A stretch of 64,000 nt of DNA from positions 64,001-128,000 of the forward strand of contig CAWBMP010000002.1 in the NCBI GenBank assembly GCA_963790025.1, in the 5' to 3' direction. The notes under the pieces were generated by a model. That model was not told the DNA's origin, searched no databases, and worked only from the letters and a program-made list of their open reading frames with translations. Positions 1 through 64,000 of this stretch are shown here, piece after piece (position 1 is the stretch's first letter; each line of letters opens with the position of its first letter). Source of the DNA: Nitrospirota bacterium. Its GTDB lineage: Bacteria > Nitrospirota > Thermodesulfovibrionia > Thermodesulfovibrionales > Dissulfurispiraceae. The translations under genes were made by a program, and so were the position numbers.

Positions 1-449
1 CGGGAATAAACAGGCTCGTCAATTCCCGTGACCTGCAGGCAAGCATCGGCTCGCTGGCTAAGATGCTCAAAGACAGTGATGCGCTTGTGAAGAATCTTAA
101 TGCCGAAGTCGGACCTCTGGCTGCAAATATAAAGGGAACAACAGCTGCCGCCCGGTCGGCCTTTGTGCAGGCCGAAAAAACACTCAGATTTGACGAAGGC
201 GCACCCGGGCAGATCGCATCGGGCATCAAAGAAACTCTGTCATCAGCCGACGCTACTTTGAAAGAAACTCGCAGAGCCGTCGAAAATATTAACGTGGTTG
301 CTGTGCAGAATGCAAATCTCGGATATGATATAAGCAGGACGCTTGAACAGATCGCTGAGCTCTCCCGTTCCATCCGTGTTCTGGCGGATTACCTTGAACG
401 CCACCCTGAAGCATTGCTTAGAGGGAAGAGCCCTGCTAAAGGAAACTGA
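1..449 (+). CDS. MCE/MlaD (PqiB-like) protein, C-terminal part, probably truncated by window edge
   Basis: Helical region ending in LADYLERHPEALLRG, typical of PqiB/MlaD C-termini; directly upstream of a PqiC-like gene. Confidence 0.75.
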   Translation, partial: GINRLVNSRDLQASIGSLAKMLKDSDALVKNLNAEVGPLAANIKGTTAAARSAFVQAEKTLRFDEGAPGQIASGIKETLSSADATLKETRRAVENINVVAVQNANLGYDISRTLEQIAELSRSIRVLADYLERHPEALLRGKSPAKGN

Positions 450-450
450 T

Positions 451-1095
451 ATGAGAACTATTCGTTTGGATCAGCTTTCGCTCTTTGCTCTCGCATTGTT
501 CGTGGTGAGTCTGACCGGATGTGCTACTTCTCCATCGTCGAAGTTCTATCAGTTAACCCCGGTGCAGAGCAGGACTTCGGTCGCCCGTGATGAGTCAACC
601 TGCCAGAACCCGGTTATTGCCATAGGTCCTGTTCGCATACCCGACTATCTTGACCGGCCTCAGATAGTGACCCGCTCCGGCAAGAATGAACTCAAACTCT
701 CGGAATTTGACCGATGGGCTGGTTCTCTTGAGAGCGATGTCAGTCGTGTCCTCGTAGAGGACATCTCCAGCGTTATGCCTGCTGATCGTTTTTCCGTCGT
801 GCGCTGGGCACCTTACCTGGAGAGTCAACTGCCTGCTTCATACAGAGTCGAAGTGCTTGTGGATCGATTTGAAGGAACACCTGGTGATTCAGTGCTGTTG
901 AAGGCCCAATGGGGAGTATTCGACGCTAACAGAAGTTTGCTTCTTAAAAGGGAATCGCTGATCAGAGAGCAGATAAATGGCAGTAGTTATGATGCGCTCG
1001 TTGCCGCGATGAGTAGTGCTCTTGAGAGGATGAGCCGGGACATCGCTGGTGGGATCGGGTCTGTTTTCCAGAAGGAGCAAACGGGGGATATATGA
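451..1095 (+). CDS. pqiC: PqiC-family membrane-integrity transporter lipoprotein
   Basis: ATG at 451, lipobox LTGC, motifs IPDYLDRPQIV and RWAGSL. Confidence 0.8.
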   Translation: MRTIRLDQLSLFALALFVVSLTGCATSPSSKFYQLTPVQSRTSVARDESTCQNPVIAIGPVRIPDYLDRPQIVTRSGKNELKLSEFDRWAGSLESDVSRVLVEDISSVMPADRFSVVRWAPYLESQLPASYRVEVLVDRFEGTPGDSVLLKAQWGVFDANRSLLLKRESLIREQINGSSYDALVAAMSSALERMSRDIAGGIGSVFQKEQTGDI

Positions 1096-1167
1096 CTCTT
1101 AATCTGTCGTCGAGAACATGGACTATCATTGCAAGTTAAAATTCTTATACTTTTCTTCGAACTGACT

Positions 1168-1194
1168 TCTCCCTGATATTCGGGAGACTTTTTT
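1168..1194 (+). terminator. Intrinsic terminator
   Basis: TCTCCC-N8-GGGAGA hairpin followed by CTTTTTT after pqiC. Confidence 0.55.
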
Positions 1195-1224
1195 CTATAA
1201 TGTACTGACAGGACATAGCTACTA

Positions 1225-2385
1225 ATGAAAAAAAGAGATCATAAAGATTTTCCGGCAAAAGTATCTCGCGGAAAATGGGCGTCGTACACAGTGGATGATA
1301 TTGAAGAGATCATTGCATTTTATTTCGGGGCTAAGAGCGGGCCTGAATCAAGACAGACTTTTTCTCAGCCGGACCTGGCTATATACTCAGTGACGCTGGA
1401 AGGCAAATTTACCGATATAAGCCAGTCAGGAGTCAATATGTTAGGTTATGCTTCGAAAGAAGAGATTCTGAAGAGCGGCGAAGCAAGAGCTATTTTTTTG
1501 AACGAAAGAGATGGAGAAAAAATCAAAGAGCTTATTGAAACACAAGGTTATGTTAAAGATTGCGAAGTAATGATGAAGAAAAAAAATGGAGAATTATTGA
1601 ATATTCTTGTAACCGGGACGGCCCTCCATGATGAAACGGGAAAGATTTATGCCTACCGCGGCGTAATCCGGGATATAACACCTCAGAGGCGGCTTGAAAA
1701 ATTCACTCAGGCGCTTGAGACCATTGTGGCTGAACGAACCATGAGCATCATGGCGCTGACCCTTGCAGATAAGGTCAGAAATCCCGCTATCGTAATCGGG
1801 TTGTTGAGTAAGAAGATGCTGGACAGGGAGATGCCGGGTGATTTGAAAGAATCACTTCTGGACATCAAGACCGAAGCCGGGAAACTCGAAGAGATAGTAA
1901 GAGAATTTCAGAGCATACTCAGGGACAGGCGCTCCGTTTTTGTGTACGAGGACGTAAATGCAAGTTTAAAAAGCCTCATTCCCATTATTGAAAAGGAAGT
2001 GGACCGAAAAGGGATAAGGCTTTTTGTCGAAATTCCGGAGAAGCCCCTTAAAATAAATATGCAAAAGGATTTATGGAGTGTGGCTCTCCTGCAAGTCGGC
2101 AAAAACGCAATCGAAGCAACTCCATCAGGAGGGGAGATAACCATAGCAACATATCAAGAGAATGACAATATACTAATTTCCGTGTTGGATACGGGCCAAG
2201 GCATTCCTGAGGATGAGATCGAAAAAATATTCGATCCCCTTTTCACTACGAAGATGCACCGGTACGGAATGGGACTGCCTTTAGTGAAGCAGATAATCTC
2301 AGAACACATGGGTACGGTACAAGTAGAAAGCAACAAAGGCTATGGGACCACGTTTCGCTTGGTTTTCCCTGCGAGATGGCGATAG
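1225..2385 (+). CDS. PAS-domain sensor histidine kinase-like protein with degenerate H-box
   Basis: PAS/PAC (RDIT), HATPase N/G1/F/G2 boxes (NAIEA, DTGQGI, FDPLFTTK, GMGL); H-box reads ADKVRNP. Confidence 0.8.
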   Translation: MKKRDHKDFPAKVSRGKWASYTVDDIEEIIAFYFGAKSGPESRQTFSQPDLAIYSVTLEGKFTDISQSGVNMLGYASKEEILKSGEARAIFLNERDGEKIKELIETQGYVKDCEVMMKKKNGELLNILVTGTALHDETGKIYAYRGVIRDITPQRRLEKFTQALETIVAERTMSIMALTLADKVRNPAIVIGLLSKKMLDREMPGDLKESLLDIKTEAGKLEEIVREFQSILRDRRSVFVYEDVNASLKSLIPIIEKEVDRKGIRLFVEIPEKPLKINMQKDLWSVALLQVGKNAIEATPSGGEITIATYQENDNILISVLDTGQGIPEDEIEKIFDPLFTTKMHRYGMGLPLVKQIISEHMGTVQVESNKGYGTTFRLVFPARWR

Positions 2386-2438
2386 CGGTCAAATTCAGGG
2401 CTGAGTGGGAAAATCCACACAGCAAGGGGGTAAGGCAA

Positions 2439-2732
2439 ATGAACTCAGATTGCAGGCTCAGCGCTAATGACATCATAAAGGTGCTGGAAGCCCATGGGGT
2501 ATTGCCAGAGAGCACGCTGTTAGATGAGATTCAAGGACTTTTATCACTTTATGATGATATTTTACGGAAACGTCTCGGGGATATCCCCGTCTCATTCAAC
2601 AGGAAAAAAGCCCTGTTGGCTCTTCTCGAAGAGGGGCTCATGCAGGAGGGCTTCATTCCCAATAATCAGCCGAAGCAATTTGAAATTCCTGAGATAGAGG
2701 AACTCTTGAAGAAGGTGCGACTCAAAAGCTAA
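2439..2732 (+). CDS. Hypothetical protein
   Basis: ORF with purine-rich RBS-like sequence before ATG 2439. Confidence 0.5.
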   Translation: MNSDCRLSANDIIKVLEAHGVLPESTLLDEIQGLLSLYDDILRKRLGDIPVSFNRKKALLALLEEGLMQEGFIPNNQPKQFEIPEIEELLKKVRLKS

Positions 2733-2834
2733 CTAAGGATAAACAAGAATCGGGAAACCAACTAAGGTGCTCTTTTAAAGTGTGTACTAAGATAATCTGG
2801 AAATGAGTGAAATAACGTGGAGACATAGAAAAAT

Positions 2835-4154
2835 ATGCTTGATTTTTATCCGCATGATTTAGTCGAAATACTTCTCGAAAAATGGAATGCTGGAGAATCG
2901 GACAAATTGCCGAACCCGGACGTATTGAATCAGCTTGTTTCCACATGTTACCAGACCAGTATAATGGCAGAAGAGGAAAGATCCTTGAGGTTCAGACTTA
3001 TTTTGATAGACCCGGAAACGCTTTCGACCGAGGATGGACCGCCGGATGGTCTTCACAGGTTAATTTTTGATGAGCCTCGCGCCTTCAGCCAGTATGAGTT
3101 GCGGAAATTGGCGCCTGCTGTGGATTTTTACGGTTCATTGATCGGCGTTAAATTGAATGCCGCAGGGGCACTGCAGATTTGGGGCATTGTACACTCAGGC
3201 CAGCGGTGGATACAGGCGATAAGGGGGGGAAGTCTCGGATATTCGCCGCTGCCTCCTTCGCTTATTTTGTATGTAGTACGAGCCGGCCACATAGTTGTGT
3301 GCAGGGGCTCGGAAATGATCGCTATGCTGAGTGATGGAAGGATTCTGACTCCGTCTAAAAGCGTGTTGAACTCAAGTTGGTTTAGGGAGAGCGTCGGTGA
3401 GGGGACAATGAGCCTCTGGAATCTCCATGATGCTGCGCGGTCAAAAGCGAAGGAACCCTGGGCTTTGCTTGAACGGAATTTTCAGCATTTGATTGGGCGG
3501 CAGATTATAAAACGGATAATCAGTATAGTACGCAATTCTCACCACGGCGGTACTTTAATCTCTCTGTCATCGGAAAGAAGACAGGAGGCCTGTTCGCCGA
3601 ATAATTACTTGAACATCAAGTACCTGTTTAAGGAGGAAGAGCCGCGGAACAGGTTTCGCACACTGCTTCTCAAAATCATGAACACACTTGCGGAGAGCTA
3701 CGGAGACTCGGGTCAGCCTGATCGGATTGTGGGCTGGAAGGAATATATTATCAGCAAAAATGATGTTCTGAGGCAGCTCGATGAGGCTGTCTTTGAATAC
3801 GCCCATTTCATCGCCGGTCTTACTGCTGTTGATGGAGTTGTCGTATTGACGCAACGACAGGAACTCCTCGGTTTCGGGGGAGTCATATTGGGTCCTTCAG
3901 ATAAGATGAAAATAGCACGAGCATTGGATCCTCAGGGTGATAATACAGTATTGGAATCGATGGACAACGTAGGTATGAGGCATAGGGCGGTTTATCACCT
4001 TTGCAATGAGTTGCACGATGCCTTGGCAGTGATTATATCCCAGGATGGAGATGTCGATGTGGTAAAGTGGAAAAGCGGAATTGTCACATGTTGGAATGTT
4101 TTACCGTATCCGCATTTTACTGAAGATTCATCCGCTTGTGAATGGCTGTCGTAG
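2835..4154 (+). CDS. DisA_N/DAC-like (diadenylate cyclase-like) protein with large N-terminal putative sensor domain
   Basis: C-terminal AVDGVVVL, GMRHRAV and IISQDG motifs match the DAC DGA/RHR motifs; HHGGTL motif. Confidence 0.7.
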   Translation: MLDFYPHDLVEILLEKWNAGESDKLPNPDVLNQLVSTCYQTSIMAEEERSLRFRLILIDPETLSTEDGPPDGLHRLIFDEPRAFSQYELRKLAPAVDFYGSLIGVKLNAAGALQIWGIVHSGQRWIQAIRGGSLGYSPLPPSLILYVVRAGHIVVCRGSEMIAMLSDGRILTPSKSVLNSSWFRESVGEGTMSLWNLHDAARSKAKEPWALLERNFQHLIGRQIIKRIISIVRNSHHGGTLISLSSERRQEACSPNNYLNIKYLFKEEEPRNRFRTLLLKIMNTLAESYGDSGQPDRIVGWKEYIISKNDVLRQLDEAVFEYAHFIAGLTAVDGVVVLTQRQELLGFGGVILGPSDKMKIARALDPQGDNTVLESMDNVGMRHRAVYHLCNELHDALAVIISQDGDVDVVKWKSGIVTCWNVLPYPHFTEDSSACEWLS

Positions 4155-4517
4155 ATAATTTTACCACGTTGGCAAACTGAATAAAGTACATATAAGAGAG
4201 ATCTATGAGGGCAAGAAAACAAATAGCTCGGCAGCAATTATTAACTGTACTACACAAGTGCCCGCGAGTAATTCCTGTTGAAACAAAGGGTCTTTATTGT
4301 GATGGCCACACTCTCAACCAGTATAAGTAGCAAGTGATAACAAGGAGTTACATTCAGAAGTGTAACAATATGGGCTGTAACAAACGCCCTGTGGTTTTCC
4401 AAGCGGATCTAATTCTGGTGGTACTCTTTTAGCTGAGTTCCCGTTGTAGCGGGTCCAGCCATAACGGTGGTCTGTCTTCTGATGAGATGAATTATCTTTT
4501 TGTGCCTCCTACACCGT

Positions 4518-4806
4518 CTATCGGCCCGACTGCCCTTTCATCTTTATATCAACTGACTCAAGGAATTCAGAGAATTCCTGCTCAGATGCCCCCGGCAACC
4601 TCCTGCACATCTCCTCAATAGCCACTCCATTCCTGAACCCCTTCCTTTATCTGCCGCAGCCCATCAATCACTTCTCTCTCTGGTGTCCCCCGCCTGATCA
4701 GTTCTCTTCCCATATCTGCAATTGTCATTCTCCGATTTATGGCTACTTCATCGAGACTTTCATACTCATCCTCTGTGAGCCGGATACTTATTACTTTTGT
4801 TCGCAT
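4518..4806 (-). pseudogene. TrwA/MobC-like RHH protein, internally deleted paralog of 27880-28224
   Basis: Close DNA homology to 27880-28224, with a 59-nt deletion between TCCTGA microrepeats that shifts the frame. Confidence 0.8.
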
Positions 4807-4824
4807 AACATACCTCCTTTTTTA

Positions 4825-4986
4825 CAGAGCATGAATGCGAGGCATGGCTGATTTTTGTAATCGGACGTAAACGCCGAAGGAATGATTTATCACATCGGGT
4901 CGGCAGTCAGTAGTGATTACATACTGTGGCAGGCAGGAAGCGCCGGAACTGGCAAGGGAAGTTGCGTTGGGTGTGAATGGTACCAG
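4825..4986 (+). promoter_or_regulatory. Putative oriT (MOB-F-type nic), copy 1
   Basis: TTGCGTTGGGTGT^GA resembles F nic TTTGCGTGGGGTGT^GG; 37-bp block 4950-4986 is identical to 28368-28404. Confidence 0.6.
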
Positions 4987-5051
4987 TGGCTGTTAGTCCT
5001 TTTTAATCAGAGTTTTTTCAGGCACAGGCATACTTCAAAATAAATATCAGC

Positions 5052-5363
5052 TTAAATCTTTATGCCATGGCGCTTGATCTCGGCAGCAAGAGGATATTCT
5101 TCGATAAAATCCTGCGGCCTGAATGTAACCGGTTCAATGTTCAAATCGACCTTTGCTCTCAAACGGGCTACACGCAACCCGTCCTCAAATCTGTTTCCCG
5201 AGAAATCGTCAGAGATAATTGCTACATCTATATCACTGTCTATTGTTTCCGTATTGCGGGCATATGATCCGTAAAGGTATACTGCCCTGACTTTAATGCC
5301 ACTGGAACTTACCAGCGACTTATATTTCTTTACTAAATCTTTGATATTTTTTCTGACAGCCAT
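5052..5363 (-). CDS. Minimal nucleotidyltransferase (MNT/MntA-like)
   Basis: YLYGSYAR...SDIDVAII motif (GS..DxD). Confidence 0.85.
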   Translation of the reverse strand: MAVRKNIKDLVKKYKSLVSSSGIKVRAVYLYGSYARNTETIDSDIDVAIISDDFSGNRFEDGLRVARLRAKVDLNIEPVTFRPQDFIEEYPLAAEIKRHGIKI

Positions 5364-5372
5364 GTGCAAGTA

Positions 5373-6026
5373 TCAAGCCCCTTGTTTTTGAAACAGGTCC
5401 CATCCCCCGGTGTTTTCATAATAACGGCGGCCTGCCTGGACAAGCTTCTTTGCAACTGTTTCAGGCTTTGCCGTAAGTCTGTATTTTATTTTTGCTGCAT
5501 CTGCAAGTTTGAACAACTCTTTTTTATGTTTGACCAGGCGTGTTACTTCGAATTTCATTTGTTCTTCATCCAGGCCTCCCAGTGTTCGCACCTGCTCAAG
5601 CAGCCCCAACTCATCGTCGGCGCTCAAGTCGAGCACCGATTTCTTGGGAGGCATTCTGAGGATATGTAGAGCCTCTTCGATTTTGCCGGACTCTACAATT
5701 TTCTTAAATACTTTGGCTAGGTATGTCGCAGGTGTGTCGCTTTTGGATTTAGCAGTTTTTTTGCCCAAAGCCTTTAGCGAAAAATTTGCCGTACCTGAAA
5801 AAGAGTCTTCTGACAGAGGGAAAGAGGTTTGAAGGAGCATCTTCAGGTCCGCCGCCTTCGGAGTCAGTCCCTGCCTCACCGATTCCAAGGCCTGATCGAA
5901 ACGGTCCAGCGCCTTGGCAAAACGGTCCGCTTCTTTAATAAAGCGGCTGTCGTCGAGTTCATCCGCATGCTTCCTGATCGTTTCGGCTGCCCGGGATAAT
6001 TGTTCGGCAAGGCTTAGCATGCCCAT
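5373..6026 (-). CDS. Hypothetical helical protein coupled to the ParA gene
   Basis: 217-aa ORF overlapping the ParA stop. Confidence 0.65.
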   Translation of the reverse strand: MGMLSLAEQLSRAAETIRKHADELDDSRFIKEADRFAKALDRFDQALESVRQGLTPKAADLKMLLQTSFPLSEDSFSGTANFSLKALGKKTAKSKSDTPATYLAKVFKKIVESGKIEEALHILRMPPKKSVLDLSADDELGLLEQVRTLGGLDEEQMKFEVTRLVKHKKELFKLADAAKIKYRLTAKPETVAKKLVQAGRRYYENTGGWDLFQKQGA

Positions 6027-6925
6027 ATAACCTCCTCGATGTGATTTATAAAAGAGTCGGTCAGTTTAAAATAGTCATAAGACCCTATGCTCTTTTCACT
6101 GTAAATAATAACAGGTTGGTGAAGATTGGAACATTCCGCTATCTTCACGCAGTCCCGGATGTAGGGTGTAAGCACAGCGGCGCACTGGTGGATTAGTTTC
6201 TGTGTCTTCAGATTCCTCATTTCGAGCTTCAGTTCGTTTATGCTCTGATCGAAAACATTCCCTATTGAGCGATAGCGATTGATGATGACCGCCACAATGC
6301 GGGGATTGAGCTTCTTTCCCTGATAGCCGTTCACCTGGTACTGAAAACTTTTCACCATCTTGCTGAAAAGACGAAAACCTGAAAGGGAGAGAAAATCCGG
6401 TAAATAGGGGACAACATAGGCATCGGCAAAATAGAGGGCGTTCTTGGATATGTTATAAATATTGGGCGGACAGTCGATAAGCACGTAGTCATACTCCTTC
6501 ACTGCATCTTTAAGCCCCTCGAACATGGCAGCATAGTACGGGGTGTCATGCAAGCCGGAAAGACGCTCCTCGGTCTCCATAAGACTTATTGAAGAAGGAA
6601 GCAGATCCAGATGTGAGATATATGGGAACCCTTCATCAGAAATAGGAACGCCCCTGATCACTGCGCTGTTAAAATCGAAACTCCTCGTACCGCTAATATG
6701 ATCTGCAAAGACCTGGTAAACAGTTAGGGAAGGGTCTTCCAGCCGCTTGGAAAGATGTCTCCGCTTGAGCAGCCAAAACGTGGCATTGCACTGAGCGTCA
6801 ATGTCTACAATCAGAACCTTTTTCCTGTGATATTTAGCAAGGCAAGCGCCGATGTTCACCACGTTAGCGGTCTTGCCAACTCCTCCCTTAAAATTGATGA
6901 ATGCTACGATCCAGGGTTTCTTCAT
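6014..6925 (-). CDS. ParA/Soj-family ATPase
   Basis: Deviant Walker A NFKGGVGKT, DIDAQCN, IDCPP. Confidence 0.9.
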   Translation of the reverse strand: MKKPWIVAFINFKGGVGKTANVVNIGACLAKYHRKKVLIVDIDAQCNATFWLLKRRHLSKRLEDPSLTVYQVFADHISGTRSFDFNSAVIRGVPISDEGFPYISHLDLLPSSISLMETEERLSGLHDTPYYAAMFEGLKDAVKEYDYVLIDCPPNIYNISKNALYFADAYVVPYLPDFLSLSGFRLFSKMVKSFQYQVNGYQGKKLNPRIVAVIINRYRSIGNVFDQSINELKLEMRNLKTQKLIHQCAAVLTPYIRDCVKIAECSNLHQPVIIYSEKSIGSYDYFKLTDSFINHIEEVIWAC

Positions 6926-7019
6926 AAGTATTAGGGTAGAGCAATTATCCGGCAATCCAGCGCCCGTCTTCTTCTCTCTCGATTTCTATCTTCATTTTCA
7001 TAAGCTCCGCCATTCTCTT

Positions 7020-7292
7020 TCATTTATGAGACTCCACCAAACGTCCTGATATGTATTTATGTAACACGCTTGAAACCAGACTCTGATATGGCATCCCTTC
7101 CTCTAAAGCCTTTGCTTTTAAGGATTCCAGGTCTCTCTTTGCAATACGGATATTCATCCTCTGATCTTTCAGCATTGTAGCTTTAGCAGCAGCCCGCAGC
7201 TTCTTTTTGAGAGCCGCACTGTCTTTCATCGGTTTCCATTCATCTTTTTCTATCTCTTCAACAAGTTTCTTTTCCTCTTTATCTCTTGCCAT
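7020..7292 (-). CDS. CopG/BrnA-like antitoxin
   Basis: RMNIRI...LKAKALEEGMPYQSLVSSVLHKY RHH motif. Confidence 0.8.
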   Translation of the reverse strand: MARDKEEKKLVEEIEKDEWKPMKDSAALKKKLRAAAKATMLKDQRMNIRIAKRDLESLKAKALEEGMPYQSLVSSVLHKYISGRLVESHK

Positions 7293-7294
7293 AA

Positions 7295-7573
7295 TTACCT
7301 CCTTTTGTCTCCCAGATAGCGTTCGGTATACTTCCTGCTGGGATAAATTGTTTTCAGAAAAAACTCATCTTCTTTTATTACCGTCGGAACAGCATATACA
7401 TACTCATTTATTGACACCAAAATCAATACCTGATTCGGATATCTCTCTTTATTGGGATGATCCAGAATATCGACTAAATTATCTGAATCAATAGCAACAA
7501 GAACTTGCTCAAACGATATATTTCTGTTCTTTTTTAACTCCTCGTTCTTTTTGTTATCCCAATTGAATATCAT
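7295..7573 (-). CDS. BrnT-like toxin (RelE fold)
   Basis: FNWDNKKNEELKKNRNISFE...FLKTIYPSRK; directly upstream of the antitoxin. Confidence 0.8.
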   Translation of the reverse strand: MIFNWDNKKNEELKKNRNISFEQVLVAIDSDNLVDILDHPNKERYPNQVLILVSINEYVYAVPTVIKEDEFFLKTIYPSRKYTERYLGDKRR

Positions 7574-7626
7574 AAATTACAATATATCAATGTATGCCTT
7601 TTGTCAATACATCGATGTGCCGGTTC

Positions 7627-7786
7627 GGAGACAGGTTGGAGACGTGTTTTCTGGGAATAATATCTTTATTTATCAAGGAGATGAAAAACGGAGGGGGTGA
7701 GATTCGAATAGACCCCCCATTCTCGTATCTATTTGATTTTTTAAGGTTATTATGGCTCTCACAATCTTGGGAGACGGACGGGAGAC
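7627..7786. repeat. att junction A: copy of tRNA-Ser 3' end (7689-7708) flanked by paired GGAGAC arm repeats
   Basis: CGGAGGGGGTGAGATTCGAA identical to 35698-35717; GGAGAC at 7627, 7638, 7770, 7781. Confidence 0.9.
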
Positions 7787-7805
7787 GGATTGGATTTGCT
7801 ATCTT

Positions 7806-8160
7806 TCAGTCTTTCGAACTTTTGCGGTCCTTATGCGATGGAAGCGTGCCCTTCAACAGGCGTTCCTCATATGAGTCTTCTTTCCTGCACCGGTTAATTA
7901 TGGTCGTTTCCTCAAGCGGTGCCCCCATTGTCCAGTAAACCAGTCCGCCATCGTCATAGTAGGTAATGCTTTTCTGATAGAACTTTCCCTCGTATCCGTT
8001 GGCTCGAATGTGGCAAACCAGCAGTACAAAGAGGTTCTCATCTACCAGCTCTCGAACGATATACTCGTGGGGCCATTCTAGCATCGTCTTGGCAAACGTC
8101 CATTGTGAGGAGTCAATGAACTCACGCAGAGCCTTTGTCAACCGAATGGAATTCCCCTTG
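7806..8160 (-). CDS. Hypothetical protein (WTFAKTM..PHEY motif)
   Basis: ORF; start probably TTG 8160 after a GGGGAG RBS rather than 8276. Confidence 0.55.
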
Positions 8161-8184
8161 TTCAAGCTCCCCCTTTTCTCAATC

Positions 8185-8769
8185 CTATATGTCCAGCCTG
8201 TCAGGGAGCCGGTGGAGTGTATGAATACACTTATTACAAGCCACAATGACTGGCTCGGTTTCCCATCGTGGCGCAAGCATCGTCCCTTTATCTGGAATAT
8301 CGCAGAAAGGCGATGGTTGTTGGTAGAGCCAGTTCATTATTGAAGCCTCAAGCCGTTCAAGGATGCGCGGCTGATTTCCGATATCGGAGACGAAAATACG
8401 GAACCCTTCGAGTTGCCTATTGGCCGCGTCAAGGATCATGGTTTTCCTCTTCTCAAATTCTGTGCGCTTCTCTGGAGACCAGCCCCATCCGTGCCATATT
8501 TCCTCTCGTCTACCTTGTTTCATAGCAGCGATATCAAGAACGGTATAGTCCCCACTCATATACTTGATAGTGTGCTCTCGGAAACGAATTGGGACTGGAC
8601 GCCGGGTAATTCCAGCCGCATAGATCAGGTAACCGTTCAGATATTCAACAGTCATCAGGTAAGCTCCGGGATGTTTTGGAATAGATGGCAACTTCGTTGT
8701 GGTCTCGAACTTCGGCCACGCATAAGGGCCAGTCCATACAACATCTATGACGCATTTATCAGACATCAT
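8185..8769 (-). CDS. Putative GIY-YIG-like nuclease
   Basis: PGAYL...IYAAGIT...RFREH...ERLEA spacing resembles the GIY-YIG G-Y/Y-G/R/E pattern. Confidence 0.5.
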   Translation of the reverse strand: MMSDKCVIDVVWTGPYAWPKFETTTKLPSIPKHPGAYLMTVEYLNGYLIYAAGITRRPVPIRFREHTIKYMSGDYTVLDIAAMKQGRREEIWHGWGWSPEKRTEFEKRKTMILDAANRQLEGFRIFVSDIGNQPRILERLEASIMNWLYQQPSPFCDIPDKGTMLAPRWETEPVIVACNKCIHTLHRLPDRLDI

Positions 8770-8798
8770 CCGTTATCCATCTTCTCCGAACCTGGAGT

Positions 8799-9129
8799 TC
8801 ACTCTTTACATCCTGCTTCATCTATATTAACAATCTTGGGGGTATCATTCTTAGCCTGTAATGCATTAAAAACTACCTTTTGAGCAGATATATCAGCAGC
8901 GGCATAAATCATTGTGGTACGGATATCCGTATGATTAAGCACTTTCTGTATCGCCGCCACCGGCGCTCCTGGGGCATCCGCAAAAGGCAACACGGCGATT
9001 GTGTCATATTTTGGAGAGTCGTTGGAACCTACATATGGACTAACAGTCGGGTATAGTGTTCTCCGGGATTGGTGCACACATGAGACCAGAACCAAAACCA
9101 GTAAAAACAAACGATATAGCCTTTCGCAT
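8799..9129 (-). pseudogene. Chimeric remnant: lipoprotein N-terminus fused to tyrosine-integrase C-terminus
   Basis: LVSC lipobox and IAVLPF, then AAIQKVLNHTDIRTTMIY homologous to AIQGVLGHTDIRTTMENY of 18956-20338; ATG 9129 is out of frame. Confidence 0.75.
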
Positions 9130-9140
9130 ACTGATCCTCC

Positions 9141-10376
9141 TTATCGCCTTGTCTCATAGCTTGCATCCACTTCTCGAGGTGAGAAATCTATTATCCGGAA
9201 TCCCTTCTGCCCCATGCTGTTAGCCAGATAAACTGTATTCTCCGGATAATCGACAATAAAAACACCAATACCTTTTTCGTCTACGTTCGTTACCCATGCT
9301 ATATTTTGGAGGATATCCTTGACGGCAAAATTGGAGTTCAGGTCAGTAACGCCTTCTACCCTGACTTTGACCTTCTTTGTGATCTCCTTTATGTATAAAC
9401 TTAGCTTATCCAAGACAACAGGGGTAAATTTTTCGGAAAGTGCTTTAAGCCCCTTTGCTGTTGCATCCTCGACATTGTTGGCCATGCCTTTTTCTTCCAT
9501 GAAATCCGCTGCCAGGATTTTCACCTTGCCGGGGCCTTCCTTAGTCACTATCCGATAGGTCAACCTGACAGTCACATTATTGAATGGCATGGAGAGGCCG
9601 TAGCCGATATCCTCTCCTTTTCGCGTCGAAACCGTGTAATCTATTTTCCCTATAACAAGCACGTTCGATAAAAACTTATACATAAGACTTCTGACTGACA
9701 GGAAGCTGTTGCCCTTTATCGCTTTCTCTATTTCGCGCGCATCGGCTGCGTGTGTAGGCGCAATATCGTTAACCGTATAGCCGGCGTCTGCAATCCTGCC
9801 GATAAGGTTTTCGGAAAGAATGTTGGTTTCGTCGTATTCATCACTTGTCAGGATATTGTGTCGCTCTATATTCCTAGTGCCGCTGCTTACAGTGCTGCCA
9901 TATTCCTGAACTACCCTAGGTTTTCTGGTAGGTATAAATACGGCTACGGAATTATTCATGGCCAGAAGAGATGCGGCTTCACGGGCTTTCACCGGTTCGA
10001 CGCAGGCATTGATTTTTACCCACATTACGTCTCTTCTATTTTCCTCTCCGATAAGTTTATAGCTGGAGATTATGCCCCGGATCTGTTTGCTTATCGCATC
10101 GTCAACAAGAACCATATTTTGAACGACACTTTGAGCCTTGACCTCCACACCTGCCACCTGCTCAACAGCTGCCCATTTCGCCCTGGCAATAGCCTCGGTT
10201 TTGGCAGAAGGAATGTCGTCATTATTTATAGCAGCTTCTCCTGTAGAGCCAATGCATTTTGATGAGCATAATCCACTCGATAGAAAGATCGTCATAAAAA
10301 GAACAGAAATTATAATGATTGCTTTAAGAACCATGATTTTCAAGTTGTCTTTCCCCCTATCAGGAATTATCTTCAC
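9141..10376 (-). CDS. Exported protein with FlgT N-terminal-like domain
   Basis: Signal peptide; GEAAI...AKTEAIARAKWAAVEQVAGVEV motif. Confidence 0.6.
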   Translation of the reverse strand: MKIIPDRGKDNLKIMVLKAIIIISVLFMTIFLSSGLCSSKCIGSTGEAAINNDDIPSAKTEAIARAKWAAVEQVAGVEVKAQSVVQNMVLVDDAISKQIRGIISSYKLIGEENRRDVMWVKINACVEPVKAREAASLLAMNNSVAVFIPTRKPRVVQEYGSTVSSGTRNIERHNILTSDEYDETNILSENLIGRIADAGYTVNDIAPTHAADAREIEKAIKGNSFLSVRSLMYKFLSNVLVIGKIDYTVSTRKGEDIGYGLSMPFNNVTVRLTYRIVTKEGPGKVKILAADFMEEKGMANNVEDATAKGLKALSEKFTPVVLDKLSLYIKEITKKVKVRVEGVTDLNSNFAVKDILQNIAWVTNVDEKGIGVFIVDYPENTVYLANSMGQKGFRIIDFSPREVDASYETRR

Positions 10377-10437
10377 CGATGTAATTCTTTCCTTCCCAGC
10401 AATGAAGAATTTCGTGATGCTTACAGATTTTCAGATG

Positions 10438-12042
10438 CTAATAGTTTACAAGTATTCCTAAGTCTCCGTTTGCAGTACTTACATTCTCAACATTTAACCA
10501 GGTCGTACCGGAAAATCGGAAAAAACTTCTATTTCTGTACTTAAGGGTGCGGTCTCTGCATAAAAAGAAAGAGTTGGCACCAGATACCAAAGATAAGGGT
10601 TTTGTTACCCACTCAACGGCAATATTGAAACTTCCGCTCGAAATTGTCGTTGCGGGTATAGTGATTGTTGTTTTCGAACATGAAGTGTGGTTTTTTGAGA
10701 TGATCTGGTTCCGAACAGGGGTAAATATTTCCGTTTCTACAGAAAGATTTTCGCTGAATCCATATAAATTAAACAGCATATCGGAGTCGGTATTGTTTAC
10801 AGCATAAATATCAACCGATGTTATCGTGATCGGATAGGAGGTCGGCGTAAATTTTACCGCCATCGCGGGTCGATGTGTTAAAGACCCATCACCCCATGGA
10901 GATGAACGAGTGCCATTTTCACCCACTGTATAATAGCTGATAGTGCCGCTGATGGATGTATTGCTACTGTCACCTCTGTTTCGCAAGTTTTGCGCAGCAG
11001 CAGTTTCTTTTTTCTGCAAAAGATTGGAGGGTCCGGTTACAGATGAGACAAAAAGCTCCTTATCGAAATCGTAGGTCAACCTATAATGTCCTTCAGTAGT
11101 TTGGGTATCTGCATAGCCACTTGTATTAAATTGATCGATCATGCGTCCCCACTCGCTTTGGCTGATCTTATGCCTTGAGAATATTTCACCAATATCTTTT
11201 TGATACTTTGAAATTTTTGAACTTCTGATTTTACCGTCATCGTCCAGCACAAATAAAAATTTAACATTCTTTTGCCCATCTTGAGAAATCAGCATCCCCC
11301 GGCCTTTATTCTTGTTTAACGAATTCATCTGTCCATCAGCGTTAATGTCAACCCGGGATACGGGAAAAAAATTATCTTTTTCAGCGAGGTCCCGGACACG
11401 TTTGATCACCTCTTCTTTGATAGATTTTCTTTTATCGGGCGATTTTGGTAACCAGTCCCCACCGGCAAGGTCACTAATACTGCCAGCGGGTAAAGATACT
11501 TCTCTTTTCGCGGGGGCTGATGGAGCATTTGCTTTCTGTGGTATCTCTGAAATTTGCTCTCCCAGCAGCTTTTTTGCGAGTCTCTTGCTTGATTTCAACA
11601 GGTCGTCTACTTCGCATTTGCAATCATCTTCTGCTATCATCTCTATCTTTCCTGTCTTTACATTTATAAGCGACAAAGAGAGATAATACGTCTTGCCGAG
11701 CATACTCACAGAACCAGCAACTATCTTACCAACTCCAAGAAGCTGCCCGGCCTCAACTATGCATTGCCCCGATACACAGCCCGACATCTGGAATTTCTGT
11801 TCACCCAATATTTTATTCATATTTCCACGGTCTATTACTTCATACTTGTTGGACAGAACAAGCTCAAGCCTTATACTTTCAGTAAGCGGATGAGAAATCT
11901 TTTTGTCCACATCAACTGCTTCAAGATCAAAGACAGCGATATAATTGTCCATCCTTTTGGCGGGTTTGTCTTCAGCATAAACAGCACCTGTGAAAATAAC
12001 TAGGAATAGCACCAAAAATGTCAAAAGCTTACGCATCGCCAT
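10438..12042 (-). CDS. Exported protein with CsgG/TolB_N-like N-terminal domain
   Basis: Signal peptide; IAVFDL...YEVIDR...GQLLGVGKIVAGSV; beta-rich C-terminus. Confidence 0.6.
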   Translation of the reverse strand: MAMRKLLTFLVLFLVIFTGAVYAEDKPAKRMDNYIAVFDLEAVDVDKKISHPLTESIRLELVLSNKYEVIDRGNMNKILGEQKFQMSGCVSGQCIVEAGQLLGVGKIVAGSVSMLGKTYYLSLSLINVKTGKIEMIAEDDCKCEVDDLLKSSKRLAKKLLGEQISEIPQKANAPSAPAKREVSLPAGSISDLAGGDWLPKSPDKRKSIKEEVIKRVRDLAEKDNFFPVSRVDINADGQMNSLNKNKGRGMLISQDGQKNVKFLFVLDDDGKIRSSKISKYQKDIGEIFSRHKISQSEWGRMIDQFNTSGYADTQTTEGHYRLTYDFDKELFVSSVTGPSNLLQKKETAAAQNLRNRGDSSNTSISGTISYYTVGENGTRSSPWGDGSLTHRPAMAVKFTPTSYPITITSVDIYAVNNTDSDMLFNLYGFSENLSVETEIFTPVRNQIISKNHTSCSKTTITIPATTISSGSFNIAVEWVTKPLSLVSGANSFFLCRDRTLKYRNRSFFRFSGTTWLNVENVSTANGDLGILVNY

Positions 12043-12112
12043 ATTCTCTCCTTCGTCTCGCCGTCAGGAAGTATCATTGTCGGCGTCCCGATGATTCCCA
12101 TCGAATGTTCTC

Positions 12113-12622
12113 CTACTTAAAAAGCCTGGCAGCTTTATCTCTAATCACCTTGCCGATATTCGGCAGTTCGCCTCTTATGATGTCTTTCACTTTGCTATCA
12201 CTACCTATGAAAACAGTCAGGGGCAAGCCAATTACGCCATAATTCTGACCTACCTTGCCGTACGGGTCACTGAGGATAACAGGGTTGTTTACCTTCAGAG
12301 CATCGAGCATCCCGCTGATCGCATCAAAATCCTCTCTATACCCTATTATCACTACCTTTACGCCTTTCTTCTCAAACTCGGGTACGAGAGAATTCAATAC
12401 AGGAAGTTCATCCTTGCAGGGCACGCAGGTGGGGGCAAAGAAATTGACGATAACACCCGTGACCGCCTTTTTCTTCTTAGCTCCGATATAATCGCTCAGA
12501 TAGAAAAAGGAACCATTGCTGTCTCTAAGCGAAAACAGCGGTGCGTCGTCGTTTATCTTGAGTGCTAATGAGGTGGATGCAGAAAGCAGCAAGAGACAGA
12601 GAAATAGAAGAATGGTTTTCAT
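12113..12622 (-). CDS. TlpA-family thiol-disulfide oxidoreductase
   Basis: APLFSL, VNFFAPTCVPCKDELP, GLP motifs. Confidence 0.85.
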   Translation of the reverse strand: MKTILLFLCLLLLSASTSLALKINDDAPLFSLRDSNGSFFYLSDYIGAKKKKAVTGVIVNFFAPTCVPCKDELPVLNSLVPEFEKKGVKVVIIGYREDFDAISGMLDALKVNNPVILSDPYGKVGQNYGVIGLPLTVFIGSDSKVKDIIRGELPNIGKVIRDKAARLFK

Positions 12623-12785
12623 AGAATAAACAATACTATATCCAACTGCACCGACGCAAGGTATTTTTCACACTTTTTTTAGGCTGGATTCACTTTTTTA
12701 GGTGGGCGACAGGACGAGGCCGACATGCTGAATCATCCTATCGGCAACCCTGAATCCGGCGGCAAGAATAGCTGAATGAATGTTT

Positions 12786-12996
12786 GTCTCCGGAGACGTG
12801 TTGGAGACAGTTTTATGTTGAGGCAGTTTCTTTATTTATCAACGAGTTGTGAAAGTGGCTATTTTGTAATTCCTTTATTTATCAAGTAGATGAAAAACGG
12901 AGGGGGTGAGATTCGAATAGAACGGAGCCGACTGCAACTGTTTGATTTCTAAAGCACTTCCACTCGGTAAAACGCCATTGGAGACAGAGTGGAGAC
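12786..12996. repeat. att junction B: copy of tRNA-Ser 3' end (12898-12917) with GGAGAC arm repeats and IHF boxes
   Basis: Core identical to 35698-35717; GGAGAC at 12792, 12803, 12980, 12991; WATCAAN4TTR matches at 12837-12849 (+) and 12935-12947 (-). Confidence 0.9.
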
Positions 12997-13013
12997 AGTG
13001 TTTTTTTGTCATT

Positions 13014-14807
13014 TTAATTAAGATGGCCTACTGCATCATTGGAATATAAAGAAGGGTTAATAATAAAATCTATAGAGCTGCCACATTTTGTTTTATCAAG
13101 AATTGTCCCAAGTCCACAGCGAACACCCTTAGAATTATAGAACCTCCCTGCACTGGCATAGATTTTTACGGTCTCCAATTCCCTTTTAAGCCCATTCCAC
13201 GCAGCCGTCCACGTCATCACTGAGTCTGTTGTGTGCGGGTGCTGGAACACAATCTCTGGCCTCTCTGCTCTTGCTATACCATGAAAATCCTTATTAACTC
13301 TTGCACGCCATCCTTTTGCATTTCCAGACCGAGGATTAAATACCGTCAAATCGTGGCACCCTAAAATCATAACTTTCCCGATGCTATCAATTTCAACAAA
13401 ATGGGATTTCAAATCGGCGAAGCGTACAAGTCCATTCTGTTGATTGGGGGTAGGATATGATTTCCCAATCCAATGAATTGTACCGCTTTTGATGTCAATT
13501 AAAGCCACCAATTCAATATGGAGTTGTCCTATGTAGTTCTGGGTCGTCGATATTTTTTCCTTAAAAGAATCTATGCCAATGGTTACAAAGCGAGTAAACT
13601 TACTCAACTTTATGCTCAATTCTTCAGATAAAATAGCTTTTATGCACTTCTCAGCTTCCAGGATTAGTCTATCTAAAGCCGCCTGGGGTGGATACTTGTT
13701 ATCTCCTACATCCCGCTGTGTCAGCGATGAGGGCCATTCAAATTGAACAAAGCCACCACAAGTAATTAGAAACTGCACTTTTTCCCCTGCTGGCCATTTG
13801 TCGCACACTGCCTCAAGAAGCCTTTTAGCTGTTTTTGAATCTCCGGACCACTCTCCAGCGATTATTACTCTTGCAAAAAAAGGATTGGGGTCTACCTTTA
13901 TTTCAATGCTTGGGCTTTCATTCTTTCCTTTGAGAATTGCCTCGAATGACTCGACATCTGAGGGATTATCGGGATCCATATGGCACCATACATAATCTTT
14001 GGAGAATAACCTTATGGTCGGCTTCAATCCTACCATGACAGGGAGGAAATCCCTAAGAGTATCGTACCATGCGCGCTGCTCATCTCTAAATATCGGAGTA
14101 TTATCTTTCGCATTAATCTGCTGACAAAGAGATAACCATTTAGTCCTGTCAAAATTAATATCGAGGCCATTTGGGTAACAACGCAGAGCTATCTCCCTTG
14201 CCCTTGTGAAATGTTGTGACTCGTCGAACTCAACAATGAATCCGGGGTCGGGAATAAAGAAATCACAGTTCGGAAGAGTTTCAGTCTTTACAAATAGTTT
14301 GTGTCCTCGATAATCTTGAAGACATTCATAAATTCTCCGAATATCTGTAACATATCGTGTAGTCGCAAAAACCTCAGAAGAGGTACCGATATTAAATTTA
14401 TATTGAGTTTCTACTCTTCCATAAATCTTTCTGAGAAAGTTTTCTACAGTTTTTTTGCAGTCAGGACATCTTTCATTATGATATGGCATTTTTGTCATCG
14501 GCTTCTCACGATGGCTGCGCATGTGGGCGGCTCTGCCAACAGATACAGCCGCCATATTTTCTATATCGAAGCCTAGCGCTGTAAGAAAATTATTTGTCTC
14601 TCTTCCCCCATTAAAATATAACGTATCTAGCTCGCTTCCATTGGCAAACTTATTTGCCAGAGAAATAATGTATTTTGGCGGATAAGAGCGTCCATTGAAC
14701 TGCATTCGGTATTTTTTTGATGCATGCCTACTGGGGATTTGGCTTTGTTCCACCTCCTCAATTGCTCTTAAAATATGAGCGCGCGTTATATTATCGGGAA
14801 TAGGCAT
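13014..14807 (-). CDS. Multidomain protein: McrA/McrB-type N-terminal domain, CxxC, PD-(D/E)xK-like nuclease, nitrilase-like C-terminus
   Basis: YPPKYIISLA...FNGG..TNNFL..LGF; CPDC; CDFFIP...IVEFDESQHF...QRAWYD; GKSYP...ILGCHDL. Confidence 0.6.
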   Translation of the reverse strand: MPIPDNITRAHILRAIEEVEQSQIPSRHASKKYRMQFNGRSYPPKYIISLANKFANGSELDTLYFNGGRETNNFLTALGFDIENMAAVSVGRAAHMRSHREKPMTKMPYHNERCPDCKKTVENFLRKIYGRVETQYKFNIGTSSEVFATTRYVTDIRRIYECLQDYRGHKLFVKTETLPNCDFFIPDPGFIVEFDESQHFTRAREIALRCYPNGLDINFDRTKWLSLCQQINAKDNTPIFRDEQRAWYDTLRDFLPVMVGLKPTIRLFSKDYVWCHMDPDNPSDVESFEAILKGKNESPSIEIKVDPNPFFARVIIAGEWSGDSKTAKRLLEAVCDKWPAGEKVQFLITCGGFVQFEWPSSLTQRDVGDNKYPPQAALDRLILEAEKCIKAILSEELSIKLSKFTRFVTIGIDSFKEKISTTQNYIGQLHIELVALIDIKSGTIHWIGKSYPTPNQQNGLVRFADLKSHFVEIDSIGKVMILGCHDLTVFNPRSGNAKGWRARVNKDFHGIARAERPEIVFQHPHTTDSVMTWTAAWNGLKRELETVKIYASAGRFYNSKGVRCGLGTILDKTKCGSSIDFIINPSLYSNDAVGHLN

Positions 14808-14874
14808 TCCTTAGAGTTCCTATGTAATCCGTAACAATTCGATTGCGATTCTTTGCGACAATCATAATCAACAT

Positions 14875-15810
14875 TTATGAATTCTTTTTTATGAGCCAGT
14901 CAGACAGTCCAGAACTTACCACAAGATCAGCAAGCTGTTCTACAAATATCAAATGTATATTATTCTTAGCTGATATCTTCAGTAGTGTTTTGTCAGGCGT
15001 GTGAACAATGTAAAAGAGTTTGGTGAAATCCTTTGTCTGACTGAATCTATTACTGTAATCCTTAAACTCTTTGGCCGTTGAGGAGGATTTTACCTGAACG
15101 AAAATCTTTTCTTTGGTTACCGGAGATATCAAATCAAGATCCAGGTCTTTTTCAGTCTTACCAAGGACACTAACTCTCTGCCAACCGGCATTAGAAAATA
15201 CGAGGTCAACGAGCAATTCGAAATCCTTGGGGGTAAGTTGCTGAATGAGGGGAACAAAATTGTTTTTGAGTGCCTCAAGAGCCTGTTCTGCCTTTACCAC
15301 TTCTATCGGCTTCTTGCCGTTGATCTTGTTGATTATATATTGCTCATCAACAGAACAGATTGTCCCCTGGAATCTTCGAACCTTTGAGAAATTGCCGCTT
15401 ATAGAATCAATTGATAGAGGAGAGCCGTGGATGTCGGTATCGTGCCACTGTCCTATTACCTTTCGTATTTTACTTCCGTCAGATAGTCTTTTAACCCTTT
15501 TTTCGGCAAAGCACCACCATAACCTATTAGCATAAAAAGTAACCCAGAGGGTGTTTTCGTCTGACTCGTAAAAATGCCGTATTTCATTTTTTATCTCGGT
15601 GGCTTTCCCCTTTATCTTGCCTTTATTTTTAAGATAAAAGTCGCGTATCTTTTCCCAGTCACCATTAAGGCAATCCGCATGGTCTGAAGATGCGAAACCA
15701 AGCCTAATTGTATTGTCCTTGGTAATACAATCCTGCTCCCATCGACCTCCGGAGCCCAATTTGATAAAAAAAGCCTTGTTTGGATTAATAGTTGTCATTG
15801 ACGGCACCAT
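14875..15810 (-). CDS. Mrr-like (type IV) restriction endonuclease
   Basis: LTPKDFELLVDLVF..GW...DLDL...FVQVKS (D..QxK). Confidence 0.75.
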   Translation of the reverse strand: MVPSMTTINPNKAFFIKLGSGGRWEQDCITKDNTIRLGFASSDHADCLNGDWEKIRDFYLKNKGKIKGKATEIKNEIRHFYESDENTLWVTFYANRLWWCFAEKRVKRLSDGSKIRKVIGQWHDTDIHGSPLSIDSISGNFSKVRRFQGTICSVDEQYIINKINGKKPIEVVKAEQALEALKNNFVPLIQQLTPKDFELLVDLVFSNAGWQRVSVLGKTEKDLDLDLISPVTKEKIFVQVKSSSTAKEFKDYSNRFSQTKDFTKLFYIVHTPDKTLLKISAKNNIHLIFVEQLADLVVSSGLSDWLIKKNS

Positions 15811-15816
15811 TGTCCT

Positions 15817-16347
15817 TCATAATTCTCTTCTAACTTTTAAATCAAACAACAATTCCAGCAACTCTCCCATCCCAGTTAATTTTCTAAATTGACTTTTGGG
15901 AATTTCACGGATCGCTGGCCGCTCTTTCTTTTCGCCAAGAGCATTCGCTTTCGTATGTTTAGCTATCTTGAAATGATTTAATGAGGGTAGCGGCTTGCCT
16001 GCAGCATCGCCATAGTAGAGATACTTCAAGCTCATTCTGTGGCTTTCTGAAGATTCATGTCGAATTATCCATACCACACAACTGCTTGGTTTCTGAGCCA
16101 ACGCTGTATTAACCTTTTGTGAAGCTGTCTTGCCCTCCGCGCGAGAATTTTTAAGTTGAACATGCCTCAATATATTATTGCATTCAAGGACCAGATCATA
16201 TCCTGAACTATCGATTTCAGAACGCAAAACCTCTACTGTTGATCCGTAGCTAAACCACGCTTCCTGCAGGAGTTCCGAAATGAAGACATGTTCCACGAGC
16301 TGTTCATAAAAGCCCGATTTTACTGAACATAAAGTTTGCTCGTTCAC
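15817..16347 (-). CDS. PD-(D/E)xK nuclease-family protein
   Basis: E...IDSSGYDLV...HVQLK; GTG start with GGAGG RBS. Confidence 0.6.
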   Translation of the reverse strand: MNEQTLCSVKSGFYEQLVEHVFISELLQEAWFSYGSTVEVLRSEIDSSGYDLVLECNNILRHVQLKNSRAEGKTASQKVNTALAQKPSSCVVWIIRHESSESHRMSLKYLYYGDAAGKPLPSLNHFKIAKHTKANALGEKKERPAIREIPKSQFRKLTGMGELLELLFDLKVRREL

Positions 16348-16476
16348 AATTCCACCTCCATTGGGGATAGAGCAAAGTTATATATATGGAATAATAGAAA
16401 AATGAAAGGGTTCCAGCTGATCTTGCGGCAGAAAGTTCACGATCTAAAGAGCGTCGTTGAATCAGCCTTTTTTTCG

Positions 16477-17226
16477 CTACCATATTAATTTGTCTTCCGG
16501 CCAATCCTCGTCAAAACTTGAAAAGATAGCCGCATCCATTACACAAGGGAAAATGTCACATGCATCACAAATTCTTTGGAAGCCGTCCAAAACAAAATTA
16601 TAATAATTCTTATCCGACAATGACGTTGCCGACAATTTAATAGGGAAACCGAAATCGGTCAGCCATTTTGTAATTCTGCTATCAATTGGAATCTCAAACC
16701 GCGTAAGACCGAGAGATTGCAGTAAATTTCTGGACTGCTTGGGACCAAAACCTTTCAGGCTGTCAATAATAATCTCAGCAGATTTTCTTTCTGTTTCAGT
16801 CGTCTGATGCCTAGTCATATCTTCAACTATTCCATGTACGATGTCCCATCCCCCATTTTCTAACCACTTACAGTTGACCTTAACCTCTTCGCCAATAGTT
16901 TTGCCTCTTCTCAATCCTCCGAATGCCGTTATAGTTTTTTCTACAGTATTTTGCAGATCGATAGATCCCATGCATTTCGAATAATTCAAGGGAAACGGAG
17001 CTGTGCAAATAAACTTTGTCACGGGACTATTTGGGCCAGACCGTTGTTGAGTAGTGATTAGGCATGAAATCATGGCTTCCCAGAAAAGTTCTTTGGAAAA
17101 TGGAGGAAGGACTTTATTAACATTCCGTTTGATTCGATTTATAACAAAGGCTTTGTTTTTTTGAATCTCGTAAAATGATTTAACCTTTTGAATATCGTTA
17201 TCCTCAATTTGCCAGACTATTTGCAT
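16477..17226 (-). CDS. HhH-GPD DNA glycosylase/AP lyase, OGG-like
   Basis: HhH LKGFGPKQSRNLL followed by IPIDSRI; no FeS cysteine cluster. Confidence 0.65.
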   Translation of the reverse strand: MQIVWQIEDNDIQKVKSFYEIQKNKAFVINRIKRNVNKVLPPFSKELFWEAMISCLITTQQRSGPNSPVTKFICTAPFPLNYSKCMGSIDLQNTVEKTITAFGGLRRGKTIGEEVKVNCKWLENGGWDIVHGIVEDMTRHQTTETERKSAEIIIDSLKGFGPKQSRNLLQSLGLTRFEIPIDSRITKWLTDFGFPIKLSATSLSDKNYYNFVLDGFQRICDACDIFPCVMDAAIFSSFDEDWPEDKLIW

Positions 17227-17394
17227 AGGTTCCTTTGTGTATAGCCTATATTATTTTTTTTGTATTCGTATAGCACGCTGCTTACTAGTACCGCCTTTGC
17301 CGCGCCGTCGACCAGATAAACTCCGCCGACTATTTTAACAATTCCCATTGCCTTGGTGTGTCACTATTATAGCCCTGCCATTTCCAAATAAGAT

Positions 17395-18861
17395 TTATGC
17401 TTCCTTAAATAATCCATCGAATAAATGATTGTATTTTTCAAGGTACCTGATTTCTGTAACCGGTGCACATCTGTCAATCATGTGAGTGAATTCCTTTCCC
17501 TCAGCGATTTGGGCACTCGCCTCATACTCAATTTTTGTTTCAATGATTTTATTGAAAGCAGCCATATCGTCAGATAGCACCTGCATTAATTTCTCAAATT
17601 CCTCAGTGTCGATAAAGAAATAGTTTGTCAGGTCTTCCAGGCAATCCTTGCACATGCTGCTGACGCGGTCCTTAATTATGGCCTCACCTATATAAAACTT
17701 TTCGAAATGTAGAATAAGCTTAATTATAGTTTTATCTGTTTCACCTATTTCTTTGACTGTATCAGCGATCTGAATGTATGCCTCTTTGAAATTATTTAAA
17801 TACTTATCCAGCTGTGCCATCGACGGATATTCCTCTTTCAGAGCTATTGTCATTAGACAAGATTTTTGCTCAACAACTAAGGTATATCGACCAGCATGAA
17901 TAAGCCAGTCAGCCTTTTTTTTGTCACCTACAGTAATGCGTTCAAATTGTCCTGGATTCAAATAGAATCCGAGCACCTCTTCAATGTATTTTTCATAATA
18001 TTCTCCAAAATTGTTTGTAAATGCTTGCGATTGTATTTTCATGTGCTTATCACGAATTAACCAATAAATACCTTCATAGAATTTCCTTGCCCAAATAAAA
18101 GCATTCGAAATGATATATTTGTTTGTGCTCGTCTTTACAATGGGCTTAAAAAATAAAGGGTTGTTTGGGAAAGATGCACCTCTATAATAATTATAATCGC
18201 CAGTGAAATGACCTATGCAAGATCTAAGATTTTCCTCAGTCAAAACAGGGTAAGATTCCTTCAATTCATCTGATATTGTAAACTTAATCACTGAGGAAAC
18301 CTGTAACACTGAGAAGCCAGCCATCTGCAGTTGAGCAAAGCTCTTTATATCAAATCCGGAAAGCTCAACTAAATCATTGTTTGGCTGTATATGATGCTGA
18401 AAATAATTCCTTGGAATCTCCGATAATAGAATAAAATATCTCAGAAAGTTGTAATACAGCTTACCTCCCCTGATTATCTCCTGATACCAAAATTGCTTTT
18501 GCGTTAGCCCAAGTAATATATGCGCTTTCAAATCCTCGCTCGGGATTTCTTCTTTGCTCTTTGCTGCCAATTCATCCGAAACTTTAGCTGATAGGTTGGC
18601 CAGCTTACAAATGTCTTCAGAAGAAGGCATAAGCGATCTATGGTCGTTTGAACTCTTTATCGCAGCATAAGATAAATCCGCCAGAACCCATGCTGGAATC
18701 CACTGCTCATATTTGCGCTGAAAACCTCCAAGGGGAATATCCCATATTACTTTCTTAAAAAAACCGTTACTTAAGAAAATTTCTCTCGATAGTTCCGCCA
18801 GGCAGTATAAAAGCTCATCCAGTTTGAATTTCTTAATTTCTTTCTCTAATTCTTCTAACAT
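17395..18861 (-). CDS. Large helical protein with C-terminal NERD/PD-(D/E)xK-like nuclease domain
   Basis: FGEYYEKYI...KADWLI...LVVEQKS. Confidence 0.55.
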   Translation of the reverse strand: MLEELEKEIKKFKLDELLYCLAELSREIFLSNGFFKKVIWDIPLGGFQRKYEQWIPAWVLADLSYAAIKSSNDHRSLMPSSEDICKLANLSAKVSDELAAKSKEEIPSEDLKAHILLGLTQKQFWYQEIIRGGKLYYNFLRYFILLSEIPRNYFQHHIQPNNDLVELSGFDIKSFAQLQMAGFSVLQVSSVIKFTISDELKESYPVLTEENLRSCIGHFTGDYNYYRGASFPNNPLFFKPIVKTSTNKYIISNAFIWARKFYEGIYWLIRDKHMKIQSQAFTNNFGEYYEKYIEEVLGFYLNPGQFERITVGDKKKADWLIHAGRYTLVVEQKSCLMTIALKEEYPSMAQLDKYLNNFKEAYIQIADTVKEIGETDKTIIKLILHFEKFYIGEAIIKDRVSSMCKDCLEDLTNYFFIDTEEFEKLMQVLSDDMAAFNKIIETKIEYEASAQIAEGKEFTHMIDRCAPVTEIRYLEKYNHLFDGLFKEA

Positions 18862-18955
18862 GTAATTTTTTATCGAGCGAAACGGTTCCGAGTTGTTCTA
18901 TTGTAATCTATTTGCAGATTTCAGAATAGACTCGTAGACAATCATTTTACGGTAG

Positions 18956-20338
18956 TTACTTTTTACGGTTGGCTTTATCTACCACCTTGGCTTCAGTATC
19001 CTTTGAACCGAGGGCGGCAAATACAACCATCTGTGCTGTGAGGTCAGTGCAGGCATAGTTTTCCATCGTGGTTCGGATGTCAGTATGCCCCAGCACTCCT
19101 TGAATCGCCTGTATCGGCACTCCGGCTGTGGCCGCCTGTGATGCCACGGAATGCCTTGTGCCGTTCTTAAGTTTTATCTGAACCTCTGCTTGTTTACACG
19201 CTTCATTCCACATATTGTTTACCGGCTTGATGGTGTATGGCCTGCCGGTCCTGGGGTTCAGGAATACATAGGCTTCGGGGAGTTTGTCTGCACACAGGTT
19301 CCTTAACATGGGTATCAATTCAGGGTTGATCATCCGAGGCTTCACCATTCTGGGCTTGGGACATTCTCTGATGATACGGTCTGAAAAGGTTCTGGCAACA
19401 GTGATAATGCCTCTTTCAAAATCAAAGTCTTTCACCTTCAGTGATCGTGCTTCTCCTGGGCGTATCCCCTGTCGTGTCAGGAATGTGAATATTGGTCTAT
19501 CAGGCTCGGGTATGAAGGAAAGTATTTTATCCTGGGTTTCCCGATCGGTCCACTTTGGTGGAGCTTTTAGGACTGAGATTCTTGGGAAGCCCTGTGGCTT
19601 TGTCTTTATAAACTCAAATTCGAGCATATCGTTAAAAAAGTTCTCCAGACAGTCCATAATGCCCTTCTGGTATTTGGGTCTATACTTACTGTTCAAGGAC
19701 TCGTAAAACTGCCGGATGTCATAAGAACGGATATTCCTGATATCCTTGTCTCTGAAATACTTCTTGTAAAAGTTCCTGATGTATGTTTTGTATGTTTTCA
19801 AGGTGCTGGGAGCCAGGTTATCCCGCTCTTTTCCATTTATCCATTCCTGTATCCGGGTTGAGAAGTAATATTTCGCCAGTTCGGCCTTCAAATAATCTTT
19901 CGGGTCGAAGGTATGTTTTTCAATTTCAGCTTCCATGCTTGAAAGGAGGTTATAGGCTCTCTGGAATGTATCGAGCGGCTGCCCCTGTTTGTCGCTAAAG
20001 AACCGTTGACGAGAGCCGTTCCAGCTAAGGTCAACATAGAAGTGTTTGGGGACGGTTTTATGTTTTGGGCAGATAAAGCCGTTCCTGCCTATAAGCATAA
20101 AAGGTCCATCGCATTTGGGGCATCTGCCCTTCGCCCTTATAGCTCCTGCCATGTCTAATCCTTCATTGACAAGTCCTAAAATGTTCTGAATAGCCTCAAG
20201 GCTATCCTCTGTCAACGCCCTTTTTTTCTTTCTCTGTACAGGACCATAGACCAGTTTATCGGGATCAGTCAAGCCTTGGATGCCGGTAGTTTGAGTCTTC
20301 TCCGGCTCATTGTTTTTCACTGTTTTTACAGACTTCAT
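18956..20338 (-). CDS. Tyrosine recombinase/integrase with N-terminal Zn-ribbon
   Basis: GIRPGEA, TRHS, LGHTDIRTTMENY catalytic motifs; CPKC...CPKH; alternative start at 20152. Confidence 0.92.
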   Translation of the reverse strand: MKSVKTVKNNEPEKTQTTGIQGLTDPDKLVYGPVQRKKKRALTEDSLEAIQNILGLVNEGLDMAGAIRAKGRCPKCDGPFMLIGRNGFICPKHKTVPKHFYVDLSWNGSRQRFFSDKQGQPLDTFQRAYNLLSSMEAEIEKHTFDPKDYLKAELAKYYFSTRIQEWINGKERDNLAPSTLKTYKTYIRNFYKKYFRDKDIRNIRSYDIRQFYESLNSKYRPKYQKGIMDCLENFFNDMLEFEFIKTKPQGFPRISVLKAPPKWTDRETQDKILSFIPEPDRPIFTFLTRQGIRPGEARSLKVKDFDFERGIITVARTFSDRIIRECPKPRMVKPRMINPELIPMLRNLCADKLPEAYVFLNPRTGRPYTIKPVNNMWNEACKQAEVQIKLKNGTRHSVASQAATAGVPIQAIQGVLGHTDIRTTMENYACTDLTAQMVVFAALGSKDTEAKVVDKANRKK

Positions 20339-20541
20339 AAATAAATAATCCTCCCATAAAATTTATACTCCTATTAGGCACGATCTCGAGCGCGGAAGCC
20401 AAGTTAAATCTGCATCCATTGCAATATTTTTTATTCCTCATAGTCCTATGACGCCATACAATCGGAGCGGAAGCCAAGCTCTTTCTTGCCATTGCAATTA
20501 AACAATACCGTTATGGCTGGTCCCGCCATAACGGGAAACAC

Positions 20542-22354
20542 CTACCACCTGATTTCACCTATTTCAGGCACCTCATCCTTGCCATAATCGACTCTATCCT
20601 TGTTCCCGGGGCCTCGCTTTTTCTTATTCACATTGACCACTTCTTTTTGTATTTCTACCTGTTGTTTTATGATGTTCTCCATGAGAAAGTCAGACTTTAA
20701 GAGAAATGATTCATTTCTGTCCCGATATGATTTATAGGCGAGTTTTGTCTTAGTAATATCGTAATTGGCTATCTTTACAAGGCATTCCAAGTCCCGGAGG
20801 CTCATAATGTCGGAGGGGAGGATAAGTCTTTCTGTTTTTCTTCTTTTGGTCTGGGAGTAGCCGTCTTTCGTGTGGGACACCCCATCGGAATAGGTTTCCT
20901 CCGTCTCCCAAAATTCCGTCTCACCTATCTTTCGGGATAGAAAATCAGCGGTAGTCGGGTCGGCAACCGAAAACAGAACGCTGTTCCCACAGGCGTTAAC
21001 AATTGCCTGGCGCAGCTGCTCGCTATAAATCTTATCCAGCTGCCCGATATCCTGAATACCCAGCCAGCAGGAGCCGCCCTTAGATCGAGAGAGCGTTAAT
21101 AGCCTCACGATAGTTGAAAGCTTCTGGAGAGTGCCCAGTTCATCCAGAAAAAAGAATATCCGCCGGTGGTAGTCATCTTTCATCGACAGGAGCCTTCTAC
21201 CCATAAGGTCGATAAAGAGGGACAGGATAGGCTTTAGTGTATCCTGCACATCAGCATAATTTGTTACGAATATCCACCCCTTCCCTCTTTCAAGCCAGTC
21301 AACTATTGAAAAGGATACCATCCAACTTCGACATATATTCAAAACTCTTCGTGAACTGCATAAGAACAGAAAACACTGACAGTGCCTGCTTGCTGGTGGG
21401 ATCCTCTATATACCTGCACCCTCTTTGCCCTCCGACAGTATGATTCATCCTTTCGGCAATATCTATGCCGGGGGCCGTGATTTCTTTCCAGATGTCGGCA
21501 TTGGATTTAGCTCCCCCCTGGTAAAGGTAGTGCAGAATACCGGCAAACACATCCCGGGCGGCATCGTTCCAAAAAGGATCTCCCATTAGAGCTTGAGGTA
21601 TCAGGCTGTGCGCGATGGCGTCGATATCCATGGCTGTGGTGATTTCATTAAAAATGCTCCAGCCCAGGCAGCGCCGGTCCAGAGGATTGAATAAGATGTC
21701 CGTATCCGGATTATAAAACCGGCTTACATAGTCCCCTTTGAAGTCATACACGATACCACGTTCACCTCGCTCTTTGAGCCTCTCCAGCACTTGGGACAGA
21801 AAAACCGTCTTACCGACGCCGGGCCGTCCAACAATAAAAGCATGTTTTGGCTCTGCCGATACCGGCAACCTGACTTCTCCAAGAGGCAGGGCTGCTTTCT
21901 CCTTATCTTTTTTAATTTGCTTCATTACCTCACGTTCAGTGATCAGGCTGGCTCCACGTTCATATTTCCGCTTCCTCTGCTTAACCGCTCGGAATTTGAA
22001 TATTCCAATAGCAAGGGGATAGAAAATATATACCACCCCGCACAGGAGGAAAATCCGCTTCATCCTATTACAATATTCATCCGCATAGGGAGCAACCACT
22101 TCACGCAATTTGCCTGCTGTCATGTGATATTCGGCACCGGATTCTCCTACAAGAGACATTTTGTAACTGTCTGGGACAAACTGAGCGAAGAGATATTTGA
22201 AGGAAATGTTTGTTTCTGTCCTGTATACAACCAGCCCCATAACCATGAATACTGATATATGAGCCATCACGAGTAACAACATCGTGTATAGGTGCATCTT
22301 CGCATTTAGCCTGACTGCATTCCACCAGAGTCCGAAGCCCTTGTATGATTCCAT
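20542..22354 (-). pseudogene. Type IV coupling protein (TrwB/TraD family), frameshifted near 21316
   Basis: Two TM segments, Walker A GRPGVGKT, YDFKGD, NPLDRRC, FW..AAR, LDELGTL, SRSKGG; span 1813 nt = 3n+1. Confidence 0.88.
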
Positions 22355-22623
22355 GTGCGCTCCCCTGATTAATATTGTGCTACCAGGGAGGTGAATGCTT
22401 ACAGGATAGGAGTTTTAGGGGCATCAATGCCCTGATCCTCATATACTTCTCTACTTTGCTTTCTGCATCGTAAGATAGCTGTTCTTCCTGCTAATAAACA
22501 TCGTTGCTTTTTGGTATAATGAGGCAGATTACAAAAGGGAACTGCCTCAAAAACACATGAATTGCCCAAAAAGTAAAGCATGAGGGTCAGGCAAAATTGC
22601 TAACTTATATTGGAGAATTGTAA

Positions 22624-24057
22624 ATGTCAACATTTTCGAAATTTTTTGGCATAAATAAAACCCAGGCTGAACTGGATTTTGTAGATGTGCCACTTAACAA
22701 GGATACGGCTCTCTTTATTGACCCATACGCCATATCGCAGAGAAGGGACTCTTGGAGCCAGTCATGTCATGAACTAATTAAGTACTTTTTTCAGTTGATC
22801 ATTGAAAGTATTCGGGCTGGCAACTATGATAAGGCTAAGGAATTATTGCTTTACCTAAAAGAACCGAATGAAACACGTCTTGGGTTCTCCAAGAATCGAC
22901 CACAAGGGGCCGGGATAGGTCACTTTCAAGCCGAGCAGCTTTACCGAGCAATCAGCGAGTCCACCGCTGTAAAAACTGGTTTTCTCTCTTCTCTAGAGGA
23001 ATGTGAGTTGATGATTGATGGCATTAGTAGAGATAAGATTTCAGACCTTACAACAAACATTATACGCAAAAAAATCGAAGAGTATACTATTGAACAATGT
23101 AAGCTCTATGATATATCGCTCCAAGAAGTTGCTCTTCCCCCGTATTTTTCGATAGAGGAGAACACTTGGGTAAGCGATTATTACCACCTCCCAGTCCATA
23201 AAAACAGGCCCATCCTTCTGGTTCCAAAGTTTGTTGCAAGATATTCACTTGATTATAATTCGGGTGATTATTATAACAATTACGTTATCAACTTTCTTCA
23301 AGCAGAAAACTTATCAGCTGGGAGCAGCCTTGTTAGAACTCTTAGGAATGGCAAAAGGGTCATTTACAGAAAAGATTTAAAAGCAAGATACCCTTTTTCC
23401 AAAAAATTTCTCTTTGAGTTTTCAAAGAGTAATCCAACAATTCTTGCAAACTATAGGGCAGCCTTGCGTGCCTTTGAAAAAAAACACCATGAGATAAACG
23501 AGGGATCAGAAGATGAGCAATTATTAGCTGATTCTCTGTCAATAGCTTTGCATAATATTCCTCCAGGTTCTGAATATGCTTCTTCTTATCACAATCTTAT
23601 GCTTGGTATTCTTGAATTTATATTTTATCCATATCTTATTTATCCGAGAAAAGAGAATGAAATTCACCAAGGACGGAGGCGTATAGATATTGTGATGGAG
23701 AATGGTGCTAAGTCTGGAATATTCAGAAGATTGCATGAGATACGTAAGATTCACTGCCCCTTTATATCAATTGAATGCAAGAATTATAAAACGGATGTAA
23801 CAAATCCAGAAATTGACCAATTGTCTGGTCGGTTTTCGCGTGATAGAGGAATCGTCGGTGTTCTATGCTGTCGAAGTTTTGAAGATGATAATCTTTTCAT
23901 AAAGCGGTGTGTTGATACTTTTAAGGATGGAAGAGGTCTCATAATTCATCTTGATGATAATAGGATAGAAGAGCTTCTCAGTTTAACGAGAAATAATAAG
24001 CGGAATCAGATGGATTCAAAAGTCACTGGCTACTTTGATGCAGTGCACTTTTCATAG
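22624..24057 (+). CDS. Putative restriction-endonuclease-fold defence protein
   Basis: C-terminal RRIDIV...ISIECKNY...DQLSGRF (PD-(D/E)xK); AT-rich. Confidence 0.6.
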   Translation: MSTFSKFFGINKTQAELDFVDVPLNKDTALFIDPYAISQRRDSWSQSCHELIKYFFQLIIESIRAGNYDKAKELLLYLKEPNETRLGFSKNRPQGAGIGHFQAEQLYRAISESTAVKTGFLSSLEECELMIDGISRDKISDLTTNIIRKKIEEYTIEQCKLYDISLQEVALPPYFSIEENTWVSDYYHLPVHKNRPILLVPKFVARYSLDYNSGDYYNNYVINFLQAENLSAGSSLVRTLRNGKRVIYRKDLKARYPFSKKFLFEFSKSNPTILANYRAALRAFEKKHHEINEGSEDEQLLADSLSIALHNIPPGSEYASSYHNLMLGILEFIFYPYLIYPRKENEIHQGRRRIDIVMENGAKSGIFRRLHEIRKIHCPFISIECKNYKTDVTNPEIDQLSGRFSRDRGIVGVLCCRSFEDDNLFIKRCVDTFKDGRGLIIHLDDNRIEELLSLTRNNKRNQMDSKVTGYFDAVHFS

Positions 24058-24076
24058 CCTTGAATGCTAAAGCATC

Positions 24077-25108
24077 ATGAGACAATTTACAGTCATAATA
24101 GAACAAATTAATCAGAGTAAGAACCTTATTCTTGAGAATGATACTGCCTCCCTCCGTATGGCGCTGATTTTACTTGATAATGCCGCCGAAATTCTCATGT
24201 ACAGAAAGGTGTTAAGTGAATTCGGCGATAACGAAATATGCCGAAAGATTCGCGAGCAGGCAAAGTCAGCACTGCCACCAGACGTTTTCGACAAATTTTT
24301 ATCTGAACACGCAGTACCGGAAATTCTTGAGGAAAAGAAAAAGAGAAAGATTATAAAGTATTTTGATGAAAAAATAACTTTTTTATGTGATGCCTGCGGT
24401 CATATCCCCGGCCCCGTGGGGGCAGTATTGTCTTCACTTCACAGGTACAGGAATGAAACATATCATCGTGACATAATACGAAACGAGATACTGCGTCCCA
24501 TTGCCATTCTTTATTTTGAATTGGTTTGTGAGCTTCTGACTTATCTACAACAAAGTGCCGTTAGTTACCATAGCGAAGACGATTGGTCGCATTTTTTCAC
24601 GAAGTTTGGCTTCGGCGAGAGGCAATATAAAATGAGGATGCTAAGTGATGAAGACATTGAAACAATCTTGAATAGATTCCGGGCGGAATTGTCAATCAAC
24701 TTAAATGAGCTAAGGGAGACTCTCCAAGAATATGCAATTAACAGACTCGACGAAACTTTAGACAGGCTCAACTTTATATCAGACACGATGGGTATCAAAT
24801 CATGCGATACCACTTTAAAACTCATGCAGTTCACGCAAACAAGTGAGTCTCTAAAATATAATAATAGAAACCTACTCCTCCAAAGCAAGAAATTTAATGA
24901 ATACGCAGCCCCGATTACAGCGGTCGTTTTCTTAAATTGGAAGACAAATGCACAGCATTTTGTTAGTCTCCAGGATAAACTTGACCTATTTATTGCCTTC
25001 AAGAACTTAGAAGATCAGTTTGAACCTATTGAACATAGAATATATGATGTCGCAGATAAATTAGATCAGGAAATTCAGTTTGCTATAGATTTGGCGCGAG
25101 GAAAATAG
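24077..25108 (+). CDS. HEPN-domain protein
   Basis: RMALILLDNAAE and RNETYH (Rx4H). Confidence 0.65.
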   Translation: MRQFTVIIEQINQSKNLILENDTASLRMALILLDNAAEILMYRKVLSEFGDNEICRKIREQAKSALPPDVFDKFLSEHAVPEILEEKKKRKIIKYFDEKITFLCDACGHIPGPVGAVLSSLHRYRNETYHRDIIRNEILRPIAILYFELVCELLTYLQQSAVSYHSEDDWSHFFTKFGFGERQYKMRMLSDEDIETILNRFRAELSINLNELRETLQEYAINRLDETLDRLNFISDTMGIKSCDTTLKLMQFTQTSESLKYNNRNLLLQSKKFNEYAAPITAVVFLNWKTNAQHFVSLQDKLDLFIAFKNLEDQFEPIEHRIYDVADKLDQEIQFAIDLARGK

Positions 25109-25158
25109 AGTTCTGAAATATGAAAATGCTAAAGAGATGTTAGAAGCTTGTACCGTCA

Positions 25159-27612
25159 TCACGTTTTCGACTGCAAATTCCAGAAAATATTCCCGCAGGG
25201 ACACTTTACATTCGCTGGAATCGTGCCTGCCATGTTAAGTCCAATTACTCCAGGGCACTCAGAACATCTGAATATCCCTTCCATATCCTGAAATGCTTCC
25301 ACTATCGGTAGAAAATCCTCTTTCGAGAAATCTCCCCATTTAGAATAATGGACATTTTCATTTATTCCCCATTGCTCCATCTGTGTACGCTGAATGATCT
25401 CAGCGGCCTGCGATTCCATTTCAGTATACTTTTCGACTTCTTCACGCTTGTTCCAGCTGTTTGCAGCATTCTTAGCTGATTTAAGGTGCTCCTTAAACGC
25501 CTTCTTCGCTCCATTAAGAAAATCCCCTAGCTCCCATCTGCCGTCACTCTTGTAGCAGACTTCCGCCTTCAGCGAGTCGCACACATTCTCATAGAAGAAT
25601 TCTAAGTGCTCTCTGAGTTGGTGAGCTGCTGACGCTATCTCGTTATTTTCCAATTTTCTTCGGATACCTTCCCACACATCACTATGCCCTTCTTGTCTTG
25701 GTCCGCTCTCTACCGTCCATGCCCTGAATTCAACCATGTTACGGCTGCGCACCACGCCATCAGTACTAAGCTGCCTTGCCCACGTCCTGTTGTGTGTTGT
25801 TATTATGAACTGGCTATCGGGAAAATGATGCTTTAGGAGTTTGCATATGTTTCTTCGATGGTTGCTGTCGATAGACATAACCACATCGTCAAGCATAATA
25901 AGTTTGACCTTATCCTCAGATATTTTTTTATTTAACGCTAAGTAAAGGCAGAGACCCATGCTGTCCTGATGCCCCTCGCTGTGAAGCGCTCGCGGGTGAT
26001 GTATGCCCCTACCATAGAAGGCCACCTTGAATTCAAGTTGGGCGCCTTCCGGTTTAAGTTCTGCATAAAAGTCTTTTTCGTCTTCACCATGCAAAAACTT
26101 GTAAAAGACGGTGAAATCCTGATTTACTGAATCATACAGATTTTCCAGAACCTTATCCTTGGTTTCGGTATAAGTCTTTGACAAAACAGTGGCGCGCTCG
26201 GCGAATTTAGTCGAACTCTCGTATTTTCCCTTTTCGCCAAAATACCTTGTGAGAATAGGCTTGAGTGCTGTCAACGCATCCCACGCTTCTTGTTCCGGCG
26301 TAAGCTTCACGACCCCTTCCGTAATCTTCTCAAGTTCTTTACAGTATGACTCGCAATTTTCACCAGCAATAAACATAGTGATGTCATCCTTATTAGGTTC
26401 TTCTAGCGGATAATCCTCCAATGCTTGCCTTAATGCATCAGCCCATGCAGTCAGCCTCTTTTTCCAGGCCTCCAAAGTATTCTTAATATTTTCCTGCCCG
26501 AGTTTTTCAGAAGCATCCACTATGGTACTTAAATAGCCAATGAGCTTCGTGATTTCGGTATCATTCTGAGTTGTGAGTTTGCGAATCTTTTCCTCTATTT
26601 CCTCTGCCTCTTTTGCCGTAAGAAGTCTCTGCCGAAGGAATATCTCAAGTTTACCAGGTTCCCATTTTGTCAGGCAAAGCGGACAAGAGCCTGTTTCATC
26701 AATCAAAGATATCCCCAAGTCAAGAAGCCTCTTGCCTGCAAGATCTCTCTTAAGCTTTTCATTTTCCTTCAATGTCCTGATTGTCTCTCTGAGATTTTTT
26801 TCTGTCTCATAAACTTGAGAGCCCATTTCGCGAATCAATTTATCTAAGGCGAACAAAGTCCTTTTAAGCGACTCCGGATCCACCTGGGTCTTTTCGTCCT
26901 TCGTTAACGGGCTTATGTACTCCTTCAGCTTATGTGATTCTAGGGAGTCAAGCGGATCTCCTTTGAGAATTGCTCGACAGGCATTTACCTTTTTCAATAC
27001 ACCTTCTTCCGAGAATCCTCCCAGTCCCAATGTCGTTTTTATGCTCGCCATAGAGGTCTCGTAGTTGGCCTTATCAGTCTGTACAGCCCTGTCCGCTTCT
27101 CTCTTTATTGTCACAAATACTTTTCGTATTTCCTCCAACCTGTCCAGATTGAGGATAGCCTGAATTTCTTCGGCTCTTTTGCCGGACTCTGCCGCTATGT
27201 ATTTCAATATTTCAGACCGAGATAGGACATGCTGGCCTTTCTCAGCAATCTCAAGGGTTTCTCCAAATATTTCCTGCGCTATATTTGGACAAATCAATTC
27301 TTTCGGCTTAGACATCTCTCTTCTCAATGGAATAGGCTCGTCAATTCCAGCTATCTCGATTTTTGCAGTTACCACTGCTGCCTCAGGCTCTGCGTCTATG
27401 TGAGGGCCGTGGTCTTTCAGGCTTATCCCTCTCGTTCCCCTTCCTGTCAGCCTGGATATATCTCCAGTGAAAAGGAATTCTATTGCATCTATGACAGCGC
27501 TTTTGCCGGTGCCGTTTGGCCCGTAAATCACGAGATTTTCGCCATTCGGCTTAAGGGAAATCCTATTTCTTATCCCTCTGACGTTTTCTATTTCAAACTC
27601 AAGAATTTTCAT
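25159..27612 (-). CDS. Rad50/RloC-like ABC ATPase with coiled coil and zinc hook
   Basis: GPNGTGKS, CPLC hook, HSEGH signature, LDDVVMSID, TTHN; C-terminal helical domain plus CxxC..CxC; ATG at 27612. Confidence 0.85.
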   Translation of the reverse strand: MKILEFEIENVRGIRNRISLKPNGENLVIYGPNGTGKSAVIDAIEFLFTGDISRLTGRGTRGISLKDHGPHIDAEPEAAVVTAKIEIAGIDEPIPLRREMSKPKELICPNIAQEIFGETLEIAEKGQHVLSRSEILKYIAAESGKRAEEIQAILNLDRLEEIRKVFVTIKREADRAVQTDKANYETSMASIKTTLGLGGFSEEGVLKKVNACRAILKGDPLDSLESHKLKEYISPLTKDEKTQVDPESLKRTLFALDKLIREMGSQVYETEKNLRETIRTLKENEKLKRDLAGKRLLDLGISLIDETGSCPLCLTKWEPGKLEIFLRQRLLTAKEAEEIEEKIRKLTTQNDTEITKLIGYLSTIVDASEKLGQENIKNTLEAWKKRLTAWADALRQALEDYPLEEPNKDDITMFIAGENCESYCKELEKITEGVVKLTPEQEAWDALTALKPILTRYFGEKGKYESSTKFAERATVLSKTYTETKDKVLENLYDSVNQDFTVFYKFLHGEDEKDFYAELKPEGAQLEFKVAFYGRGIHHPRALHSEGHQDSMGLCLYLALNKKISEDKVKLIMLDDVVMSIDSNHRRNICKLLKHHFPDSQFIITTHNRTWARQLSTDGVVRSRNMVEFRAWTVESGPRQEGHSDVWEGIRRKLENNEIASAAHQLREHLEFFYENVCDSLKAEVCYKSDGRWELGDFLNGAKKAFKEHLKSAKNAANSWNKREEVEKYTEMESQAAEIIQRTQMEQWGINENVHYSKWGDFSKEDFLPIVEAFQDMEGIFRCSECPGVIGLNMAGTIPANVKCPCGNIFWNLQSKT

Positions 27613-27778
27613 CGTTCTCTTCAATTTTAAGCAGCTTCGCTATATCATCTTTCCTTAAATCCCGGGAATGGAGGATCTTTTTAAGGGATTCGAGGTGCCC
27701 TTCATTTAGAAAGCCGGTTACTTCTAACTCTTCTATGAACTTATTTATTACTTGCTTGGATACAGATGTTAAAGCCAT
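27599..27778 (-). CDS. 59-aa hypothetical protein overlapping the ATPase start (not in ORF track)
   Basis: MALTSVSKQVINKFIEELE...KLLKIEENDENS; GGAG RBS; stop lies just inside the ATPase gene. Confidence 0.65.
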   Translation of the reverse strand: MALTSVSKQVINKFIEELEVTGFLNEGHLESLKKILHSRDLRKDDIAKLLKIEENDENS

Positions 27779-27879
27779 CTTTTCTTCTCCAAAGAGATGT
27801 TCAGAACGCCTGAAATATTAATTGCTTCAGTATATCTCGTAAGTCTGCTGATACTCAAGGGGAAATCAAATATCATCTA

Positions 27880-28224
27880 CTACTCGGACTGTTCTTTCAC
27901 CTTCTTATCCACTGTCTCAAGGTATTCAGAAAATTCCTGCGCTGATGCCCCCTGCAGTCTCCTGAACATCTCCTCAATAGCCACTCCGTTCCTGACGGCG
28001 TAATACAGATTTTTCCTAAGCCCCCTATCCAGCGCCATATCCCTTAACTCCTGAACTCCCTCCATTATCTGCCGTAGCCCGTGAATCACTTCTCTTTCCG
28101 GCACCCCTTGCCTGATGAGTTCCCTTACCATATCCGCAATTGTCATTCTCCTGTTGATGGCAATTTCATCCAAGCGCTCGTATTGATCCTCCGTCAGCCT
28201 TATACTTACCACTTTCGTTCGCAT
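27880..28224 (-). CDS. TrwA/MobC-like ribbon-helix-helix relaxosome accessory protein
   Basis: MRTKVVSIRLTEDQYERL...IADMVRELI; AGGAGG RBS; next to the oriT-like site. Confidence 0.7.
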   Translation of the reverse strand: MRTKVVSIRLTEDQYERLDEIAINRRMTIADMVRELIRQGVPEREVIHGLRQIMEGVQELRDMALDRGLRKNLYYAVRNGVAIEEMFRRLQGASAQEFSEYLETVDKKVKEQSE

Positions 28225-28244
28225 GCTCTGCCTCCTTTTTATGG

Positions 28245-28404
28245 GGCATGAATGCGAGGGCATGGCTGATTTTTGTAATCGGACGCAATCGCCGAAAGGA
28301 TGAATCATCTTTTCGGCGCGGCTGCCGGTGGCGATTACAGAAGGTGGCAGGCGGGCAGTGCCGGGAGTGGCAAGGGAAGTTGCGTTGGGTGTGAATGGTA
28401 CCAG
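28245..28404 (+). promoter_or_regulatory. Putative oriT (MOB-F-type nic at 28392/28393), copy 2
   Basis: TTGCGTTGGGTGT^GA; orientation relative to the RHH and coupling genes matches F/R388. Confidence 0.65.
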
Positions 28405-28768
28405 AGGTCTCAACCGTGGTGAACAATACCCAACGCTCTGATTGTATTTTGTCGGCTATACCGACACATTTCGGGAACAGGTCCAACATTGCCAGAACCT
28501 AAAAATTATGTGAATTGAAAAATCCAATAAATACAGAGCTGTTCTGTTTTACATATATTGATATTATCAGACGTTCGCCTTTGACGACTCCCGTGCCGGG
28601 ACACAAAATCCTGTCCTGAACCGGCATAGTAGGATTATTGTCACTTTGCCACGTTTGAACAAGCAGGAAAGTTCTATAATTCCAGCTTTACTTCTTCATC
28701 TGGCCTCCATGTATCGGCAGCCCCTTAAAGGAAACGCCCGGTTCGCATTCACCCATTACAAAGGAGAA

Positions 28769-29167
28769 ATGACGATGAAGAAAAAGATAAGGTTGACATT
28801 CAATGATAGTAACGACTTCGATGCTGTAATTATGAGCGCTCTATTACCGGGTAGTCTGCGCAGTACTACTATCAAGAGGCTAATGTATGATGCCATTATT
28901 GGCCCCCGGCGAGCCCCCGAAAGGACTCCAGCGAGGCTCCAAAGAGATACTGAAAAGCCCCATTATGAGACATCAGAGCGGCCCCGCCGAGACACTGAAC
29001 AGCCCCAGGGGAAACACACTTCTCTAGATACCAAGAAGAGCACTCTGTCGAGCGTCATGGGGGATTTCCTTGAAGATGAGCCCCTAACACCTCAAGCCGG
29101 GCAACGATTTACAAGCGAAGAGGACAGGAGAATCAATGAGAAATTGAAAAGACTGTCGATAATTTGA
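28769..29167 (+). CDS. Small protein divergent from oriT (StbA-like position)
   Basis: AAGGAG RBS before ATG 28769; N-terminal KKIRLTF beta-strand plus helices; low-complexity linker. Confidence 0.55.
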   Translation: MTMKKKIRLTFNDSNDFDAVIMSALLPGSLRSTTIKRLMYDAIIGPRRAPERTPARLQRDTEKPHYETSERPRRDTEQPQGKHTSLDTKKSTLSSVMGDFLEDEPLTPQAGQRFTSEEDRRINEKLKRLSII

Positions 29168-29238
29168 AATGTTGACCCACACACAGAAGACCTCGCAAAC
29201 GTCGGGCATGATCAGCAACCTATGAGGCACAAGCCGCG

Positions 29239-30027
29239 CTATGAGTGACGATACCATTTGAGAAGCACCTCCGGCTGTAAATATTCTTTATCAGGAGAAG
29301 GGGTGAGAGTATGCGCCCAAACCATGTCCAGACCAATATTGCTTTCAGAAAACAGATTCGGTGGTGGTGGAATATCAGCACCATGCAAATAATCAAGCAG
29401 TAATAGCGGAATAACAGATTGCTCAGATTTCAGAAAACATAATAATATTCCAGTTGAAGCACCTTGCAAAGAACCCGAGAGAACGGCCTTCTTGAATTTA
29501 TCAGTATACTTTTTGATTGCCCGATTAGCTAAGGCGGAAATAATTGCTTCTCTTGATCGATGTATATGATGCAATTCCACATTAACAATATCGAGCCAGA
29601 ATTCTTTCTCTTTGATAATCAAAACAACATCAGCATCTTTTGAGTTAGTGCCGGTCTCAAAGGGCATTTCCATTTTAACTTGCTGGCCACCATTAATAAA
29701 GTGAATAGCCCAAGCTGCCTCGGCAACAGTATCCAAGAATATACTCGGTGTTTTTCTAAATAGGTTTTGGCTGACCAGCTTTTGCCATACCTTTATCTGC
29801 GCCAGTTTATTACACTGAAGTCGTCTAATAAGTTCATCTATAGTCGCCAAGTAATGATAATAGTCTACACGCCAGCGGGGATAATCGTCGCGCGCCATTT
29901 GGCAGCAATCGCAAAGACGCAATAACTTGTCTGTTTGAGGACAAGCGGATAGGGCAAGTTGTTCTAATGTAGCCCCTTGACTTTGAGCCAAAGATGAAAG
30001 AGCAGGATATTGAAAGTCAATGTTCAT
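29239..30027 (-). CDS. Hypothetical protein, possibly degenerate PD-(D/E)xK fold
   Basis: TVAE...KDADVVL...FWLDIV. Confidence 0.5.
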   Translation of the reverse strand: MNIDFQYPALSSLAQSQGATLEQLALSACPQTDKLLRLCDCCQMARDDYPRWRVDYYHYLATIDELIRRLQCNKLAQIKVWQKLVSQNLFRKTPSIFLDTVAEAAWAIHFINGGQQVKMEMPFETGTNSKDADVVLIIKEKEFWLDIVNVELHHIHRSREAIISALANRAIKKYTDKFKKAVLSGSLQGASTGILLCFLKSEQSVIPLLLLDYLHGADIPPPPNLFSESNIGLDMVWAHTLTPSPDKEYLQPEVLLKWYRHS

Positions 30028-30101
30028 ATACGGCTATCACCTGAAGCAAAGGAACGAGTTACGAGCTAAGAGGACAAGAGAATCCTTGACCTTGCCTCTT
30101 A

Positions 30102-30857
30102 TTATTTTTCTGCTGGACCAAAATCCTTATCCATTCTGGCCAATGCTAGAAATGCTTGTGAAATAGATTCTATTTCTTTTTCGGCCAGCTTCTTCCCTTT
30201 CTTATTCTCAACAATGTAATCGTAGAGCTGCTCATCCTTGACGCAATGAATATAGCCGGTCGTACCCCATCTTGCCTCCACGTAAGCTGAAGGAAAGGCA
30301 AAAACGCCTTGGACATAGGGGTCCAGAGGAGAGAGAACTTTTATTTTTTCCTTGATACTCATTATTCTACGTGTGAGATTTTTGATTTCTGTTTTCTGAG
30401 TCGGATTTCCATTTAACAAAAGCTCCCCATTGCCGTCAGCGGCTACAACTCCCTTCCAATTCTTTGCATCAATGACGTAAGCCCCGGTGGGGCCGATAAC
30501 CACATGGTCGATGTTTCCGAAAGGAGTCGTCAGATCATGGATAACCCTGTAGTCGTCCGGAAACCCTTCGAGGACGTAGCCGATAACTGCCTCGCCAACT
30601 GCCCCTTTCCGGAAGTTGATCCTCTCGATTTCCAATGCCTTAAGTTTCTTGTTCGTCCATCTCATAATCAGTGGAATAGCTATAACGAAAATGACTATTA
30701 GGATGAGCGCAAATGAGACTTTTCGACCGCCAAATAAACAACCGTCGATAAACGCTAAGCCCCAGAAAACTAAGAAGATTACAAGAAACTGCCTTTGAAA
30801 CTTTTTTATAGACTGTTCCGTTACATACCGCGCTGTCTCACCTAACACTTTCGCCAC
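30102..30857 (-). CDS. NERD nuclease-related protein with two N-terminal TM helices
   Basis: GAVGE...HDL...NIDHVVIGPTGAYVIDAKNWKG. Confidence 0.85.
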   Translation of the reverse strand: MAKVLGETARYVTEQSIKKFQRQFLVIFLVFWGLAFIDGCLFGGRKVSFALILIVIFVIAIPLIMRWTNKKLKALEIERINFRKGAVGEAVIGYVLEGFPDDYRVIHDLTTPFGNIDHVVIGPTGAYVIDAKNWKGVVAADGNGELLLNGNPTQKTEIKNLTRRIMSIKEKIKVLSPLDPYVQGVFAFPSAYVEARWGTTGYIHCVKDEQLYDYIVENKKGKKLAEKEIESISQAFLALARMDKDFGPAEK

Positions 30858-31148
30858 GAGCTATTCTCCAATTTGTTTATGGCAGGCTGTCTGACTTGCC
30901 ACGAATCATTGTACCACACTTAGAGAAGCCAATAATGCTCAAAAGAATCATTGGGAACCTGCAAATTACCGCTGCTATTGATACATCCAACCCGGCACCA
31001 CAAACAGCTTCCCATACTTCAGCACGCTATGAAAAAGCCATTGAGAATAAGCCCCTGCCACCTCAAACTGGCAACGCTTTACGAGCGAAGAGGACAAGAG
31101 AATCAATGAGAAATTGAAGAGGCTGTCGCTAATATAACATGACAACTT

Positions 31149-31838
31149 CTAGCAATATTCCTTGATCTTCTTCTTACAGTAAGAGACTATTACACAGTCG
31201 TCACACTCTGGGGAGAGCGCAGTGCATATCTTGCGACCGTGTGAAACCATATTCACGTGTAAAGGGAAGCGCAAAGCTGGAGGAATAAGGTCCTGTAAAT
31301 AGTCCATGGCCATGTCGGAAACACGACTAGCATTGCAGCGATTGCCGTTCCACCCTAATCTGCCGGCAATTCTCCAGCAGTGGGAGTCAACCGGGAAAAC
31401 TTGTCGGTCAAGCGAATAAAGCATCACACAGCGGGCAACTTTACTCCCGACGCCTGGGAGACTAGTGAGAAATCTTTCGCATTCCTCGTCTGACATTTTT
31501 TTGAGCGGGGCTAATGTAGGCCTGCCGAAATTCTTTATCAGACATTGAACAATCGCCTTAGCAGAACCCGCTTTCCGATTTTGCAAGCCGCCCCAGGAGA
31601 CGACTTTGCTTAGCTCTTGAACTGAAGTGGTAGCAAGGAGTTCATATCTTGGAAAGTTTTGCTTCAGGGATTTGAAGGCTTTGAAGTAAACCTTCTCGCT
31701 CCTCTTTATGCTACAAAGAATAAAGAACAGCTCATCCAAAGGATTTCGTTTATTGCGGTGTGAAAAATTATTATACTGACTGCTGAGACGCCGGGTAATT
31801 TCGTAAATATTTGTAGCTAATGCTTTTTTCGTCTTCAC
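31149..31838 (-). CDS. Endonuclease III (Nth)-family glycosylase with 4Fe-4S cluster
   Basis: LPGVGSKVA, FPVDSH, C-x6-C-x2-C-x5-C. Confidence 0.85.
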   Translation of the reverse strand: MKTKKALATNIYEITRRLSSQYNNFSHRNKRNPLDELFFILCSIKRSEKVYFKAFKSLKQNFPRYELLATTSVQELSKVVSWGGLQNRKAGSAKAIVQCLIKNFGRPTLAPLKKMSDEECERFLTSLPGVGSKVARCVMLYSLDRQVFPVDSHCWRIAGRLGWNGNRCNASRVSDMAMDYLQDLIPPALRFPLHVNMVSHGRKICTALSPECDDCVIVSYCKKKIKEYC

Positions 31839-31938
31839 TCAGTTCTATTCGCTATCCATTTTAACTAGCACTGTGCTTGCGTAGGCACGGATGTGGTGAA
31901 ATGCGGCCCTGAAAAGGCAGTCTTTCCATCATATTCAA

Positions 31939-32865
31939 TTAAATCGAGGTTAGGCTGTTGTGATAGAGTGGATGACGTACCTCTTGAATTGTTGAGAGAA
32001 AGAGTTCCATCTCGTCATCTAACATCTTAGAATTGGTCGTTATATCTTTAAATAGAAGATAAGCCATTTTAGTAACAATAAAACACAGCACAACAGTAAA
32101 GTCGTGATGTTCATAATGTGACTCATCAAAATAGTCATCTAAATTAGTACTTAAAGAACCGAACTTATCTTTAATGATAAATTCAAAGAGATCATCGCAT
32201 AACCATCTATTGTTGAAATAGTGAATAGAATTTCTTTGCTTGGCAAAATCTTTCACATCCATCTTTTTGATGATCTTGATGTATTCTCCCGGCCAAATGT
32301 CAATTCTCAAGACCGAAATTATTCTTATGAATATTTTCCATATTGAAGTATGATCTAGAACAACGTTGGTTTTCCACACAACTATATCAGTATCAGATAT
32401 GTTTCCTTTATTCCTATGTTTTTTCTCCAGCGCTTCTGGTTCAGGCCACAAATCTACTATGACCGACTTATTATTGTATTCCCCAATGTTAACGCCTAAC
32501 AAATTAAGAAGGCTCTTGGCGGCATAAAAACATGCTTGATATGCAGATGATAGGGACCATGTTAAAATCCCCATCTTTATGTGTAATTCAGCCGCACTTA
32601 AAACATGTGATGCCTTATGCAGTAGAAAAACAGCTTCCCATAAAGCATACATCCTTATAGCTGCCATATCTTTTCTGATATAAGGAGCTCCACTGACAAT
32701 TAGTTCCTTAGTGAGCGTTTTGAAATCTTCAACTTCTGAGAGCAGTATTGTCGGAGGCAATCCAGCAGGTTTTATTAGAGGAATATGAGGAATCCATTTA
32801 TCTCGCAGTGTTTCCCACCTTCTGATTCTTAAGCCATTGATAATCCCGTCAAGCAAATCGGGCAT
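31939..32865 (-). CDS. Putative HEPN-domain protein
   Basis: WSLSSAYQACFYAAKSLL..LG helix and RNSIHY motif. Confidence 0.55.
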   Translation of the reverse strand: MPDLLDGIINGLRIRRWETLRDKWIPHIPLIKPAGLPPTILLSEVEDFKTLTKELIVSGAPYIRKDMAAIRMYALWEAVFLLHKASHVLSAAELHIKMGILTWSLSSAYQACFYAAKSLLNLLGVNIGEYNNKSVIVDLWPEPEALEKKHRNKGNISDTDIVVWKTNVVLDHTSIWKIFIRIISVLRIDIWPGEYIKIIKKMDVKDFAKQRNSIHYFNNRWLCDDLFEFIIKDKFGSLSTNLDDYFDESHYEHHDFTVVLCFIVTKMAYLLFKDITTNSKMLDDEMELFLSTIQEVRHPLYHNSLTSI

Positions 32866-32867
32866 GC

Positions 32868-33893
32868 TTATAGTACCAAGCCACCCTTTGTTTTTGAACT
32901 GTCAAATTGTGACAGAAGCGTGCTTCGCAAATCGTCTCCAGCTTGTAATTCCGCAGCTGAGCCTGTGCCATATTGTTTCCAATCATCAAATGGAAAGTTT
33001 TCTATTTTTTTCAAAACCTTTGAAATATCTCCTATCGTAAACGTCTTGTGCTCCGTCATTGTAAGGTCAAATACGGTCGGCAATGCGTTAATAAGTGCGC
33101 CAAACCCCAATGTTTGGAAAAAAAGTGGTTCAGGTTCTTCAAAATATTGCGGAAAAATATTCCTTAACGCTTTAAAGTAATTATCGATTATATTTATTTG
33201 CTGATTGGTGTTATATATCGCTAACTTACCTTGTTTTTTGGAAAGAAGTGGCGATATAACACGCACAAAATTGGTTAATGAGAGTTCTCCTTTTTTCGGT
33301 GCTGTCACTACGACTATTCGTCCATAGAAAGTAGATTCTTCATTTTTTCTCAAAGCCGTAGAGATATCGGCTGCTTTCTCTTTAACCATTTCCGATTCTG
33401 ACTTGGATTTTGGTAATTTCTTCAACAAGTCATAATACAATGACGTTGGTACACCTTTCGCCTCTTTATTAATTGTTACAAATTGTTCAATTTGCTTTTC
33501 CAGCGACAATCCGATAAAAGCTACAACAATAAGTTCGATGTCCAAAGATGATTCATGTGATCCTGCCAACCGATGTTGCCCATCTATAACCCATCCCGCA
33601 TCCTTTTCTTTAGGAATAATAAGTTTACTTCTATCGCTAGAAATCTTTGTATTATTCCCAAAAGCTACTAACACACTGTTAGGAATTGGATTTTTTCTCT
33701 CTATGTAACGTTTAATTGAAGTAACTCTGGTCAGGGACAATGCGCGCTGATAACCCTTATCCTTGTCTGGGTCTCTTTTATCAATAGATACAATACTCCA
33801 GAGTGTTTTTGCTTTCATAGTAAAACATGCCAGCTCATTAGTCCCTTGATTCGCCCACAGAACGGGAACTTTAATAGTACCTCTTGTGGCCAT
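32868..33893 (-). CDS. DGQHR-domain (DndB-like) protein
   Basis: GYQRAL, IPNSV, VIDGQHRL, QFVTIN. Confidence 0.88.
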   Translation of the reverse strand: MATRGTIKVPVLWANQGTNELACFTMKAKTLWSIVSIDKRDPDKDKGYQRALSLTRVTSIKRYIERKNPIPNSVLVAFGNNTKISSDRSKLIIPKEKDAGWVIDGQHRLAGSHESSLDIELIVVAFIGLSLEKQIEQFVTINKEAKGVPTSLYYDLLKKLPKSKSESEMVKEKAADISTALRKNEESTFYGRIVVVTAPKKGELSLTNFVRVISPLLSKKQGKLAIYNTNQQINIIDNYFKALRNIFPQYFEEPEPLFFQTLGFGALINALPTVFDLTMTEHKTFTIGDISKVLKKIENFPFDDWKQYGTGSAAELQAGDDLRSTLLSQFDSSKTKGGLVL

Positions 33894-33937
33894 AGTTATT
33901 TCTCCTTACTCGTATTCTTCCTCATTGTTCCTGCCTT

Positions 33938-34549
33938 TTATGGAGCTATTCCGACTATGACTAATGGCACTGCAGGAACCCCACGCCCTTGCCTTACGAC
34001 GTTGTAAAATTCGCCTTCATAGTAGGCAACGCCCGAACTCATATGAGACTGAAGGGATTTCATGGGGAGGATTTCAATGCCCACGTCAATTTGGTCGCCG
34101 ACATAAAACGCAAGATGCTTTACAAAGAGATCATAAGCGACGAAAGAGTATTTGCCGAATTGAACTTCTATTGCAACTCTGTCTTTGACGAAATCAGTTT
34201 GATTGTAACTGAATATTGGTTTCTCCCCTGCTGACTCGATTTCCTTCTTTTGTTCGTCAGGAGTCATCGCAAGTGTTTTCCGAATGAGCTTCTCACTTCG
34301 TGTAACCCAGTAACTAACACGGCTCTCATGCCACTCTTTTGCGCGGAGAAATTTATTGAACGCCGCGTTCATGTCGATAGGACTGTAAAGCAGTTTGCCC
34401 TTCATCGTCTTTTCTTTGGACACCTTGCTTTTGCATTTCTCAGCATCTACCGACTCAATCACAGATTGAATTTCTTGCCAAAGCTGCGGCTTATGCACTA
34501 AAAGGAATTCAAGACCGTTCAGATGTGAATATGTTTCAATTATTTTCAT
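33938..34549 (-). CDS. BglII/BstYI-family type II restriction endonuclease
   Basis: NQTDFVKDRVAIEVQFGKY (D..ExQ); MSSGVAYYE. Confidence 0.85.
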   Translation of the reverse strand: MKIIETYSHLNGLEFLLVHKPQLWQEIQSVIESVDAEKCKSKVSKEKTMKGKLLYSPIDMNAAFNKFLRAKEWHESRVSYWVTRSEKLIRKTLAMTPDEQKKEIESAGEKPIFSYNQTDFVKDRVAIEVQFGKYSFVAYDLFVKHLAFYVGDQIDVGIEILPMKSLQSHMSSGVAYYEGEFYNVVRQGRGVPAVPLVIVGIAP

Positions 34550-35499
34550 CGGGCGACGAATTTCCGTTTCTTTTCTTTAATTAAACGAGGCTGATGAGCA
34601 TTATCCTCTGTTACCACCCACGGGGCAACGGTCAGACTATTGCCTGCCTCTACAGGATCGTATACCGGACGATACATGGGACGCGTCTTTAATGTCCCTG
34701 ATAGTTCTTGTTCAATCCTCTGCTTTGCAAGTTTGACGTATCGTGGAACAACCTCCGAGCCGATTCCCCGGCGGTTATGGCGGATAGCCGCAATTATTGA
34801 CGTCCCGGTTCCGAGAAAAGGATCAAAGACCCAGTCACCTTCATTACTCATTGAAAGCACAAGCCGCTCGATAAGCTCAACCGGAAACTGACAGGGGTGA
34901 TCCGTTTTTTCGACATGATTGCTTTTGACATTAGGAATAACCCAAAAATCTCCCGGATTCTTTCCCAGAGGATTGCAGGAATATTTACCGGCGTTCGGGC
35001 CCTTAAAATATTTTTTTCCGGGATACTTCTGTGGCACTCTGACAGGATCAAGGTTGAAGACATAATCATCCGATTTTGTGAACCATACAATAGTTTCATA
35101 ACGCCCTGAAAAACGACGACTGCAATGAAGACCATGTTCGAAATGCCAAATTATCCGGTTTCTCATTTTTAGACCAAGCTCATTAAAAATGGGATATAGA
35201 ACCGTATCAAGAGGAATTATGCTTCCATCATCAACATAGTTGCCGACCTGCCAACAAATGCTTCCATTAGGAGAAAGTCGCCGAACACATTCGCGTATGA
35301 CCGCAGCCTGCTGCTCAATGTATGCTTCCAGCTTAAGCTTTTTCTCGTATTCCTTGCCGATGTTATAGGGGGGTGAGGTAACTATAAGTTGCAACGTTCC
35401 CTCTGGTATTGTTGATAAGAGTCTCAAACAGTCACCGTGATAGACGACTATCTGTTCGGATTTACGGAATTCTTCTGAAATAGACCGCTTATCAAACAT
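34546..35499 (-). CDS. Beta-class N4-C/N6-A DNA methyltransferase
   Basis: TSPPY precedes HPCQFP and DPFLGTGT; ATGA overlap with the REase gene. Confidence 0.92.
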   Translation of the reverse strand: MFDKRSISEEFRKSEQIVVYHGDCLRLLSTIPEGTLQLIVTSPPYNIGKEYEKKLKLEAYIEQQAAVIRECVRRLSPNGSICWQVGNYVDDGSIIPLDTVLYPIFNELGLKMRNRIIWHFEHGLHCSRRFSGRYETIVWFTKSDDYVFNLDPVRVPQKYPGKKYFKGPNAGKYSCNPLGKNPGDFWVIPNVKSNHVEKTDHPCQFPVELIERLVLSMSNEGDWVFDPFLGTGTSIIAAIRHNRRGIGSEVVPRYVKLAKQRIEQELSGTLKTRPMYRPVYDPVEAGNSLTVAPWVVTEDNAHQPRLIKEKKRKFVAR

Positions 35500-35697
35500 G
35501 TTACCTATATTACCTGCAATGGGGGATTTTCCGTCAAGTTGTCCTTCTTCAAGAAGAAGCCAGAACCAGATAATAAAAAAATCCGAAAATGTTATTCATC
35601 TGATCGAAAATTTCTAACAATCCCTGGAGACGGCGTGGAGACGTGTTCTTTGAGCTATTCTCAGGAATATTGTCTTATTTATCAAAGAGATATAAAA

Positions 35698-35785
35698 CGG
35701 AGGGGGTGAGATTCGAACTCACGGTAGGATATAATCCTACAACAATTTTCAAGACTGTCGCCTTCAACCGCTCGGCCACCCCTCC
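35698..35785 (-). tRNA. tRNA-Ser(TGA), island integration site
   Basis: Cloverleaf GGAGGGG...CCCCTCCG, anticodon loop CTTGAAA, long variable arm; CCA not encoded. Confidence 0.95.
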
Positions 35786-35827
35786 AGGGGAAGCAACTAT
35801 TATACTATCAAATTTCAGTTGGAAATT

Positions 35828-36265
35828 CTATTTTAGTTTCAGAAGGGCCATTCCTGAAACGGGATCCAGTTCCCGCTCGGCATTGATGCCCTTTATCTCC
35901 ATGATGATCCCTTCGAGAACCAGAAATGTTTCGGCCTTTTCTCTCATGCATCCGGCTTGAACTTTGTCACGCTTTGCGTAAGCGCCGTGGAAATGGAGCT
36001 TTGGTTCTTCCCCCTGCCAGAATATGGTGCCCAAGCCAACTATCTCATGGCTTTCGTTCAGTTCGCGCCAGACAGGTACAGGAGGCATTTTATCTGTTTC
36101 TGGCCCCACTACGAACCGGCCTCCCTTCATGCCGCCAACAAGGTAGAACACACCTGCCCTGATGTTCTCCCTCCTGGCTATCTCACTCAGTCCCTGGAGT
36201 ATCTGGTCCCCGTCTTCAAATCTGGCAACTACAATTCTGCCGGGCTCGCCGATTCTGTAGTTCAT
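35828..36265 (-). CDS. PPC/DUF296-domain protein
   Basis: VARFEDGD, HEIVGLGTI, LHFHG, GC...TFLVLE. Confidence 0.8.
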   Translation of the reverse strand: MNYRIGEPGRIVVARFEDGDQILQGLSEIARRENIRAGVFYLVGGMKGGRFVVGPETDKMPPVPVWRELNESHEIVGLGTIFWQGEEPKLHFHGAYAKRDKVQAGCMREKAETFLVLEGIIMEIKGINAERELDPVSGMALLKLK

Positions 36266-36290
36266 TTTTCATTAATCTCCTTTGATATTA

Positions 36291-37317
36291 TTACAATCTT
36301 GCTCCCAGTTTACTCCCTATCGCCTCATGCACTTTATCCACTGAAATGGAATCCATGCAGCGGATGTCTTTACATTTTTTTTTATAGCACGGTGCGCAGG
36401 CACTATCTGCCTTAACTATGACATGGCCGCTGCCGTATGGACCGGTCCTGGCTGGATTGGTGGGGCCGAACAAGGCGACAACAGGCACGCCGCATGCCGC
36501 AGCAATATGCATCGGTCCTGAGTCGTTAGTTACCATAAACCTTGCCTTTCTGATAAGGGATATCAATTCTTTCATATCGGTTTTTCCTGCCATGGACACT
36601 GCTCTGCCTTCTGAGTGCACCGCCGCCTCTTCTGCCAGGATCTGATCTGCTCCGCTGCCGATTATAATACTCCTTATGCTTAACAGAGAAGCAAGACGAC
36701 CGAAACGCTCCGCAGGCCACTGTTTTGTCCTCCAGCGGGCCCCCGGGGCAAGGATCGCGTAATTTCCTGTTTCTTTTCTCAGTTGTCGTATCTTCTGTGA
36801 TTCTTTCACCAGCGGCATAGGGAACGTAACAGTGCCGGTTTCGCAGCCCATGGCTGAAGCTATCTTCAGATAACGGTCCACCGCATGCACCTCCCTGCCA
36901 CCTGTTATCCTATGTGTGTAAAAAAGCCGGCTCCCTTCCCTGGCCTCACTGAATCCTATGCGAACAGGGGCCTTGCTTGCGGCGGTCAGTAAGCCGCTTC
37001 TCAGCAGACCTTGCAGGTCAATGGCAATATCATAGGATTCGCCTTTTAGATCACGCAGCAGGGTTCTGAATTCGGATACCGTGCCTTGTATACTCTTCAA
37101 CTTCTTCCATTGGTCTTTGTTAATGACCCATAGTTTCTGTATCATCGGGTGGTTTTCTAAAAGCCCTTCGAGGCCTTTTGCTATCACCCAGTGAATTTCA
37201 GAACCAGGGAAAGATTCCCGCATAACATTGAGAAAAGGAAGGCTGTGCACAACATCACCCAGAGAACTCGGCTTAACAATAAGGTATCTTCCGTGGGGAC
37301 TTTTTAATATTTACCAT
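36291..37317 (-). CDS. waaC: LPS heptosyltransferase I (GT9); apparent 1-nt insertion near 37283
   Basis: LIVKPSSLGDVVH, DLQGLLRS, NDSGPMHIA; ATG 37317 is out of frame with the gene body. Confidence 0.8.
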
Positions 37318-37335
37318 AATAGAAATACGGAACCG

Positions 37336-38844
37336 TCAAGTTTCATCAGAGAGTATAACCTTCACCGCTTCTCCAAGACTTGAGACTACCGCATCGGCAT
37401 GGGGCGATGTCTGTTGTCTTCCGGTGGTAACCAGTATTGCCCGCGCGCCGACTGCATGAGCAACCAGCATGTCAGCATCCTTATCACCAACTACAAAGGA
37501 CCTCTTCAGATCAATCCGATGATGAAGCCTTGCTTTTATGAGCATGCCTGGAGACGGTTTCCTGCATTGGCAATAATCATCGGGACTGTGAGGGCAATAA
37601 TAAAAGTCATCAAACCCGTAATGTCCGGTAAAAAACATATTCACATCCTTTGTAAAGGATTCTTTAACCAGCCCCTTCGATATTCCCGATTGATTGGTGA
37701 TCCCTATCAGCAGAAACCCCTTGTCCTTCAGTTTTCGAACGCTATCAATACCTGCCAATACTTCGAAATCCTTCCATTCGCTCATGTAGTGCGGATCCCT
37801 GCACAGGGTACCGTCCCTGTCAAAAAAGACCGCCCTCTTGTCAGGAAGAATCTCTTTGACCTTGAAAAAAACCTCTTCAGCGGTGACCGCATACATGCAC
37901 CGCATATCCTTTGTCACACATTTCCTTTCAAAGCACGGGCTGCATGAAAAGTCTTTTTTTATTGCACAGTGTCCTTCGCTCACAGGACCAGTAAGCTTCG
38001 GATCAGTGGAACCAAATATCGCCAGCGTCGGGGTGCCCACCGCACAGGCGATATGCATAGGCCCGGAATCGTTGGTAAGTATAACATCACATTCCGCAAT
38101 CAGGGCCGCAAGCTCCCTGAGCGACGTCTTGCCCGCAAGGAAGAGTTTGTTTTCATGGACACGCTTGTCGATCTCCTGTGCCAGAGCAGTCTCCTTCTCA
38201 CTCCCGAAAATTACTGTGCTGCCCCCGGTGTCCTTTCTGAACCAGTTCGCCACGTCTGAGAATCTGTCCGGCAACCAGCGCTTTGAAGAACCAAACGTGG
38301 CGCCGGGGTTAATGCCGAGTACAGGCCTGCTCAACCCGGATAGCGTTGAACGGGCAGACAACCGTTCCTCAAGGGAGAGGTGGATCACCGGCTCCTCAAA
38401 GTGAGCAGGGATACCGGCTGCAGCAAGGAGGTTCAGATAGTATTCTATATGATGGACCTTGCGGTCATCACCATGAAAGGGAACAGGATCTGTCAGGAGA
38501 AAGCCTCTTCCGTCCCGGTTGTAACCAATCCTCTTCGGGATCCGGGCCATGTAGGCAATCACCGCGGCGTCAAAGGCATTCTGGAGCAGTATGGCCATCG
38601 AGAATTCTTTTTTCCGGAGCAGCCGGGCAAGCCTGAATTTTCCGATGATGCTATCGAATTTATCATCGTAAGCGATTATCTCGTCTATATCCGGATTGCC
38701 TTCAAAAACAGACATGACAGACGGTTTCACAAGCAGAATTATCCTTGCCCCCGCGTATGCCTTTCTCAATGCACGCAAGGCAGGCATTGTCATTACAGCA
38801 TCACCTATCCAATTAACCCCACGAACGAGAATAGAATAAGACAT
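37336..38844 (-). CDS. waaF: Heptosyltransferase II fused to GmhB heptose-bisphosphate phosphatase
   Basis: NWIGDAVM, NDSGPMH; C-terminal FFDRDGT, TNQSG, CPH..C.CRKP, GDK..D. Confidence 0.9.
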   Translation of the reverse strand: MSYSILVRGVNWIGDAVMTMPALRALRKAYAGARIILLVKPSVMSVFEGNPDIDEIIAYDDKFDSIIGKFRLARLLRKKEFSMAILLQNAFDAAVIAYMARIPKRIGYNRDGRGFLLTDPVPFHGDDRKVHHIEYYLNLLAAAGIPAHFEEPVIHLSLEERLSARSTLSGLSRPVLGINPGATFGSSKRWLPDRFSDVANWFRKDTGGSTVIFGSEKETALAQEIDKRVHENKLFLAGKTSLRELAALIAECDVILTNDSGPMHIACAVGTPTLAIFGSTDPKLTGPVSEGHCAIKKDFSCSPCFERKCVTKDMRCMYAVTAEEVFFKVKEILPDKRAVFFDRDGTLCRDPHYMSEWKDFEVLAGIDSVRKLKDKGFLLIGITNQSGISKGLVKESFTKDVNMFFTGHYGFDDFYYCPHSPDDYCQCRKPSPGMLIKARLHHRIDLKRSFVVGDKDADMLVAHAVGARAILVTTGRQQTSPHADAVVSSLGEAVKVILSDET

Positions 38845-38929
38845 ACGATTAGTTTAACATTTATAATAAACAGTTCGTAAGGAAGGAAGTGTTTATTATA
38901 TATAACCAAAAGATATATAATGTAGGGTC

Positions 38930-39787
38930 ATGCGCGGACCTTTTTTCAATAATGTAACAATTGTCGGCGTCGGCTTGATCGGGGCCTCGTGTGCCCTCGT
39001 CCTTAAGAAAAGGGGACTTTGCGGGACAGTCTGCGGTTATGGCAGAAAAGAAGCTAATTTAAAAGAGGCAAGAAAACGGGGCATTATAAACGAATACAGC
39101 CTCGAAATCGGAAATGCTTGTGAGCGTGCAGACCTTGTTGTCCTCGCGACTCCGGTCGGCTTATTTCAGAAGCTCCTGCGCGAGATGCGTGATCATTTAA
39201 AGAAGAAAGCACTCGTTACTGATGTTGGCAGCGTAAAAGGGCCGCTCGTCAATGAACTGGAAGCCATGATGCCGGAAGGCGCGCACTATATCGGCTCTCA
39301 TCCTATAGCGGGAAGCGACAGCTCAGGCATTGCCCATGCCCGCGCAGACCTTTTCGAGCGGGCGCGGTGCATCGTTACTCCTACGGCCTGCTCAGACAAA
39401 AAGGCACAGCAAAAAATCATTTCCATGTGGGAATCATTTGGCGGCAATGTTGAAATAATGGACCCGATGCTGCATGATGAGATTTATGCAGCGGTAAGTC
39501 ACCTCCCGCATCTAATTGCCTATGCGCTGGTAAATACGGTAAACGACAGCAACGTCGAATATTTGAAATACGCAGGACCCGGATTCAAGGACACTACACG
39601 GATAGCGCTCAGTTCACCCGAGTTGTGGAGGGACGTCGCACTTCTTAACGGCAACAATCTTGCTGCACTGATAGAACGATTCGGGAACAATCTCAAAGCC
39701 ATGTCCTCACTGATCAGAAATACGGATGCCGCAGGACTGGAACATGCATTCTCAAAAGCCCGATCGTTAAGAAAAAAATTAGAATAA
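38930..39787 (+). CDS. tyrA: Prephenate/arogenate dehydrogenase
   Basis: GVGLIG, DVGSVK, HPIAG, HD...SHLPH, DTTRIA. Confidence 0.92.
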   Translation: MRGPFFNNVTIVGVGLIGASCALVLKKRGLCGTVCGYGRKEANLKEARKRGIINEYSLEIGNACERADLVVLATPVGLFQKLLREMRDHLKKKALVTDVGSVKGPLVNELEAMMPEGAHYIGSHPIAGSDSSGIAHARADLFERARCIVTPTACSDKKAQQKIISMWESFGGNVEIMDPMLHDEIYAAVSHLPHLIAYALVNTVNDSNVEYLKYAGPGFKDTTRIALSSPELWRDVALLNGNNLAALIERFGNNLKAMSSLIRNTDAAGLEHAFSKARSLRKKLE

Positions 39788-41085
39788 TGGAAAGCATTGC
39801 ATTAAAGAAAAGCAGGGGACTGAGGGGGGAGTTGCTGCTGCCCCCTGATAAGTCCATCTCTCACCGGGCCATCATGTTTGCTGCGATTGCCAGGGGGAAG
39901 AGTACGGTGAGAAACCTTCTAAAAGCGGACGATCCGTTAAGCACTCTGAATGCCTTCAAAATGCTGGGTATCGAAATTTTGGGAGATGACAACAGTGAAA
40001 TAATAGTAAACGGCAGGGGACTTTACGGACTCAAAGAACCCTTTGATGTAATCGAGTGCGGCAATTCGGGGACCACTGTTAGACTCATCTCCGGCATCCT
40101 TGCAGGCAGCCCGTTCTTTTCGACGCTTACCGGCGATGCTTCCCTCAGGCAAAGGCCTATGGCGAGGGTTGTTGCTCCCCTTCAGGCAATGGGCGCCAAT
40201 ATTTCTGGTAGGGCCGGAGATACCTGTCTTCCCATGGCGATAAAAGGCGGCGGCCTTAAGGCCCTGCATTACGAAATGCCGGTAGCATCCGCCCAGGTAA
40301 AATCATGCCTTATTCTCGCTGGGCTCTATGCGGCCGGCGTTACGTCGATAACGGAGCCGTTTAAATCTCGTGACCACACAGAAAAGATGCTTGCTTCAAT
40401 GGGCGCACATATTGAATCAGGCGGTGCCGGCTTTACCGTGAAGATCGAGGGTGGTACTGAACTTAACGCGTTCGACTTGACCGTGCCTTCGGATTTTTCA
40501 TCGGCCGCATTTTTTATAGCGGCAGCCCTTATTGTGCCGGACTCCGAGCTTCTGATCAAAGGCGTCGGGATTAACCCTACAAGGACAGGCCTTATCGATG
40601 CAGCTAAAGATATGGGCGCCTCGATAGAATTGCTCAACAGGCGGGAAGTATCCGGTGAGCCCGTTGCCGATCTCTACTGCAAGTCTGCCGGTCCGCTCAG
40701 GGCCATCAAGATAAACAAAGAGGGCATCCCCGCTATTATCGATGAATTCCCCGTCCTCTGTGTCCTCGCGACACAGGCAGAGGGCATTACAGAGATACGC
40801 GGTGCGGCAGAATTGCGGGTAAAAGAATCCGACAGGATCAAAGCAATGGCCTCGGAGCTCAGAAAACTAGGCGTCGAGGTGGAGGAATATCCAGATGGCA
40901 TCGCTATAAAGGGTGCGACCGCATTAAAAGGCGGCAATGTCGAGAGTTTTGGGGACCATCGCATAGCCATGTCCATGGCAGTTGCCGCGCTTATAGCTGA
41001 AGGGACAACGATTATTAACAACGCCTCCTGCGTTGATATCTCGTTCCCGGGTTTTTTTAAGCAACTTGAGACCGTGACGCTATAA
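39787..41085 (+). CDS. aroA: EPSP synthase
   Basis: DKSISHR, GNSGT, SAQVK, RDHTE, RVKESDR, DHRIAM. Confidence 0.97.
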   Translation: MESIALKKSRGLRGELLLPPDKSISHRAIMFAAIARGKSTVRNLLKADDPLSTLNAFKMLGIEILGDDNSEIIVNGRGLYGLKEPFDVIECGNSGTTVRLISGILAGSPFFSTLTGDASLRQRPMARVVAPLQAMGANISGRAGDTCLPMAIKGGGLKALHYEMPVASAQVKSCLILAGLYAAGVTSITEPFKSRDHTEKMLASMGAHIESGGAGFTVKIEGGTELNAFDLTVPSDFSSAAFFIAAALIVPDSELLIKGVGINPTRTGLIDAAKDMGASIELLNRREVSGEPVADLYCKSAGPLRAIKINKEGIPAIIDEFPVLCVLATQAEGITEIRGAAELRVKESDRIKAMASELRKLGVEVEEYPDGIAIKGATALKGGNVESFGDHRIAMSMAVAALIAEGTTIINNASCVDISFPGFFKQLETVTL

Positions 41086-41119
41086 TACTTTGACACTTTA
41101 ATACTTTAAAGGAGCTTAT

Positions 41120-41887
41120 ATGGATACTGTAAAAATCGGTATTATCGGGGGCTCCGGCCTGGACGACCCCCGCATTATGAAAGAAGGCAGGGTGAAAAAG
41201 GTGGCCACCCCTTACGGCAGTCCTTCTTCACCCCTCACCGTGGGTAAGATAAATGGAGTGAATGCAGTTATTCTGGCACGCCACGGCAAAGACCATTCGA
41301 TATATCCTTCTGGCGTTAATTACAGGGCCAATATACATGCACTCAAAAAAGAGGGTTGTACGCATATCCTTGCCACCACGGCTGTAGGGTCTCTGCGAGA
41401 ACGGATTAAGCCCGGGCATTTAGTCTTTGTGGACCAGTTTATCGATTTTACAAAACACAGGCCCCTTACCTTTCACGATAAGAAGGTCATCCACACTCCG
41501 ATGAGCGATCCCTGCTGCGCTATGCTCAGGTCCCTGTTAGTACTTTCTGCAAAGGAACTTAAGCTTAAATACCACGGCGAAGGCACTGTTATAACCATAG
41601 AAGGACCGCGCTTTTCCACGAAAGCGGAATCGCACATGTTCAGAAAGCTGGGGGCTGATGTAATCAATATGTCCACGGTGCCCGAAGTCATACTGGCAAG
41701 GGAGGTTGGAATCTGCTACCAGCCTATTGCAATGTCTACCGATTACGATTGCTGGAAAGAGGGAGAAGAGCCGGTCACATGGGAAATGATTGGCGCCATA
41801 ATGGCAAAAAACGCAGAGAACGTAAAAAAACTTCTTATAACAACTATCGGGAAAATAAAGTACACAGAATGCTCGTGCAAAATATAG
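41120..41887 (+). CDS. mtnP: S-methyl-5'-thioadenosine phosphorylase
   Basis: GIIGGSG, RHG, EGPRFST, NMST.PE, TDYDCW. Confidence 0.9.
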   Translation: MDTVKIGIIGGSGLDDPRIMKEGRVKKVATPYGSPSSPLTVGKINGVNAVILARHGKDHSIYPSGVNYRANIHALKKEGCTHILATTAVGSLRERIKPGHLVFVDQFIDFTKHRPLTFHDKKVIHTPMSDPCCAMLRSLLVLSAKELKLKYHGEGTVITIEGPRFSTKAESHMFRKLGADVINMSTVPEVILAREVGICYQPIAMSTDYDCWKEGEEPVTWEMIGAIMAKNAENVKKLLITTIGKIKYTECSCKI

Positions 41888-41908
41888 TGGCTTAGGAGGG
41901 AAGAAGAC

Positions 41909-42436
41909 ATGCCGATAAAATCGAAAATAAGAACGGTACCCGATTATCCAAAAAAAGGAATTATGTTCAGGGACATTACCACCCTCATTAAGGACCCTGT
42001 AGGGTTCAGGCTGGTTATAGACGGCCTTACGCAACGCTTTATAAAAGAGAACTTTGATGTTATTGTCGGCATAGAGTCAAGAGGGTTTATTATCGGCGGG
42101 GCGCTTTCCTATACACTTGGGAAAGGGTTCGTTCCCGTCAGAAAAGCTGGGAAACTCCCCGCTCAAAAAATAAGCCATGAGTATGCCCTTGAGTACGGGA
42201 CCGATACTATAGAAATGCACACAGATTCGATAACCGATGGGACCAGGGTGCTCCTGATAGATGATCTCCTTGCCACAGGAGGGACAGCTCTTGCTGCAGC
42301 AGCACTGATTGAAAAACTGGGAGGCATCGTTGTTGAAATGGCCTTCATCGTCAATCTGCCCGATGTAGGGGGGTCGGCAAAACTTAAGGCAAAAGGCTAT
42401 AAAGTATATTCGCTGACGGAATTTGAAGGAGACTAA
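41909..42436 (+). CDS. apt: Adenine phosphoribosyltransferase
   Basis: PDYPKKGIMFRDIT, LEYGT, DDLLATGGT. Confidence 0.97.
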   Translation: MPIKSKIRTVPDYPKKGIMFRDITTLIKDPVGFRLVIDGLTQRFIKENFDVIVGIESRGFIIGGALSYTLGKGFVPVRKAGKLPAQKISHEYALEYGTDTIEMHTDSITDGTRVLLIDDLLATGGTALAAAALIEKLGGIVVEMAFIVNLPDVGGSAKLKAKGYKVYSLTEFEGD

Positions 42437-42453
42437 ATAACAAGTAAAAAGTT

Positions 42454-43098
42454 ATGAAAAAAGTTCTTGCAATAGACGGTCCCTCGGGTTCCGGAAAAAG
42501 CACTATATCGAAGCTTCTGTCGGGGCGTCTGGGATTTCATTTTCTTGACACCGGGGCTCTTTATCGCGCCGTAGCACTGCACTTGAAAAGTGCTAATCTG
42601 CCGCCGGAACCCGGCGAAGCTGCGGTCCGCAGTGCACTGGACGGCCTGTCGGTATATTTTAAAGACGACCGGGTTTTTCTGAATGACAGAGACGTATCCG
42701 ATGAGATCAGGACTCCCGAGGCAGGACACTATGCTTCTGTTTTTTCGGCACGAAAGGCAGTAAGGGACTTCCTGCTTCAGATACAGCGCGATGCAGCACT
42801 CCACAATGATATTGTCGCCGAAGGAAGGGATATGACGACTGTTGTCTTTCCCGATGCATGGAGGAAATTCTATCTTGACGCTTCTGAAGAGAGCAGGGCC
42901 CAAAGAAGATACTTGCAATTAAGTGGAAAAGGGCTATCCATAACCATAGAAGAGGCGCTGAAAGATATCACCGACAGGGACAAACGAGACAGCCAGCGTG
43001 ACATCGCACCGCTTAAAAGGGCAGAGGATGCCATTTATATTGATACAACAAATATGACTCTGGAAGAAGTTGCCGCCGCTATTTTGTCTTATTTATAG
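42454..43098 (+). CDS. cmk: Cytidylate kinase
   Basis: IDGPSGSGKST, DTGALYR, EGRD. Confidence 0.96.
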   Translation: MKKVLAIDGPSGSGKSTISKLLSGRLGFHFLDTGALYRAVALHLKSANLPPEPGEAAVRSALDGLSVYFKDDRVFLNDRDVSDEIRTPEAGHYASVFSARKAVRDFLLQIQRDAALHNDIVAEGRDMTTVVFPDAWRKFYLDASEESRAQRRYLQLSGKGLSITIEEALKDITDRDKRDSQRDIAPLKRAEDAIYIDTTNMTLEEVAAAILSYL

Positions 43099-43232
43099 AT
43101 GAATAAATGGGTATATGAGAATATGACTTAAAATCGATCTGCTCTTAAGCCCATCTGTTCATTCACTCATATACTCATTCACTTATTTATAACACCTTGA
43201 ATAGTCTGTGCAAAATTCTGTATCCTACAAGT

Positions 43233-44135
43233 ATGAGGAATCAAGTTAAGGTTATAACGGCAAAAAGGGCCGGGTTCTGCTTCGGAGTAAAAAGGGCGGT
43301 TGACATGGCGTTCAACACCGCACAAAGCAGCAGCAATGTTTATACGCTGGGACCAATAATCCACAATCCCCAGGTCATTGAAAAATTGATATCCGAGGGT
43401 GTTAAGCCTACGAGTACCATTGATATCGTCGACATCAAAGCGCTAATCATAAGAACGCACGGCGTTCCGCGGGATATTTTGGAAAAATTGGGTCAAAAAT
43501 CCTATAAAGTCATTGATGCCACATGTCCTTTCGTGAAAAAGGCACAGCAATATGCTAAACTTTTAATGGAAGCGGGTTATCAGGTCGTCATTATCGGAGA
43601 CAAGGAACACCCCGAAGTGAAGGGGCTCATGAGTTATGCTGGTAAGGACGTCGTCGTGATCAATCGTGGAAAGAAGCTTCCTAAGCTGAAAAATAAGGTC
43701 GGGGTTGTAGTGCAAACAACCCAGCCTCTGTCGCTTTTAAAAGAAATTATGCTTGAAATGCTTGAGCACGTCAAGGAAATCAAGGTCTATAATACAATTT
43801 GCAATTCTACAGCGCTCAGGCTTAAAGAGACAAAGCAGATGGCAAAGGCAGTTGATATGGTGCTTGTTGTAGGCGGCAAGAATAGCGCCAACACGACACA
43901 GCTTGCCAATCTCTGCAATTCCATGTCGGTCCTCACATATCACATAGAGACCGCCTCCGAAATTAGGGAGGAATGGTTTTCCGGCGTGCAGAGCGTGGGC
44001 ATTACCGCCGGAGCTTCGACACCTGATTGGATCATCAAAGAGGTACAAGAAAGAATTAGAGATAGAGGAGGAAGGGCGCCTAATGGATACCCAGACAAAG
44101 GAAGAAACAAAAGAACTCGAAAAGCTATATGCTGA
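43233..44135 (+). CDS. ispH: 4-hydroxy-3-methylbut-2-enyl diphosphate reductase
   Basis: GFCFGV, DATCPFV, TICNST, SANT, TAGASTP. Confidence 0.96.
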   Translation: MRNQVKVITAKRAGFCFGVKRAVDMAFNTAQSSSNVYTLGPIIHNPQVIEKLISEGVKPTSTIDIVDIKALIIRTHGVPRDILEKLGQKSYKVIDATCPFVKKAQQYAKLLMEAGYQVVIIGDKEHPEVKGLMSYAGKDVVVINRGKKLPKLKNKVGVVVQTTQPLSLLKEIMLEMLEHVKEIKVYNTICNSTALRLKETKQMAKAVDMVLVVGGKNSANTTQLANLCNSMSVLTYHIETASEIREEWFSGVQSVGITAGASTPDWIIKEVQERIRDRGGRAPNGYPDKGRNKRTRKAIC

Positions 44136-45687
44136 AACGCTACACCGGGTAGAGAGAGGGTCAGTCACAAAGGGACGCATTATCTCGGTGAGAAGTGATA
44201 CAGTCGTCGTAGATGTCGGATATAAATCTGAAGGTATAATCCCGGCCTCGGAGTTTACAGAAGAAGACCTCGCAAAGCTTAAAGAGGGAGATGAAATAGA
44301 CGTCTTAGTCGAGAGAATAAACGATGAGGAGGGGGTCGTAATACTCTCAAAGGACAAGGCGCTGAAAATAAGGTCCCTTGAGGTCTTGACTGCCGCTTTT
44401 AACAATCATGAACGGATCGATGGCAGGATTATTGAGAAAACAAAGGGCGGATTGTTTGCCGATGTAATGGGCACAAAGGCATTTCTGCCGGCTTCCCAGA
44501 TAGATATTAAAGGAGTAAGAGACCTTGACGCCTATATTGGCCGGGTAGTTCCCCTGAAAATACTTAAACTGGTCCCGCAAAAAAGTTACTCCGGCCAAAC
44601 CTCTGGGCTTTCCATAATTGTATCACGACGGGTCGTCATCGAGGAGGAAAGAAACAATAAGAAGAAAGACACGCTTAAAGTCCTTAAAGAGGGCGCGCTC
44701 CTTAAAGGAACAGTGAAAAACATAACCGACTACGGCGTTTTCATCGACCTCGGCGGCATAGACGGGCTGCTTCATATATCGGACATATCATGGAGAAGGG
44801 TCAATCACCCTTCCGAGTTTTTCGCTCTTGGGAATGAGACAGAGTTTGTTGTCATCAAATTTGATGAACAATCGCAGAAAGTGACCCTGGGATACAAACA
44901 GAAAATAGCCGATCCCTGGCTGACAGTTGCCGAGAAATTCAAGCCCGGCATGAAGATAAAGGGCAAAGTGGTAACCATTGCCGACTACGGAGTTTTCATA
45001 GAAATCGAAGAGGGACTCGAGGGGCTCGTGCACGTTTCGGAACTGGATTGGGCCCCGCGCCTTAAACATCCCTCAAAGTATGTTTCGGTCGGCAGCGAGG
45101 TGGAGGCGGTCGTATTAAGTATTAACAAGGAGGAGAGACGTCTGTCTCTAAGCATCAAACAGCTCTCGCCAAAACCATGGGATATCGTGGGCGCGCAGTA
45201 CAAAGTTGGAGATATCGTTACAGGAAAAATCAAAACGATCACCGATTTCGGAGCATTTATGAGGCTCCCCGAGGGCGTAGACGGGTTGATTCACATTTCC
45301 GACCTTTCCTGGACCAAACACATCAAGCATCCGTCTGAAGCACTCAAGAAGGGCCAGAAGATAGACGCTGTCGTACTAAGCATCGATCCCGAAAAGGAGC
45401 GGATGGCCCTCGGCATAAAGCAATTGTCACCCGATCCATGGCAAAATGAAATACCGGCAAAATTCAAACTTGGCGCGGAGTTTAAAGGAAGAGTATTAAG
45501 GGTCACCGATTTCGGCATGTTTGTCGAACTGGAAGGAGACGTTGAGGGGCTTGTCTACTCGTCGGAGATAGATACCTCGAAAGAGATAAAAGAGGACAGT
45601 GAGATTAATGTAAGAATCATAAAATTAAATATTGAGGACAGGAAAATAGGCCTCAGCATGAAAAACCTTAAAACATATGAAAGCTAA
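44083..45687 (+). CDS. rpsA: 30S ribosomal protein S1
   Basis: Repeated S1 domains (DYGVF...GLLHISD). Confidence 0.96.
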   Translation: MDTQTKEETKELEKLYAETLHRVERGSVTKGRIISVRSDTVVVDVGYKSEGIIPASEFTEEDLAKLKEGDEIDVLVERINDEEGVVILSKDKALKIRSLEVLTAAFNNHERIDGRIIEKTKGGLFADVMGTKAFLPASQIDIKGVRDLDAYIGRVVPLKILKLVPQKSYSGQTSGLSIIVSRRVVIEEERNNKKKDTLKVLKEGALLKGTVKNITDYGVFIDLGGIDGLLHISDISWRRVNHPSEFFALGNETEFVVIKFDEQSQKVTLGYKQKIADPWLTVAEKFKPGMKIKGKVVTIADYGVFIEIEEGLEGLVHVSELDWAPRLKHPSKYVSVGSEVEAVVLSINKEERRLSLSIKQLSPKPWDIVGAQYKVGDIVTGKIKTITDFGAFMRLPEGVDGLIHISDLSWTKHIKHPSEALKKGQKIDAVVLSIDPEKERMALGIKQLSPDPWQNEIPAKFKLGAEFKGRVLRVTDFGMFVELEGDVEGLVYSSEIDTSKEIKEDSEINVRIIKLNIEDRKIGLSMKNLKTYES

Positions 45688-46531
45688 GAAAATCTTTATT
45701 TTTATTGCAGCCTTTATTTTGTTTCTGCTTGTTTTAAGCTCTTTTTTAACATTTTTTCAGCGCAAGATATCCTTTGGCAACAAGGTGGCAATAGTTAGGA
45801 TTGAAGGACCTATCATAGAGGCAAAATCAATTATCGATGAAATAGACGGCTATGCAAAAGACAGCTCAATAAAAGCCATCGTTCTAAGAGTTAACAGCCC
45901 CGGGGGCGGTGTCGTCCCTTCACAAGAAATATATGACGGGGTAAAAAAGGCCGCCGCCCTAAAAAAAGTTGTCGTGTCGATGGGTTCGGTTGCTGCATCA
46001 GGCGGTTACTATATTTCTGCACCCGCAACGAAAATAGTCGCTAATCCCGGCACTATTACGGGCTCCATAGGAGTAATTATGGAAGTGCCCAATGTTAAAG
46101 GACTTATGGATAAGCTGGGATTGAAAACAGAAGTTATAAAGAGCGGTAAACATAAAGATATTGCCTCTCCTTTTAGAAGCATAGGCGCAGAGGAGCGGGA
46201 GATACTGCAGAGCGTTATGGACGATGTCCACGAACAGTTTATAGCAGCAGTATCCGCGGGGAGAAAGCTTTCTGTTGAAGCTGTGCGAAAAATCGCTGAC
46301 GGCAGGGTATTTTCCGGAAGACAGGCAATAAAAGCTGGACTCGTGGATGAGCTTGGAGACCTCGATTACGCGGTCAAGGCTGCCGCCCGTATGGCAGGAA
46401 TAAAAGGGGAGCCCGAAATAGTAACCAAGAAGGAAAAGTCTTCCCTTTTGGACCTGTTTAGGAGCGAGATACATGAAAGCGTGTCAAAGTTACTCCCCTC
46501 ACTGGAACTAAAATACATGTATGTACCGTAA
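45677..46531 (+). CDS. sppA: Signal peptide peptidase SppA
   Basis: NSPGG, AASGGYY, GSIGV. Confidence 0.93.
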   Translation: MKAKKIFIFIAAFILFLLVLSSFLTFFQRKISFGNKVAIVRIEGPIIEAKSIIDEIDGYAKDSSIKAIVLRVNSPGGGVVPSQEIYDGVKKAAALKKVVVSMGSVAASGGYYISAPATKIVANPGTITGSIGVIMEVPNVKGLMDKLGLKTEVIKSGKHKDIASPFRSIGAEEREILQSVMDDVHEQFIAAVSAGRKLSVEAVRKIADGRVFSGRQAIKAGLVDELGDLDYAVKAAARMAGIKGEPEIVTKKEKSSLLDLFRSEIHESVSKLLPSLELKYMYVP

Positions 46532-46640
46532 AGAAAATAACAGGCAATAGGCAATAGGCTATGGAAGAAATTTTATGCCCTATAACCTATTGCCTATCGC
46601 CAATTGCTTATAGTTTACTAATTATTTACGGAGGAGAGAA

Positions 46641-46934
46641 ATGACAAAATCGGTATTAATTGAAAAGATGACGGAGAAAATCGAAGGCCTTACTAAAAAA
46701 CAGGTTGAAACCATTATTAACACAATATTCGATGGAATGAAAGATGCCCTCGCCCGTGGTGAAAAAATTGAAATCAGAGGCTTCGGAAATTTCAGAATAA
46801 AACAAAGAAACGCAAAGATTGCGAGAAACCCGAGGACCGGTGAAAAAGTCGAAGTGCCCTCAAAGAAAGTATTGCATTTTAAGCTGGGCAAGCCCTTTCA
46901 TGATGCACTTAACGGGCCGTCACAGGAGAAGTAA
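46641..46934 (+). CDS. ihfB: Integration host factor beta subunit (IHF/HU family)
   Basis: IEIRGFGNF, ARNPRTGE; rpsA-sppA-ihfB synteny. Confidence 0.85.
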   Translation: MTKSVLIEKMTEKIEGLTKKQVETIINTIFDGMKDALARGEKIEIRGFGNFRIKQRNAKIARNPRTGEKVEVPSKKVLHFKLGKPFHDALNGPSQEK

Positions 46935-46953
46935 TCTTCTGAGATGACCCCTT

Positions 46954-47949
46954 GTGATGGTTGGGATGCCCTGTCTTCTGGATATTAAAAACCTCTCGGT
47001 ATCGTTCTCCACCGATATAGGGGCTTTGAAAGTCGTTTCCGGCATTTCGCTTGAGATAAAGAAATCCGAGGTTTTCGGGTTAGCGGGCGAAAGCGGCTGC
47101 GGCAAGAGCCTTACTGCCTTATCTATTCTGAATATCCTCCCCCCGTATGCGTATACCGAAGGAGAAATATTCTTCAATGACAGAAATCTTTTGATACTTA
47201 GCGACGATGAAATGCGGCAAATACGGGGAAAAGACATTTCTATGGTTTTTCAGGAGCCTATGACCTCGCTTAATCCTGTATTGACAGTTGGTTACCAGGT
47301 AGCTGAAGTGCTGATTACCCATTTGAGCATATCTAAAAAAGAGGCAATGGGCAAAGCCGTTGAATTATTGCGGGCGGTAAAAATACCGGCCCCTGAATCG
47401 AGGGTCAAAGATTATCCCCACCAGTTGTCCGGAGGAATGCGGCAGCGTGTAATGATTGCAATGGCAATAGCCTGTAACCCTTCCCTCCTTATCGCGGACG
47501 AGCCGACTACTGCGCTGGACGTAACTATACAGGCACAGATACTTTCGCTTCTCCAGGAGTTAAGAAGGGAAAGGCATATGGCGGTCCTCCTCATTACTCA
47601 CGATCTGAGCATCATTTCCGAACAAGCAGACAGAGTTGCAATAATGTATGCCGGAAGAATAATGGAACTTGCCGGCGTGCGGGAACTATTCGAGAACGCC
47701 TCGCATCCCTATACGGTCGGCCTTCTTGAATCACTTCCGGTTTCAAGGGGCACAGCCCTGAAACCTATAGCGGGTTTCGTCCCTTCGCCAGGGCATTTGC
47801 CTGAAGGATGCAAATTCTCCGACAGGTGCTTTGCTATGGTCCCCGAATGCAGGAGGGCAGAGCCCCAGCTGGAGAAGATTGTCGATAAACATTATGTACG
47901 ATGCATTCGCTGGGAAGAGGTGCAAAAGGGTATAGTGGTATCGGGATGA
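46954..47949 (+). CDS. Oligo/dipeptide ABC transporter ATPase (OppD/DppD)
   Basis: GESGCGKS, LSGGMRQR, DEPTTALD, HPY, C-terminal cysteines. Confidence 0.92.
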   Translation: MMVGMPCLLDIKNLSVSFSTDIGALKVVSGISLEIKKSEVFGLAGESGCGKSLTALSILNILPPYAYTEGEIFFNDRNLLILSDDEMRQIRGKDISMVFQEPMTSLNPVLTVGYQVAEVLITHLSISKKEAMGKAVELLRAVKIPAPESRVKDYPHQLSGGMRQRVMIAMAIACNPSLLIADEPTTALDVTIQAQILSLLQELRRERHMAVLLITHDLSIISEQADRVAIMYAGRIMELAGVRELFENASHPYTVGLLESLPVSRGTALKPIAGFVPSPGHLPEGCKFSDRCFAMVPECRRAEPQLEKIVDKHYVRCIRWEEVQKGIVVSG

Positions 47950-48743
47950 CGCCTTTATTGACTGTCGATTCTATCAGGAAGCATTTCCCCGTGAGGACCG
48001 GCCCTGGCAAGCCGGAAAAATGGATTAAGGCCGTTGACGGCATAAGCTTCGAGGTAAAAAGAGACCGTGTGTTTGCTATTGTCGGTGAGAGCGGGTGCGG
48101 TAAATCGACAGTGGCGAGAATGATACTGAAGCTGCTACGGCCGACTGAAGGAGCAATTTTTTTCAAAGGTGAAAACATTGCAGGATTTAGCGGTGAGAAC
48201 CTCAAACAGTTCAGAAGGTCTGTTCAGATAGTATTCCAGGACCCCTTTGCGTCACTTAATCCGCGGATGAGAATTATTGACACGTTATCAGAGCCCTTAA
48301 AGATCCATAATATCCTTCCTAAGAATGATATTCCAAACAGAGTAGTACAGCTTTTGGATCAGGTGGGTCTTAATAAGGACGCCTTATACCGGTATCCCCA
48401 CGAGTTCAGCGGCGGACAGCGTCAGCGGGTCTGCATTGCGCGGGCACTTGCACTTTCACCAGAATTGATTATTGCAGACGAACCGCTTTCTGCACTCGAT
48501 GTCTCGATCCAGGCACAAATTCTCAATCTCTTCGATAAAATCAGGAAGACTTCGGCCATATCCTTTATCTTTATAAGTCATGATCTGAAGGTTGTACGCT
48601 ACTTCAGCGATGAAGTAGCCGTTATGCACCTGGGCAAAATAGTTGAACAGGCCAAAACCGAAGATCTGTTCCGGTCACCGGGACATCCCTACACAGAATT
48701 GCTGCTGTCTTCAGCACCGAAAATAAAGTATATGCGTAAATAA
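47946..48743 (+). CDS. Oligo/dipeptide ABC transporter ATPase (OppF/DppF), short C-terminus
   Basis: GESGCGKS, FSGGQRQR, HPYT; ATGA overlap with the upstream gene. Confidence 0.9.
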   Translation: MTPLLTVDSIRKHFPVRTGPGKPEKWIKAVDGISFEVKRDRVFAIVGESGCGKSTVARMILKLLRPTEGAIFFKGENIAGFSGENLKQFRRSVQIVFQDPFASLNPRMRIIDTLSEPLKIHNILPKNDIPNRVVQLLDQVGLNKDALYRYPHEFSGGQRQRVCIARALALSPELIIADEPLSALDVSIQAQILNLFDKIRKTSAISFIFISHDLKVVRYFSDEVAVMHLGKIVEQAKTEDLFRSPGHPYTELLLSSAPKIKYMRK

Positions 48744-48835
48744 GCATACAGCGTTCAGGATACTGCGTTCCAGGGACAACTCAAGAAACTTAATTTTAGG
48801 ATTTTAAGATTTCAGAAAGCTGAACGCTGTATGCT
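48743..48835. repeat. 16-bp perfect inverted repeat between convergent genes
   Basis: AGCATACAGCGTTCAG (48743-48758) / CTGAACGCTGTATGCT (48820-48835). Confidence 0.8.
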
Positions 48836-49455
48836 CATTTATTAATATACCCTTCTATTTTCCTGACCAGTTCAGGATCGGTCCAGTTTTCTTCCCCGAA
48901 GTACTTCTCCACAATTACGCCTTTCTTATCGATCAGGTAGCTCGTAGGCAGTGCAAACACTTTATAAAGAAATTTTGACACAGAAAGACTCTCATCAACC
49001 AGCACGGTAAAGTCTGCAGATTCTCCCTTCAGAAACTCCCTGACATCCGCAACTGAACGATCAGTGGAAACTGCAATAATTGAGAATTTCCTGTTTTTAA
49101 ACTGCCGGCCCAACTTATTCATAGAAGGCATCTCCTCTTTGCAGGCCGGACACCAAGTTGCCCAAAAGTTCAGCAGCACCACCCTGCCTTTATAAGAAGA
49201 CAAGGAGAAAGCAACGCCCTTTACATCTTTTAATGTAAAATCAGGGGCCCGTTGGTTAGTTAGCTTATCTGCTGCAAATGGAGAGGGGTTTGCAGCAAAA
49301 GCAGAAGGCCGCGAAAAATAGAAAGTAAGCAGCAGGCAGCAGGCAGCCAGCAGCGCACAGAACACAGAATTCAGACGGCAACAAACAATACAAAGCAAAC
49401 GGAAACCTGACCACAACTTTCTTGTCGCTTGTTTTTTGTTCATCCTTCCGCCCAC
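48835..49455 (-). CDS. TlpA/ResA-family thiol-disulfide oxidoreductase
   Basis: APDFTL, NFWATWCPACKEEMP; start uncertain. Confidence 0.88.
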   Translation of the reverse strand: MGGRMNKKQATRKLWSGFRLLCIVCCRLNSVFCALLAACCLLLTFYFSRPSAFAANPSPFAADKLTNQRAPDFTLKDVKGVAFSLSSYKGRVVLLNFWATWCPACKEEMPSMNKLGRQFKNRKFSIIAVSTDRSVADVREFLKGESADFTVLVDESLSVSKFLYKVFALPTSYLIDKKGVIVEKYFGEENWTDPELVRKIEGYINK

Positions 49456-49500
49456 TATTTTCTTTTGTCTTCTGCCTACTGCTTACTGCCTACTATTTTC

Positions 49501-50373
49501 TTATATGAGCCCTGCACTTTTCAGCACACCTTTCAGTTTCTCTTTGTTTCCAGGGGACATCTCGCAGAGAGGGAGCCTTATTTCCTCCCTTATCTTTCCC
49601 ATGAGAGCCAGGGCCGTTTTTACAGGAATAGGGTTCGTCTCGATAAACATAGCTGCATTCAGGGGTTCAAGTTTGAAATGTAGCTGTTTCGCCTTTGCAA
49701 TATCGCCCTTTTCCCAGGCATTCACCATATCGGCTACATCTTTCGGAGCAATGTTACCCGTAACCGAAATAACACCTCTGCCGCCGAGAGCCAGCATAGG
49801 GAAAGTACTGAAATCATCTCCGGAAATAACGGCAAGCCTGTCACCGCAAAGCCTGATGAGGTCACTCGCCTGTCTAATGTCGCCGGTTGCTTCCTTAATG
49901 CCGATGATATTGTCGAATTCAAGAAGCCTTGCCACAGTCGCAGGCAGCATATTTACAGCGGTCCTTCCCGGGACATTATAAAGAATTATCGGGATGTCCA
50001 CAGCCTTTGCAATAGCCTTGAAATGGAGGAAAAGACCCTCTTGCGTAGGTTTATTATAATACGGCGTAACGATCAGGGCTGCGTCGGCGCCCAGTTTTTG
50101 GGCCTTCCTGGTGATTTGTATCGCCTCATCCGTCGAATTGGCTCCGGTGCCGGCAATAACCGGTATTTTTTTATTAGCGGCTTTTACAGCGACCTCGATG
50201 ACCCGGTAATGCTCATCAAAGTCAAGGGTAGCAGCCTCTCCAGTAGACCCGCAAGGCACAATGCCATGGGTGCCCTCAGTGATATGCCAATGGATCAGAT
50301 TACGGTAGGCCTTTTCATCAAATTTACCTTCCTTAAACGGTGTTACCAGTGCAACGAAGGAACCGTTAAACAT
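49501..50373 (-). CDS. dapA: 4-hydroxy-tetrahydrodipicolinate synthase
   Basis: GSTGE, PYYNKP, YNVPGRT, IKEA. Confidence 0.97.
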   Translation of the reverse strand: MFNGSFVALVTPFKEGKFDEKAYRNLIHWHITEGTHGIVPCGSTGEAATLDFDEHYRVIEVAVKAANKKIPVIAGTGANSTDEAIQITRKAQKLGADAALIVTPYYNKPTQEGLFLHFKAIAKAVDIPIILYNVPGRTAVNMLPATVARLLEFDNIIGIKEATGDIRQASDLIRLCGDRLAVISGDDFSTFPMLALGGRGVISVTGNIAPKDVADMVNAWEKGDIAKAKQLHFKLEPLNAAMFIETNPIPVKTALALMGKIREEIRLPLCEMSPGNKEKLKGVLKSAGLI

Positions 50374-50535
50374 GTACGACCTCCTTCAAAAAATAAGCTG
50401 TGGGCCATCAGTAAAAAAACTACCACTCGCCACCTAATAACCCATGTACTGTATTATATATTTTAATTCTGCGTTTTCCTATGGCCTCTCTTTTGTGCCT
50501 TGCTCCCGGCGCCTCTTGTCCATCTTTTGTTTTTT

Positions 50536-51648
50536 TCAGATAAGCATCAGTCCGGCCTTGGATTTATGTTCCAGTTTGATATTCCAAATTACCACAGCGG
50601 ATTTTAGTACTGACAGGCCGTCTTCTGTTAGGAAAAAAATAACTTCACCAGGTTTCAATTCTATATCACTAATAAGACCGACTCCTCCCTCACTCATATC
50701 GATGCAGGTACCCTTATAAATCTTATCCTTCGACTCTCCCTTCTTGCGAAAATCGAGTTGGGTTTGGCATACCTCTCGCTGATGTCTCCTTTGGTCTGTT
50801 CTCTTCTGCGCAAGATTCTTAATCCTGCCCTCAAAGACCTCCACAGCAGGACCCGTCATATATACATGGTTATCTTCAGGCCAATCTACAGCCAGGTCTC
50901 CTCCCGGGAGATGTATCGTGACGTTCCTGTCTGTGAGACCTTTCAGCATTGCAGCCACCGCAGAGGCCGACGCACCTGTTCCGCATGCCAGGGTCTCCCC
51001 TGCTCCCCTCTCCCATACCCTCATCTTCAGTTCCTTCTTATTTAGTACATTAACGAACTCGACATTGGTTTTATTAGGGAAAAGAGGATGACTCTCTATA
51101 TCAGGCCCATAAAAGGACACCGGGAATTCGGTAACGTTTTCATCTATAAAAATTACCGCATGGGGATTTCCCATCGAAACACAGGTAATTTTAAAAACGT
51201 GGTCACTGATTTCCAGAGGGTAATCAATGACAGAAGCAGCAGATCGGAGTGTCACGGGAATCTTTTCAGCTTCCAGTACCGGCTCCCCCATATCAACCTT
51301 TACCAGATTCCCGATACGTTCAGGCCGTATTATGCCGGTGAGAGTTTCAATTTCCAAAACATCCTTAACCGAAAGCTTCCTGTCCCAGATATACCTGGCA
51401 AGGCATCGTATGCCGTTGCCGCACATCTCGACCTCGCTGCCGTCAGCATTGAATATTGCCATTTTAAAATCAGCCATGGCCGAGAAATATAGCACCAGGA
51501 GCTGATCAGCGCCAATGCCGAATCTCCTGTTGCAAAGAAACCGGGCGAGTTCTCCTATATCAAATAGTCCGGAGATATTAAGTTCCCTGCTATCAATGAC
51601 TACAAAGTCATTCCCGGCACCGTGCATTTTACAAAAAGTAAGTTCCAT
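50536..51648 (-). CDS. dapF: Diaminopimelate epimerase with C-terminal PilZ domain
   Basis: KMHGAGNDF, MCGNG, GNPH, ERGAGETLACGTG; then QRRHQR and DMSEGG. Confidence 0.92.
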   Translation of the reverse strand: MELTFCKMHGAGNDFVVIDSRELNISGLFDIGELARFLCNRRFGIGADQLLVLYFSAMADFKMAIFNADGSEVEMCGNGIRCLARYIWDRKLSVKDVLEIETLTGIIRPERIGNLVKVDMGEPVLEAEKIPVTLRSAASVIDYPLEISDHVFKITCVSMGNPHAVIFIDENVTEFPVSFYGPDIESHPLFPNKTNVEFVNVLNKKELKMRVWERGAGETLACGTGASASAVAAMLKGLTDRNVTIHLPGGDLAVDWPEDNHVYMTGPAVEVFEGRIKNLAQKRTDQRRHQREVCQTQLDFRKKGESKDKIYKGTCIDMSEGGVGLISDIELKPGEVIFFLTEDGLSVLKSAVVIWNIKLEHKSKAGLMLI

Positions 51649-51650
51649 GG

Positions 51651-52913
51651 TTAAATCAATTTAGGAATGCTCTCGCCCTTTACAAGGTCGCCGTAAGTCT
51701 CTCTCTTTCTTATTAGCGAACAGGTTTTGCCCTTTACGAGCACCTCCGCCGCCCTTGTGCGGCTGTTATAATTTGAAGACATGGCAAATCCATATGCCCC
51801 TGCACTCATCACAGCGAGATATTCACCCTGCTTGACGCTCTGTATTTCCCTGTTCAATGCCAGAAAATCTGCAGACTCGCATATAGGGCCTACTATATCC
51901 GCAAATATCTTCTCTTTTCTGTTTTTCAGCACGGGCTGTACGTGGTGATATGCACTGTAAATGGAAGGTCTTATGAGATCGTTCATCCCGGCATCAACAA
52001 TAACGAAATCCTTATCATCACCTTTCTTAATATAAAGGGTCTTTGTCACCAGAATGCCTGCATTGCCTACGATTGACCTGCCGGGTTCTAAAATAACAGT
52101 AATTTTTCTTTCTTTAAGCAAAGGCAGAATATTCCTGGCAAGCTGCGATGGATTTGGGGGCGTCTCGTCATAATACGTGATACCCAGTCCGCCGCCGATA
52201 TCAAGATATTCTATATTTATGCCGTGCTTTACCAGTTCATCCATAAGCGACAGTATCTTTTTGAGTGCATCGACAAACGGAGAAACTTTGGTAAGTTGAG
52301 AACCAATATGCTTGTGAATGCCTACGATGGCTATATTTTTCATACCGAGCGCAAGATTGTAGTACTCAAGAGCATTCTCCATAGGTATGCCGAATTTGTG
52401 CTTCCGCAACCCTGTAGAAATATAAGGATGTGTCATCGGGTCTATATCAGGATTGATCCTCAATGCAATCGGCGCTTTCACCTTCATTCTGCCGGCAATT
52501 CTGTCGATTCCCCGCATTTCATCCTCAGATTCTACGTTAAACATTAGAATCTTGCTTTTCAGCGCATAACGAATCTCTTCCTCAGTCTTGCCTACACCGG
52601 CATATACTATCTTATGGGCCGGAATGCCGGCTTTAAGCGCCCTATAAATTTCTCCGCCAGAAACCACATCCGCTCCGCTGCCGTTTTTTTTAAACAGTTT
52701 TAAAAGCGCACCGTTTGAGTTGGCCTTGAGCGCATAACAAATAAGATTTGGGAATCCGCTGAATGCATCTTTATAGGCCTTAAAATGCCGAGTCAGCGTA
52801 TTATAGCTGTAAACGAAAAGGGGTGTGCCGAATTTGGCGGCAATATCCTTTACCGGCACATCTTCAGCATACAACTCTCCGTCTCTATAGTTGAAAAGAT
52901 GCATATAACTCAT
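51651..52913 (-). CDS. lysA: Diaminopimelate decarboxylase
   Basis: YALKAN, HIGSQ, EPGR, GPICES. Confidence 0.96.
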   Translation of the reverse strand: MSYMHLFNYRDGELYAEDVPVKDIAAKFGTPLFVYSYNTLTRHFKAYKDAFSGFPNLICYALKANSNGALLKLFKKNGSGADVVSGGEIYRALKAGIPAHKIVYAGVGKTEEEIRYALKSKILMFNVESEDEMRGIDRIAGRMKVKAPIALRINPDIDPMTHPYISTGLRKHKFGIPMENALEYYNLALGMKNIAIVGIHKHIGSQLTKVSPFVDALKKILSLMDELVKHGINIEYLDIGGGLGITYYDETPPNPSQLARNILPLLKERKITVILEPGRSIVGNAGILVTKTLYIKKGDDKDFVIVDAGMNDLIRPSIYSAYHHVQPVLKNRKEKIFADIVGPICESADFLALNREIQSVKQGEYLAVMSAGAYGFAMSSNYNSRTRAAEVLVKGKTCSLIRKRETYGDLVKGESIPKLI

Positions 52914-53100
52914 CCTACTGGTTTGATTTTAGTATATTTTTTAACATAATGAGCAGGTTAATGTCAAAGGCAACAGGCTATAGGGTATTGTAACCTGGAG
53001 CTTCATTTTGACGTCTTTGGTACTTAAATTGTGCAGAAATAAAACGGAAAACGTGCCCTTTTAAGTTCAAATTAACGGCTTTTCGGGCTATATTTTTGCA

Positions 53101-55740
53101 TTAATGGTTTGTTTTATCCAGCACATCCCTCATTTTATCCAAAAGCTCTCTCGTTGATATAGGCTTTGGAATAAAATGCAACCCTTCTTCAAGTAATTTC
53201 TTGCTCGTCAATATATCACCCGCATGCCCGCTCGTGAATATAATCCTCACATCAGGCTGTATGTTCTGCATCTCTTTATAAGCGTCTTTGCCGCTCTTTC
53301 CTGGCATTATTACATCCATTAGCACAAGATCAATTTGATTGTATTGTTCGCTGAATTTATTCACGGCGTCGATTCCGTCTTCCGCATCTATGACCTTATA
53401 CCCAAATTCCTTAAGCAAGGTTCCCGTCGCCTGTCTTAATGATGCTTCATCCTCAACCAATAGTATTGTCTCTGTCCCCCCTCTCAGGGGAATATTGTCC
53501 ATAGATTTTGCTTTTGCAGCTTCTGTGTCAATTGCCGGCAAATATATACTGAATATTGTGCCTTTGCCCACCTCACTATAAACATTTATATATCCATCGT
53601 GCTGCTTTATTGTCCCATATACCATCGCAAGTCCAAGTCCTGTGCCTTTCCCTACTCCCTTTGTGGTAAAAAAAGGCTCGAAGATCTTTTTCCTTGTCTC
53701 CTCATCTATTCCCGTTCCTGTATCCTCAACTGACAAAAGGGCGTATTTACCCGCTTTTCCATATCCATACTTGTTTATGAAGGTATTATTCATTTCAAAA
53801 GGTCCTGTGCTTATAGTCAACGTGCCACCTTCAGGCATGGAATCCCTTGCGTTTGTTGCAAGGTTCATCAATGCCTGTTCTATCTGCACTGAATCAGCAT
53901 TTATCACCATATCCTCAGTCAAAAGTTTTAAGTTGAGCTTTATGTGCTCGCCTATTACTCTCGACAGGAGTTTTGCAGCAGTGTTAACTATATCATTGAG
54001 ACTTGCCGGTTTTATGTCGAGCACCTGTTTCCGACTGAAAGCCATAAGGTCCCTTATAAGAGTTGTGGCCCTATCTGTAAGGGCGGGTATATGGTCCAGG
54101 TACTCCCTTGCCGGATGGTCTTCTTTTTGTATTTGGATCTGAAGGAGTGAGGTAAATCCTATAATTGCACCGAAAATATTGCTAAGGTCATGAGCAATTC
54201 CTCCCGCAAGCAGGCCGATGGATTCCATCTTTTGTGCCTGCACTAGTTGTGCTTCGAGTTTCATTTGCTCAGTTATGTCCAGAAAAGTCAGCACTGCTCC
54301 AACTATCATGTTATCTTTCAAAATCGGGGTGCTAGTATATGCAACCCGAAATCTTGAGCCATCCTTTCTCCAAAATACTTCATTCCCTATGCTATGAGAT
54401 ACAACCCCTTTCCTATAAGCTGCGTAAATAGGGCACTCATGTTCAGGATATGGACTTCCATCTGCTTTTGTGTGATGCCAGAGTGAATGGCTTTCCCTGC
54501 CTAAAAGTTCCTCAACTGTATAACCAAGCATGCTCGCTGCGGCAGGATTGACAAAAGTATGTTTGCCCTCTAAATCTAATCCAAGAATCCCATCACCTGT
54601 AGAGTTTAGCAAAACTTGATTGTGCTGACTGATTCTTTTGAGTTCCTCCTCTGTATCTTTGCGGTAACTAAGGTGCAAGTTGTAACTGGTGAGCAGTTGG
54701 CCAACCTCATCATGCCGAGTTACGGGGATATTCTGTAATGGCAACCGTTCCTCAGTAATATCCTGAATTAATCTGCTTGCAGTGTATAGAGGGTGTAGCG
54801 CCTGCTTGATAATGAGCCATACTAAAAAAGAGCTGATGAGTGACATTCCAAGGGCGATAGAATATGCCCACTGCTTCATCGAACTAATCGGTGCAAATGC
54901 CATCTCTGTCGGCAGCCCGACTCGAATAAACCAGCCGGGCGTAGGGATATGTTTGGCAGATATGAGTATTCTAACTCCCCTTGAATTGACGGTTATTCCT
55001 GAGCCCTCAAAGCCGGCCTCGACCCGGTCCAACAAGGGGTTAACGCCGTATGCCGGTCTTGGTTCCAAGATCCTTGTTGGATCGCTTCCAGTGATATACA
55101 TGTGATATTTTCGGGACCCTACCAAAAACCTGTCAGGGAAATCCTTATAGGCAGAGCTCTCGATTGTCCCCAAAAGTGTCGGGTCGGACAACAGCGTATA
55201 TCCTGCCAGTACGCCCGTGAGCTGTCCTGACCGAGCCAGAACGGGAACAGCAAAACCGATAATAGGCTTTCTTGAAAATCGACCCAACGCCGGCTTGCCA
55301 ACCGCCGGCTTTCCACTGGCGACCACATCCCTGAAATATTCACGGTCTGACAAAGATCCGCCTGTCCGTCCTGGTACCACGGGGTAGTCTGCAATCACCT
55401 TGCCTTCCTTTGAAAGCACCGTCAGCCCCAGCTGGAACACGGTCAATAACGAAGTCCTGCCATGAAGAAACTCTCTTAATTTGCCAGGGTTTGCTATGAG
55501 TTCCGGGGTGATTAAGGATGCAACAGCAGTCAGCAAACTGAAACGCAGTTTGACCTGTTTCTCGATGCTATCTGCAATATACGATGCTGTTGAGAATTGC
55601 TGTGCTTCTATCTGGGCAGTCATTTCCTGTTGCAATAGCGTTGAAATAAAGAACGTCAGCATCCAGATGCTGCACAAAAACAACAGCAGCACAGTCATGG
55701 TGATTTTAGTCTTCAGACTTAAAGAAGACAACTTACTCAT
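53101..55740 (-). CDS. Hybrid sensor histidine kinase (Cache-HAMP-PAS-HisKA-HATPase-REC)
   Basis: LSDREYF, AHDLSN, NARD, GTGLGL, receiver LLVEDE/DVIMP/KP. Confidence 0.92.
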   Translation of the reverse strand: MSKLSSLSLKTKITMTVLLLFLCSIWMLTFFISTLLQQEMTAQIEAQQFSTASYIADSIEKQVKLRFSLLTAVASLITPELIANPGKLREFLHGRTSLLTVFQLGLTVLSKEGKVIADYPVVPGRTGGSLSDREYFRDVVASGKPAVGKPALGRFSRKPIIGFAVPVLARSGQLTGVLAGYTLLSDPTLLGTIESSAYKDFPDRFLVGSRKYHMYITGSDPTRILEPRPAYGVNPLLDRVEAGFEGSGITVNSRGVRILISAKHIPTPGWFIRVGLPTEMAFAPISSMKQWAYSIALGMSLISSFLVWLIIKQALHPLYTASRLIQDITEERLPLQNIPVTRHDEVGQLLTSYNLHLSYRKDTEEELKRISQHNQVLLNSTGDGILGLDLEGKHTFVNPAAASMLGYTVEELLGRESHSLWHHTKADGSPYPEHECPIYAAYRKGVVSHSIGNEVFWRKDGSRFRVAYTSTPILKDNMIVGAVLTFLDITEQMKLEAQLVQAQKMESIGLLAGGIAHDLSNIFGAIIGFTSLLQIQIQKEDHPAREYLDHIPALTDRATTLIRDLMAFSRKQVLDIKPASLNDIVNTAAKLLSRVIGEHIKLNLKLLTEDMVINADSVQIEQALMNLATNARDSMPEGGTLTISTGPFEMNNTFINKYGYGKAGKYALLSVEDTGTGIDEETRKKIFEPFFTTKGVGKGTGLGLAMVYGTIKQHDGYINVYSEVGKGTIFSIYLPAIDTEAAKAKSMDNIPLRGGTETILLVEDEASLRQATGTLLKEFGYKVIDAEDGIDAVNKFSEQYNQIDLVLMDVIMPGKSGKDAYKEMQNIQPDVRIIFTSGHAGDILTSKKLLEEGLHFIPKPISTRELLDKMRDVLDKTNH

Positions 55741-55930
55741 AAAAACCTATGATATTTACCTGCCCAAGCACTTTTTTCAGCATAACATTTCACAGATTCT
55801 CAATTCAAAGGGCCGAGGGAAACCTCGTTTGATTAAAAACCTGTAAGCCAGGACCTTCCGGTGAACTCGACAGTCGAGCTGCGTTTTATTCCGGGGAAAC
55901 AGTTACAGTAAGAGGCTTAGAGGGAGTAGT

Positions 55931-57049
55931 TCATGATACATATTCATATCTGCTTAGAGTCTCCTGATTGATATCAATACCCAAGCCGGACTTCTTAGGT
56001 ATAGAAACAAAACCATTCCTTATTTCGATCGGTTCACTCAGGAGCTCACTGCGGAGAGGGTTTGGGGCTGCATCCAGTTCAACAATAATTCCGCCAGGGA
56101 TTGCTGCAAAAAGATGCAAAGTGGCTGCAAGACCGACTGCATTACCGTAGAAATGTGGAGCCCAAGGCAGTCCCCAAGCTGCCGCCATGTTACAGACTAC
56201 TTTCATTTCAGAAATTCCTGCTGTTTTTGTTACATCGGGTTGTGCAATGTGAAATAATTTATTAGAGAATGCTTTTCTAAATCCGTCCCTGCAATAGACG
56301 TTTTCCCCACCGGCTATGGGGATTGGACTTTTCGCTGTCATGTAGGCCATATCATCTGGCTCCTCACATGAACAAGGTTCTTCAATCCATTCTATGCGGA
56401 AGTCAGATAAGATATCCGCCATTTTCAGAGCCTCTTGTACCTTCCAGCCCATGTTGGCATCTACCATTAAGCGGCACTCATTACCAATTACATCTCTGGT
56501 TTCACGGATATTTCTAACATCTAATTCGTTGCCAAAGCCTACTTTTATTTTAAACGCCTTGATTCCAAGTTCCCTGGCTGCCGCTGCCTGAACTTCCGGG
56601 TTCTTCGGACCAAGACCACTTGCATAAACTGGTGCTTCAGACAAATGTTTGCCTCCAAGCAATTCGTAAACCGGCATATTGCTATACTTGCCAAGTATGT
56701 CCCACAAAGCCATATCCGCACCACTGATAGCCTGCATTATCTGGCCGCGACAGCCAGCTTGCAGACCAATAGTGTTTAAATTGTCGTACATTTTGTGCCA
56801 AAGACGTCCAACCTCCAGAGGATTCTCTCCAATTAAAAGAGGCTTGATTGATTTTTCTATAGTGATCTTTCGCTCATCTAAGGCCCAAAAAGGATGGTTT
56901 ACAAAACTTTCACCCCATCCCTCAAACCCGGCATCGGTCGTGATACGAACCAGACAGCTTTTACGATGGGTCATTACACCAAAGGAAAAGCTGAGAGGCT
57001 CCTTCAAAGGAACTGCAAGGCTTATTGCCTCAACATTAATAATTTTCAT
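55931..57049 (-). CDS. Mandelate racemase/muconate-lactonising enzyme family protein
   Basis: DMALWD, KIK, MVDAN, WIEEP, GEN, QPD. Confidence 0.9.
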   Translation of the reverse strand: MKIINVEAISLAVPLKEPLSFSFGVMTHRKSCLVRITTDAGFEGWGESFVNHPFWALDERKITIEKSIKPLLIGENPLEVGRLWHKMYDNLNTIGLQAGCRGQIMQAISGADMALWDILGKYSNMPVYELLGGKHLSEAPVYASGLGPKNPEVQAAAARELGIKAFKIKVGFGNELDVRNIRETRDVIGNECRLMVDANMGWKVQEALKMADILSDFRIEWIEEPCSCEEPDDMAYMTAKSPIPIAGGENVYCRDGFRKAFSNKLFHIAQPDVTKTAGISEMKVVCNMAAAWGLPWAPHFYGNAVGLAATLHLFAAIPGGIIVELDAAPNPLRSELLSEPIEIRNGFVSIPKKSGLGIDINQETLSRYEYVS

Positions 57050-57063
57050 ATAAAATGCCCGTA

Positions 57064-58428
57064 TTAGCGGTCATTATTTCTCGAAGTTCCGAGCGGTTGT
57101 AGTGGCCCGGTGATAAATGCAATAGATGCAGCGCCTGTACAAGCTACAAGTGCTATAACGACAAAAGCCATTGTAAAGGAGCCCGTTTCCCTGACGATAA
57201 TTCCGGTGATTATGGGACTAACTATTCCGCCGCCCAGATTACCTGCCGTATTCATTATTCCAGCTATAGAACCTACGGAGTCTTTTGTGGGCGCAATATC
57301 TGTTGGCGTTGCCCAAATGGGCCCAAAGGCAAAACGCATAACGAACGCAGTAAAACAAAGGAGCATTACTGCTATCATAGGGTCTTTAGTCTGTCCGGCA
57401 AAAAATATAAAAATGGCACCGCCGATCATACCTGTGATGATAGGCACCTTTCTGGCAACTGTAAGACTCTTGTTACGACACACCACAGCGTCTGTAAAAC
57501 GTCCACCAATTAGACCTCCGATCAAACCGCAAATGCCGGGCAGCATTCCGTAAATCCCCATTTTTATAATTGAAAAATGTTGCTCTTTAATTAAATATGT
57601 GGGAAGCCAGGTATAGAAGAATGCGTACAGATAAGGATAGCAAAAATATCCTATAGTAAGTCCCCAGACTTGACGATGCTTAAGCAAGGAACCCCACGAC
57701 ACATTGTTGGCAAGCTTATTATCAGAAAGCGGCTGATTAGGAATTTCGGCTTTAGCGGAAATTTCATCACTTTCGATATAGTCCAGTTCTTTCTTTGATA
57801 ACCATTTATGCTTCCGAGGTTCGTTGTAAAGGAACCACCACAAGATAGCCCAGCATATACTTATTACGGCAGTAACGTAAAAGACCTCTCGCCAACCATA
57901 TGCAAATAGGATCCAGGAAGATAATGGCATGCCGATTATAATCCCTCCATCATTGCCCAAGCTATAAAGTGCACTGGCAGTTCCCCGCTCACGCTTCGGA
58001 AACCAGACACGGACGGAGCGAGCAGCTGCAGGGAAATTAGGCGCCTCGCCAGCACCGAGTAATGCTCGAGCAGCCAATATGTTCCTAAAACCACTGGAAA
58101 TGCCGGTCATCAAAGTAGTAATTCCCCACCATATTCCTACTATCGTAAACGTTTTACGTGGTTTCAACTTATCAACAAGAATACCTCCAGGAATGTTGAA
58201 AAGCACATAGGTCCAAAAAAAAGACGAAATTATGATTCCGGCCATCGCCGGATCCAAAAATAAATTTTTAGATATAACAGGCAGCGTGACAGCCATATTG
58301 ACACGATCAATAGACTGAATTGTAATACCAAAAAAAAGCATTATTCCGATAAGCCAGCGATAATTAGGTATTCCATGCTGTTTAGTTTCAAATTCGCCGG
58401 CACAACTTACTCGGTTCTTTTCATTCAT
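57064..58428 (-). CDS. MFS transporter (ACS/sugar-acid type)
   Basis: DRVN, GEAP.FP, WFPKRERG; ATG 58428 with GAGGAG RBS. Confidence 0.9.
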   Translation of the reverse strand: MNEKNRVSCAGEFETKQHGIPNYRWLIGIMLFFGITIQSIDRVNMAVTLPVISKNLFLDPAMAGIIISSFFWTYVLFNIPGGILVDKLKPRKTFTIVGIWWGITTLMTGISSGFRNILAARALLGAGEAPNFPAAARSVRVWFPKRERGTASALYSLGNDGGIIIGMPLSSWILFAYGWREVFYVTAVISICWAILWWFLYNEPRKHKWLSKKELDYIESDEISAKAEIPNQPLSDNKLANNVSWGSLLKHRQVWGLTIGYFCYPYLYAFFYTWLPTYLIKEQHFSIIKMGIYGMLPGICGLIGGLIGGRFTDAVVCRNKSLTVARKVPIITGMIGGAIFIFFAGQTKDPMIAVMLLCFTAFVMRFAFGPIWATPTDIAPTKDSVGSIAGIMNTAGNLGGGIVSPIITGIIVRETGSFTMAFVVIALVACTGAASIAFITGPLQPLGTSRNNDR

Positions 58429-58759
58429 ATCAGCTCCTCTCAAAGAGGTTTCCACTAAAAAAAGAATTTGCAGCAACATCGTTTGTAAGAGGTCATACCA
58501 ATTTATCATGGTATTAACTATATGTCAAATTTTGAACATAGCTATATTGTTATATGGTTATGAGACTTAGGACACAACGCCCACGATATAGAAGTGATGA
58601 TGGATCATAAAAACATGTGATAAAGTTAGGGATAAGAAGAGGGGAAGTTATAAACAAAATGGATTTTTTTAAGGCACACGGCCTCAGACAGCTTGTTACA
58701 AGTATTGAACTGAGGCAGGGATTCAGTCGGCAGATGCGGTAATCCTGGCCGCTTTTGAG

Positions 58760-58789
58760 TTGACAAAAAGCTGATATAAATAGTAAATT
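58760..58789 (+). promoter_or_regulatory. Sigma70-type promoter of tRNA-Lys/Glu
   Basis: TTGACA-N18-TAAATT upstream of the tRNAs. Confidence 0.5.
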
Positions 58790-58831
58790 ATGAATTCTGG
58801 TTTCAGTCTTAATAATGTTTTTCTTTGATTA

Positions 58832-58904
58832 GGGCCGCTAGCTCAGTTGGTAGAGCAACGCCCTTTTAAGGCGTGGGTCGTTGGTTCGAATCCAACGCGG
58901 CTCA
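58832..58904 (+). tRNA. tRNA-Lys(TTT)
   Basis: Cloverleaf, anticodon loop CTTTTAA, GGTTCGAATCC. Confidence 0.95.
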
Positions 58905-58948
58905 TAAATCAGGGCTCCTGAAAAAATCGAAGATTTTTCGGGATATGT

Positions 58949-59023
58949 GTCCCCATCGTCTAGCCCGGCCTAGGACATCGCCCTTTCACGGCGGTAACGA
59001 CGGTTCGAATCCGTCTGGGGACG
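58949..59023 (+). tRNA. tRNA-Glu(TTC)
   Basis: GTCCCCA...TGGGGACG, anticodon loop CTTTCAC. Confidence 0.95.
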
Positions 59024-59219
59024 CTTTAACATCAAAGGGTTGCTCCAGCAACTTTTTTCTTCGCACCTCTAAAAAGTCTGTCCATGAAACCGGTCTCGCA
59101 TGTCACTTTCCCCTTATGAGTGGATTTGCGTATTTTATTGTTATATAATAGTTTACTTGAATCCCGAATACATTAAACCCAAGTCGAGCTTCTTTGATTC
59201 AAACCGGAGAGGGGGACAT

Positions 59220-59936
59220 ATGGCGAAGCAGGAACTCAGGGCGAAAACAATACAAGAATTGCGTAAAATGGCAAAAACAAAAGGTCTAGTTGCCCGGAGA
59301 GACTGGAAGAAGAAAGATTTCATAAAAGCCCTGTCTTCAAAAAAAGTATCAGGAGGCCAGGTTGCAAAACCGGTTAAGGGAAACCAGGTAAAAAAAACAG
59401 CAGCTAAAAAGCGGGCTGTATCCAAGACAGCAAAAAAGCCGGCAGGTCATACCGCACCTCAGTCGGTTAAGCCGCTTGCAGAATTGGGGCTGCATCCTTT
59501 GCCTGCCGAATACCATGATGACAGGATCGTGTCGATGCCGGTGACTCCCGGACGTTTATATGTATACTGGGAAATACCCGAAAATAAAATTATTGAAAAC
59601 AAAGGTAGTCTTAATATTAAAGCTCTTGATATGAATACTAATTCTTTTTTTTATACGCCTGTTTCCGGGAGAATAGGAGAATCGTTTATCGCTATAAACC
59701 CTGATAGCGACTACTCAATCGAAATAGGCGTTATCAACAGTCAGGGTGAATTTGTGAATATAAGTCAAGTGGGATCAATTTCTGGTATTCCCGAAGTCCA
59801 TACCTGGACGCCGACAGACGGGCCCGCTGAAGATATACCATCCTGCAAACAGCCTGAAACAACCGGACAGGCACCTCAGGGGGCACTGCCCGAAGAGTTT
59901 TTCAAAACACCCGGGTCCATAAACTCGTCATATTAA
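59220..59936 (+). CDS. DUF4912-like protein with Rho-N-like N-terminus
   Basis: TIQELRKMAK...KKKDFI; LPAEY..DRIVSMPV.P..LYVYWEI. Confidence 0.7.
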   Translation: MAKQELRAKTIQELRKMAKTKGLVARRDWKKKDFIKALSSKKVSGGQVAKPVKGNQVKKTAAKKRAVSKTAKKPAGHTAPQSVKPLAELGLHPLPAEYHDDRIVSMPVTPGRLYVYWEIPENKIIENKGSLNIKALDMNTNSFFYTPVSGRIGESFIAINPDSDYSIEIGVINSQGEFVNISQVGSISGIPEVHTWTPTDGPAEDIPSCKQPETTGQAPQGALPEEFFKTPGSINSSY

Positions 59937-59945
59937 ATTCCTATT

Positions 59946-59975
59946 TTGACATGAAATCAACACAGCCTTTAAAAT
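59946..59975 (+). promoter_or_regulatory. Sigma70-type promoter of tRNA-Leu
   Basis: TTGACA-N18-TAAAAT directly upstream of the tRNA. Confidence 0.55.
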
Positions 59976-59982
59976 CAATTGA

Positions 59983-60067
59983 GCGAGAGTGGCGGAACTG
60001 GCAGACGCACCAGACTTAGGATCTGGCGGGGTAACCTATAGGGGTTCAACTCCCCTCTCTCGCACCA
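59983..60067 (+). tRNA. tRNA-Leu(TAG)
   Basis: GCGAGAG...CTCTCGCACCA, anticodon loop CTTAGGA, long variable arm. Confidence 0.95.
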
Positions 60068-60071
60068 TAAT

Positions 60072-61970
60072 ATGATAACTTCAGGATTGGCCTACAGGGC
60101 CGAAAAATTTCTTAGAGAAACTGTGGCCGGCGCCCTCGAAGATTACGAGCCCAGGTTGCCCCAACTGGACATGCTGCGCGCTTGTGCCGGAATTATCGAA
60201 AAAGGCGGCACACTTCTGGCAGAAGCAGGCACCGGCACGGGCAAGACGTTCGCCTACCTGGTGCCGCTGCTTGTCGCAGGCGAACGGGCAATTATTTCTA
60301 CGAGGACAATCAATCTGCAGGAGCAGATCGTATCGAAAGACCTGCAGTTCCTTTCAGGCTTAAGAACATTTGAATATGCCATAGCAAAAGGCCGGGGCAA
60401 TTATCTCTGCATGAGACGACTCACTGCGTTCAGGTCGTCCGGTGAGCATGAAACCGAGGAATACGTTGAACTGCTCAGGTGGGCTTCCAGGACAGAAACA
60501 GGGGACATAGAAGATTATGGACTGCGGGTGCATATCTGGGACTGGGTATGCGCTGATGCCGATGCATGCAAGGGACTACAGTGCCCTTTCTTTTCCCGCT
60601 GCCACTATTTCAACGCCCGCAGGCAATGGGACAAGGCACAAATAATTGTGGCAAATCATGCACTGATCGGTATTAATGCTATGTTCGATTCCGACGCGCG
60701 CTTGCTGCCCCGGGCAGATTTACTCGTTGTAGATGAGGCGCACTCGCTTGACAGTGTGCTTTCCGATGTAGCCGGCCTTACGTTATCTAACAGAGGCTTC
60801 GAAAGGATCATGAACAGGCTGCTGAGACTTGACGAGAAAGGCGTATACAGGGGACTTCTCTCCCAATCGCCCGACCTGTATCAAACGGTCGAAGCACTAA
60901 GGACCGAAATGGGTCTTTTTTGGATCAGGATAAAAAACACAGTAAGACACAAGGAGACTATTAAAGGGGCTTTTGCACTGGCAGGTCCGCTTATGGACCT
61001 TGCCGCTGCTATCGGTGGACTTATCGGGGAGATGACTGTCGGCGCGACAGGACTTTTTCAGGAGGATGACGAGATTGAGATCAATGCGTCGATAGTCAAG
61101 CTGAAAGCCTTCGCTGAAGGGATGGTTGCATTCACCGGCGGCATGGCCAGTCCGGATAGTCCAGATAGACTACCCAGGTTTGTCCGCTGGGCGGAAACCG
61201 AAGAAAAGAGAATCGCACTCCGGATGTCTCCGGTTTATCCGAGGGACTTTATGCTCAACCATATCATTCCCGATTACCGGTCTATTATTTTTACTTCAGC
61301 CACTCTCTCAGTTGCCGGGGATTTCCGTTTCACCACCAAAGTACTCGGACTTGAGAGCGCCGAAACACTTTCCGTTGCCTCTCCTTTTGATCTCGGCAAC
61401 CAGATTTCAATACATGTTAAAAGGGGAATAAATCTAAAACAGCCTGGCAGCCCTAAAAGGTTGGCCGCTGTCATTACTGAAGAGGCATCAAAGAAAGACG
61501 GCGGCATGCTGGTGCTTTTCACATCGCGGGAGAGTATGATTAGCACCTGGGCGGCTGCGAGCGGGTCTTTGCAGGATATGGGACTGAATCCCATGTTGCA
61601 GGGAGAAATACCGAACCGGCTAATGCTTGAAATAATGAGGGACAGTGAAAACAGTGTCATTTTCGGTCTCGATTCATTCTGGGAAGGAGTGGATGTGAAA
61701 GGAGACTCGCTAAAGTGCCTTATCATTGCAAAACTTCCTTTTGAAGTCCCTACGGAGCCCATTGTCCAGGCAAGGACCCTGGAGATTGAACAGGGAGGAG
61801 GCAATGCATTTTATGAATACTCCCTGCCGAGGGCGGTGCTCAAATTCAAGCAGGGCTTCGGCAGACTTATACGGTCAAAAAATGACAGCGGAAGGGTCAT
61901 CATATGCGATGAGAGAATTGAAACCATGGCATACGGGCGCACTTTCAGGGAAAGTGTAAAGAACGACTAG
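60072..61970 (+). CDS. DinG/YoaA-family ATP-dependent DNA helicase
   Basis: EAGTGTGKT, KGRGNYLC, FeS cysteines, DEAH, SAT, QGFGRLIR. Confidence 0.92.
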   Translation: MITSGLAYRAEKFLRETVAGALEDYEPRLPQLDMLRACAGIIEKGGTLLAEAGTGTGKTFAYLVPLLVAGERAIISTRTINLQEQIVSKDLQFLSGLRTFEYAIAKGRGNYLCMRRLTAFRSSGEHETEEYVELLRWASRTETGDIEDYGLRVHIWDWVCADADACKGLQCPFFSRCHYFNARRQWDKAQIIVANHALIGINAMFDSDARLLPRADLLVVDEAHSLDSVLSDVAGLTLSNRGFERIMNRLLRLDEKGVYRGLLSQSPDLYQTVEALRTEMGLFWIRIKNTVRHKETIKGAFALAGPLMDLAAAIGGLIGEMTVGATGLFQEDDEIEINASIVKLKAFAEGMVAFTGGMASPDSPDRLPRFVRWAETEEKRIALRMSPVYPRDFMLNHIIPDYRSIIFTSATLSVAGDFRFTTKVLGLESAETLSVASPFDLGNQISIHVKRGINLKQPGSPKRLAAVITEEASKKDGGMLVLFTSRESMISTWAAASGSLQDMGLNPMLQGEIPNRLMLEIMRDSENSVIFGLDSFWEGVDVKGDSLKCLIIAKLPFEVPTEPIVQARTLEIEQGGGNAFYEYSLPRAVLKFKQGFGRLIRSKNDSGRVIICDERIETMAYGRTFRESVKND

Positions 61971-62090
61971 GGGCCACGGGCATAACAAGCATCAATTATC
62001 GAAGGGCGCAGGGCAAAAAAGAGAATTATACTTTTTATGCTATAATTTCATTAAATTTCTGAATATAAATTTGTTGATACAGGAAAAGGC

Positions 62091-62630
62091 ATGGGAATAA
62101 TTTATTTTTTCAGCAGGCACTCACCGCCATTTCTGCTCGCAATAGGAATTGCTCTTGATCTACTAGTAGGGCTTCTTGACTACGTAACCGGCAGTAATAT
62201 CAGCGTGTCGATTTTTTATTTAATACCCATCAGCTTTGTTACAATGTTTATTAATAAAAAAGCGGGCATTTTCATGTCAATCCTCGCTACCGCAACAATA
62301 CCTTTTATATTATATATACAAGGGAGTCCTTTGAAGACTGTCGATGATGCCTGGAATCTGTCTTTGGTTTTCGGTTTTTTCCTGGTTGTTACATTATTGC
62401 TGATAAAATTAAAAGAACACATGACAGAACGTGAAAAGCTGGTCGGAGAGCTGCAAAAGGCACTGAAAGAGATAAATCAACTAAGCGGCATGCTGCCTAT
62501 CTGCGTTTACTGCAAGAAAATAAGAGATGACGAGGGTTATTGGAACGTCCTGGAAGAATACATTACCGACCATTCAGAAGCCAATTTCAGCCATTGTATC
62601 TGCCCCGATTGTCGCAAAAAGGTCCTTTGA
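62091..62630 (+). CDS. Membrane protein with C-terminal CxxC...H..CPDC domain
   Basis: Four TM helices; LPICVYCKKIRDDEGYW...FSHCICPDC. Confidence 0.75.
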   Translation: MGIIYFFSRHSPPFLLAIGIALDLLVGLLDYVTGSNISVSIFYLIPISFVTMFINKKAGIFMSILATATIPFILYIQGSPLKTVDDAWNLSLVFGFFLVVTLLLIKLKEHMTEREKLVGELQKALKEINQLSGMLPICVYCKKIRDDEGYWNVLEEYITDHSEANFSHCICPDCRKKVL

Positions 62631-62638
62631 AAACAGGT

Positions 62639-62669
62639 AAGGCTATCGCGGCTTGCGCCGGATAGCCTT
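62639..62669. terminator. Hairpin between convergent CDS and tRNA
   Basis: AAGGCTATC...GATAGCCTT inverted repeat. Confidence 0.5.
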
Positions 62670-62689
62670 GTAAATCAATCCTTTCTATT

Positions 62690-62766
<77 letters not shown>

Positions 62767-62896
62767 GTTTTAAGAATAGCTGAACAAAGGAGATTATGTC
62801 AAATTAACCTGCCCAAAACTTTAATCAAATTATACCGCGAGCACTCAAGTCGCCTATGTGTAGCTTATTGAGTGCTTGGTTGTGGTATGATTTGGA

Positions 62897-63685
62897 ATGA
62901 CTATAGAGATTCTCAGAAAGATCGGTAAGAAGCTTTTTGTTGAAATCGGAAATACACGGTTGAAGCCCCTTGCTTCGACACCGATCGGCAGAGGCGCTGG
63001 TGGAGACCAGACCTATCCGATAGACAAGCAGGCCGAAGATATCATTATAGGAACTCTCAACAGTCTTAATGAACCTCTGAACATAGTTTCCGAAGAATCC
63101 GGGACCAGCCAAATCCTGGTTGACGGCAAAAAGGTTTTGATCGATCCTATCGACGGAAGCAAGAATGCCATAAACGGTGTCCCCTTTTATTGTTCGTCAA
63201 TTGCTGTTGCAGAGGGAGATACGATCGGGAGCATCTCAGCTGCTTACATAATAAACCTCATTTCAGGAGATGAGTTTTGGGCCGAAAAAGGGAAAGGGGC
63301 GTTTTTCAACGGGGGGAAAATTTTCACTCAGCAGGAAGACCTTCTGAATCTCGTAGCCTATGAAGCCCGGAGTCCAAAACATGATATTCCGCGGATAATG
63401 AACCTGCTCGGAGAAGCCAGGAGGACCAGGTGTTTAGGGGCAATCGCTCTGGACCTCTCATATCTTGCATACGGGTCCATAAGCGTTTTTGTGAGCCCTT
63501 CACCCTCAAGGAGCTTTGATTTTGCAGGCGGTTGGCTCATGGTGGCCGAGGCCGGCGGCATATTCACGGATACGGACGGAAATTCAATTGCAGACGCGGG
63601 TACCGGCCTCGATATAAGCACTCGACTGCTGGCCTCCGGCAACAGGGCGCTGCACGAAAGGGCCTTGAAGCTTTTAAATGGCTGA
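62897..63685 (+). CDS. Inositol monophosphatase / FBPase-IMPase family protein
   Basis: SEE, IDPIDGS, RCLGA, DFAGG. Confidence 0.88.
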   Translation: MTIEILRKIGKKLFVEIGNTRLKPLASTPIGRGAGGDQTYPIDKQAEDIIIGTLNSLNEPLNIVSEESGTSQILVDGKKVLIDPIDGSKNAINGVPFYCSSIAVAEGDTIGSISAAYIINLISGDEFWAEKGKGAFFNGGKIFTQQEDLLNLVAYEARSPKHDIPRIMNLLGEARRTRCLGAIALDLSYLAYGSISVFVSPSPSRSFDFAGGWLMVAEAGGIFTDTDGNSIADAGTGLDISTRLLASGNRALHERALKLLNG

Positions 63686-64000
63686 CACCATAACAGTTCT
63701 TTTCGTATCCGCCCTTGAAAAAAACCGGGACAAATGCCTATTTAAGTATTACAACGGCTCATGGAAAACGATGAGCTATGGTGATTTCTTTTCACTCACC
63801 CAAAGCATTGCGGCCTTGCTGGAAAATTATAATATACGTAAGGGCGACAGAACCGCAATTATAGCGGAGAACAGGCCGGAGTGGTGCGCGTCCTATCTGG
63901 CTGCAGTGGGATGCGGCAGCATCGCCGTTCCTATGGATGTTCAGCTGGGCCGTGATGAGATCAGCAATCTTCTGATCGATTCCGAAGCGAAGATAGTATT
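63678..64000 (+). CDS. AMP-binding enzyme (long-chain acyl-CoA ligase-like), truncated by window edge
   Basis: Open frame from ATG 63678: KGDRTAIIAENRPEW...AVPMD...DSEAKIV. Confidence 0.85.
   Translation, partial: MADTITVLFVSALEKNRDKCLFKYYNGSWKTMSYGDFFSLTQSIAALLENYNIRKGDRTAIIAENRPEWCASYLAAVGCGSIAVPMDVQLGRDEISNLLIDSEAKIV

Follow-up and report, generated by a model that had tools for sequence, protein, structure and literature searches.

This study identified, within a 64,000-nt stretch of Nitrospirota DNA (hereafter the window), an intact, widespread and uncharacterised gene that joins a restriction-type, predicted DNA-cutting domain to a remodelled nitrilase fold on a mobile defence island. 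We consider it about an even chance (probability near 0.5) that the product is a stand-alone, type IV-like defence nuclease directed against DNA, with the nitrilase-fold domain serving as its specificity or control module. Such a protein may represent a new microbial route to recognise and destroy foreign DNA. The base modifications with which phages shield their DNA grow ever more elaborate, and host enzymes read them in response; to our knowledge, few folds serve as such readers, namely SRA, the sulfur-binding domain (SBD), inactive EndoIII and a small number more. All coordinates below are positions within the window, and residue numbers are those of the 597-aa protein.

Gene, architecture and family

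The gene is a single unbroken open reading frame with an ATG start, immediately preceded on its 5' side by AGGA, and its product is divided as follows.

13014..14807, minus strand: whole open reading frame, 597 aa, with head, nuclease-like and nitrilase-fold domains (ORF list, homologue searches, AlphaFold2)
14547..14801, minus strand: ScoMcrA_N-type head domain, residues 3-87, with the YPPKY, FNGG and LGF motifs (profile, Foldseek, PF26345)
14496..14540, minus strand: flexible linker, residues 90-104 (pLDDT below 50 in the full-length and N-half models)
13923..14495, minus strand: DUF7255-type, Vsr/PvuRts1I-like PD-(D/E)XK nuclease-like domain, residues 105-295 (PF23913, AbaSI alignment, Atlas, Foldseek)
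13044..13922, minus strand: divergent nitrilase-superfamily domain, four-layer alpha-beta-beta-alpha, residues 296-588 (Foldseek, hhalign chain)

All motifs quoted in an earlier, sequence-only reading of this DNA were located in the translation and in the order given there: YPPKY (residues 42-46), FNGG (65-68), FLTALGF (74-80), CPDC (114-117), D182 followed by EFDESQHF (193-200), ITCGG (348-352), GKSYP (448-452) and ILGCHDL (481-487). Their residues are invariant or near-invariant in alignments of 23, 45 and 30 relatives. The AlphaFold2 model of the full chain has a mean pLDDT of 92.3, with disorder only in the linker and the last nine residues, and a homodimer prediction with two copies of residues 105-597 scored 0.00 against a mark of 0.42. 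The protein was recognised by neither PADLOC nor NCBIfam, a Pfam scan gave nothing except DUF7255 below threshold, and no RT domain was matched in Pfam, PADLOC or NCBIfam. A profile of all 78 sequences retrieved from the PDB the ScoMcrA head and noise, and nothing else. The claim that no characterised protein has such an architecture agrees with our literature search, in which none was found described.

The homologue search considered 6848 candidates, of which 1186 proteins reached E<=1e-3; in an exhaustive search of representatives, 2281 reached that same threshold and 351 reached E<=1e-30. These numbers are far more than expected by chance. The distribution is patchy and crosses domains, with members in Bacteria and Archaea at 40-57% identity; a family of this size is a possible source of a new reader or effector fold. 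Of the 119 homologues among the matches listed, 116 are full length (>=92% coverage), and the fusion occurs in Bacteria as well as in Archaea. This excludes an accident of assembly and refutes the worry that the fusion might be unique to this assembly or a chance read-through. In a search of genomes that started from N-half motifs and could therefore reach no genes made up of the C-domain alone, 26 of the 80 loci carry one full-length open reading frame (6 archaeal and 20 bacterial).

An artefactual fusion, or a gene in decay that has no function of its own, would be in keeping with the apparent frameshifts in three loci (L012, L032 and L035), in or close to the junction of the domains, and with the truncation of four others (L008, L020, L021 and L027). 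We assign this reading a negligible probability, as it is contradicted by the intact frame in the window, the full-length homologues, the loci with one frame and the strong residue conservation. The three loci were also considered as natural two-gene versions, but they look frameshifted instead. Short stand-alone matches are present, and the Atlas contains clusters of about 290 aa and about 195 aa. The phage collection gave no match, and in the plasmid collection only the head domain (residues 1-83) was matched, in a Thermococcus plasmid.

Head and nuclease-like domains

The N-terminal domain had been likened to those of McrA- and McrB-type enzymes, and the first half of that comparison holds. 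A profile built from 45 N-halves matches residues 4-97 of 5zmm_A, the Streptomyces enzyme ScoMcrA, at E 3.4e-5, and Foldseek with the N-half model places 5zmm_B as the best PDB match (E 0.011, probability 1.00). PF26345 (ScoMcrA_N) is precomputed for the protein and for 117 of 120 rows among the matches listed, while the Pfam scan run here reported no PF26345; a link to McrB was not found. The likeness to ScoMcrA ends with the head, as only 5zmm residues 4-97 align in the profile alignments. In the available part of its description, ScoMcrA (PDB 5zmm; PMC6224610) is a phosphorothioate/5mC-dependent type IV restriction enzyme, whose homologous N-terminal head is flexibly attached, as in the present protein, and is followed by SBD, SRA and HNH domains. 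None of these was matched in the present protein, including HNH and SRA in Pfam. The same part of that report leaves the function of the head unassigned even within ScoMcrA (PMC6224610).

Three conserved elements mark the nuclease-like domain, the last of which served as a pattern in the genome locus search.

14454..14468, minus strand: invariant C114-P-D-C117-K118 (CxxC-K), where the domain's first helix begins (45 sequences)
14208..14264, minus strand: predicted catalytic and metal-binding residues D182 ... E193-F-D195-E196-S-Q-H199-F200 (invariance, AbaSI alignment)
14049..14087, minus strand: R241-DEQRAWYDTLR-D253, a near-invariant helix of the domain (alignments)

The assignment of residues 105-295 as a probable nuclease is built on several matches, each of them non-significant: a weak profile alignment with AbaSI (E 0.16), a Foldseek match to AbaSI 4par_C (E 1.1, probability 0.06), an Atlas value of 0.82 to PvuRts1I-like_N and a DUF7255 (PF23913) score of 20.1 bits against a gathering score of 27 bits. 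The relative P0168 reaches 28.0 bits for this family, and the Atlas value to DUF7255 clusters, where PF23913 occurs on 14-26% of the members, is 0.97. In Foldseek, the list obtained for the N-half model against the PDB is headed by ScoMcrA, AbaSI and other PD-(D/E)XK proteins, none at E<=0.001, and against BFVD the top names are restriction endonuclease, DUF2726, DUF559 and homing endonuclease (best E 0.012).

D182, E193, D195, E196, H199 and F200 are invariant across the 45 N-halves, and in the weak AbaSI alignment they pair with D61, E72, D74, E75, H78 and F79, with identity at the five catalytic positions. The nuclease-like D...EFDE..HF core proposed earlier is matched, position by position, by the residues with which the Vsr-like nuclease of AbaSI performs catalysis. 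As stated in the accessible text on AbaSI, the substitutions D61A, E75A and H78A abolished activity and D74A lowered it (PMC4081097).

The PvuRts1I/AbaSI enzymes (PDB 4par), described in that text as a family of 5hmC-dependent type IV restriction enzymes, likewise carry the Vsr-like PD-(D/E)XK variant with the pattern D...E-x-D-E-x-x-H-F on the N-terminal side (PMC4081097). In AbaSI and in the present protein, the nuclease is followed within one polypeptide by a distinct C-terminal domain (about 200-300 aa), and there is no partner methyltransferase. However, this domain is SRA-like in AbaSI and nitrilase-fold in the present protein, which gave no SRA match in Pfam and has the ScoMcrA-type head and the CxxC-K motif in addition. 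Pfam moreover points to DUF7255 rather than PvuRts1I-like_N, and the similarity to AbaSI lies below significance.

C228 and C275 are conserved alongside the CxxC motif, and the four cysteines C114, C117, C228 and C275 possibly form a metal site, judging from their conservation; the Zn-knuckle suggested earlier for this region is thus a candidate feature. K118, likewise invariant, may be the counterpart of AbaSI Lys23. The CxxC segment also matched copper-ATPase metal-binding domains (E 7e-4), which we took as a CxxC-plus-helix resemblance and not as homology.

The nitrilase-fold domain and its variants

A nitrilase fold had been proposed for the C-terminus, and the AlphaFold2 model confirms it. 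Foldseek with the full model gave 97 PDB matches at E<=0.001, and all 26 among the matches listed belong to the nitrilase superfamily, the best being 3wuy_A (E 2.8e-6, TM 0.52 on the target); the N-half model alone had no nitrilase-superfamily matches in Foldseek. In Pfam, the C-domain has no match even at E<=10, PF00795 included.

The C-domains of the relatives include the type of the present protein (TCGG...GKSYP...GCHD), type B with an intact E-K-C triad, and type C (FPGG...RKFHP...CYD), and the key positions of the present protein are the following.

13752..13763, minus strand: T349-C350-G-G, at the position of the catalytic Glu of nitrilases, Cys here (hhalign chain)
13452..13466, minus strand: G448-K449-S-Y-P, retained nitrilase Lys (K449 invariant; pairs with type C RKFHP)
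13350..13361, minus strand: G483-C484-H485-D486, retained nucleophile Cys (C484 and D486 invariant; pairs with type C CYD and type B ICHD, weak)
13233..13241, minus strand: H523-P-H525, invariant His pair after the strand that follows the Cys, subfamily-specific (alignments)

The Glu position is reached through a chain of hhalign pairings, in which TCGG is matched to the type C motif FPGG, this motif to FPEG in type B, and FPE of type B to LPE of yeast 1f89. The Glu-Lys-Cys triad is incomplete, as had been suspected: K449 and C484 are in place and invariant, and the Glu is replaced by C350 of TCGG, itself invariant or near-invariant, as is H485. The invariant polar residues of the domain are D413, E432, K449, H469, C484, D486, R493, H523 and H525; from the order of the secondary-structure elements in the model, H523 and H525 would be located at the pocket. 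The domain has the four-layer sandwich, the order of strands and helices, and the Lys and Cys in GK...GCHD in common with the nitrilase superfamily (PF00795; Nit6803 3wuy, Nit2 4hg5/2w1v, yeast 1f89), from which it differs by C350 in place of Glu, by its own invariant D413, E432, H469 and HPH (523-525), and by the fusion to a nuclease-like domain. The superfamily acts on non-peptide C-N bonds, and loss of the general-base Glu normally inactivates its enzymes.

The present type occurs at 38 of the 80 related loci, type B at 18 of the 80 and type C at at least 13 loci. Type B is a canonical Pfam CN_hydrolase, lies above the PF00795 cut-off in 9 of 25 scanned relatives and 6 of 36 further relatives, and as a profile matches solved nitrilases at E 1e-8. 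In type C, the Glu position is Gly, and its profile found nothing in the PDB (best E 0.75). In hhalign, type C aligns with the present type (E 1.4e-3) and also with type B (E 4.7e-5); the direct alignment of the present C-domain with type B was not significant (E 0.28), and the two Cys motifs were nonetheless paired. The pairing of a DUF7255-type nuclease-like domain with a nitrilase-fold domain is a rule in this family, and the alternative N-terminal domains of relatives have no Pfam name. The types might represent a natural enzyme-to-sensor series, from the intact triad through Glu to Gly to Glu to Cys.

Island setting and functional interpretation

The gene is the outermost one of a roughly 22.8-kb island bounded by tRNA-Ser repeats, and the end of the island lies close to it.

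12867..12921, no strand assigned: att-type direct repeat duplicating the 3' portion of tRNA-Ser, at the island's outer boundary (repeat search; 93 bp past the stop codon)

Further copies are found at 7658-7712 and 35667-35721, with the tRNA-Ser at 35697-35786. The island holds integrase, Mrr_cat, PDDEXK_5-like, GapS1-like, NERD, DndB-like and BglII R-M genes. The methyltransferase closest to the gene within the window (34546-35499) belongs with the BglII-type endonuclease about 20 kb from the gene, and no cognate methyltransferase partner was found, no neighbour being conserved across the 80 loci. Since no neighbour family is common to more than 5 of the 80 loci and none of the five neighbours in the window recurs there, the gene appears to stand alone. 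Among 22 related loci viewed within three ORFs, 8 have clear defence or toxin-antitoxin neighbours, 4 more are arguable, and 10 have housekeeping or unnamed neighbours only. Counted for a role in defence are the tRNA-Ser island with its defence-type genes, the patchy cross-domain distribution and the 8 loci with such neighbours; counted against a defence nuclease are the lack of a phage or plasmid copy in the collections searched and the 10 loci without defence neighbours.

In the favoured reading, the Vsr/AbaSI-type PD-(D/E)XK domain, with its complete set of catalytic residues, would cut DNA, and the ScoMcrA-type head on its flexible linker would be an accessory DNA-facing module. The nitrilase-fold domain, which sits where AbaSI has its SRA reader, would most likely be a specificity or licensing module that recognises foreign DNA, probably modified, by binding one of its chemical features, or else binds a related small ligand. 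It would not be an ordinary hydrolase, keeping the Lys and the nucleophile Cys but having Cys for the general-base Glu. The principle of a cleavage domain joined to an altered enzyme fold as sensor of hypermodified phage DNA would be shared with the END nucleases, in which, according to the available part of the report, a type IIS-like nuclease is fused to an inactive EndoIII domain (PMC12191111). However, both halves are of unrelated folds, and the END function has been shown experimentally, whereas that of the present protein is predicted.

A more specific proposal, which we regard as unlikely, would have the nitrilase-fold domain chemically read DNA hypermodifications with a nitrile, amide or acyl group, such as 7-cyano- and 7-amido-7-deazaguanine, N6-carbamoylmethyladenine and acylated aminomethyl-pyrimidines. 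C484 and K449 would engage the side chain of the modification as a nitrilase engages its substrate. With the general-base Glu gone (C350 in the present protein and Gly in type C), the reaction would come to a halt, and the Vsr-like nuclease would be licensed by binding or by a covalent adduct of long lifetime instead of by turnover; the ancestral state would be an 'eraser-cutter', represented by type B with its complete triad. If true, this would be a modified-DNA reader fold without known counterpart and an enzyme turned immune sensor. Where modification specificity could be shown, such proteins might become mapping tools, as AbaSI became one for 5hmC. Against a passive reader, the intact triad of type B fits an active enzyme better, and the many invariant polar residues of the C-domain are suggestive of an active or metal site more than of a typical aromatic reader pocket.

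The nitrilase-fold domain may instead be the effector, the oligomerisation core or both, as in DRT1, with the head and nuclease-like domains as a nucleic-acid-binding sensor and with toxicity or regulation arising from the nitrilase-derived site or from assembly; we hold this to be doubtful. UG5 is reportedly a reverse transcriptase-nitrilase defence protein. DRT1/UG5 and the present protein are alike as defence proteins, presumed in our case, with a nitrilase-superfamily domain, and the available text on DRT1 states that nitrilase catalysis is required for defence and that the nitrilase domains make all contacts within the tetramer (PMC13275509). By analogy, this effector and core role counts against a sensor, as do type B relatives with a full triad and the invariant polar residues noted above. 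However, DRT1 is described there as having a reverse transcriptase partner and a nitrilase with its catalytic triad (PMC13275509), whereas the present protein has a nuclease-like partner and, as in type C, lacks the catalytic Glu. The nuclease itself is argued to be an effector because its catalytic residues are invariant. It is quite unlikely, in our estimate, that the C-domain is a working hydrolase of altered chemistry, for example with the Glu replaced by a dyad of Cys484 and a His or by a Cys/His metal site, that strips an amide-, nitrile- or acyl-type modification from the DNA or converts it, leaving the DNA open to attack by the nuclease ('eraser plus cutter'). The conservation of K449, C484, H485, D486, H523, H525 and of C350 itself, the complete triad of type B and the C-N chemistry of the superfamily would suit such an enzyme, although the loss of the Glu would normally inactivate it. 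A housekeeping role in DNA repair, with a Vsr-like nicking endonuclease joined to a lesion-processing amidase, would agree with Vsr being a repair nuclease, with the 10 loci of housekeeping or unnamed neighbours and with an Ogg/HhH-like gene two genes away in the window. We judge it very improbable, as the gene is patchily distributed at the identities given above, sits with defence genes on a tRNA-integrated island, at its margin, and has a C-domain diversified into at least three types, which is typical of conflict genes and not of core repair.

Two minor observations concern the protein and its neighbours. The only match of the protein sequence in the PDB, to QueE (E 1.3), was at chance level and was not taken as evidence for a deazaguanine link. 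The Mrr-like protein of the window had no BLAST match among the related loci, and Mrr_cat genes flank the gene at two of these loci (L022 and L023) and in the window.

Open reading frame and family

The gene is uninterrupted, with an ATG start and AGGA immediately 5' of it, and encodes a protein of three parts:

13014-14807, minus strand: open reading frame (ORF) of 597 aa
Residues 3-87: head domain, ScoMcrA_N type (profile, Foldseek, PF26345)
Residues 105-295: nuclease-like domain, DUF7255-type and Vsr/AbaSI-like (motif identity and weak matches)
Residues 296-588: nitrilase-fold domain, nitrilase superfamily (Foldseek of the full model)

The protein is genuine and widely represented: of 6848 candidates in a word-indexed search, 1186 were relatives at E<=1e-3, and when 1.84 billion cluster representatives were scanned exhaustively with HMMER, 2281 matched at E<=1e-3, of which 1165 reached E<=1e-10 and 351 reached E<=1e-30. 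All motifs quoted in the sequence-only reading were found in the ORF translation, in the same order. The AlphaFold2 model, built on a 78-row alignment, had a mean pLDDT of 92.3, with values below 50 at residues 90-104 and 589-597 only.

Whether the parts are usually fused or split could be answered from the relatives, and fusion is the norm: 116 of the 119 non-self matches listed covered at least 92% of the query (identity 50-61%, length 554-735 aa). A scan in which a single genome stood for each species yielded 257 relatives, and among the 80 loci kept, the whole architecture was a single ORF in 26 (6 archaeal and 20 bacterial). Separate ORFs for the N-half (head and nuclease-like domain) and the C-domain occurred in three loci (L012, L032, L035), where the overlapping or frameshift-like junctions are read as frameshifts. 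Short stand-alone matches and Atlas clusters exist for the N-half and for the C-domain.

Domain assignments and C-terminal variants

A profile of 45 N-halves aligned with the first 97 residues of ScoMcrA (5zmm_A, E 3.4e-5) and with nothing outside them, and 5zmm was the top PDB match of the N-half model (Foldseek, E 0.011, prob 1.00). The precomputed database annotation of the protein is PF26345, named ScoMcrA_N in the Atlas output, which the Pfam scans run here did not report. In ScoMcrA itself, this "head domain" is described as a small unit on a flexible connection to which no function has been assigned (PMC6224610). As some relatives carry other unnamed domains of ~130 aa in place of the head, or no head, this domain looks accessory. 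A hypothetical protein of the Thermococcus barophilus MP plasmid (NC_015471.1, 26623-26868) matches the head domain only (residues 1-83, 39.8% identity, E 4e-10).

For residues 105-295, Pfam gave nothing except DUF7255 at 20.1 bits, below the 27-bit threshold; one relative scored 28.0 bits, and DUF7255 clusters were the Atlas language-model neighbours of this domain (0.97). Residues 153-204 of the N-half profile aligned with residues 29-85 of AbaSI (4par) at a non-significant E of 0.16, with D182, E193, D195, E196, H199, and F200, invariant in 45/45 N-half sequences, opposite the identical D61, E72, D74, E75, H78, and F79. According to PMC4081097, these are the metal-binding/catalytic residues of the AbaSI Vsr-like PD-(D/E)XK variant, and the D61A, E75A, and H78A mutants are inactive. 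In Foldseek searches with the N-half model, AbaSI was third in the PDB list (E 1.1), beside PA-N, Cas4, and a phage exonuclease, and the names heading the BFVD list, where the best E was 0.012, were DUF2726, restriction endonuclease, DUF559, and homing endonuclease; neither database gave a match at E<=0.001. In kind, though not in significance, the fold searches agree with the nuclease assignment. Because of the motif identity and this convergent weak evidence, we label residues 105-295 a putative Vsr/AbaSI-type nuclease domain, homology itself being unproven. CPDC and the following K118 are invariant in the 45 N-half sequences, C275 is invariant, and C228 is nearly so in the family alignments; a Cys4 metal site formed by CPDC, C228, and C275 is plausible. 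The CxxC-helix segment (residues 102-161, nt about 14325-14504) also resembles the copper-ATPase heavy-metal-binding domains 2rml and 1p6t (E 7e-4 and 1.5e-3), probably a motif-level resemblance, yet compatible with metal binding.

The full model had 97 PDB matches at E<=0.001, and every one of the best 26 was a nitrilase-superfamily enzyme, including Nit6803 (E 2.8e-6, TM 0.52 on the target), Nit2, beta-ureidopropionase, N-carbamoylputrescine amidohydrolase, cyanide dihydratase, D-carbamoylase, and the NAD synthetase glutaminase domain among the matches listed. Nitrilase-superfamily enzymes were absent from the Foldseek matches of the N-half model; therefore, the C-domain is the source of the signal. 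At the sequence level (Pfam, PDB sequence/profile searches, hhalign), no method linked the C-domain directly to nitrilases. A weak QueE match of the protein in the PDB sequence search (E 1.3) was rejected as chance.

By the C-domain HMM, the target-type C-domain was present in 38/80 loci; the others joined the same head and nuclease half to different C-termini. Type B (18/80 loci, proteins of about 760-780 aa) is a canonical CN_hydrolase, which exceeded the Pfam cut-off in 9/25 scanned proteins and 6/36 further representatives; its profile matched the solved nitrilases 2w1v (E 1e-8) and 1f89 (E 1.3e-8), with FPE, KH, and ICHD aligned to LPE, K-H, and ICYD of 1f89. Type C (at least 13 loci, about 565 aa) carries FPGG...GIDG...RKFHP...CYD...LVH, and the tails of L051/L059, L057, and L065 were distinct again. 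Profile-profile comparison joined type C with type B (E 4.7e-5) and the target type with type C (E 1.4e-3 over 154 columns), pairing TCGG of the target with FPGG (type C) and FPEG (type B), and GIDS with GIDG, GKSYP with RKFHP, and GCHD with CYD of type C. Therefore, Lys449 and Cys484 correspond to the Lys and Cys of nitrilases, and the aligned catalytic Glu position is Cys350 in the target and Gly in type C. These pairings bear out the sequence-only reading, in which Lys and Cys were kept and the Glu position was altered. The subfamily-specific invariant polar residues of the C-domain are D413, E432, H469, D486, R493, H523, and H525.

Type B proteins have about 230 extra residues. In L054, L060, L063, L068-L072, and L074-L080, a further C-terminal region (about residues 620-770, ~150-230 aa) is conserved, with no Pfam match.

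Possible function

The family of this protein is large and uncharacterised, and its most suitable place is among defence nucleases of the modification-dependent type. The structural picture proposed earlier was largely right: the head is of ScoMcrA type and the nitrilase fold stands, while the nuclease is assigned by motif and weak matches. The mechanism proposed with it, in which the C-N hydrolase fold would bind or convert a nitrile- or amide-bearing DNA modification (e.g. a 7-deazaguanine) and thereby license cleavage, is speculative. Our preferred reading, at a probability of about 0.5, is a stand-alone defence nuclease of type IV-like kind whose nitrilase-fold domain would provide specificity or control. 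The Vsr-like domain would be the cutter, and the pattern of a constant nuclease and a diversified nitrilase-fold set is consistent with an arms race acting on a module for specificity or licensing. This estimate follows from the layout shared with AbaSI, a Vsr-like cutter and then a separate C-terminal domain (in AbaSI a modified-base reader, PMC4081097); from the two nitrilase-fold variants without the general base yet with Lys and Cys; from the precedent of the END nucleases, which use an enzyme fold that has been inactivated to sense hypermodified DNA (PMC12191111); and from three points against a purely passive reader.

Such a reader is disfavoured because the type B triad is intact, because the invariant polar residues of the C-domain look enzyme- or metal-site-like, and because the nitrilase domain of DRT1, a reverse transcriptase (RT)-nitrilase defence protein, is effector and oligomer core (PMC13275509). 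The DRT1 precedent also favours the nitrilase-fold domain as an effector-scaffold, which we keep as a rival, together with an active eraser and a repair enzyme. An artefactual fusion is also retained; the unusual fusion noticed earlier is confirmed by the intact ORF and the common full-length relatives. In the open literature searched, no paper was found on DUF7255, on a nitrilase fused to Vsr in defence or with ScoMcrA, or on a nitrilase with modification-dependent restriction; nitrilase domains in anti-phage defence appeared in RT-nitrilase systems only (e.g. Rst_RT-nitrilase-Tm).

Genomic surroundings

No neighbour family was common to more than 5/80 related loci, and the window's five neighbour genes did not recur in them. 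In 22 related loci, a scan of the 120 ORFs lying at most three genes from the homologue gave clear defence or toxin-antitoxin neighbours in 8 loci (MvaI/BcnI R-M with NERD-TOTE; GIY-YIG with SocA; HI1420/Gp49; WYL with Mrr; Mrr; AIPR; NERD-kinase; ResIII), arguable ones in 4 more, and housekeeping or unnamed ones in 10. In the window, the following features surround the gene:

7658-7712, 12867-12921, 35667-35721 (in the tRNA gene): 55-nt repeat of the tRNA-Ser 3' part
7627, 12980, 35626: accompanying 27-nt repeat
14875-18861, minus: four defence-like genes 5' of the target, weak matches
18956-20338: integrase, in the ~22.8-kb island
25159-35499, minus: inner island genes (SMC/AAA_13-type ATPase, RHH, NERD, HhH-GPD, HEPN, DndB-like)
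Within 25159-35499, minus: BglII-type endonuclease and N6_N4 methyltransferase (R-M pair)
35697-35786, minus: tRNA-Ser(tga)

The three direct copies imply two tandem islands of about 22.8 kb (12921-35697) and about 5.2 kb (7712-12867); from the repeat positions, the target is therefore the outermost gene of the larger one, integrated at tRNA-Ser. The four adjacent genes look like further defence genes: an Mrr_cat/PADLOC PDC-S02-like gene (311 aa), PDDEXK_5-like (176 aa) and Ogg/HhH N-glycosylase-like (249 aa) genes, both sub-threshold, and a GapS1-like gene (488 aa, 44 bits against a cut-off of 320). None was recognised as a complete known system by Pfam, PADLOC, or NCBIfam.

The C-terminal half of a 103-aa ORF (8799-9110, minus) resembles the integrase C-terminus (HTDIRTTM... 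motif); the ORF is probably all that is left of a second integrase, that of the smaller island. A TrwB/TraD-type T4SS coupling protein is split into overlapping minus-strand ORFs matching profile halves 191-384 (20542-21342) and 4-187 (21299-22354); this is probably what remains of a conjugative element, with a frameshift in the gene. A stretch of about 460 bp occurs twice (4528-4989 and 27887-28407; 78-85% identity, 23.4-kb spacing) and spans the RHH gene 27880-28413, which suggests related elements on either side of the att copies. An unexplained 37-72-nt repeat (29100-29171, 30053-30089, 31070-31141) lies in the intergenic spaces that separate three minus-strand genes in a row, among them NERD and HhH-GPD.

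Follow-up and report, generated by a model that had tools for sequence, protein, structure and literature searches.

Judged from gene neighbourhoods across many bacterial phyla, a DNA methylase, a DGQHR protein and a HEPN protein form a conserved unit of three genes, rather than the five that stand in line at the locus studied here, which lies in a 64,000-nucleotide stretch of Nitrospirota DNA (the window). The gene content suggests that this cassette is likely an undescribed anti-phage system that would read DNA methylation and then shut the infected cell down. Our main reading, to which we give a probability of about 0.4 and which builds on analogy with known systems, is that the cassette would work like a restriction system, with the DGQHR-HEPN pair taking the place of the restriction enzyme (REase) and sensing unmethylated RGATCY-type sites. 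The trio is undescribed in the full-text literature that we searched, where the combination of DGQHR and HEPN led to one review, although it could be listed in supplementary tables (Anantharaman 2013, Vassallo 2022, defence-prediction screens). Among the PADLOC models (2023) there is none for the HEPN gene, and the standard tools therefore miss the cassette.

The window locus consists of five intact ORFs, all on the minus strand, in the order methylase (MTase), REase, DGQHR, HEPN-like and Nth-like (Table 1). The REase gene overlaps the MTase stop by 4 nt (ATGA), the gap of 44 nt between REase and DGQHR contains an AAGGAG ribosome site, only 2 nt separate the DGQHR stop from the HEPN gene, and the Nth-like gene starts with GTG after a further gap of 100 nt. 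The ORF calls thus agree in full with the gene order, orientation, overlap and 2-nt gap described in an earlier, sequence-only reading of this DNA, and, in line with its claim that dnd and dpd modification genes are absent, neither DndC (TIGR03183) nor DpdA (NF041059) was found in the genome (completeness 98.8%). The genes sit on a 22.8-kb island (GC 42% versus 47% for the genome). A promoter and terminator scan returned hits at chance level only, and two DNA runs yielded only short contigs that bridged no gene junction usefully.

Table 1. Features of the locus and its island, in window coordinates
Feature	Position	Strand	Length	Remarks
MTase, beta-class amino-methyltransferase, BstYI/BglII family	34546..35499	-	317 aa	core part
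REase, BstYI-type type II restriction endonuclease	33938..34549	-	203 aa	optional part
DGQHR protein	32868..33893	-	341 aa	core part, predicted NTP switch
HEPN protein	31939..32865	-	308 aa	core part, predicted effector
Nth-like, endonuclease III-like HhH-GPD/4Fe-4S glycosylase	31149..31838	-	229 aa	outside cassette
tRNA-Ser(TGA)	35697..35786	-		integration site of island
att-like repeat, tRNA 3' end	35694..35717	.	24 bp	right island boundary
identical repeat	12894..12917	.	24 bp	left island boundary
third copy of repeat	7685-7708		24 bp	

We surveyed 94 relative loci. The DGQHR gene lies directly upstream of the HEPN gene wherever there is room for it (86/86 loci, 77/77 distinct), and this order comes with translational coupling in all loci, which bears out the proposed linkage of the two genes, as does a reverse search via DGQHR: 12 of 12 prophage loci (DGQHR 44-51% identical) read methylase-DGQHR-HEPN, with no REase. 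Of the 45 fully flanked distinct loci, 36 have a methylase of the BstYI family as a direct neighbour, and since it may be placed upstream, downstream or convergent with respect to the pair, position alone cannot account for the linkage. A BstYI/BglII-type REase was not found in the flanking DNA covered of 32 of these 36 methylase-bearing loci. Its rarity speaks against a general role of the pair as a backup of restriction-modification (R-M) systems, as had been proposed, and identifies the methylase as the partner; the pair resembles a substitute for the nuclease more than a guard of it. The cassette resides in genomic islands, defence islands and prophages. Searches by tblastn of plasmids and phages, a search of the window's phylum (400 genomes) and a weak one of proteins 689-2000 aa long all failed to find a relative of the HEPN protein. 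In a second phylum, likewise covered by 400 genomes, there were only distant DGQHR proteins besides the centre genome.

Some pairs lack the usual methylase. Four loci that form a supported DGQHR subclade (99; L024, L005, L017 and L072) have no adjacent methylase in the flanking DNA covered; the L005 genome carries one away from the pair, and around the intact pair of L024 none was found nearby or elsewhere in the genome, a single-cell and perhaps incomplete assembly. A switch for which unmethylated DNA is lethal would thus need another mark or a distant methylase in this group. A methylase of another kind is present at L025 and L074, and the distant DGQHR and HEPN-like pairs (L147, L148, L200-L202) are without a BstYI-family methylase; the L148 partner aligns to the HEPN profile (hhalign probability 92.3) and the L201 (Providencia) partner shows no significant alignment to it (0.8).

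In the window the methylase and REase make up a type II R-M pair, with a full-length REase homologue and an adjacent cognate methylase; from homology the pair would cut and methylate RGATCY. The REase matches Endonuc-BglII (E 3e-35) and, over its full length, BstYI (PDB 1sdo, E 2.8e-95). The MTase matches N6_N4_Mtase (domain search, E 3e-53), carries the motifs TSPPY and DPFLGTGT, and is 88% identical to a plain R-M methylase in a genome of the same family; by sequence it is an ordinary R-M-type copy. Its product is likely N4-methylcytosine at RGATCY, M.BstYI being described as 'possibly' N4mC; by analogy with an Acinetobacter BglII/BstYI-family system that makes m6A (PMC10287943), the methylated base of the cassette may instead be m6A. 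For all its likeness, BstYI R-M accounts for no more than two genes of the five, and the DGQHR-HEPN pair mostly occurs without its REase.

DGQHR and HEPN descend together (Mantel rho 0.54, 59 loci), whereas the methylase follows them poorly (0.16 and 0.19). In a methylase tree of 123 rows one clade of 38 rows (SH-aLRT 100) is found only with DGQHR-HEPN, and the seven loci that combine the pair with an REase fall at various places between the methylases of plain R-M; across the DGQHR tree the methylase class shifts 22 times. By these trees the pair has repeatedly adopted ordinary R-M methylases, including that of the window. Almost all swapped methylases are of GATC-core hexamer types, of the BstYI/BglII family or, in L068 and L111, BamHI-type (the former adjoining a Pfam BamHI nuclease), a restriction that fits a sequence-specific read-out. 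The dedicated clade and the R-M methylases have 78 conserved columns in common and differ in three. Site avoidance, detectable in the R-M genes that served as a positive control (O/E 0.36-0.48), is absent from the methylase genes of REase-less loci (RGATCY O/E 1.01 versus 0.48 for R-M), which argues against DNA cutting in cis and lends no support to RGATCY as the trigger. Depletion is specific to the HEPN genes (O/E 0.53 and 0.42), and because the picture for the cassette is mixed and the flanks are depleted too (0.68), site avoidance cannot identify the trigger.

The DGQHR protein, single-copy in the genome, scores 145.8 bits against TIGR03187 (cut-off 58.85). Its N-terminal domain has a ParB/Srx fold (Z 8.1 to PadC 6ryk, rmsd 3.0, 99 aligned residues) with intact GYQR and DGQHR motifs that are invariant in 60/60. 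The C-terminal domain (about residues 163-331) is helical and conserved; a structural search gave no clear match to it and no DNA-binding motif was identified in it, and Foldseek returned nothing at E ≤ 0.001 for the model of the protein. The only PADLOC match of the protein is the DpdB model, and it remains below the cut-offs of DpdB (122 versus 300) and DGQHR_dnd_1 (90 versus 450). Neither GmrSD_N nor HNH was detected at E ≤ 0.1, so that it lacks the DUF262 NTPase and HNH combination of SspE/GmrSD.

A HEPN fold of the downstream protein, the other structural proposal of the sequence-only reading, is supported by a Pfam HEPN match (PF05168) at E 1.3e-6, above cut-off and with no other Pfam match at E ≤ 0.1, and by a predicted helical structure (pLDDT 87) whose six best structural matches include the HEPN-titled entries 2hsb, 4nqf, 1wol and 3o10 (2hsb: Z 9.1, modest for a helical bundle, rmsd 3.0, 126 aligned); Foldseek found nothing at E ≤ 0.001. 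The protein has N- and C-terminal extensions, a beta insert and the residues Y109 and H172. The RNSIHY stretch does not qualify as a canonical HEPN RNase motif: among 161 proteins R211 (99%), N212 (93%) and Y216 (R+5, 99%) are conserved and H215 (R+4) only in 76%, so that the invariant motif is R211-N-x-x-x-Y216, or R-x4-Y, and not the canonical R-x4-6-H. In HEPN-T domains of the AF0298 type, as described in PMC3710099, the motif His is replaced and an alternative conserved His lies between helices 2 and 3. The HEPN protein resembles this type, and H172 (across the relatives His 82%, Gln 14%, Asn 4%) may be equivalent to the alternative His. As the canonical motif is absent the protein may be non-catalytic, which the same source considers for certain HEPN domains of such motif type. 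Five longer relatives carry an extra N-terminal domain that in three of the five matches the release-factor PCRF family (best E 3.7e-5), a hint at ribosome targeting. The ESM Atlas yielded unnamed clusters only, the nearest named one, HEPN_AbiV at 0.79, being no more than a lead. The gene upstream is DGQHR in 86/86 loci, and not the minimal nucleotidyltransferase of a HEPN-MNT toxin-antitoxin system.

In the proposed mechanism, the methylase would mark the RGATCY-type sites of the host, likely as N4-methylcytosine, and a DGQHR dimer on the DNA would act as an NTP-gated switch by analogy with SspE, ParB and DpdB, the latter a dimeric DNA-stimulated ATPase (PMC10164549). Unmethylated sites, presented by incoming or fast-replicating phage DNA or arising when the methylase is blocked, would flip the switch and release or activate a HEPN dimer that halts translation, probably by RNA cutting at a non-canonical Arg211/His172/Tyr216 site, with abortive infection or dormancy as the outcome. 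In the genome studied the pair has attached itself downstream of an entire R-M pair of the BstYI type, whose methylase it would use, so that it would add a second layer of cell arrest on top of DNA cutting. Equally tentative is the more general form, a widespread class of R-M that has a portable reader of methylation in place of the REase. In it, an NTP clamp of the ParB type would check GATC-core sites, or sense a released methyl-cytosine nucleotide, and pass the signal to a non-canonical Arg/Tyr HEPN at the ribosome; it could be combined with any methylase that has the right site. If so, the reader would turn ordinary type II methylases into abortive-infection systems, many 'orphan' or R-M-remnant methylases would do the marking for an immune system so far unrecognised, and the marks set by type II methylases could gate cell arrest besides DNA cutting. 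The cassette also provides a three-gene handle, testable in E. coli, on the role of DGQHR/DndB-like ParB proteins in DNA-modification systems and on a possible effector activity of the R-x4-Y HEPN domains that are seen in structures of function-unassigned proteins.

The closest tested analogue is PD-lambda-5 (Vassallo et al. 2022, PMC9519451), an anti-phage system of a DNA methylase and a ParB-containing protein that has been described as a 'compacted RM+Abi' system; the PADLOC models of the latter protein match ParB at the N-terminus, and a review lists it among HEPN systems. It has two genes where the cassette has three, its B models match D12/Dam-class enzymes whereas the cassette methylase is beta-class, and in PADLOC the PD-Lambda-5_A models match neither the DGQHR nor the HEPN protein of the window. 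The same logic (ParB, HEPN and methylase, no REase) is found in split form in 32/36 loci and 12/12 prophage loci. A MAE_28990 HEPN, ParB and DNA methylase operon predicted in 2013 (Anantharaman et al., PMC3710099, Table 1) follows this three-gene logic as well, but its HEPN family keeps R-x4-6-H, whereas that of the window is R-x4-Y and AF0298/HEPN-T-like and has a DGQHR protein as its ParB partner. With DndB, DpdB and SspE, the DGQHR-DGQQR NTPases of Dnd, Dpd and Ssp, the cassette has in common the ParB-fold N-domain, the DGQHR motif, a helical C-domain and the tie to a modifying enzyme; it differs in having no HNH domain, a methylase and a separate HEPN as partners, and a genome without DndC and DpdA. 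Metis (Osterman et al. 2025, 10.1101/2025.11.05.686725) is, as its preprint presents it, a methylase-dependent abortive defence without restriction enzyme, which is here predicted from genes; MisA, MisB and MisC-type domains are absent from the five proteins (Pfam) and from the recurrent neighbours. PrrC and RloC likewise combine a HEPN effector with an NTPase switch in the vicinity of R-M genes (type I in the case of PrrC), but in these the ABC ATPase and a HEPN domain with canonical motifs make up one protein, where the present genes are separate and the switch has a ParB fold.

Metis and SspE suggest a different trigger, which we consider unlikely: the methylase would mark the chromosome and the pair would fire when the mark turns up in a form that signals danger, in the simplest case m4dCMP or m4dCTP from phage-degraded host DNA, bound by the ParB-type pocket or the HEPN dimer. 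An REase would be unneeded. Pairs without a methylase would do no harm to their host, in agreement with L024, L017 and the distant pairs of two genes, and the genome contains 1,558 RGATCY sites, with a site avoidance that is not cassette-wide. The Metis preprint predicts cytosine-methyl versions with their own methylase (10.1101/2025.11.05.686725), and ParB folds are reported to bind CTP, ATP or GTP, yet the one DndB-like protein tested in that report binds ATP/GTP and not CTP (10.1101/2025.10.10.680097). Any methylase of the same base should moreover do, yet the swaps are almost wholly GATC-core, and neither a MisB-like phosphatase nor another recurrent clean-up gene was seen among the neighbours of the cassette. 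The variable partnership also weighs on the guard model of the sequence-only reading, in which the pair, PrrC-like, would be bound to the methylase or R-M complex and freed by phage anti-restriction attack, the methylase serving as bait in REase-less loci. The methylase is constantly near the pair, there are seven independent-looking associations with complete R-M pairs, and PrrC and other HEPN domains at R-M loci offer a precedent (PMC3710099, PMC3632139); yet the REase is missing in 32/36 loci, no PrrC/RloC-like ABC-ATPase domain is present, and a methylase that lacks co-descent (rho 0.16-0.19) and is swapped even for BamHI-type is hard to reconcile with a specific protein interface, so that we regard this model as improbable.

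We hold in similarly low regard an addiction module, in which DGQHR would be a DndB-like repressor or antitoxin of a HEPN toxin and methylation would tune expression or stabilise a mobile element. The upstream DGQHR, downstream HEPN and their coupling in all loci, the reported role of DndB as an ATP-dependent repressor, the RGATCY depletion specific to HEPN genes and the location on islands and prophages are as expected from such a module, but conservation is much stronger in DGQHR than in HEPN (mean identity 48% versus 27%) and extends over the whole length of DGQHR, which is atypical of an antitoxin, and the dedicated methylase clade and repeated re-acquisition of one-site-family methylases are left unexplained. 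That the pair is no defence effector at all, with DGQHR as an accessory ATPase of the methylase and the R-x4-Y HEPN as an inactive binding subunit, or with five genes forming one system in which Nth processes modified bases, seems very improbable. DpdB powers the DNA modification by DpdA, as described in PMC10164549, and the HEPN motif is non-canonical, of a kind that PMC3710099 regards as possibly non-catalytic in some cases; plain R-M pairs, though, use the same methylases without DGQHR (in the window's phylum, REase beside 16/19 loci of same-family methylases and DGQHR beside 0/19), and the context is one of defence islands and prophages.

The Nth-like protein, with its HhH-GPD domain and 4Fe-4S motif, had been proposed as a component that may attack or process modified bases, and this part of the sequence-only reading fell, and with it the five-gene system: an Nth gene is downstream of HEPN in 0/58 distinct loci having at least 900 bp downstream, and its relatives trail unrelated R-M operons. 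No relatives were found in viral sequences, and plasmids gave distant haloarchaeal nth genes only. Among 400 genomes of the phylum there are 12 relatives. None of them has a DGQHR or HEPN gene in its surroundings, whereas other methylases and nucleases lie close to 8 of the 12. By its neighbourhoods Nth is a generic passenger of R-M loci, outside the cassette. At L112 an nth-type gene is located upstream of the methylase of that locus.

The genes encoding the DGQHR and HEPN proteins form, together with a methylase of the BstYI family, a three-gene cassette that is real and widespread. Loci were collected from genomes and metagenomes with a degenerate helix-pair pattern for the HEPN protein, which recovered 50 genome and 84 metagenome stretches; 34 and 60 of these, respectively, contained true family members and were kept, and the 40 chance matches were discarded. 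Related patterns catch 111-121 of 161 HEPN members and the sample is therefore biased toward consensus-like proteins. The genome loci cover at least eight phyla. The DGQHR gene was found immediately upstream of the HEPN gene in all 86 loci that had 250 bp or more of sequence on that side (77/77 distinct at 90% identity). A reverse search of viral contigs with a DGQHR alignment yielded 48 loci: methylase, DGQHR and HEPN occurred together without a restriction endonuclease (REase) in 12 of the 12 with a DGQHR at 44-51% identity (10 distinct), and this HEPN was absent from all 15 inspected of the 36 with a distant DGQHR. That DGQHR and HEPN are a genuine pair, as the sequence-only reading had proposed, is borne out by both searches.

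The family methylase adjoins the pair in 36 of the 45 distinct loci with both flanks, where it is placed upstream, downstream or convergent. Among the other fully flanked loci, three carry another N6/N4 methylase (L025, L074 and L111). At L113, broken methylase fragments adjoin the pair and the intact copy is 6 kb distant; at L002, the family methylase belongs to the operon of the pair but stands 6.5 kb upstream. The remaining four lack a methylase; a gene is truncated or split in L004, L005 and L043, and L024 is intact. The wider set of partners that had been proposed for the pair was wrong, as methylase and DGQHR are separated by a BstYI-type REase in only 6 of the 94 loci (4 of the 36); L002 and L113 have small BglII-like genes, and L068 has a BamHI gene. 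Searching from the methylase recovered DGQHR-HEPN at 5 of 49 viral loci and at none of 19 loci of the window's phylum, where a REase was present at 16; the trio thus accounts for a minority of the occurrences of a common methylase.

The Nth gene, which had also been counted as part of the system, is a generic satellite of restriction-modification (R-M) loci. Relatives (42-67% identity) were found in 12 of 400 genomes of the window's phylum, with DGQHR or HEPN near none of the 12, and with other methylases within about 5 kb in 8, together with TdeIII, BsoBI, MTaX1-HNH or helicase genes. The window's genome carries other genes of the Nth family as well, which are more distant; a role of Nth in the repair of damaged methyl-cytosines is conceivable. 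At L285, in a genome of the same genus (G322), a 67% identical relative comes after a pair made up of a different methylase and MTaX1-HNH and before a homologue of the window's integrase; given these surroundings, Nth moves with elements of this kind and not with DGQHR-HEPN.

The window's five ORFs and their order match what had been described from the sequence, and so do the ATGA overlap and the gap of 2 nt. The ORFs occupy the right end of an island (GC 42% versus 47%) whose two borders carry an identical 24-bp repeat, a copy of the tRNA-Ser(TGA) 3' end; a third copy of the repeat delimits a second, tandem element. DGQHR and HEPN (GC3 0.33 and 0.35) are more AT-rich than methylase, REase and Nth (0.42, 0.46 and 0.50), which suggests separate origins of the two sets. 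The absence of dnd and dpd genes held for the two that were searched in the window's genome, DndC and DpdA.

Features of the window and of related loci (all positions within the named sequence)
Sequence	Feature	Position	Remark
Window	second, tandem element	7685-12917	5.2 kb
Window	third repeat copy	7685-7708	24 bp
Window	island	12894-35717	22.8 kb
Window	presumed tyrosine integrase	18956-20338	motifs judged by eye
Window	presumed coupling-protein-like gene	21299-22354 + 20542-21342	split in two ORFs; motifs judged by eye
Window	PDC-M36A-like protein	22624-24057	island cargo; 477 aa
Window	CopG-type RHH gene	within 22624-30857	island cargo
Window	ORFs without assignment	within 22624-30857	island cargo; 343, 262 and 173 aa
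Window	SMC/LmuB-like ATPase	25159-27624	island cargo; 821 aa
Window	NERD nuclease	30102-30857	island cargo
Window	Nth	31149-31838	minus strand
Window	HEPN	31939-32865	minus strand
Window	DGQHR	32868-33893	minus strand
Window	REase	33938-34549	minus strand
Window	methylase	34546-35499	minus strand
L024	pair and upstream genes	7371-14047
L226	methylase + long DGQHR	4877-6658
L251	methylase + long DGQHR	4897-6657
L025	methylase + long DGQHR	3329-5062
L299	methylase + long DGQHR	4916-6742
L164	Dam/D12-type methylase + distant DGQHR	5230-8438
L165	Dam/D12-type methylase + distant DGQHR	5287-8524

The REase aligns over its full length to BstYI (E 2.8e-95), and the methylase is of the beta class (motifs TSPPY and DPFLGTGT). 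N4 of cytosine is the target of M.BamHI and M.BglII and 'possibly' that of M.BstYI (PMC2890505), so by analogy N4-methylcytosine is the likely product of the window methylase; it is graded no higher because an Acinetobacter system of the BglII/BstYI family makes m6A at RGATCY (PMC10287943). The DGQHR protein scores above the TIGR03187 and Pfam DndB cut-offs and below those of the DpdB and Dnd-associated equivalogs. Its model (pLDDT 88.6) has a ParB/Srx N-domain (PadC, Z 8.1) and a helical C-domain for which structure comparison gave no clear match.

The HEPN fold assigned to the 308-aa protein is supported by a Pfam HEPN match above cut-off and by HEPN structures as first matches of the model (pLDDT 87; AF0298/2hsb, Z 9.1, rmsd 3.0, 126 aligned). 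The family comprises 456 clusters at 50% identity. Among 161 members (the best 150 of the matches listed plus earlier matches), near-invariant residues include Y109, W176, R211, Y216, W221 and D225, and H215 and H172 are kept in 76% and 82%. The motif reads as R-x4-Y, AF0298-like; domains of the AF0298 type are described as lacking the motif histidine, for which an alternative one may serve (PMC3710099), and RNase activity is plausible. Five family members of 430-441 aa (P0009, P0028, P0036, P0065 and P0088) have an extra N-terminal helical domain (residues ~8-107), matched in three by Pfam PCRF, the release-factor N-domain (best E 3.7e-5, at cut-off); these proteins are possibly ribosome-targeting fusions.

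Between DGQHR and HEPN, pairwise distances are correlated at rho 0.54 (59 loci); between the methylase and the two pair members, rho drops to 0.16 and 0.19. Relatedness inflates the significance of these values. In a methylase tree (123 rows, quick IQ-TREE, SH-aLRT only; L025, L068, L074, L111, duplicates and short rows excluded), a 38-row clade with support 100 was found only with DGQHR-HEPN. Absence of the REase requires 6 changes on this tree (at least 3 forced), the 7 loci with pair and REase require 7 (at least 5 forced), and methylase class changes 22 times along the DGQHR tree. The window methylase shares 88% identity with the methylase of a plain R-M pair, and the nearest relatives of its DGQHR and HEPN are those of REase-less trios. 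We infer that DGQHR-HEPN is a stable core that would have settled repeatedly beside a GATC-core methylase (BstYI/BglII family or BamHI-type), after which the REase would often be lost, and that the window probably represents a stage holding both.

The swapping of methylases argues that the pair is coupled to the methyl mark and not to the methylase protein, and the confinement of swaps to GATC-core enzymes argues that it reads a site on DNA and not a free nucleotide. DGQHR would be a switch of the DNA-stimulated, dimeric ATPase type described for DpdB (PMC10164549), and the ribosome might be the HEPN target, at which the release-factor-like domain of some relatives hints. Several observations count against this mechanism: L024, an intact locus for which no methylase was found, together with its subclade; the distant DGQHR and HEPN-like pairs without this methylase; the catalytic histidine missing from HEPN; and the fact that dedicated methylase genes do not avoid RGATCY (O/E 1.01, versus 0.48 in R-M methylase genes). 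In the HEPN genes RGATCY is depleted (O/E 0.42-0.53, with z near -3 for two groups), and the flanks stand at 0.68. The lack of avoidance fits a trans-acting effector, its trigger left unnamed.

The logic of ParB, HEPN and methylase is already known, from a prediction made for the MAE_28990 HEPN family (PMC3710099) and from the tested system PD-lambda-5 (PMC9519451), whose domain content is taken from PADLOC matches and a review's list (10.1101/2024.10.26.620412). The cassette has this gene logic in common with PD-lambda-5 and the MAE_28990 operon, for neither of which a mechanism was found in the literature searched. The cassette family itself is undescribed: no PADLOC model matches the window HEPN, and the literature searched contained no description of a DGQHR switch combined with a HEPN of the R-x4-Y type and a methylase of the BstYI family.

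Several related arrangements were encountered. Upstream of the intact pair at L024 are genes for ParB (its N-terminus resembling PD-Lambda-5_A), for a further DndB-like protein, for a radical-SAM protein and for an HSP90-type ATPase; no methylase was found in its genome, where a different DNA mark is possibly used. A methylase with a DGQHR of 577-608 aa is a second REase-less module (L226, L251, L025 and L299), with the window-family methylase in three of the four; a gene at L299 was wrongly called an efflux pump by a resistance predictor. Dam/D12-type methylases adjoin distant DGQHR proteins at L164, L165, L149 and L150; these are either about 800 aa long, with the motif RNIAAH at the C-terminus of one, or about 370 aa. 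Two-gene pairs of distant DGQHR and HEPN-like proteins (motif R-x3-N-Y, judged by eye) occur without this methylase at L147, L148, L200, L201 and L202, on plasmids of Leptospira, Providencia and Ralstonia and in two other genomes. L002, L058, L113 and L286 share an operon that encodes the family methylase, a small nuclease resembling BglII, an unknown protein of ~430 aa, an SNF2 helicase and a NOV_C nuclease; DGQHR-HEPN follows it in two loci and adjoins it in a third, and at L286 it is followed by an Nth relative.
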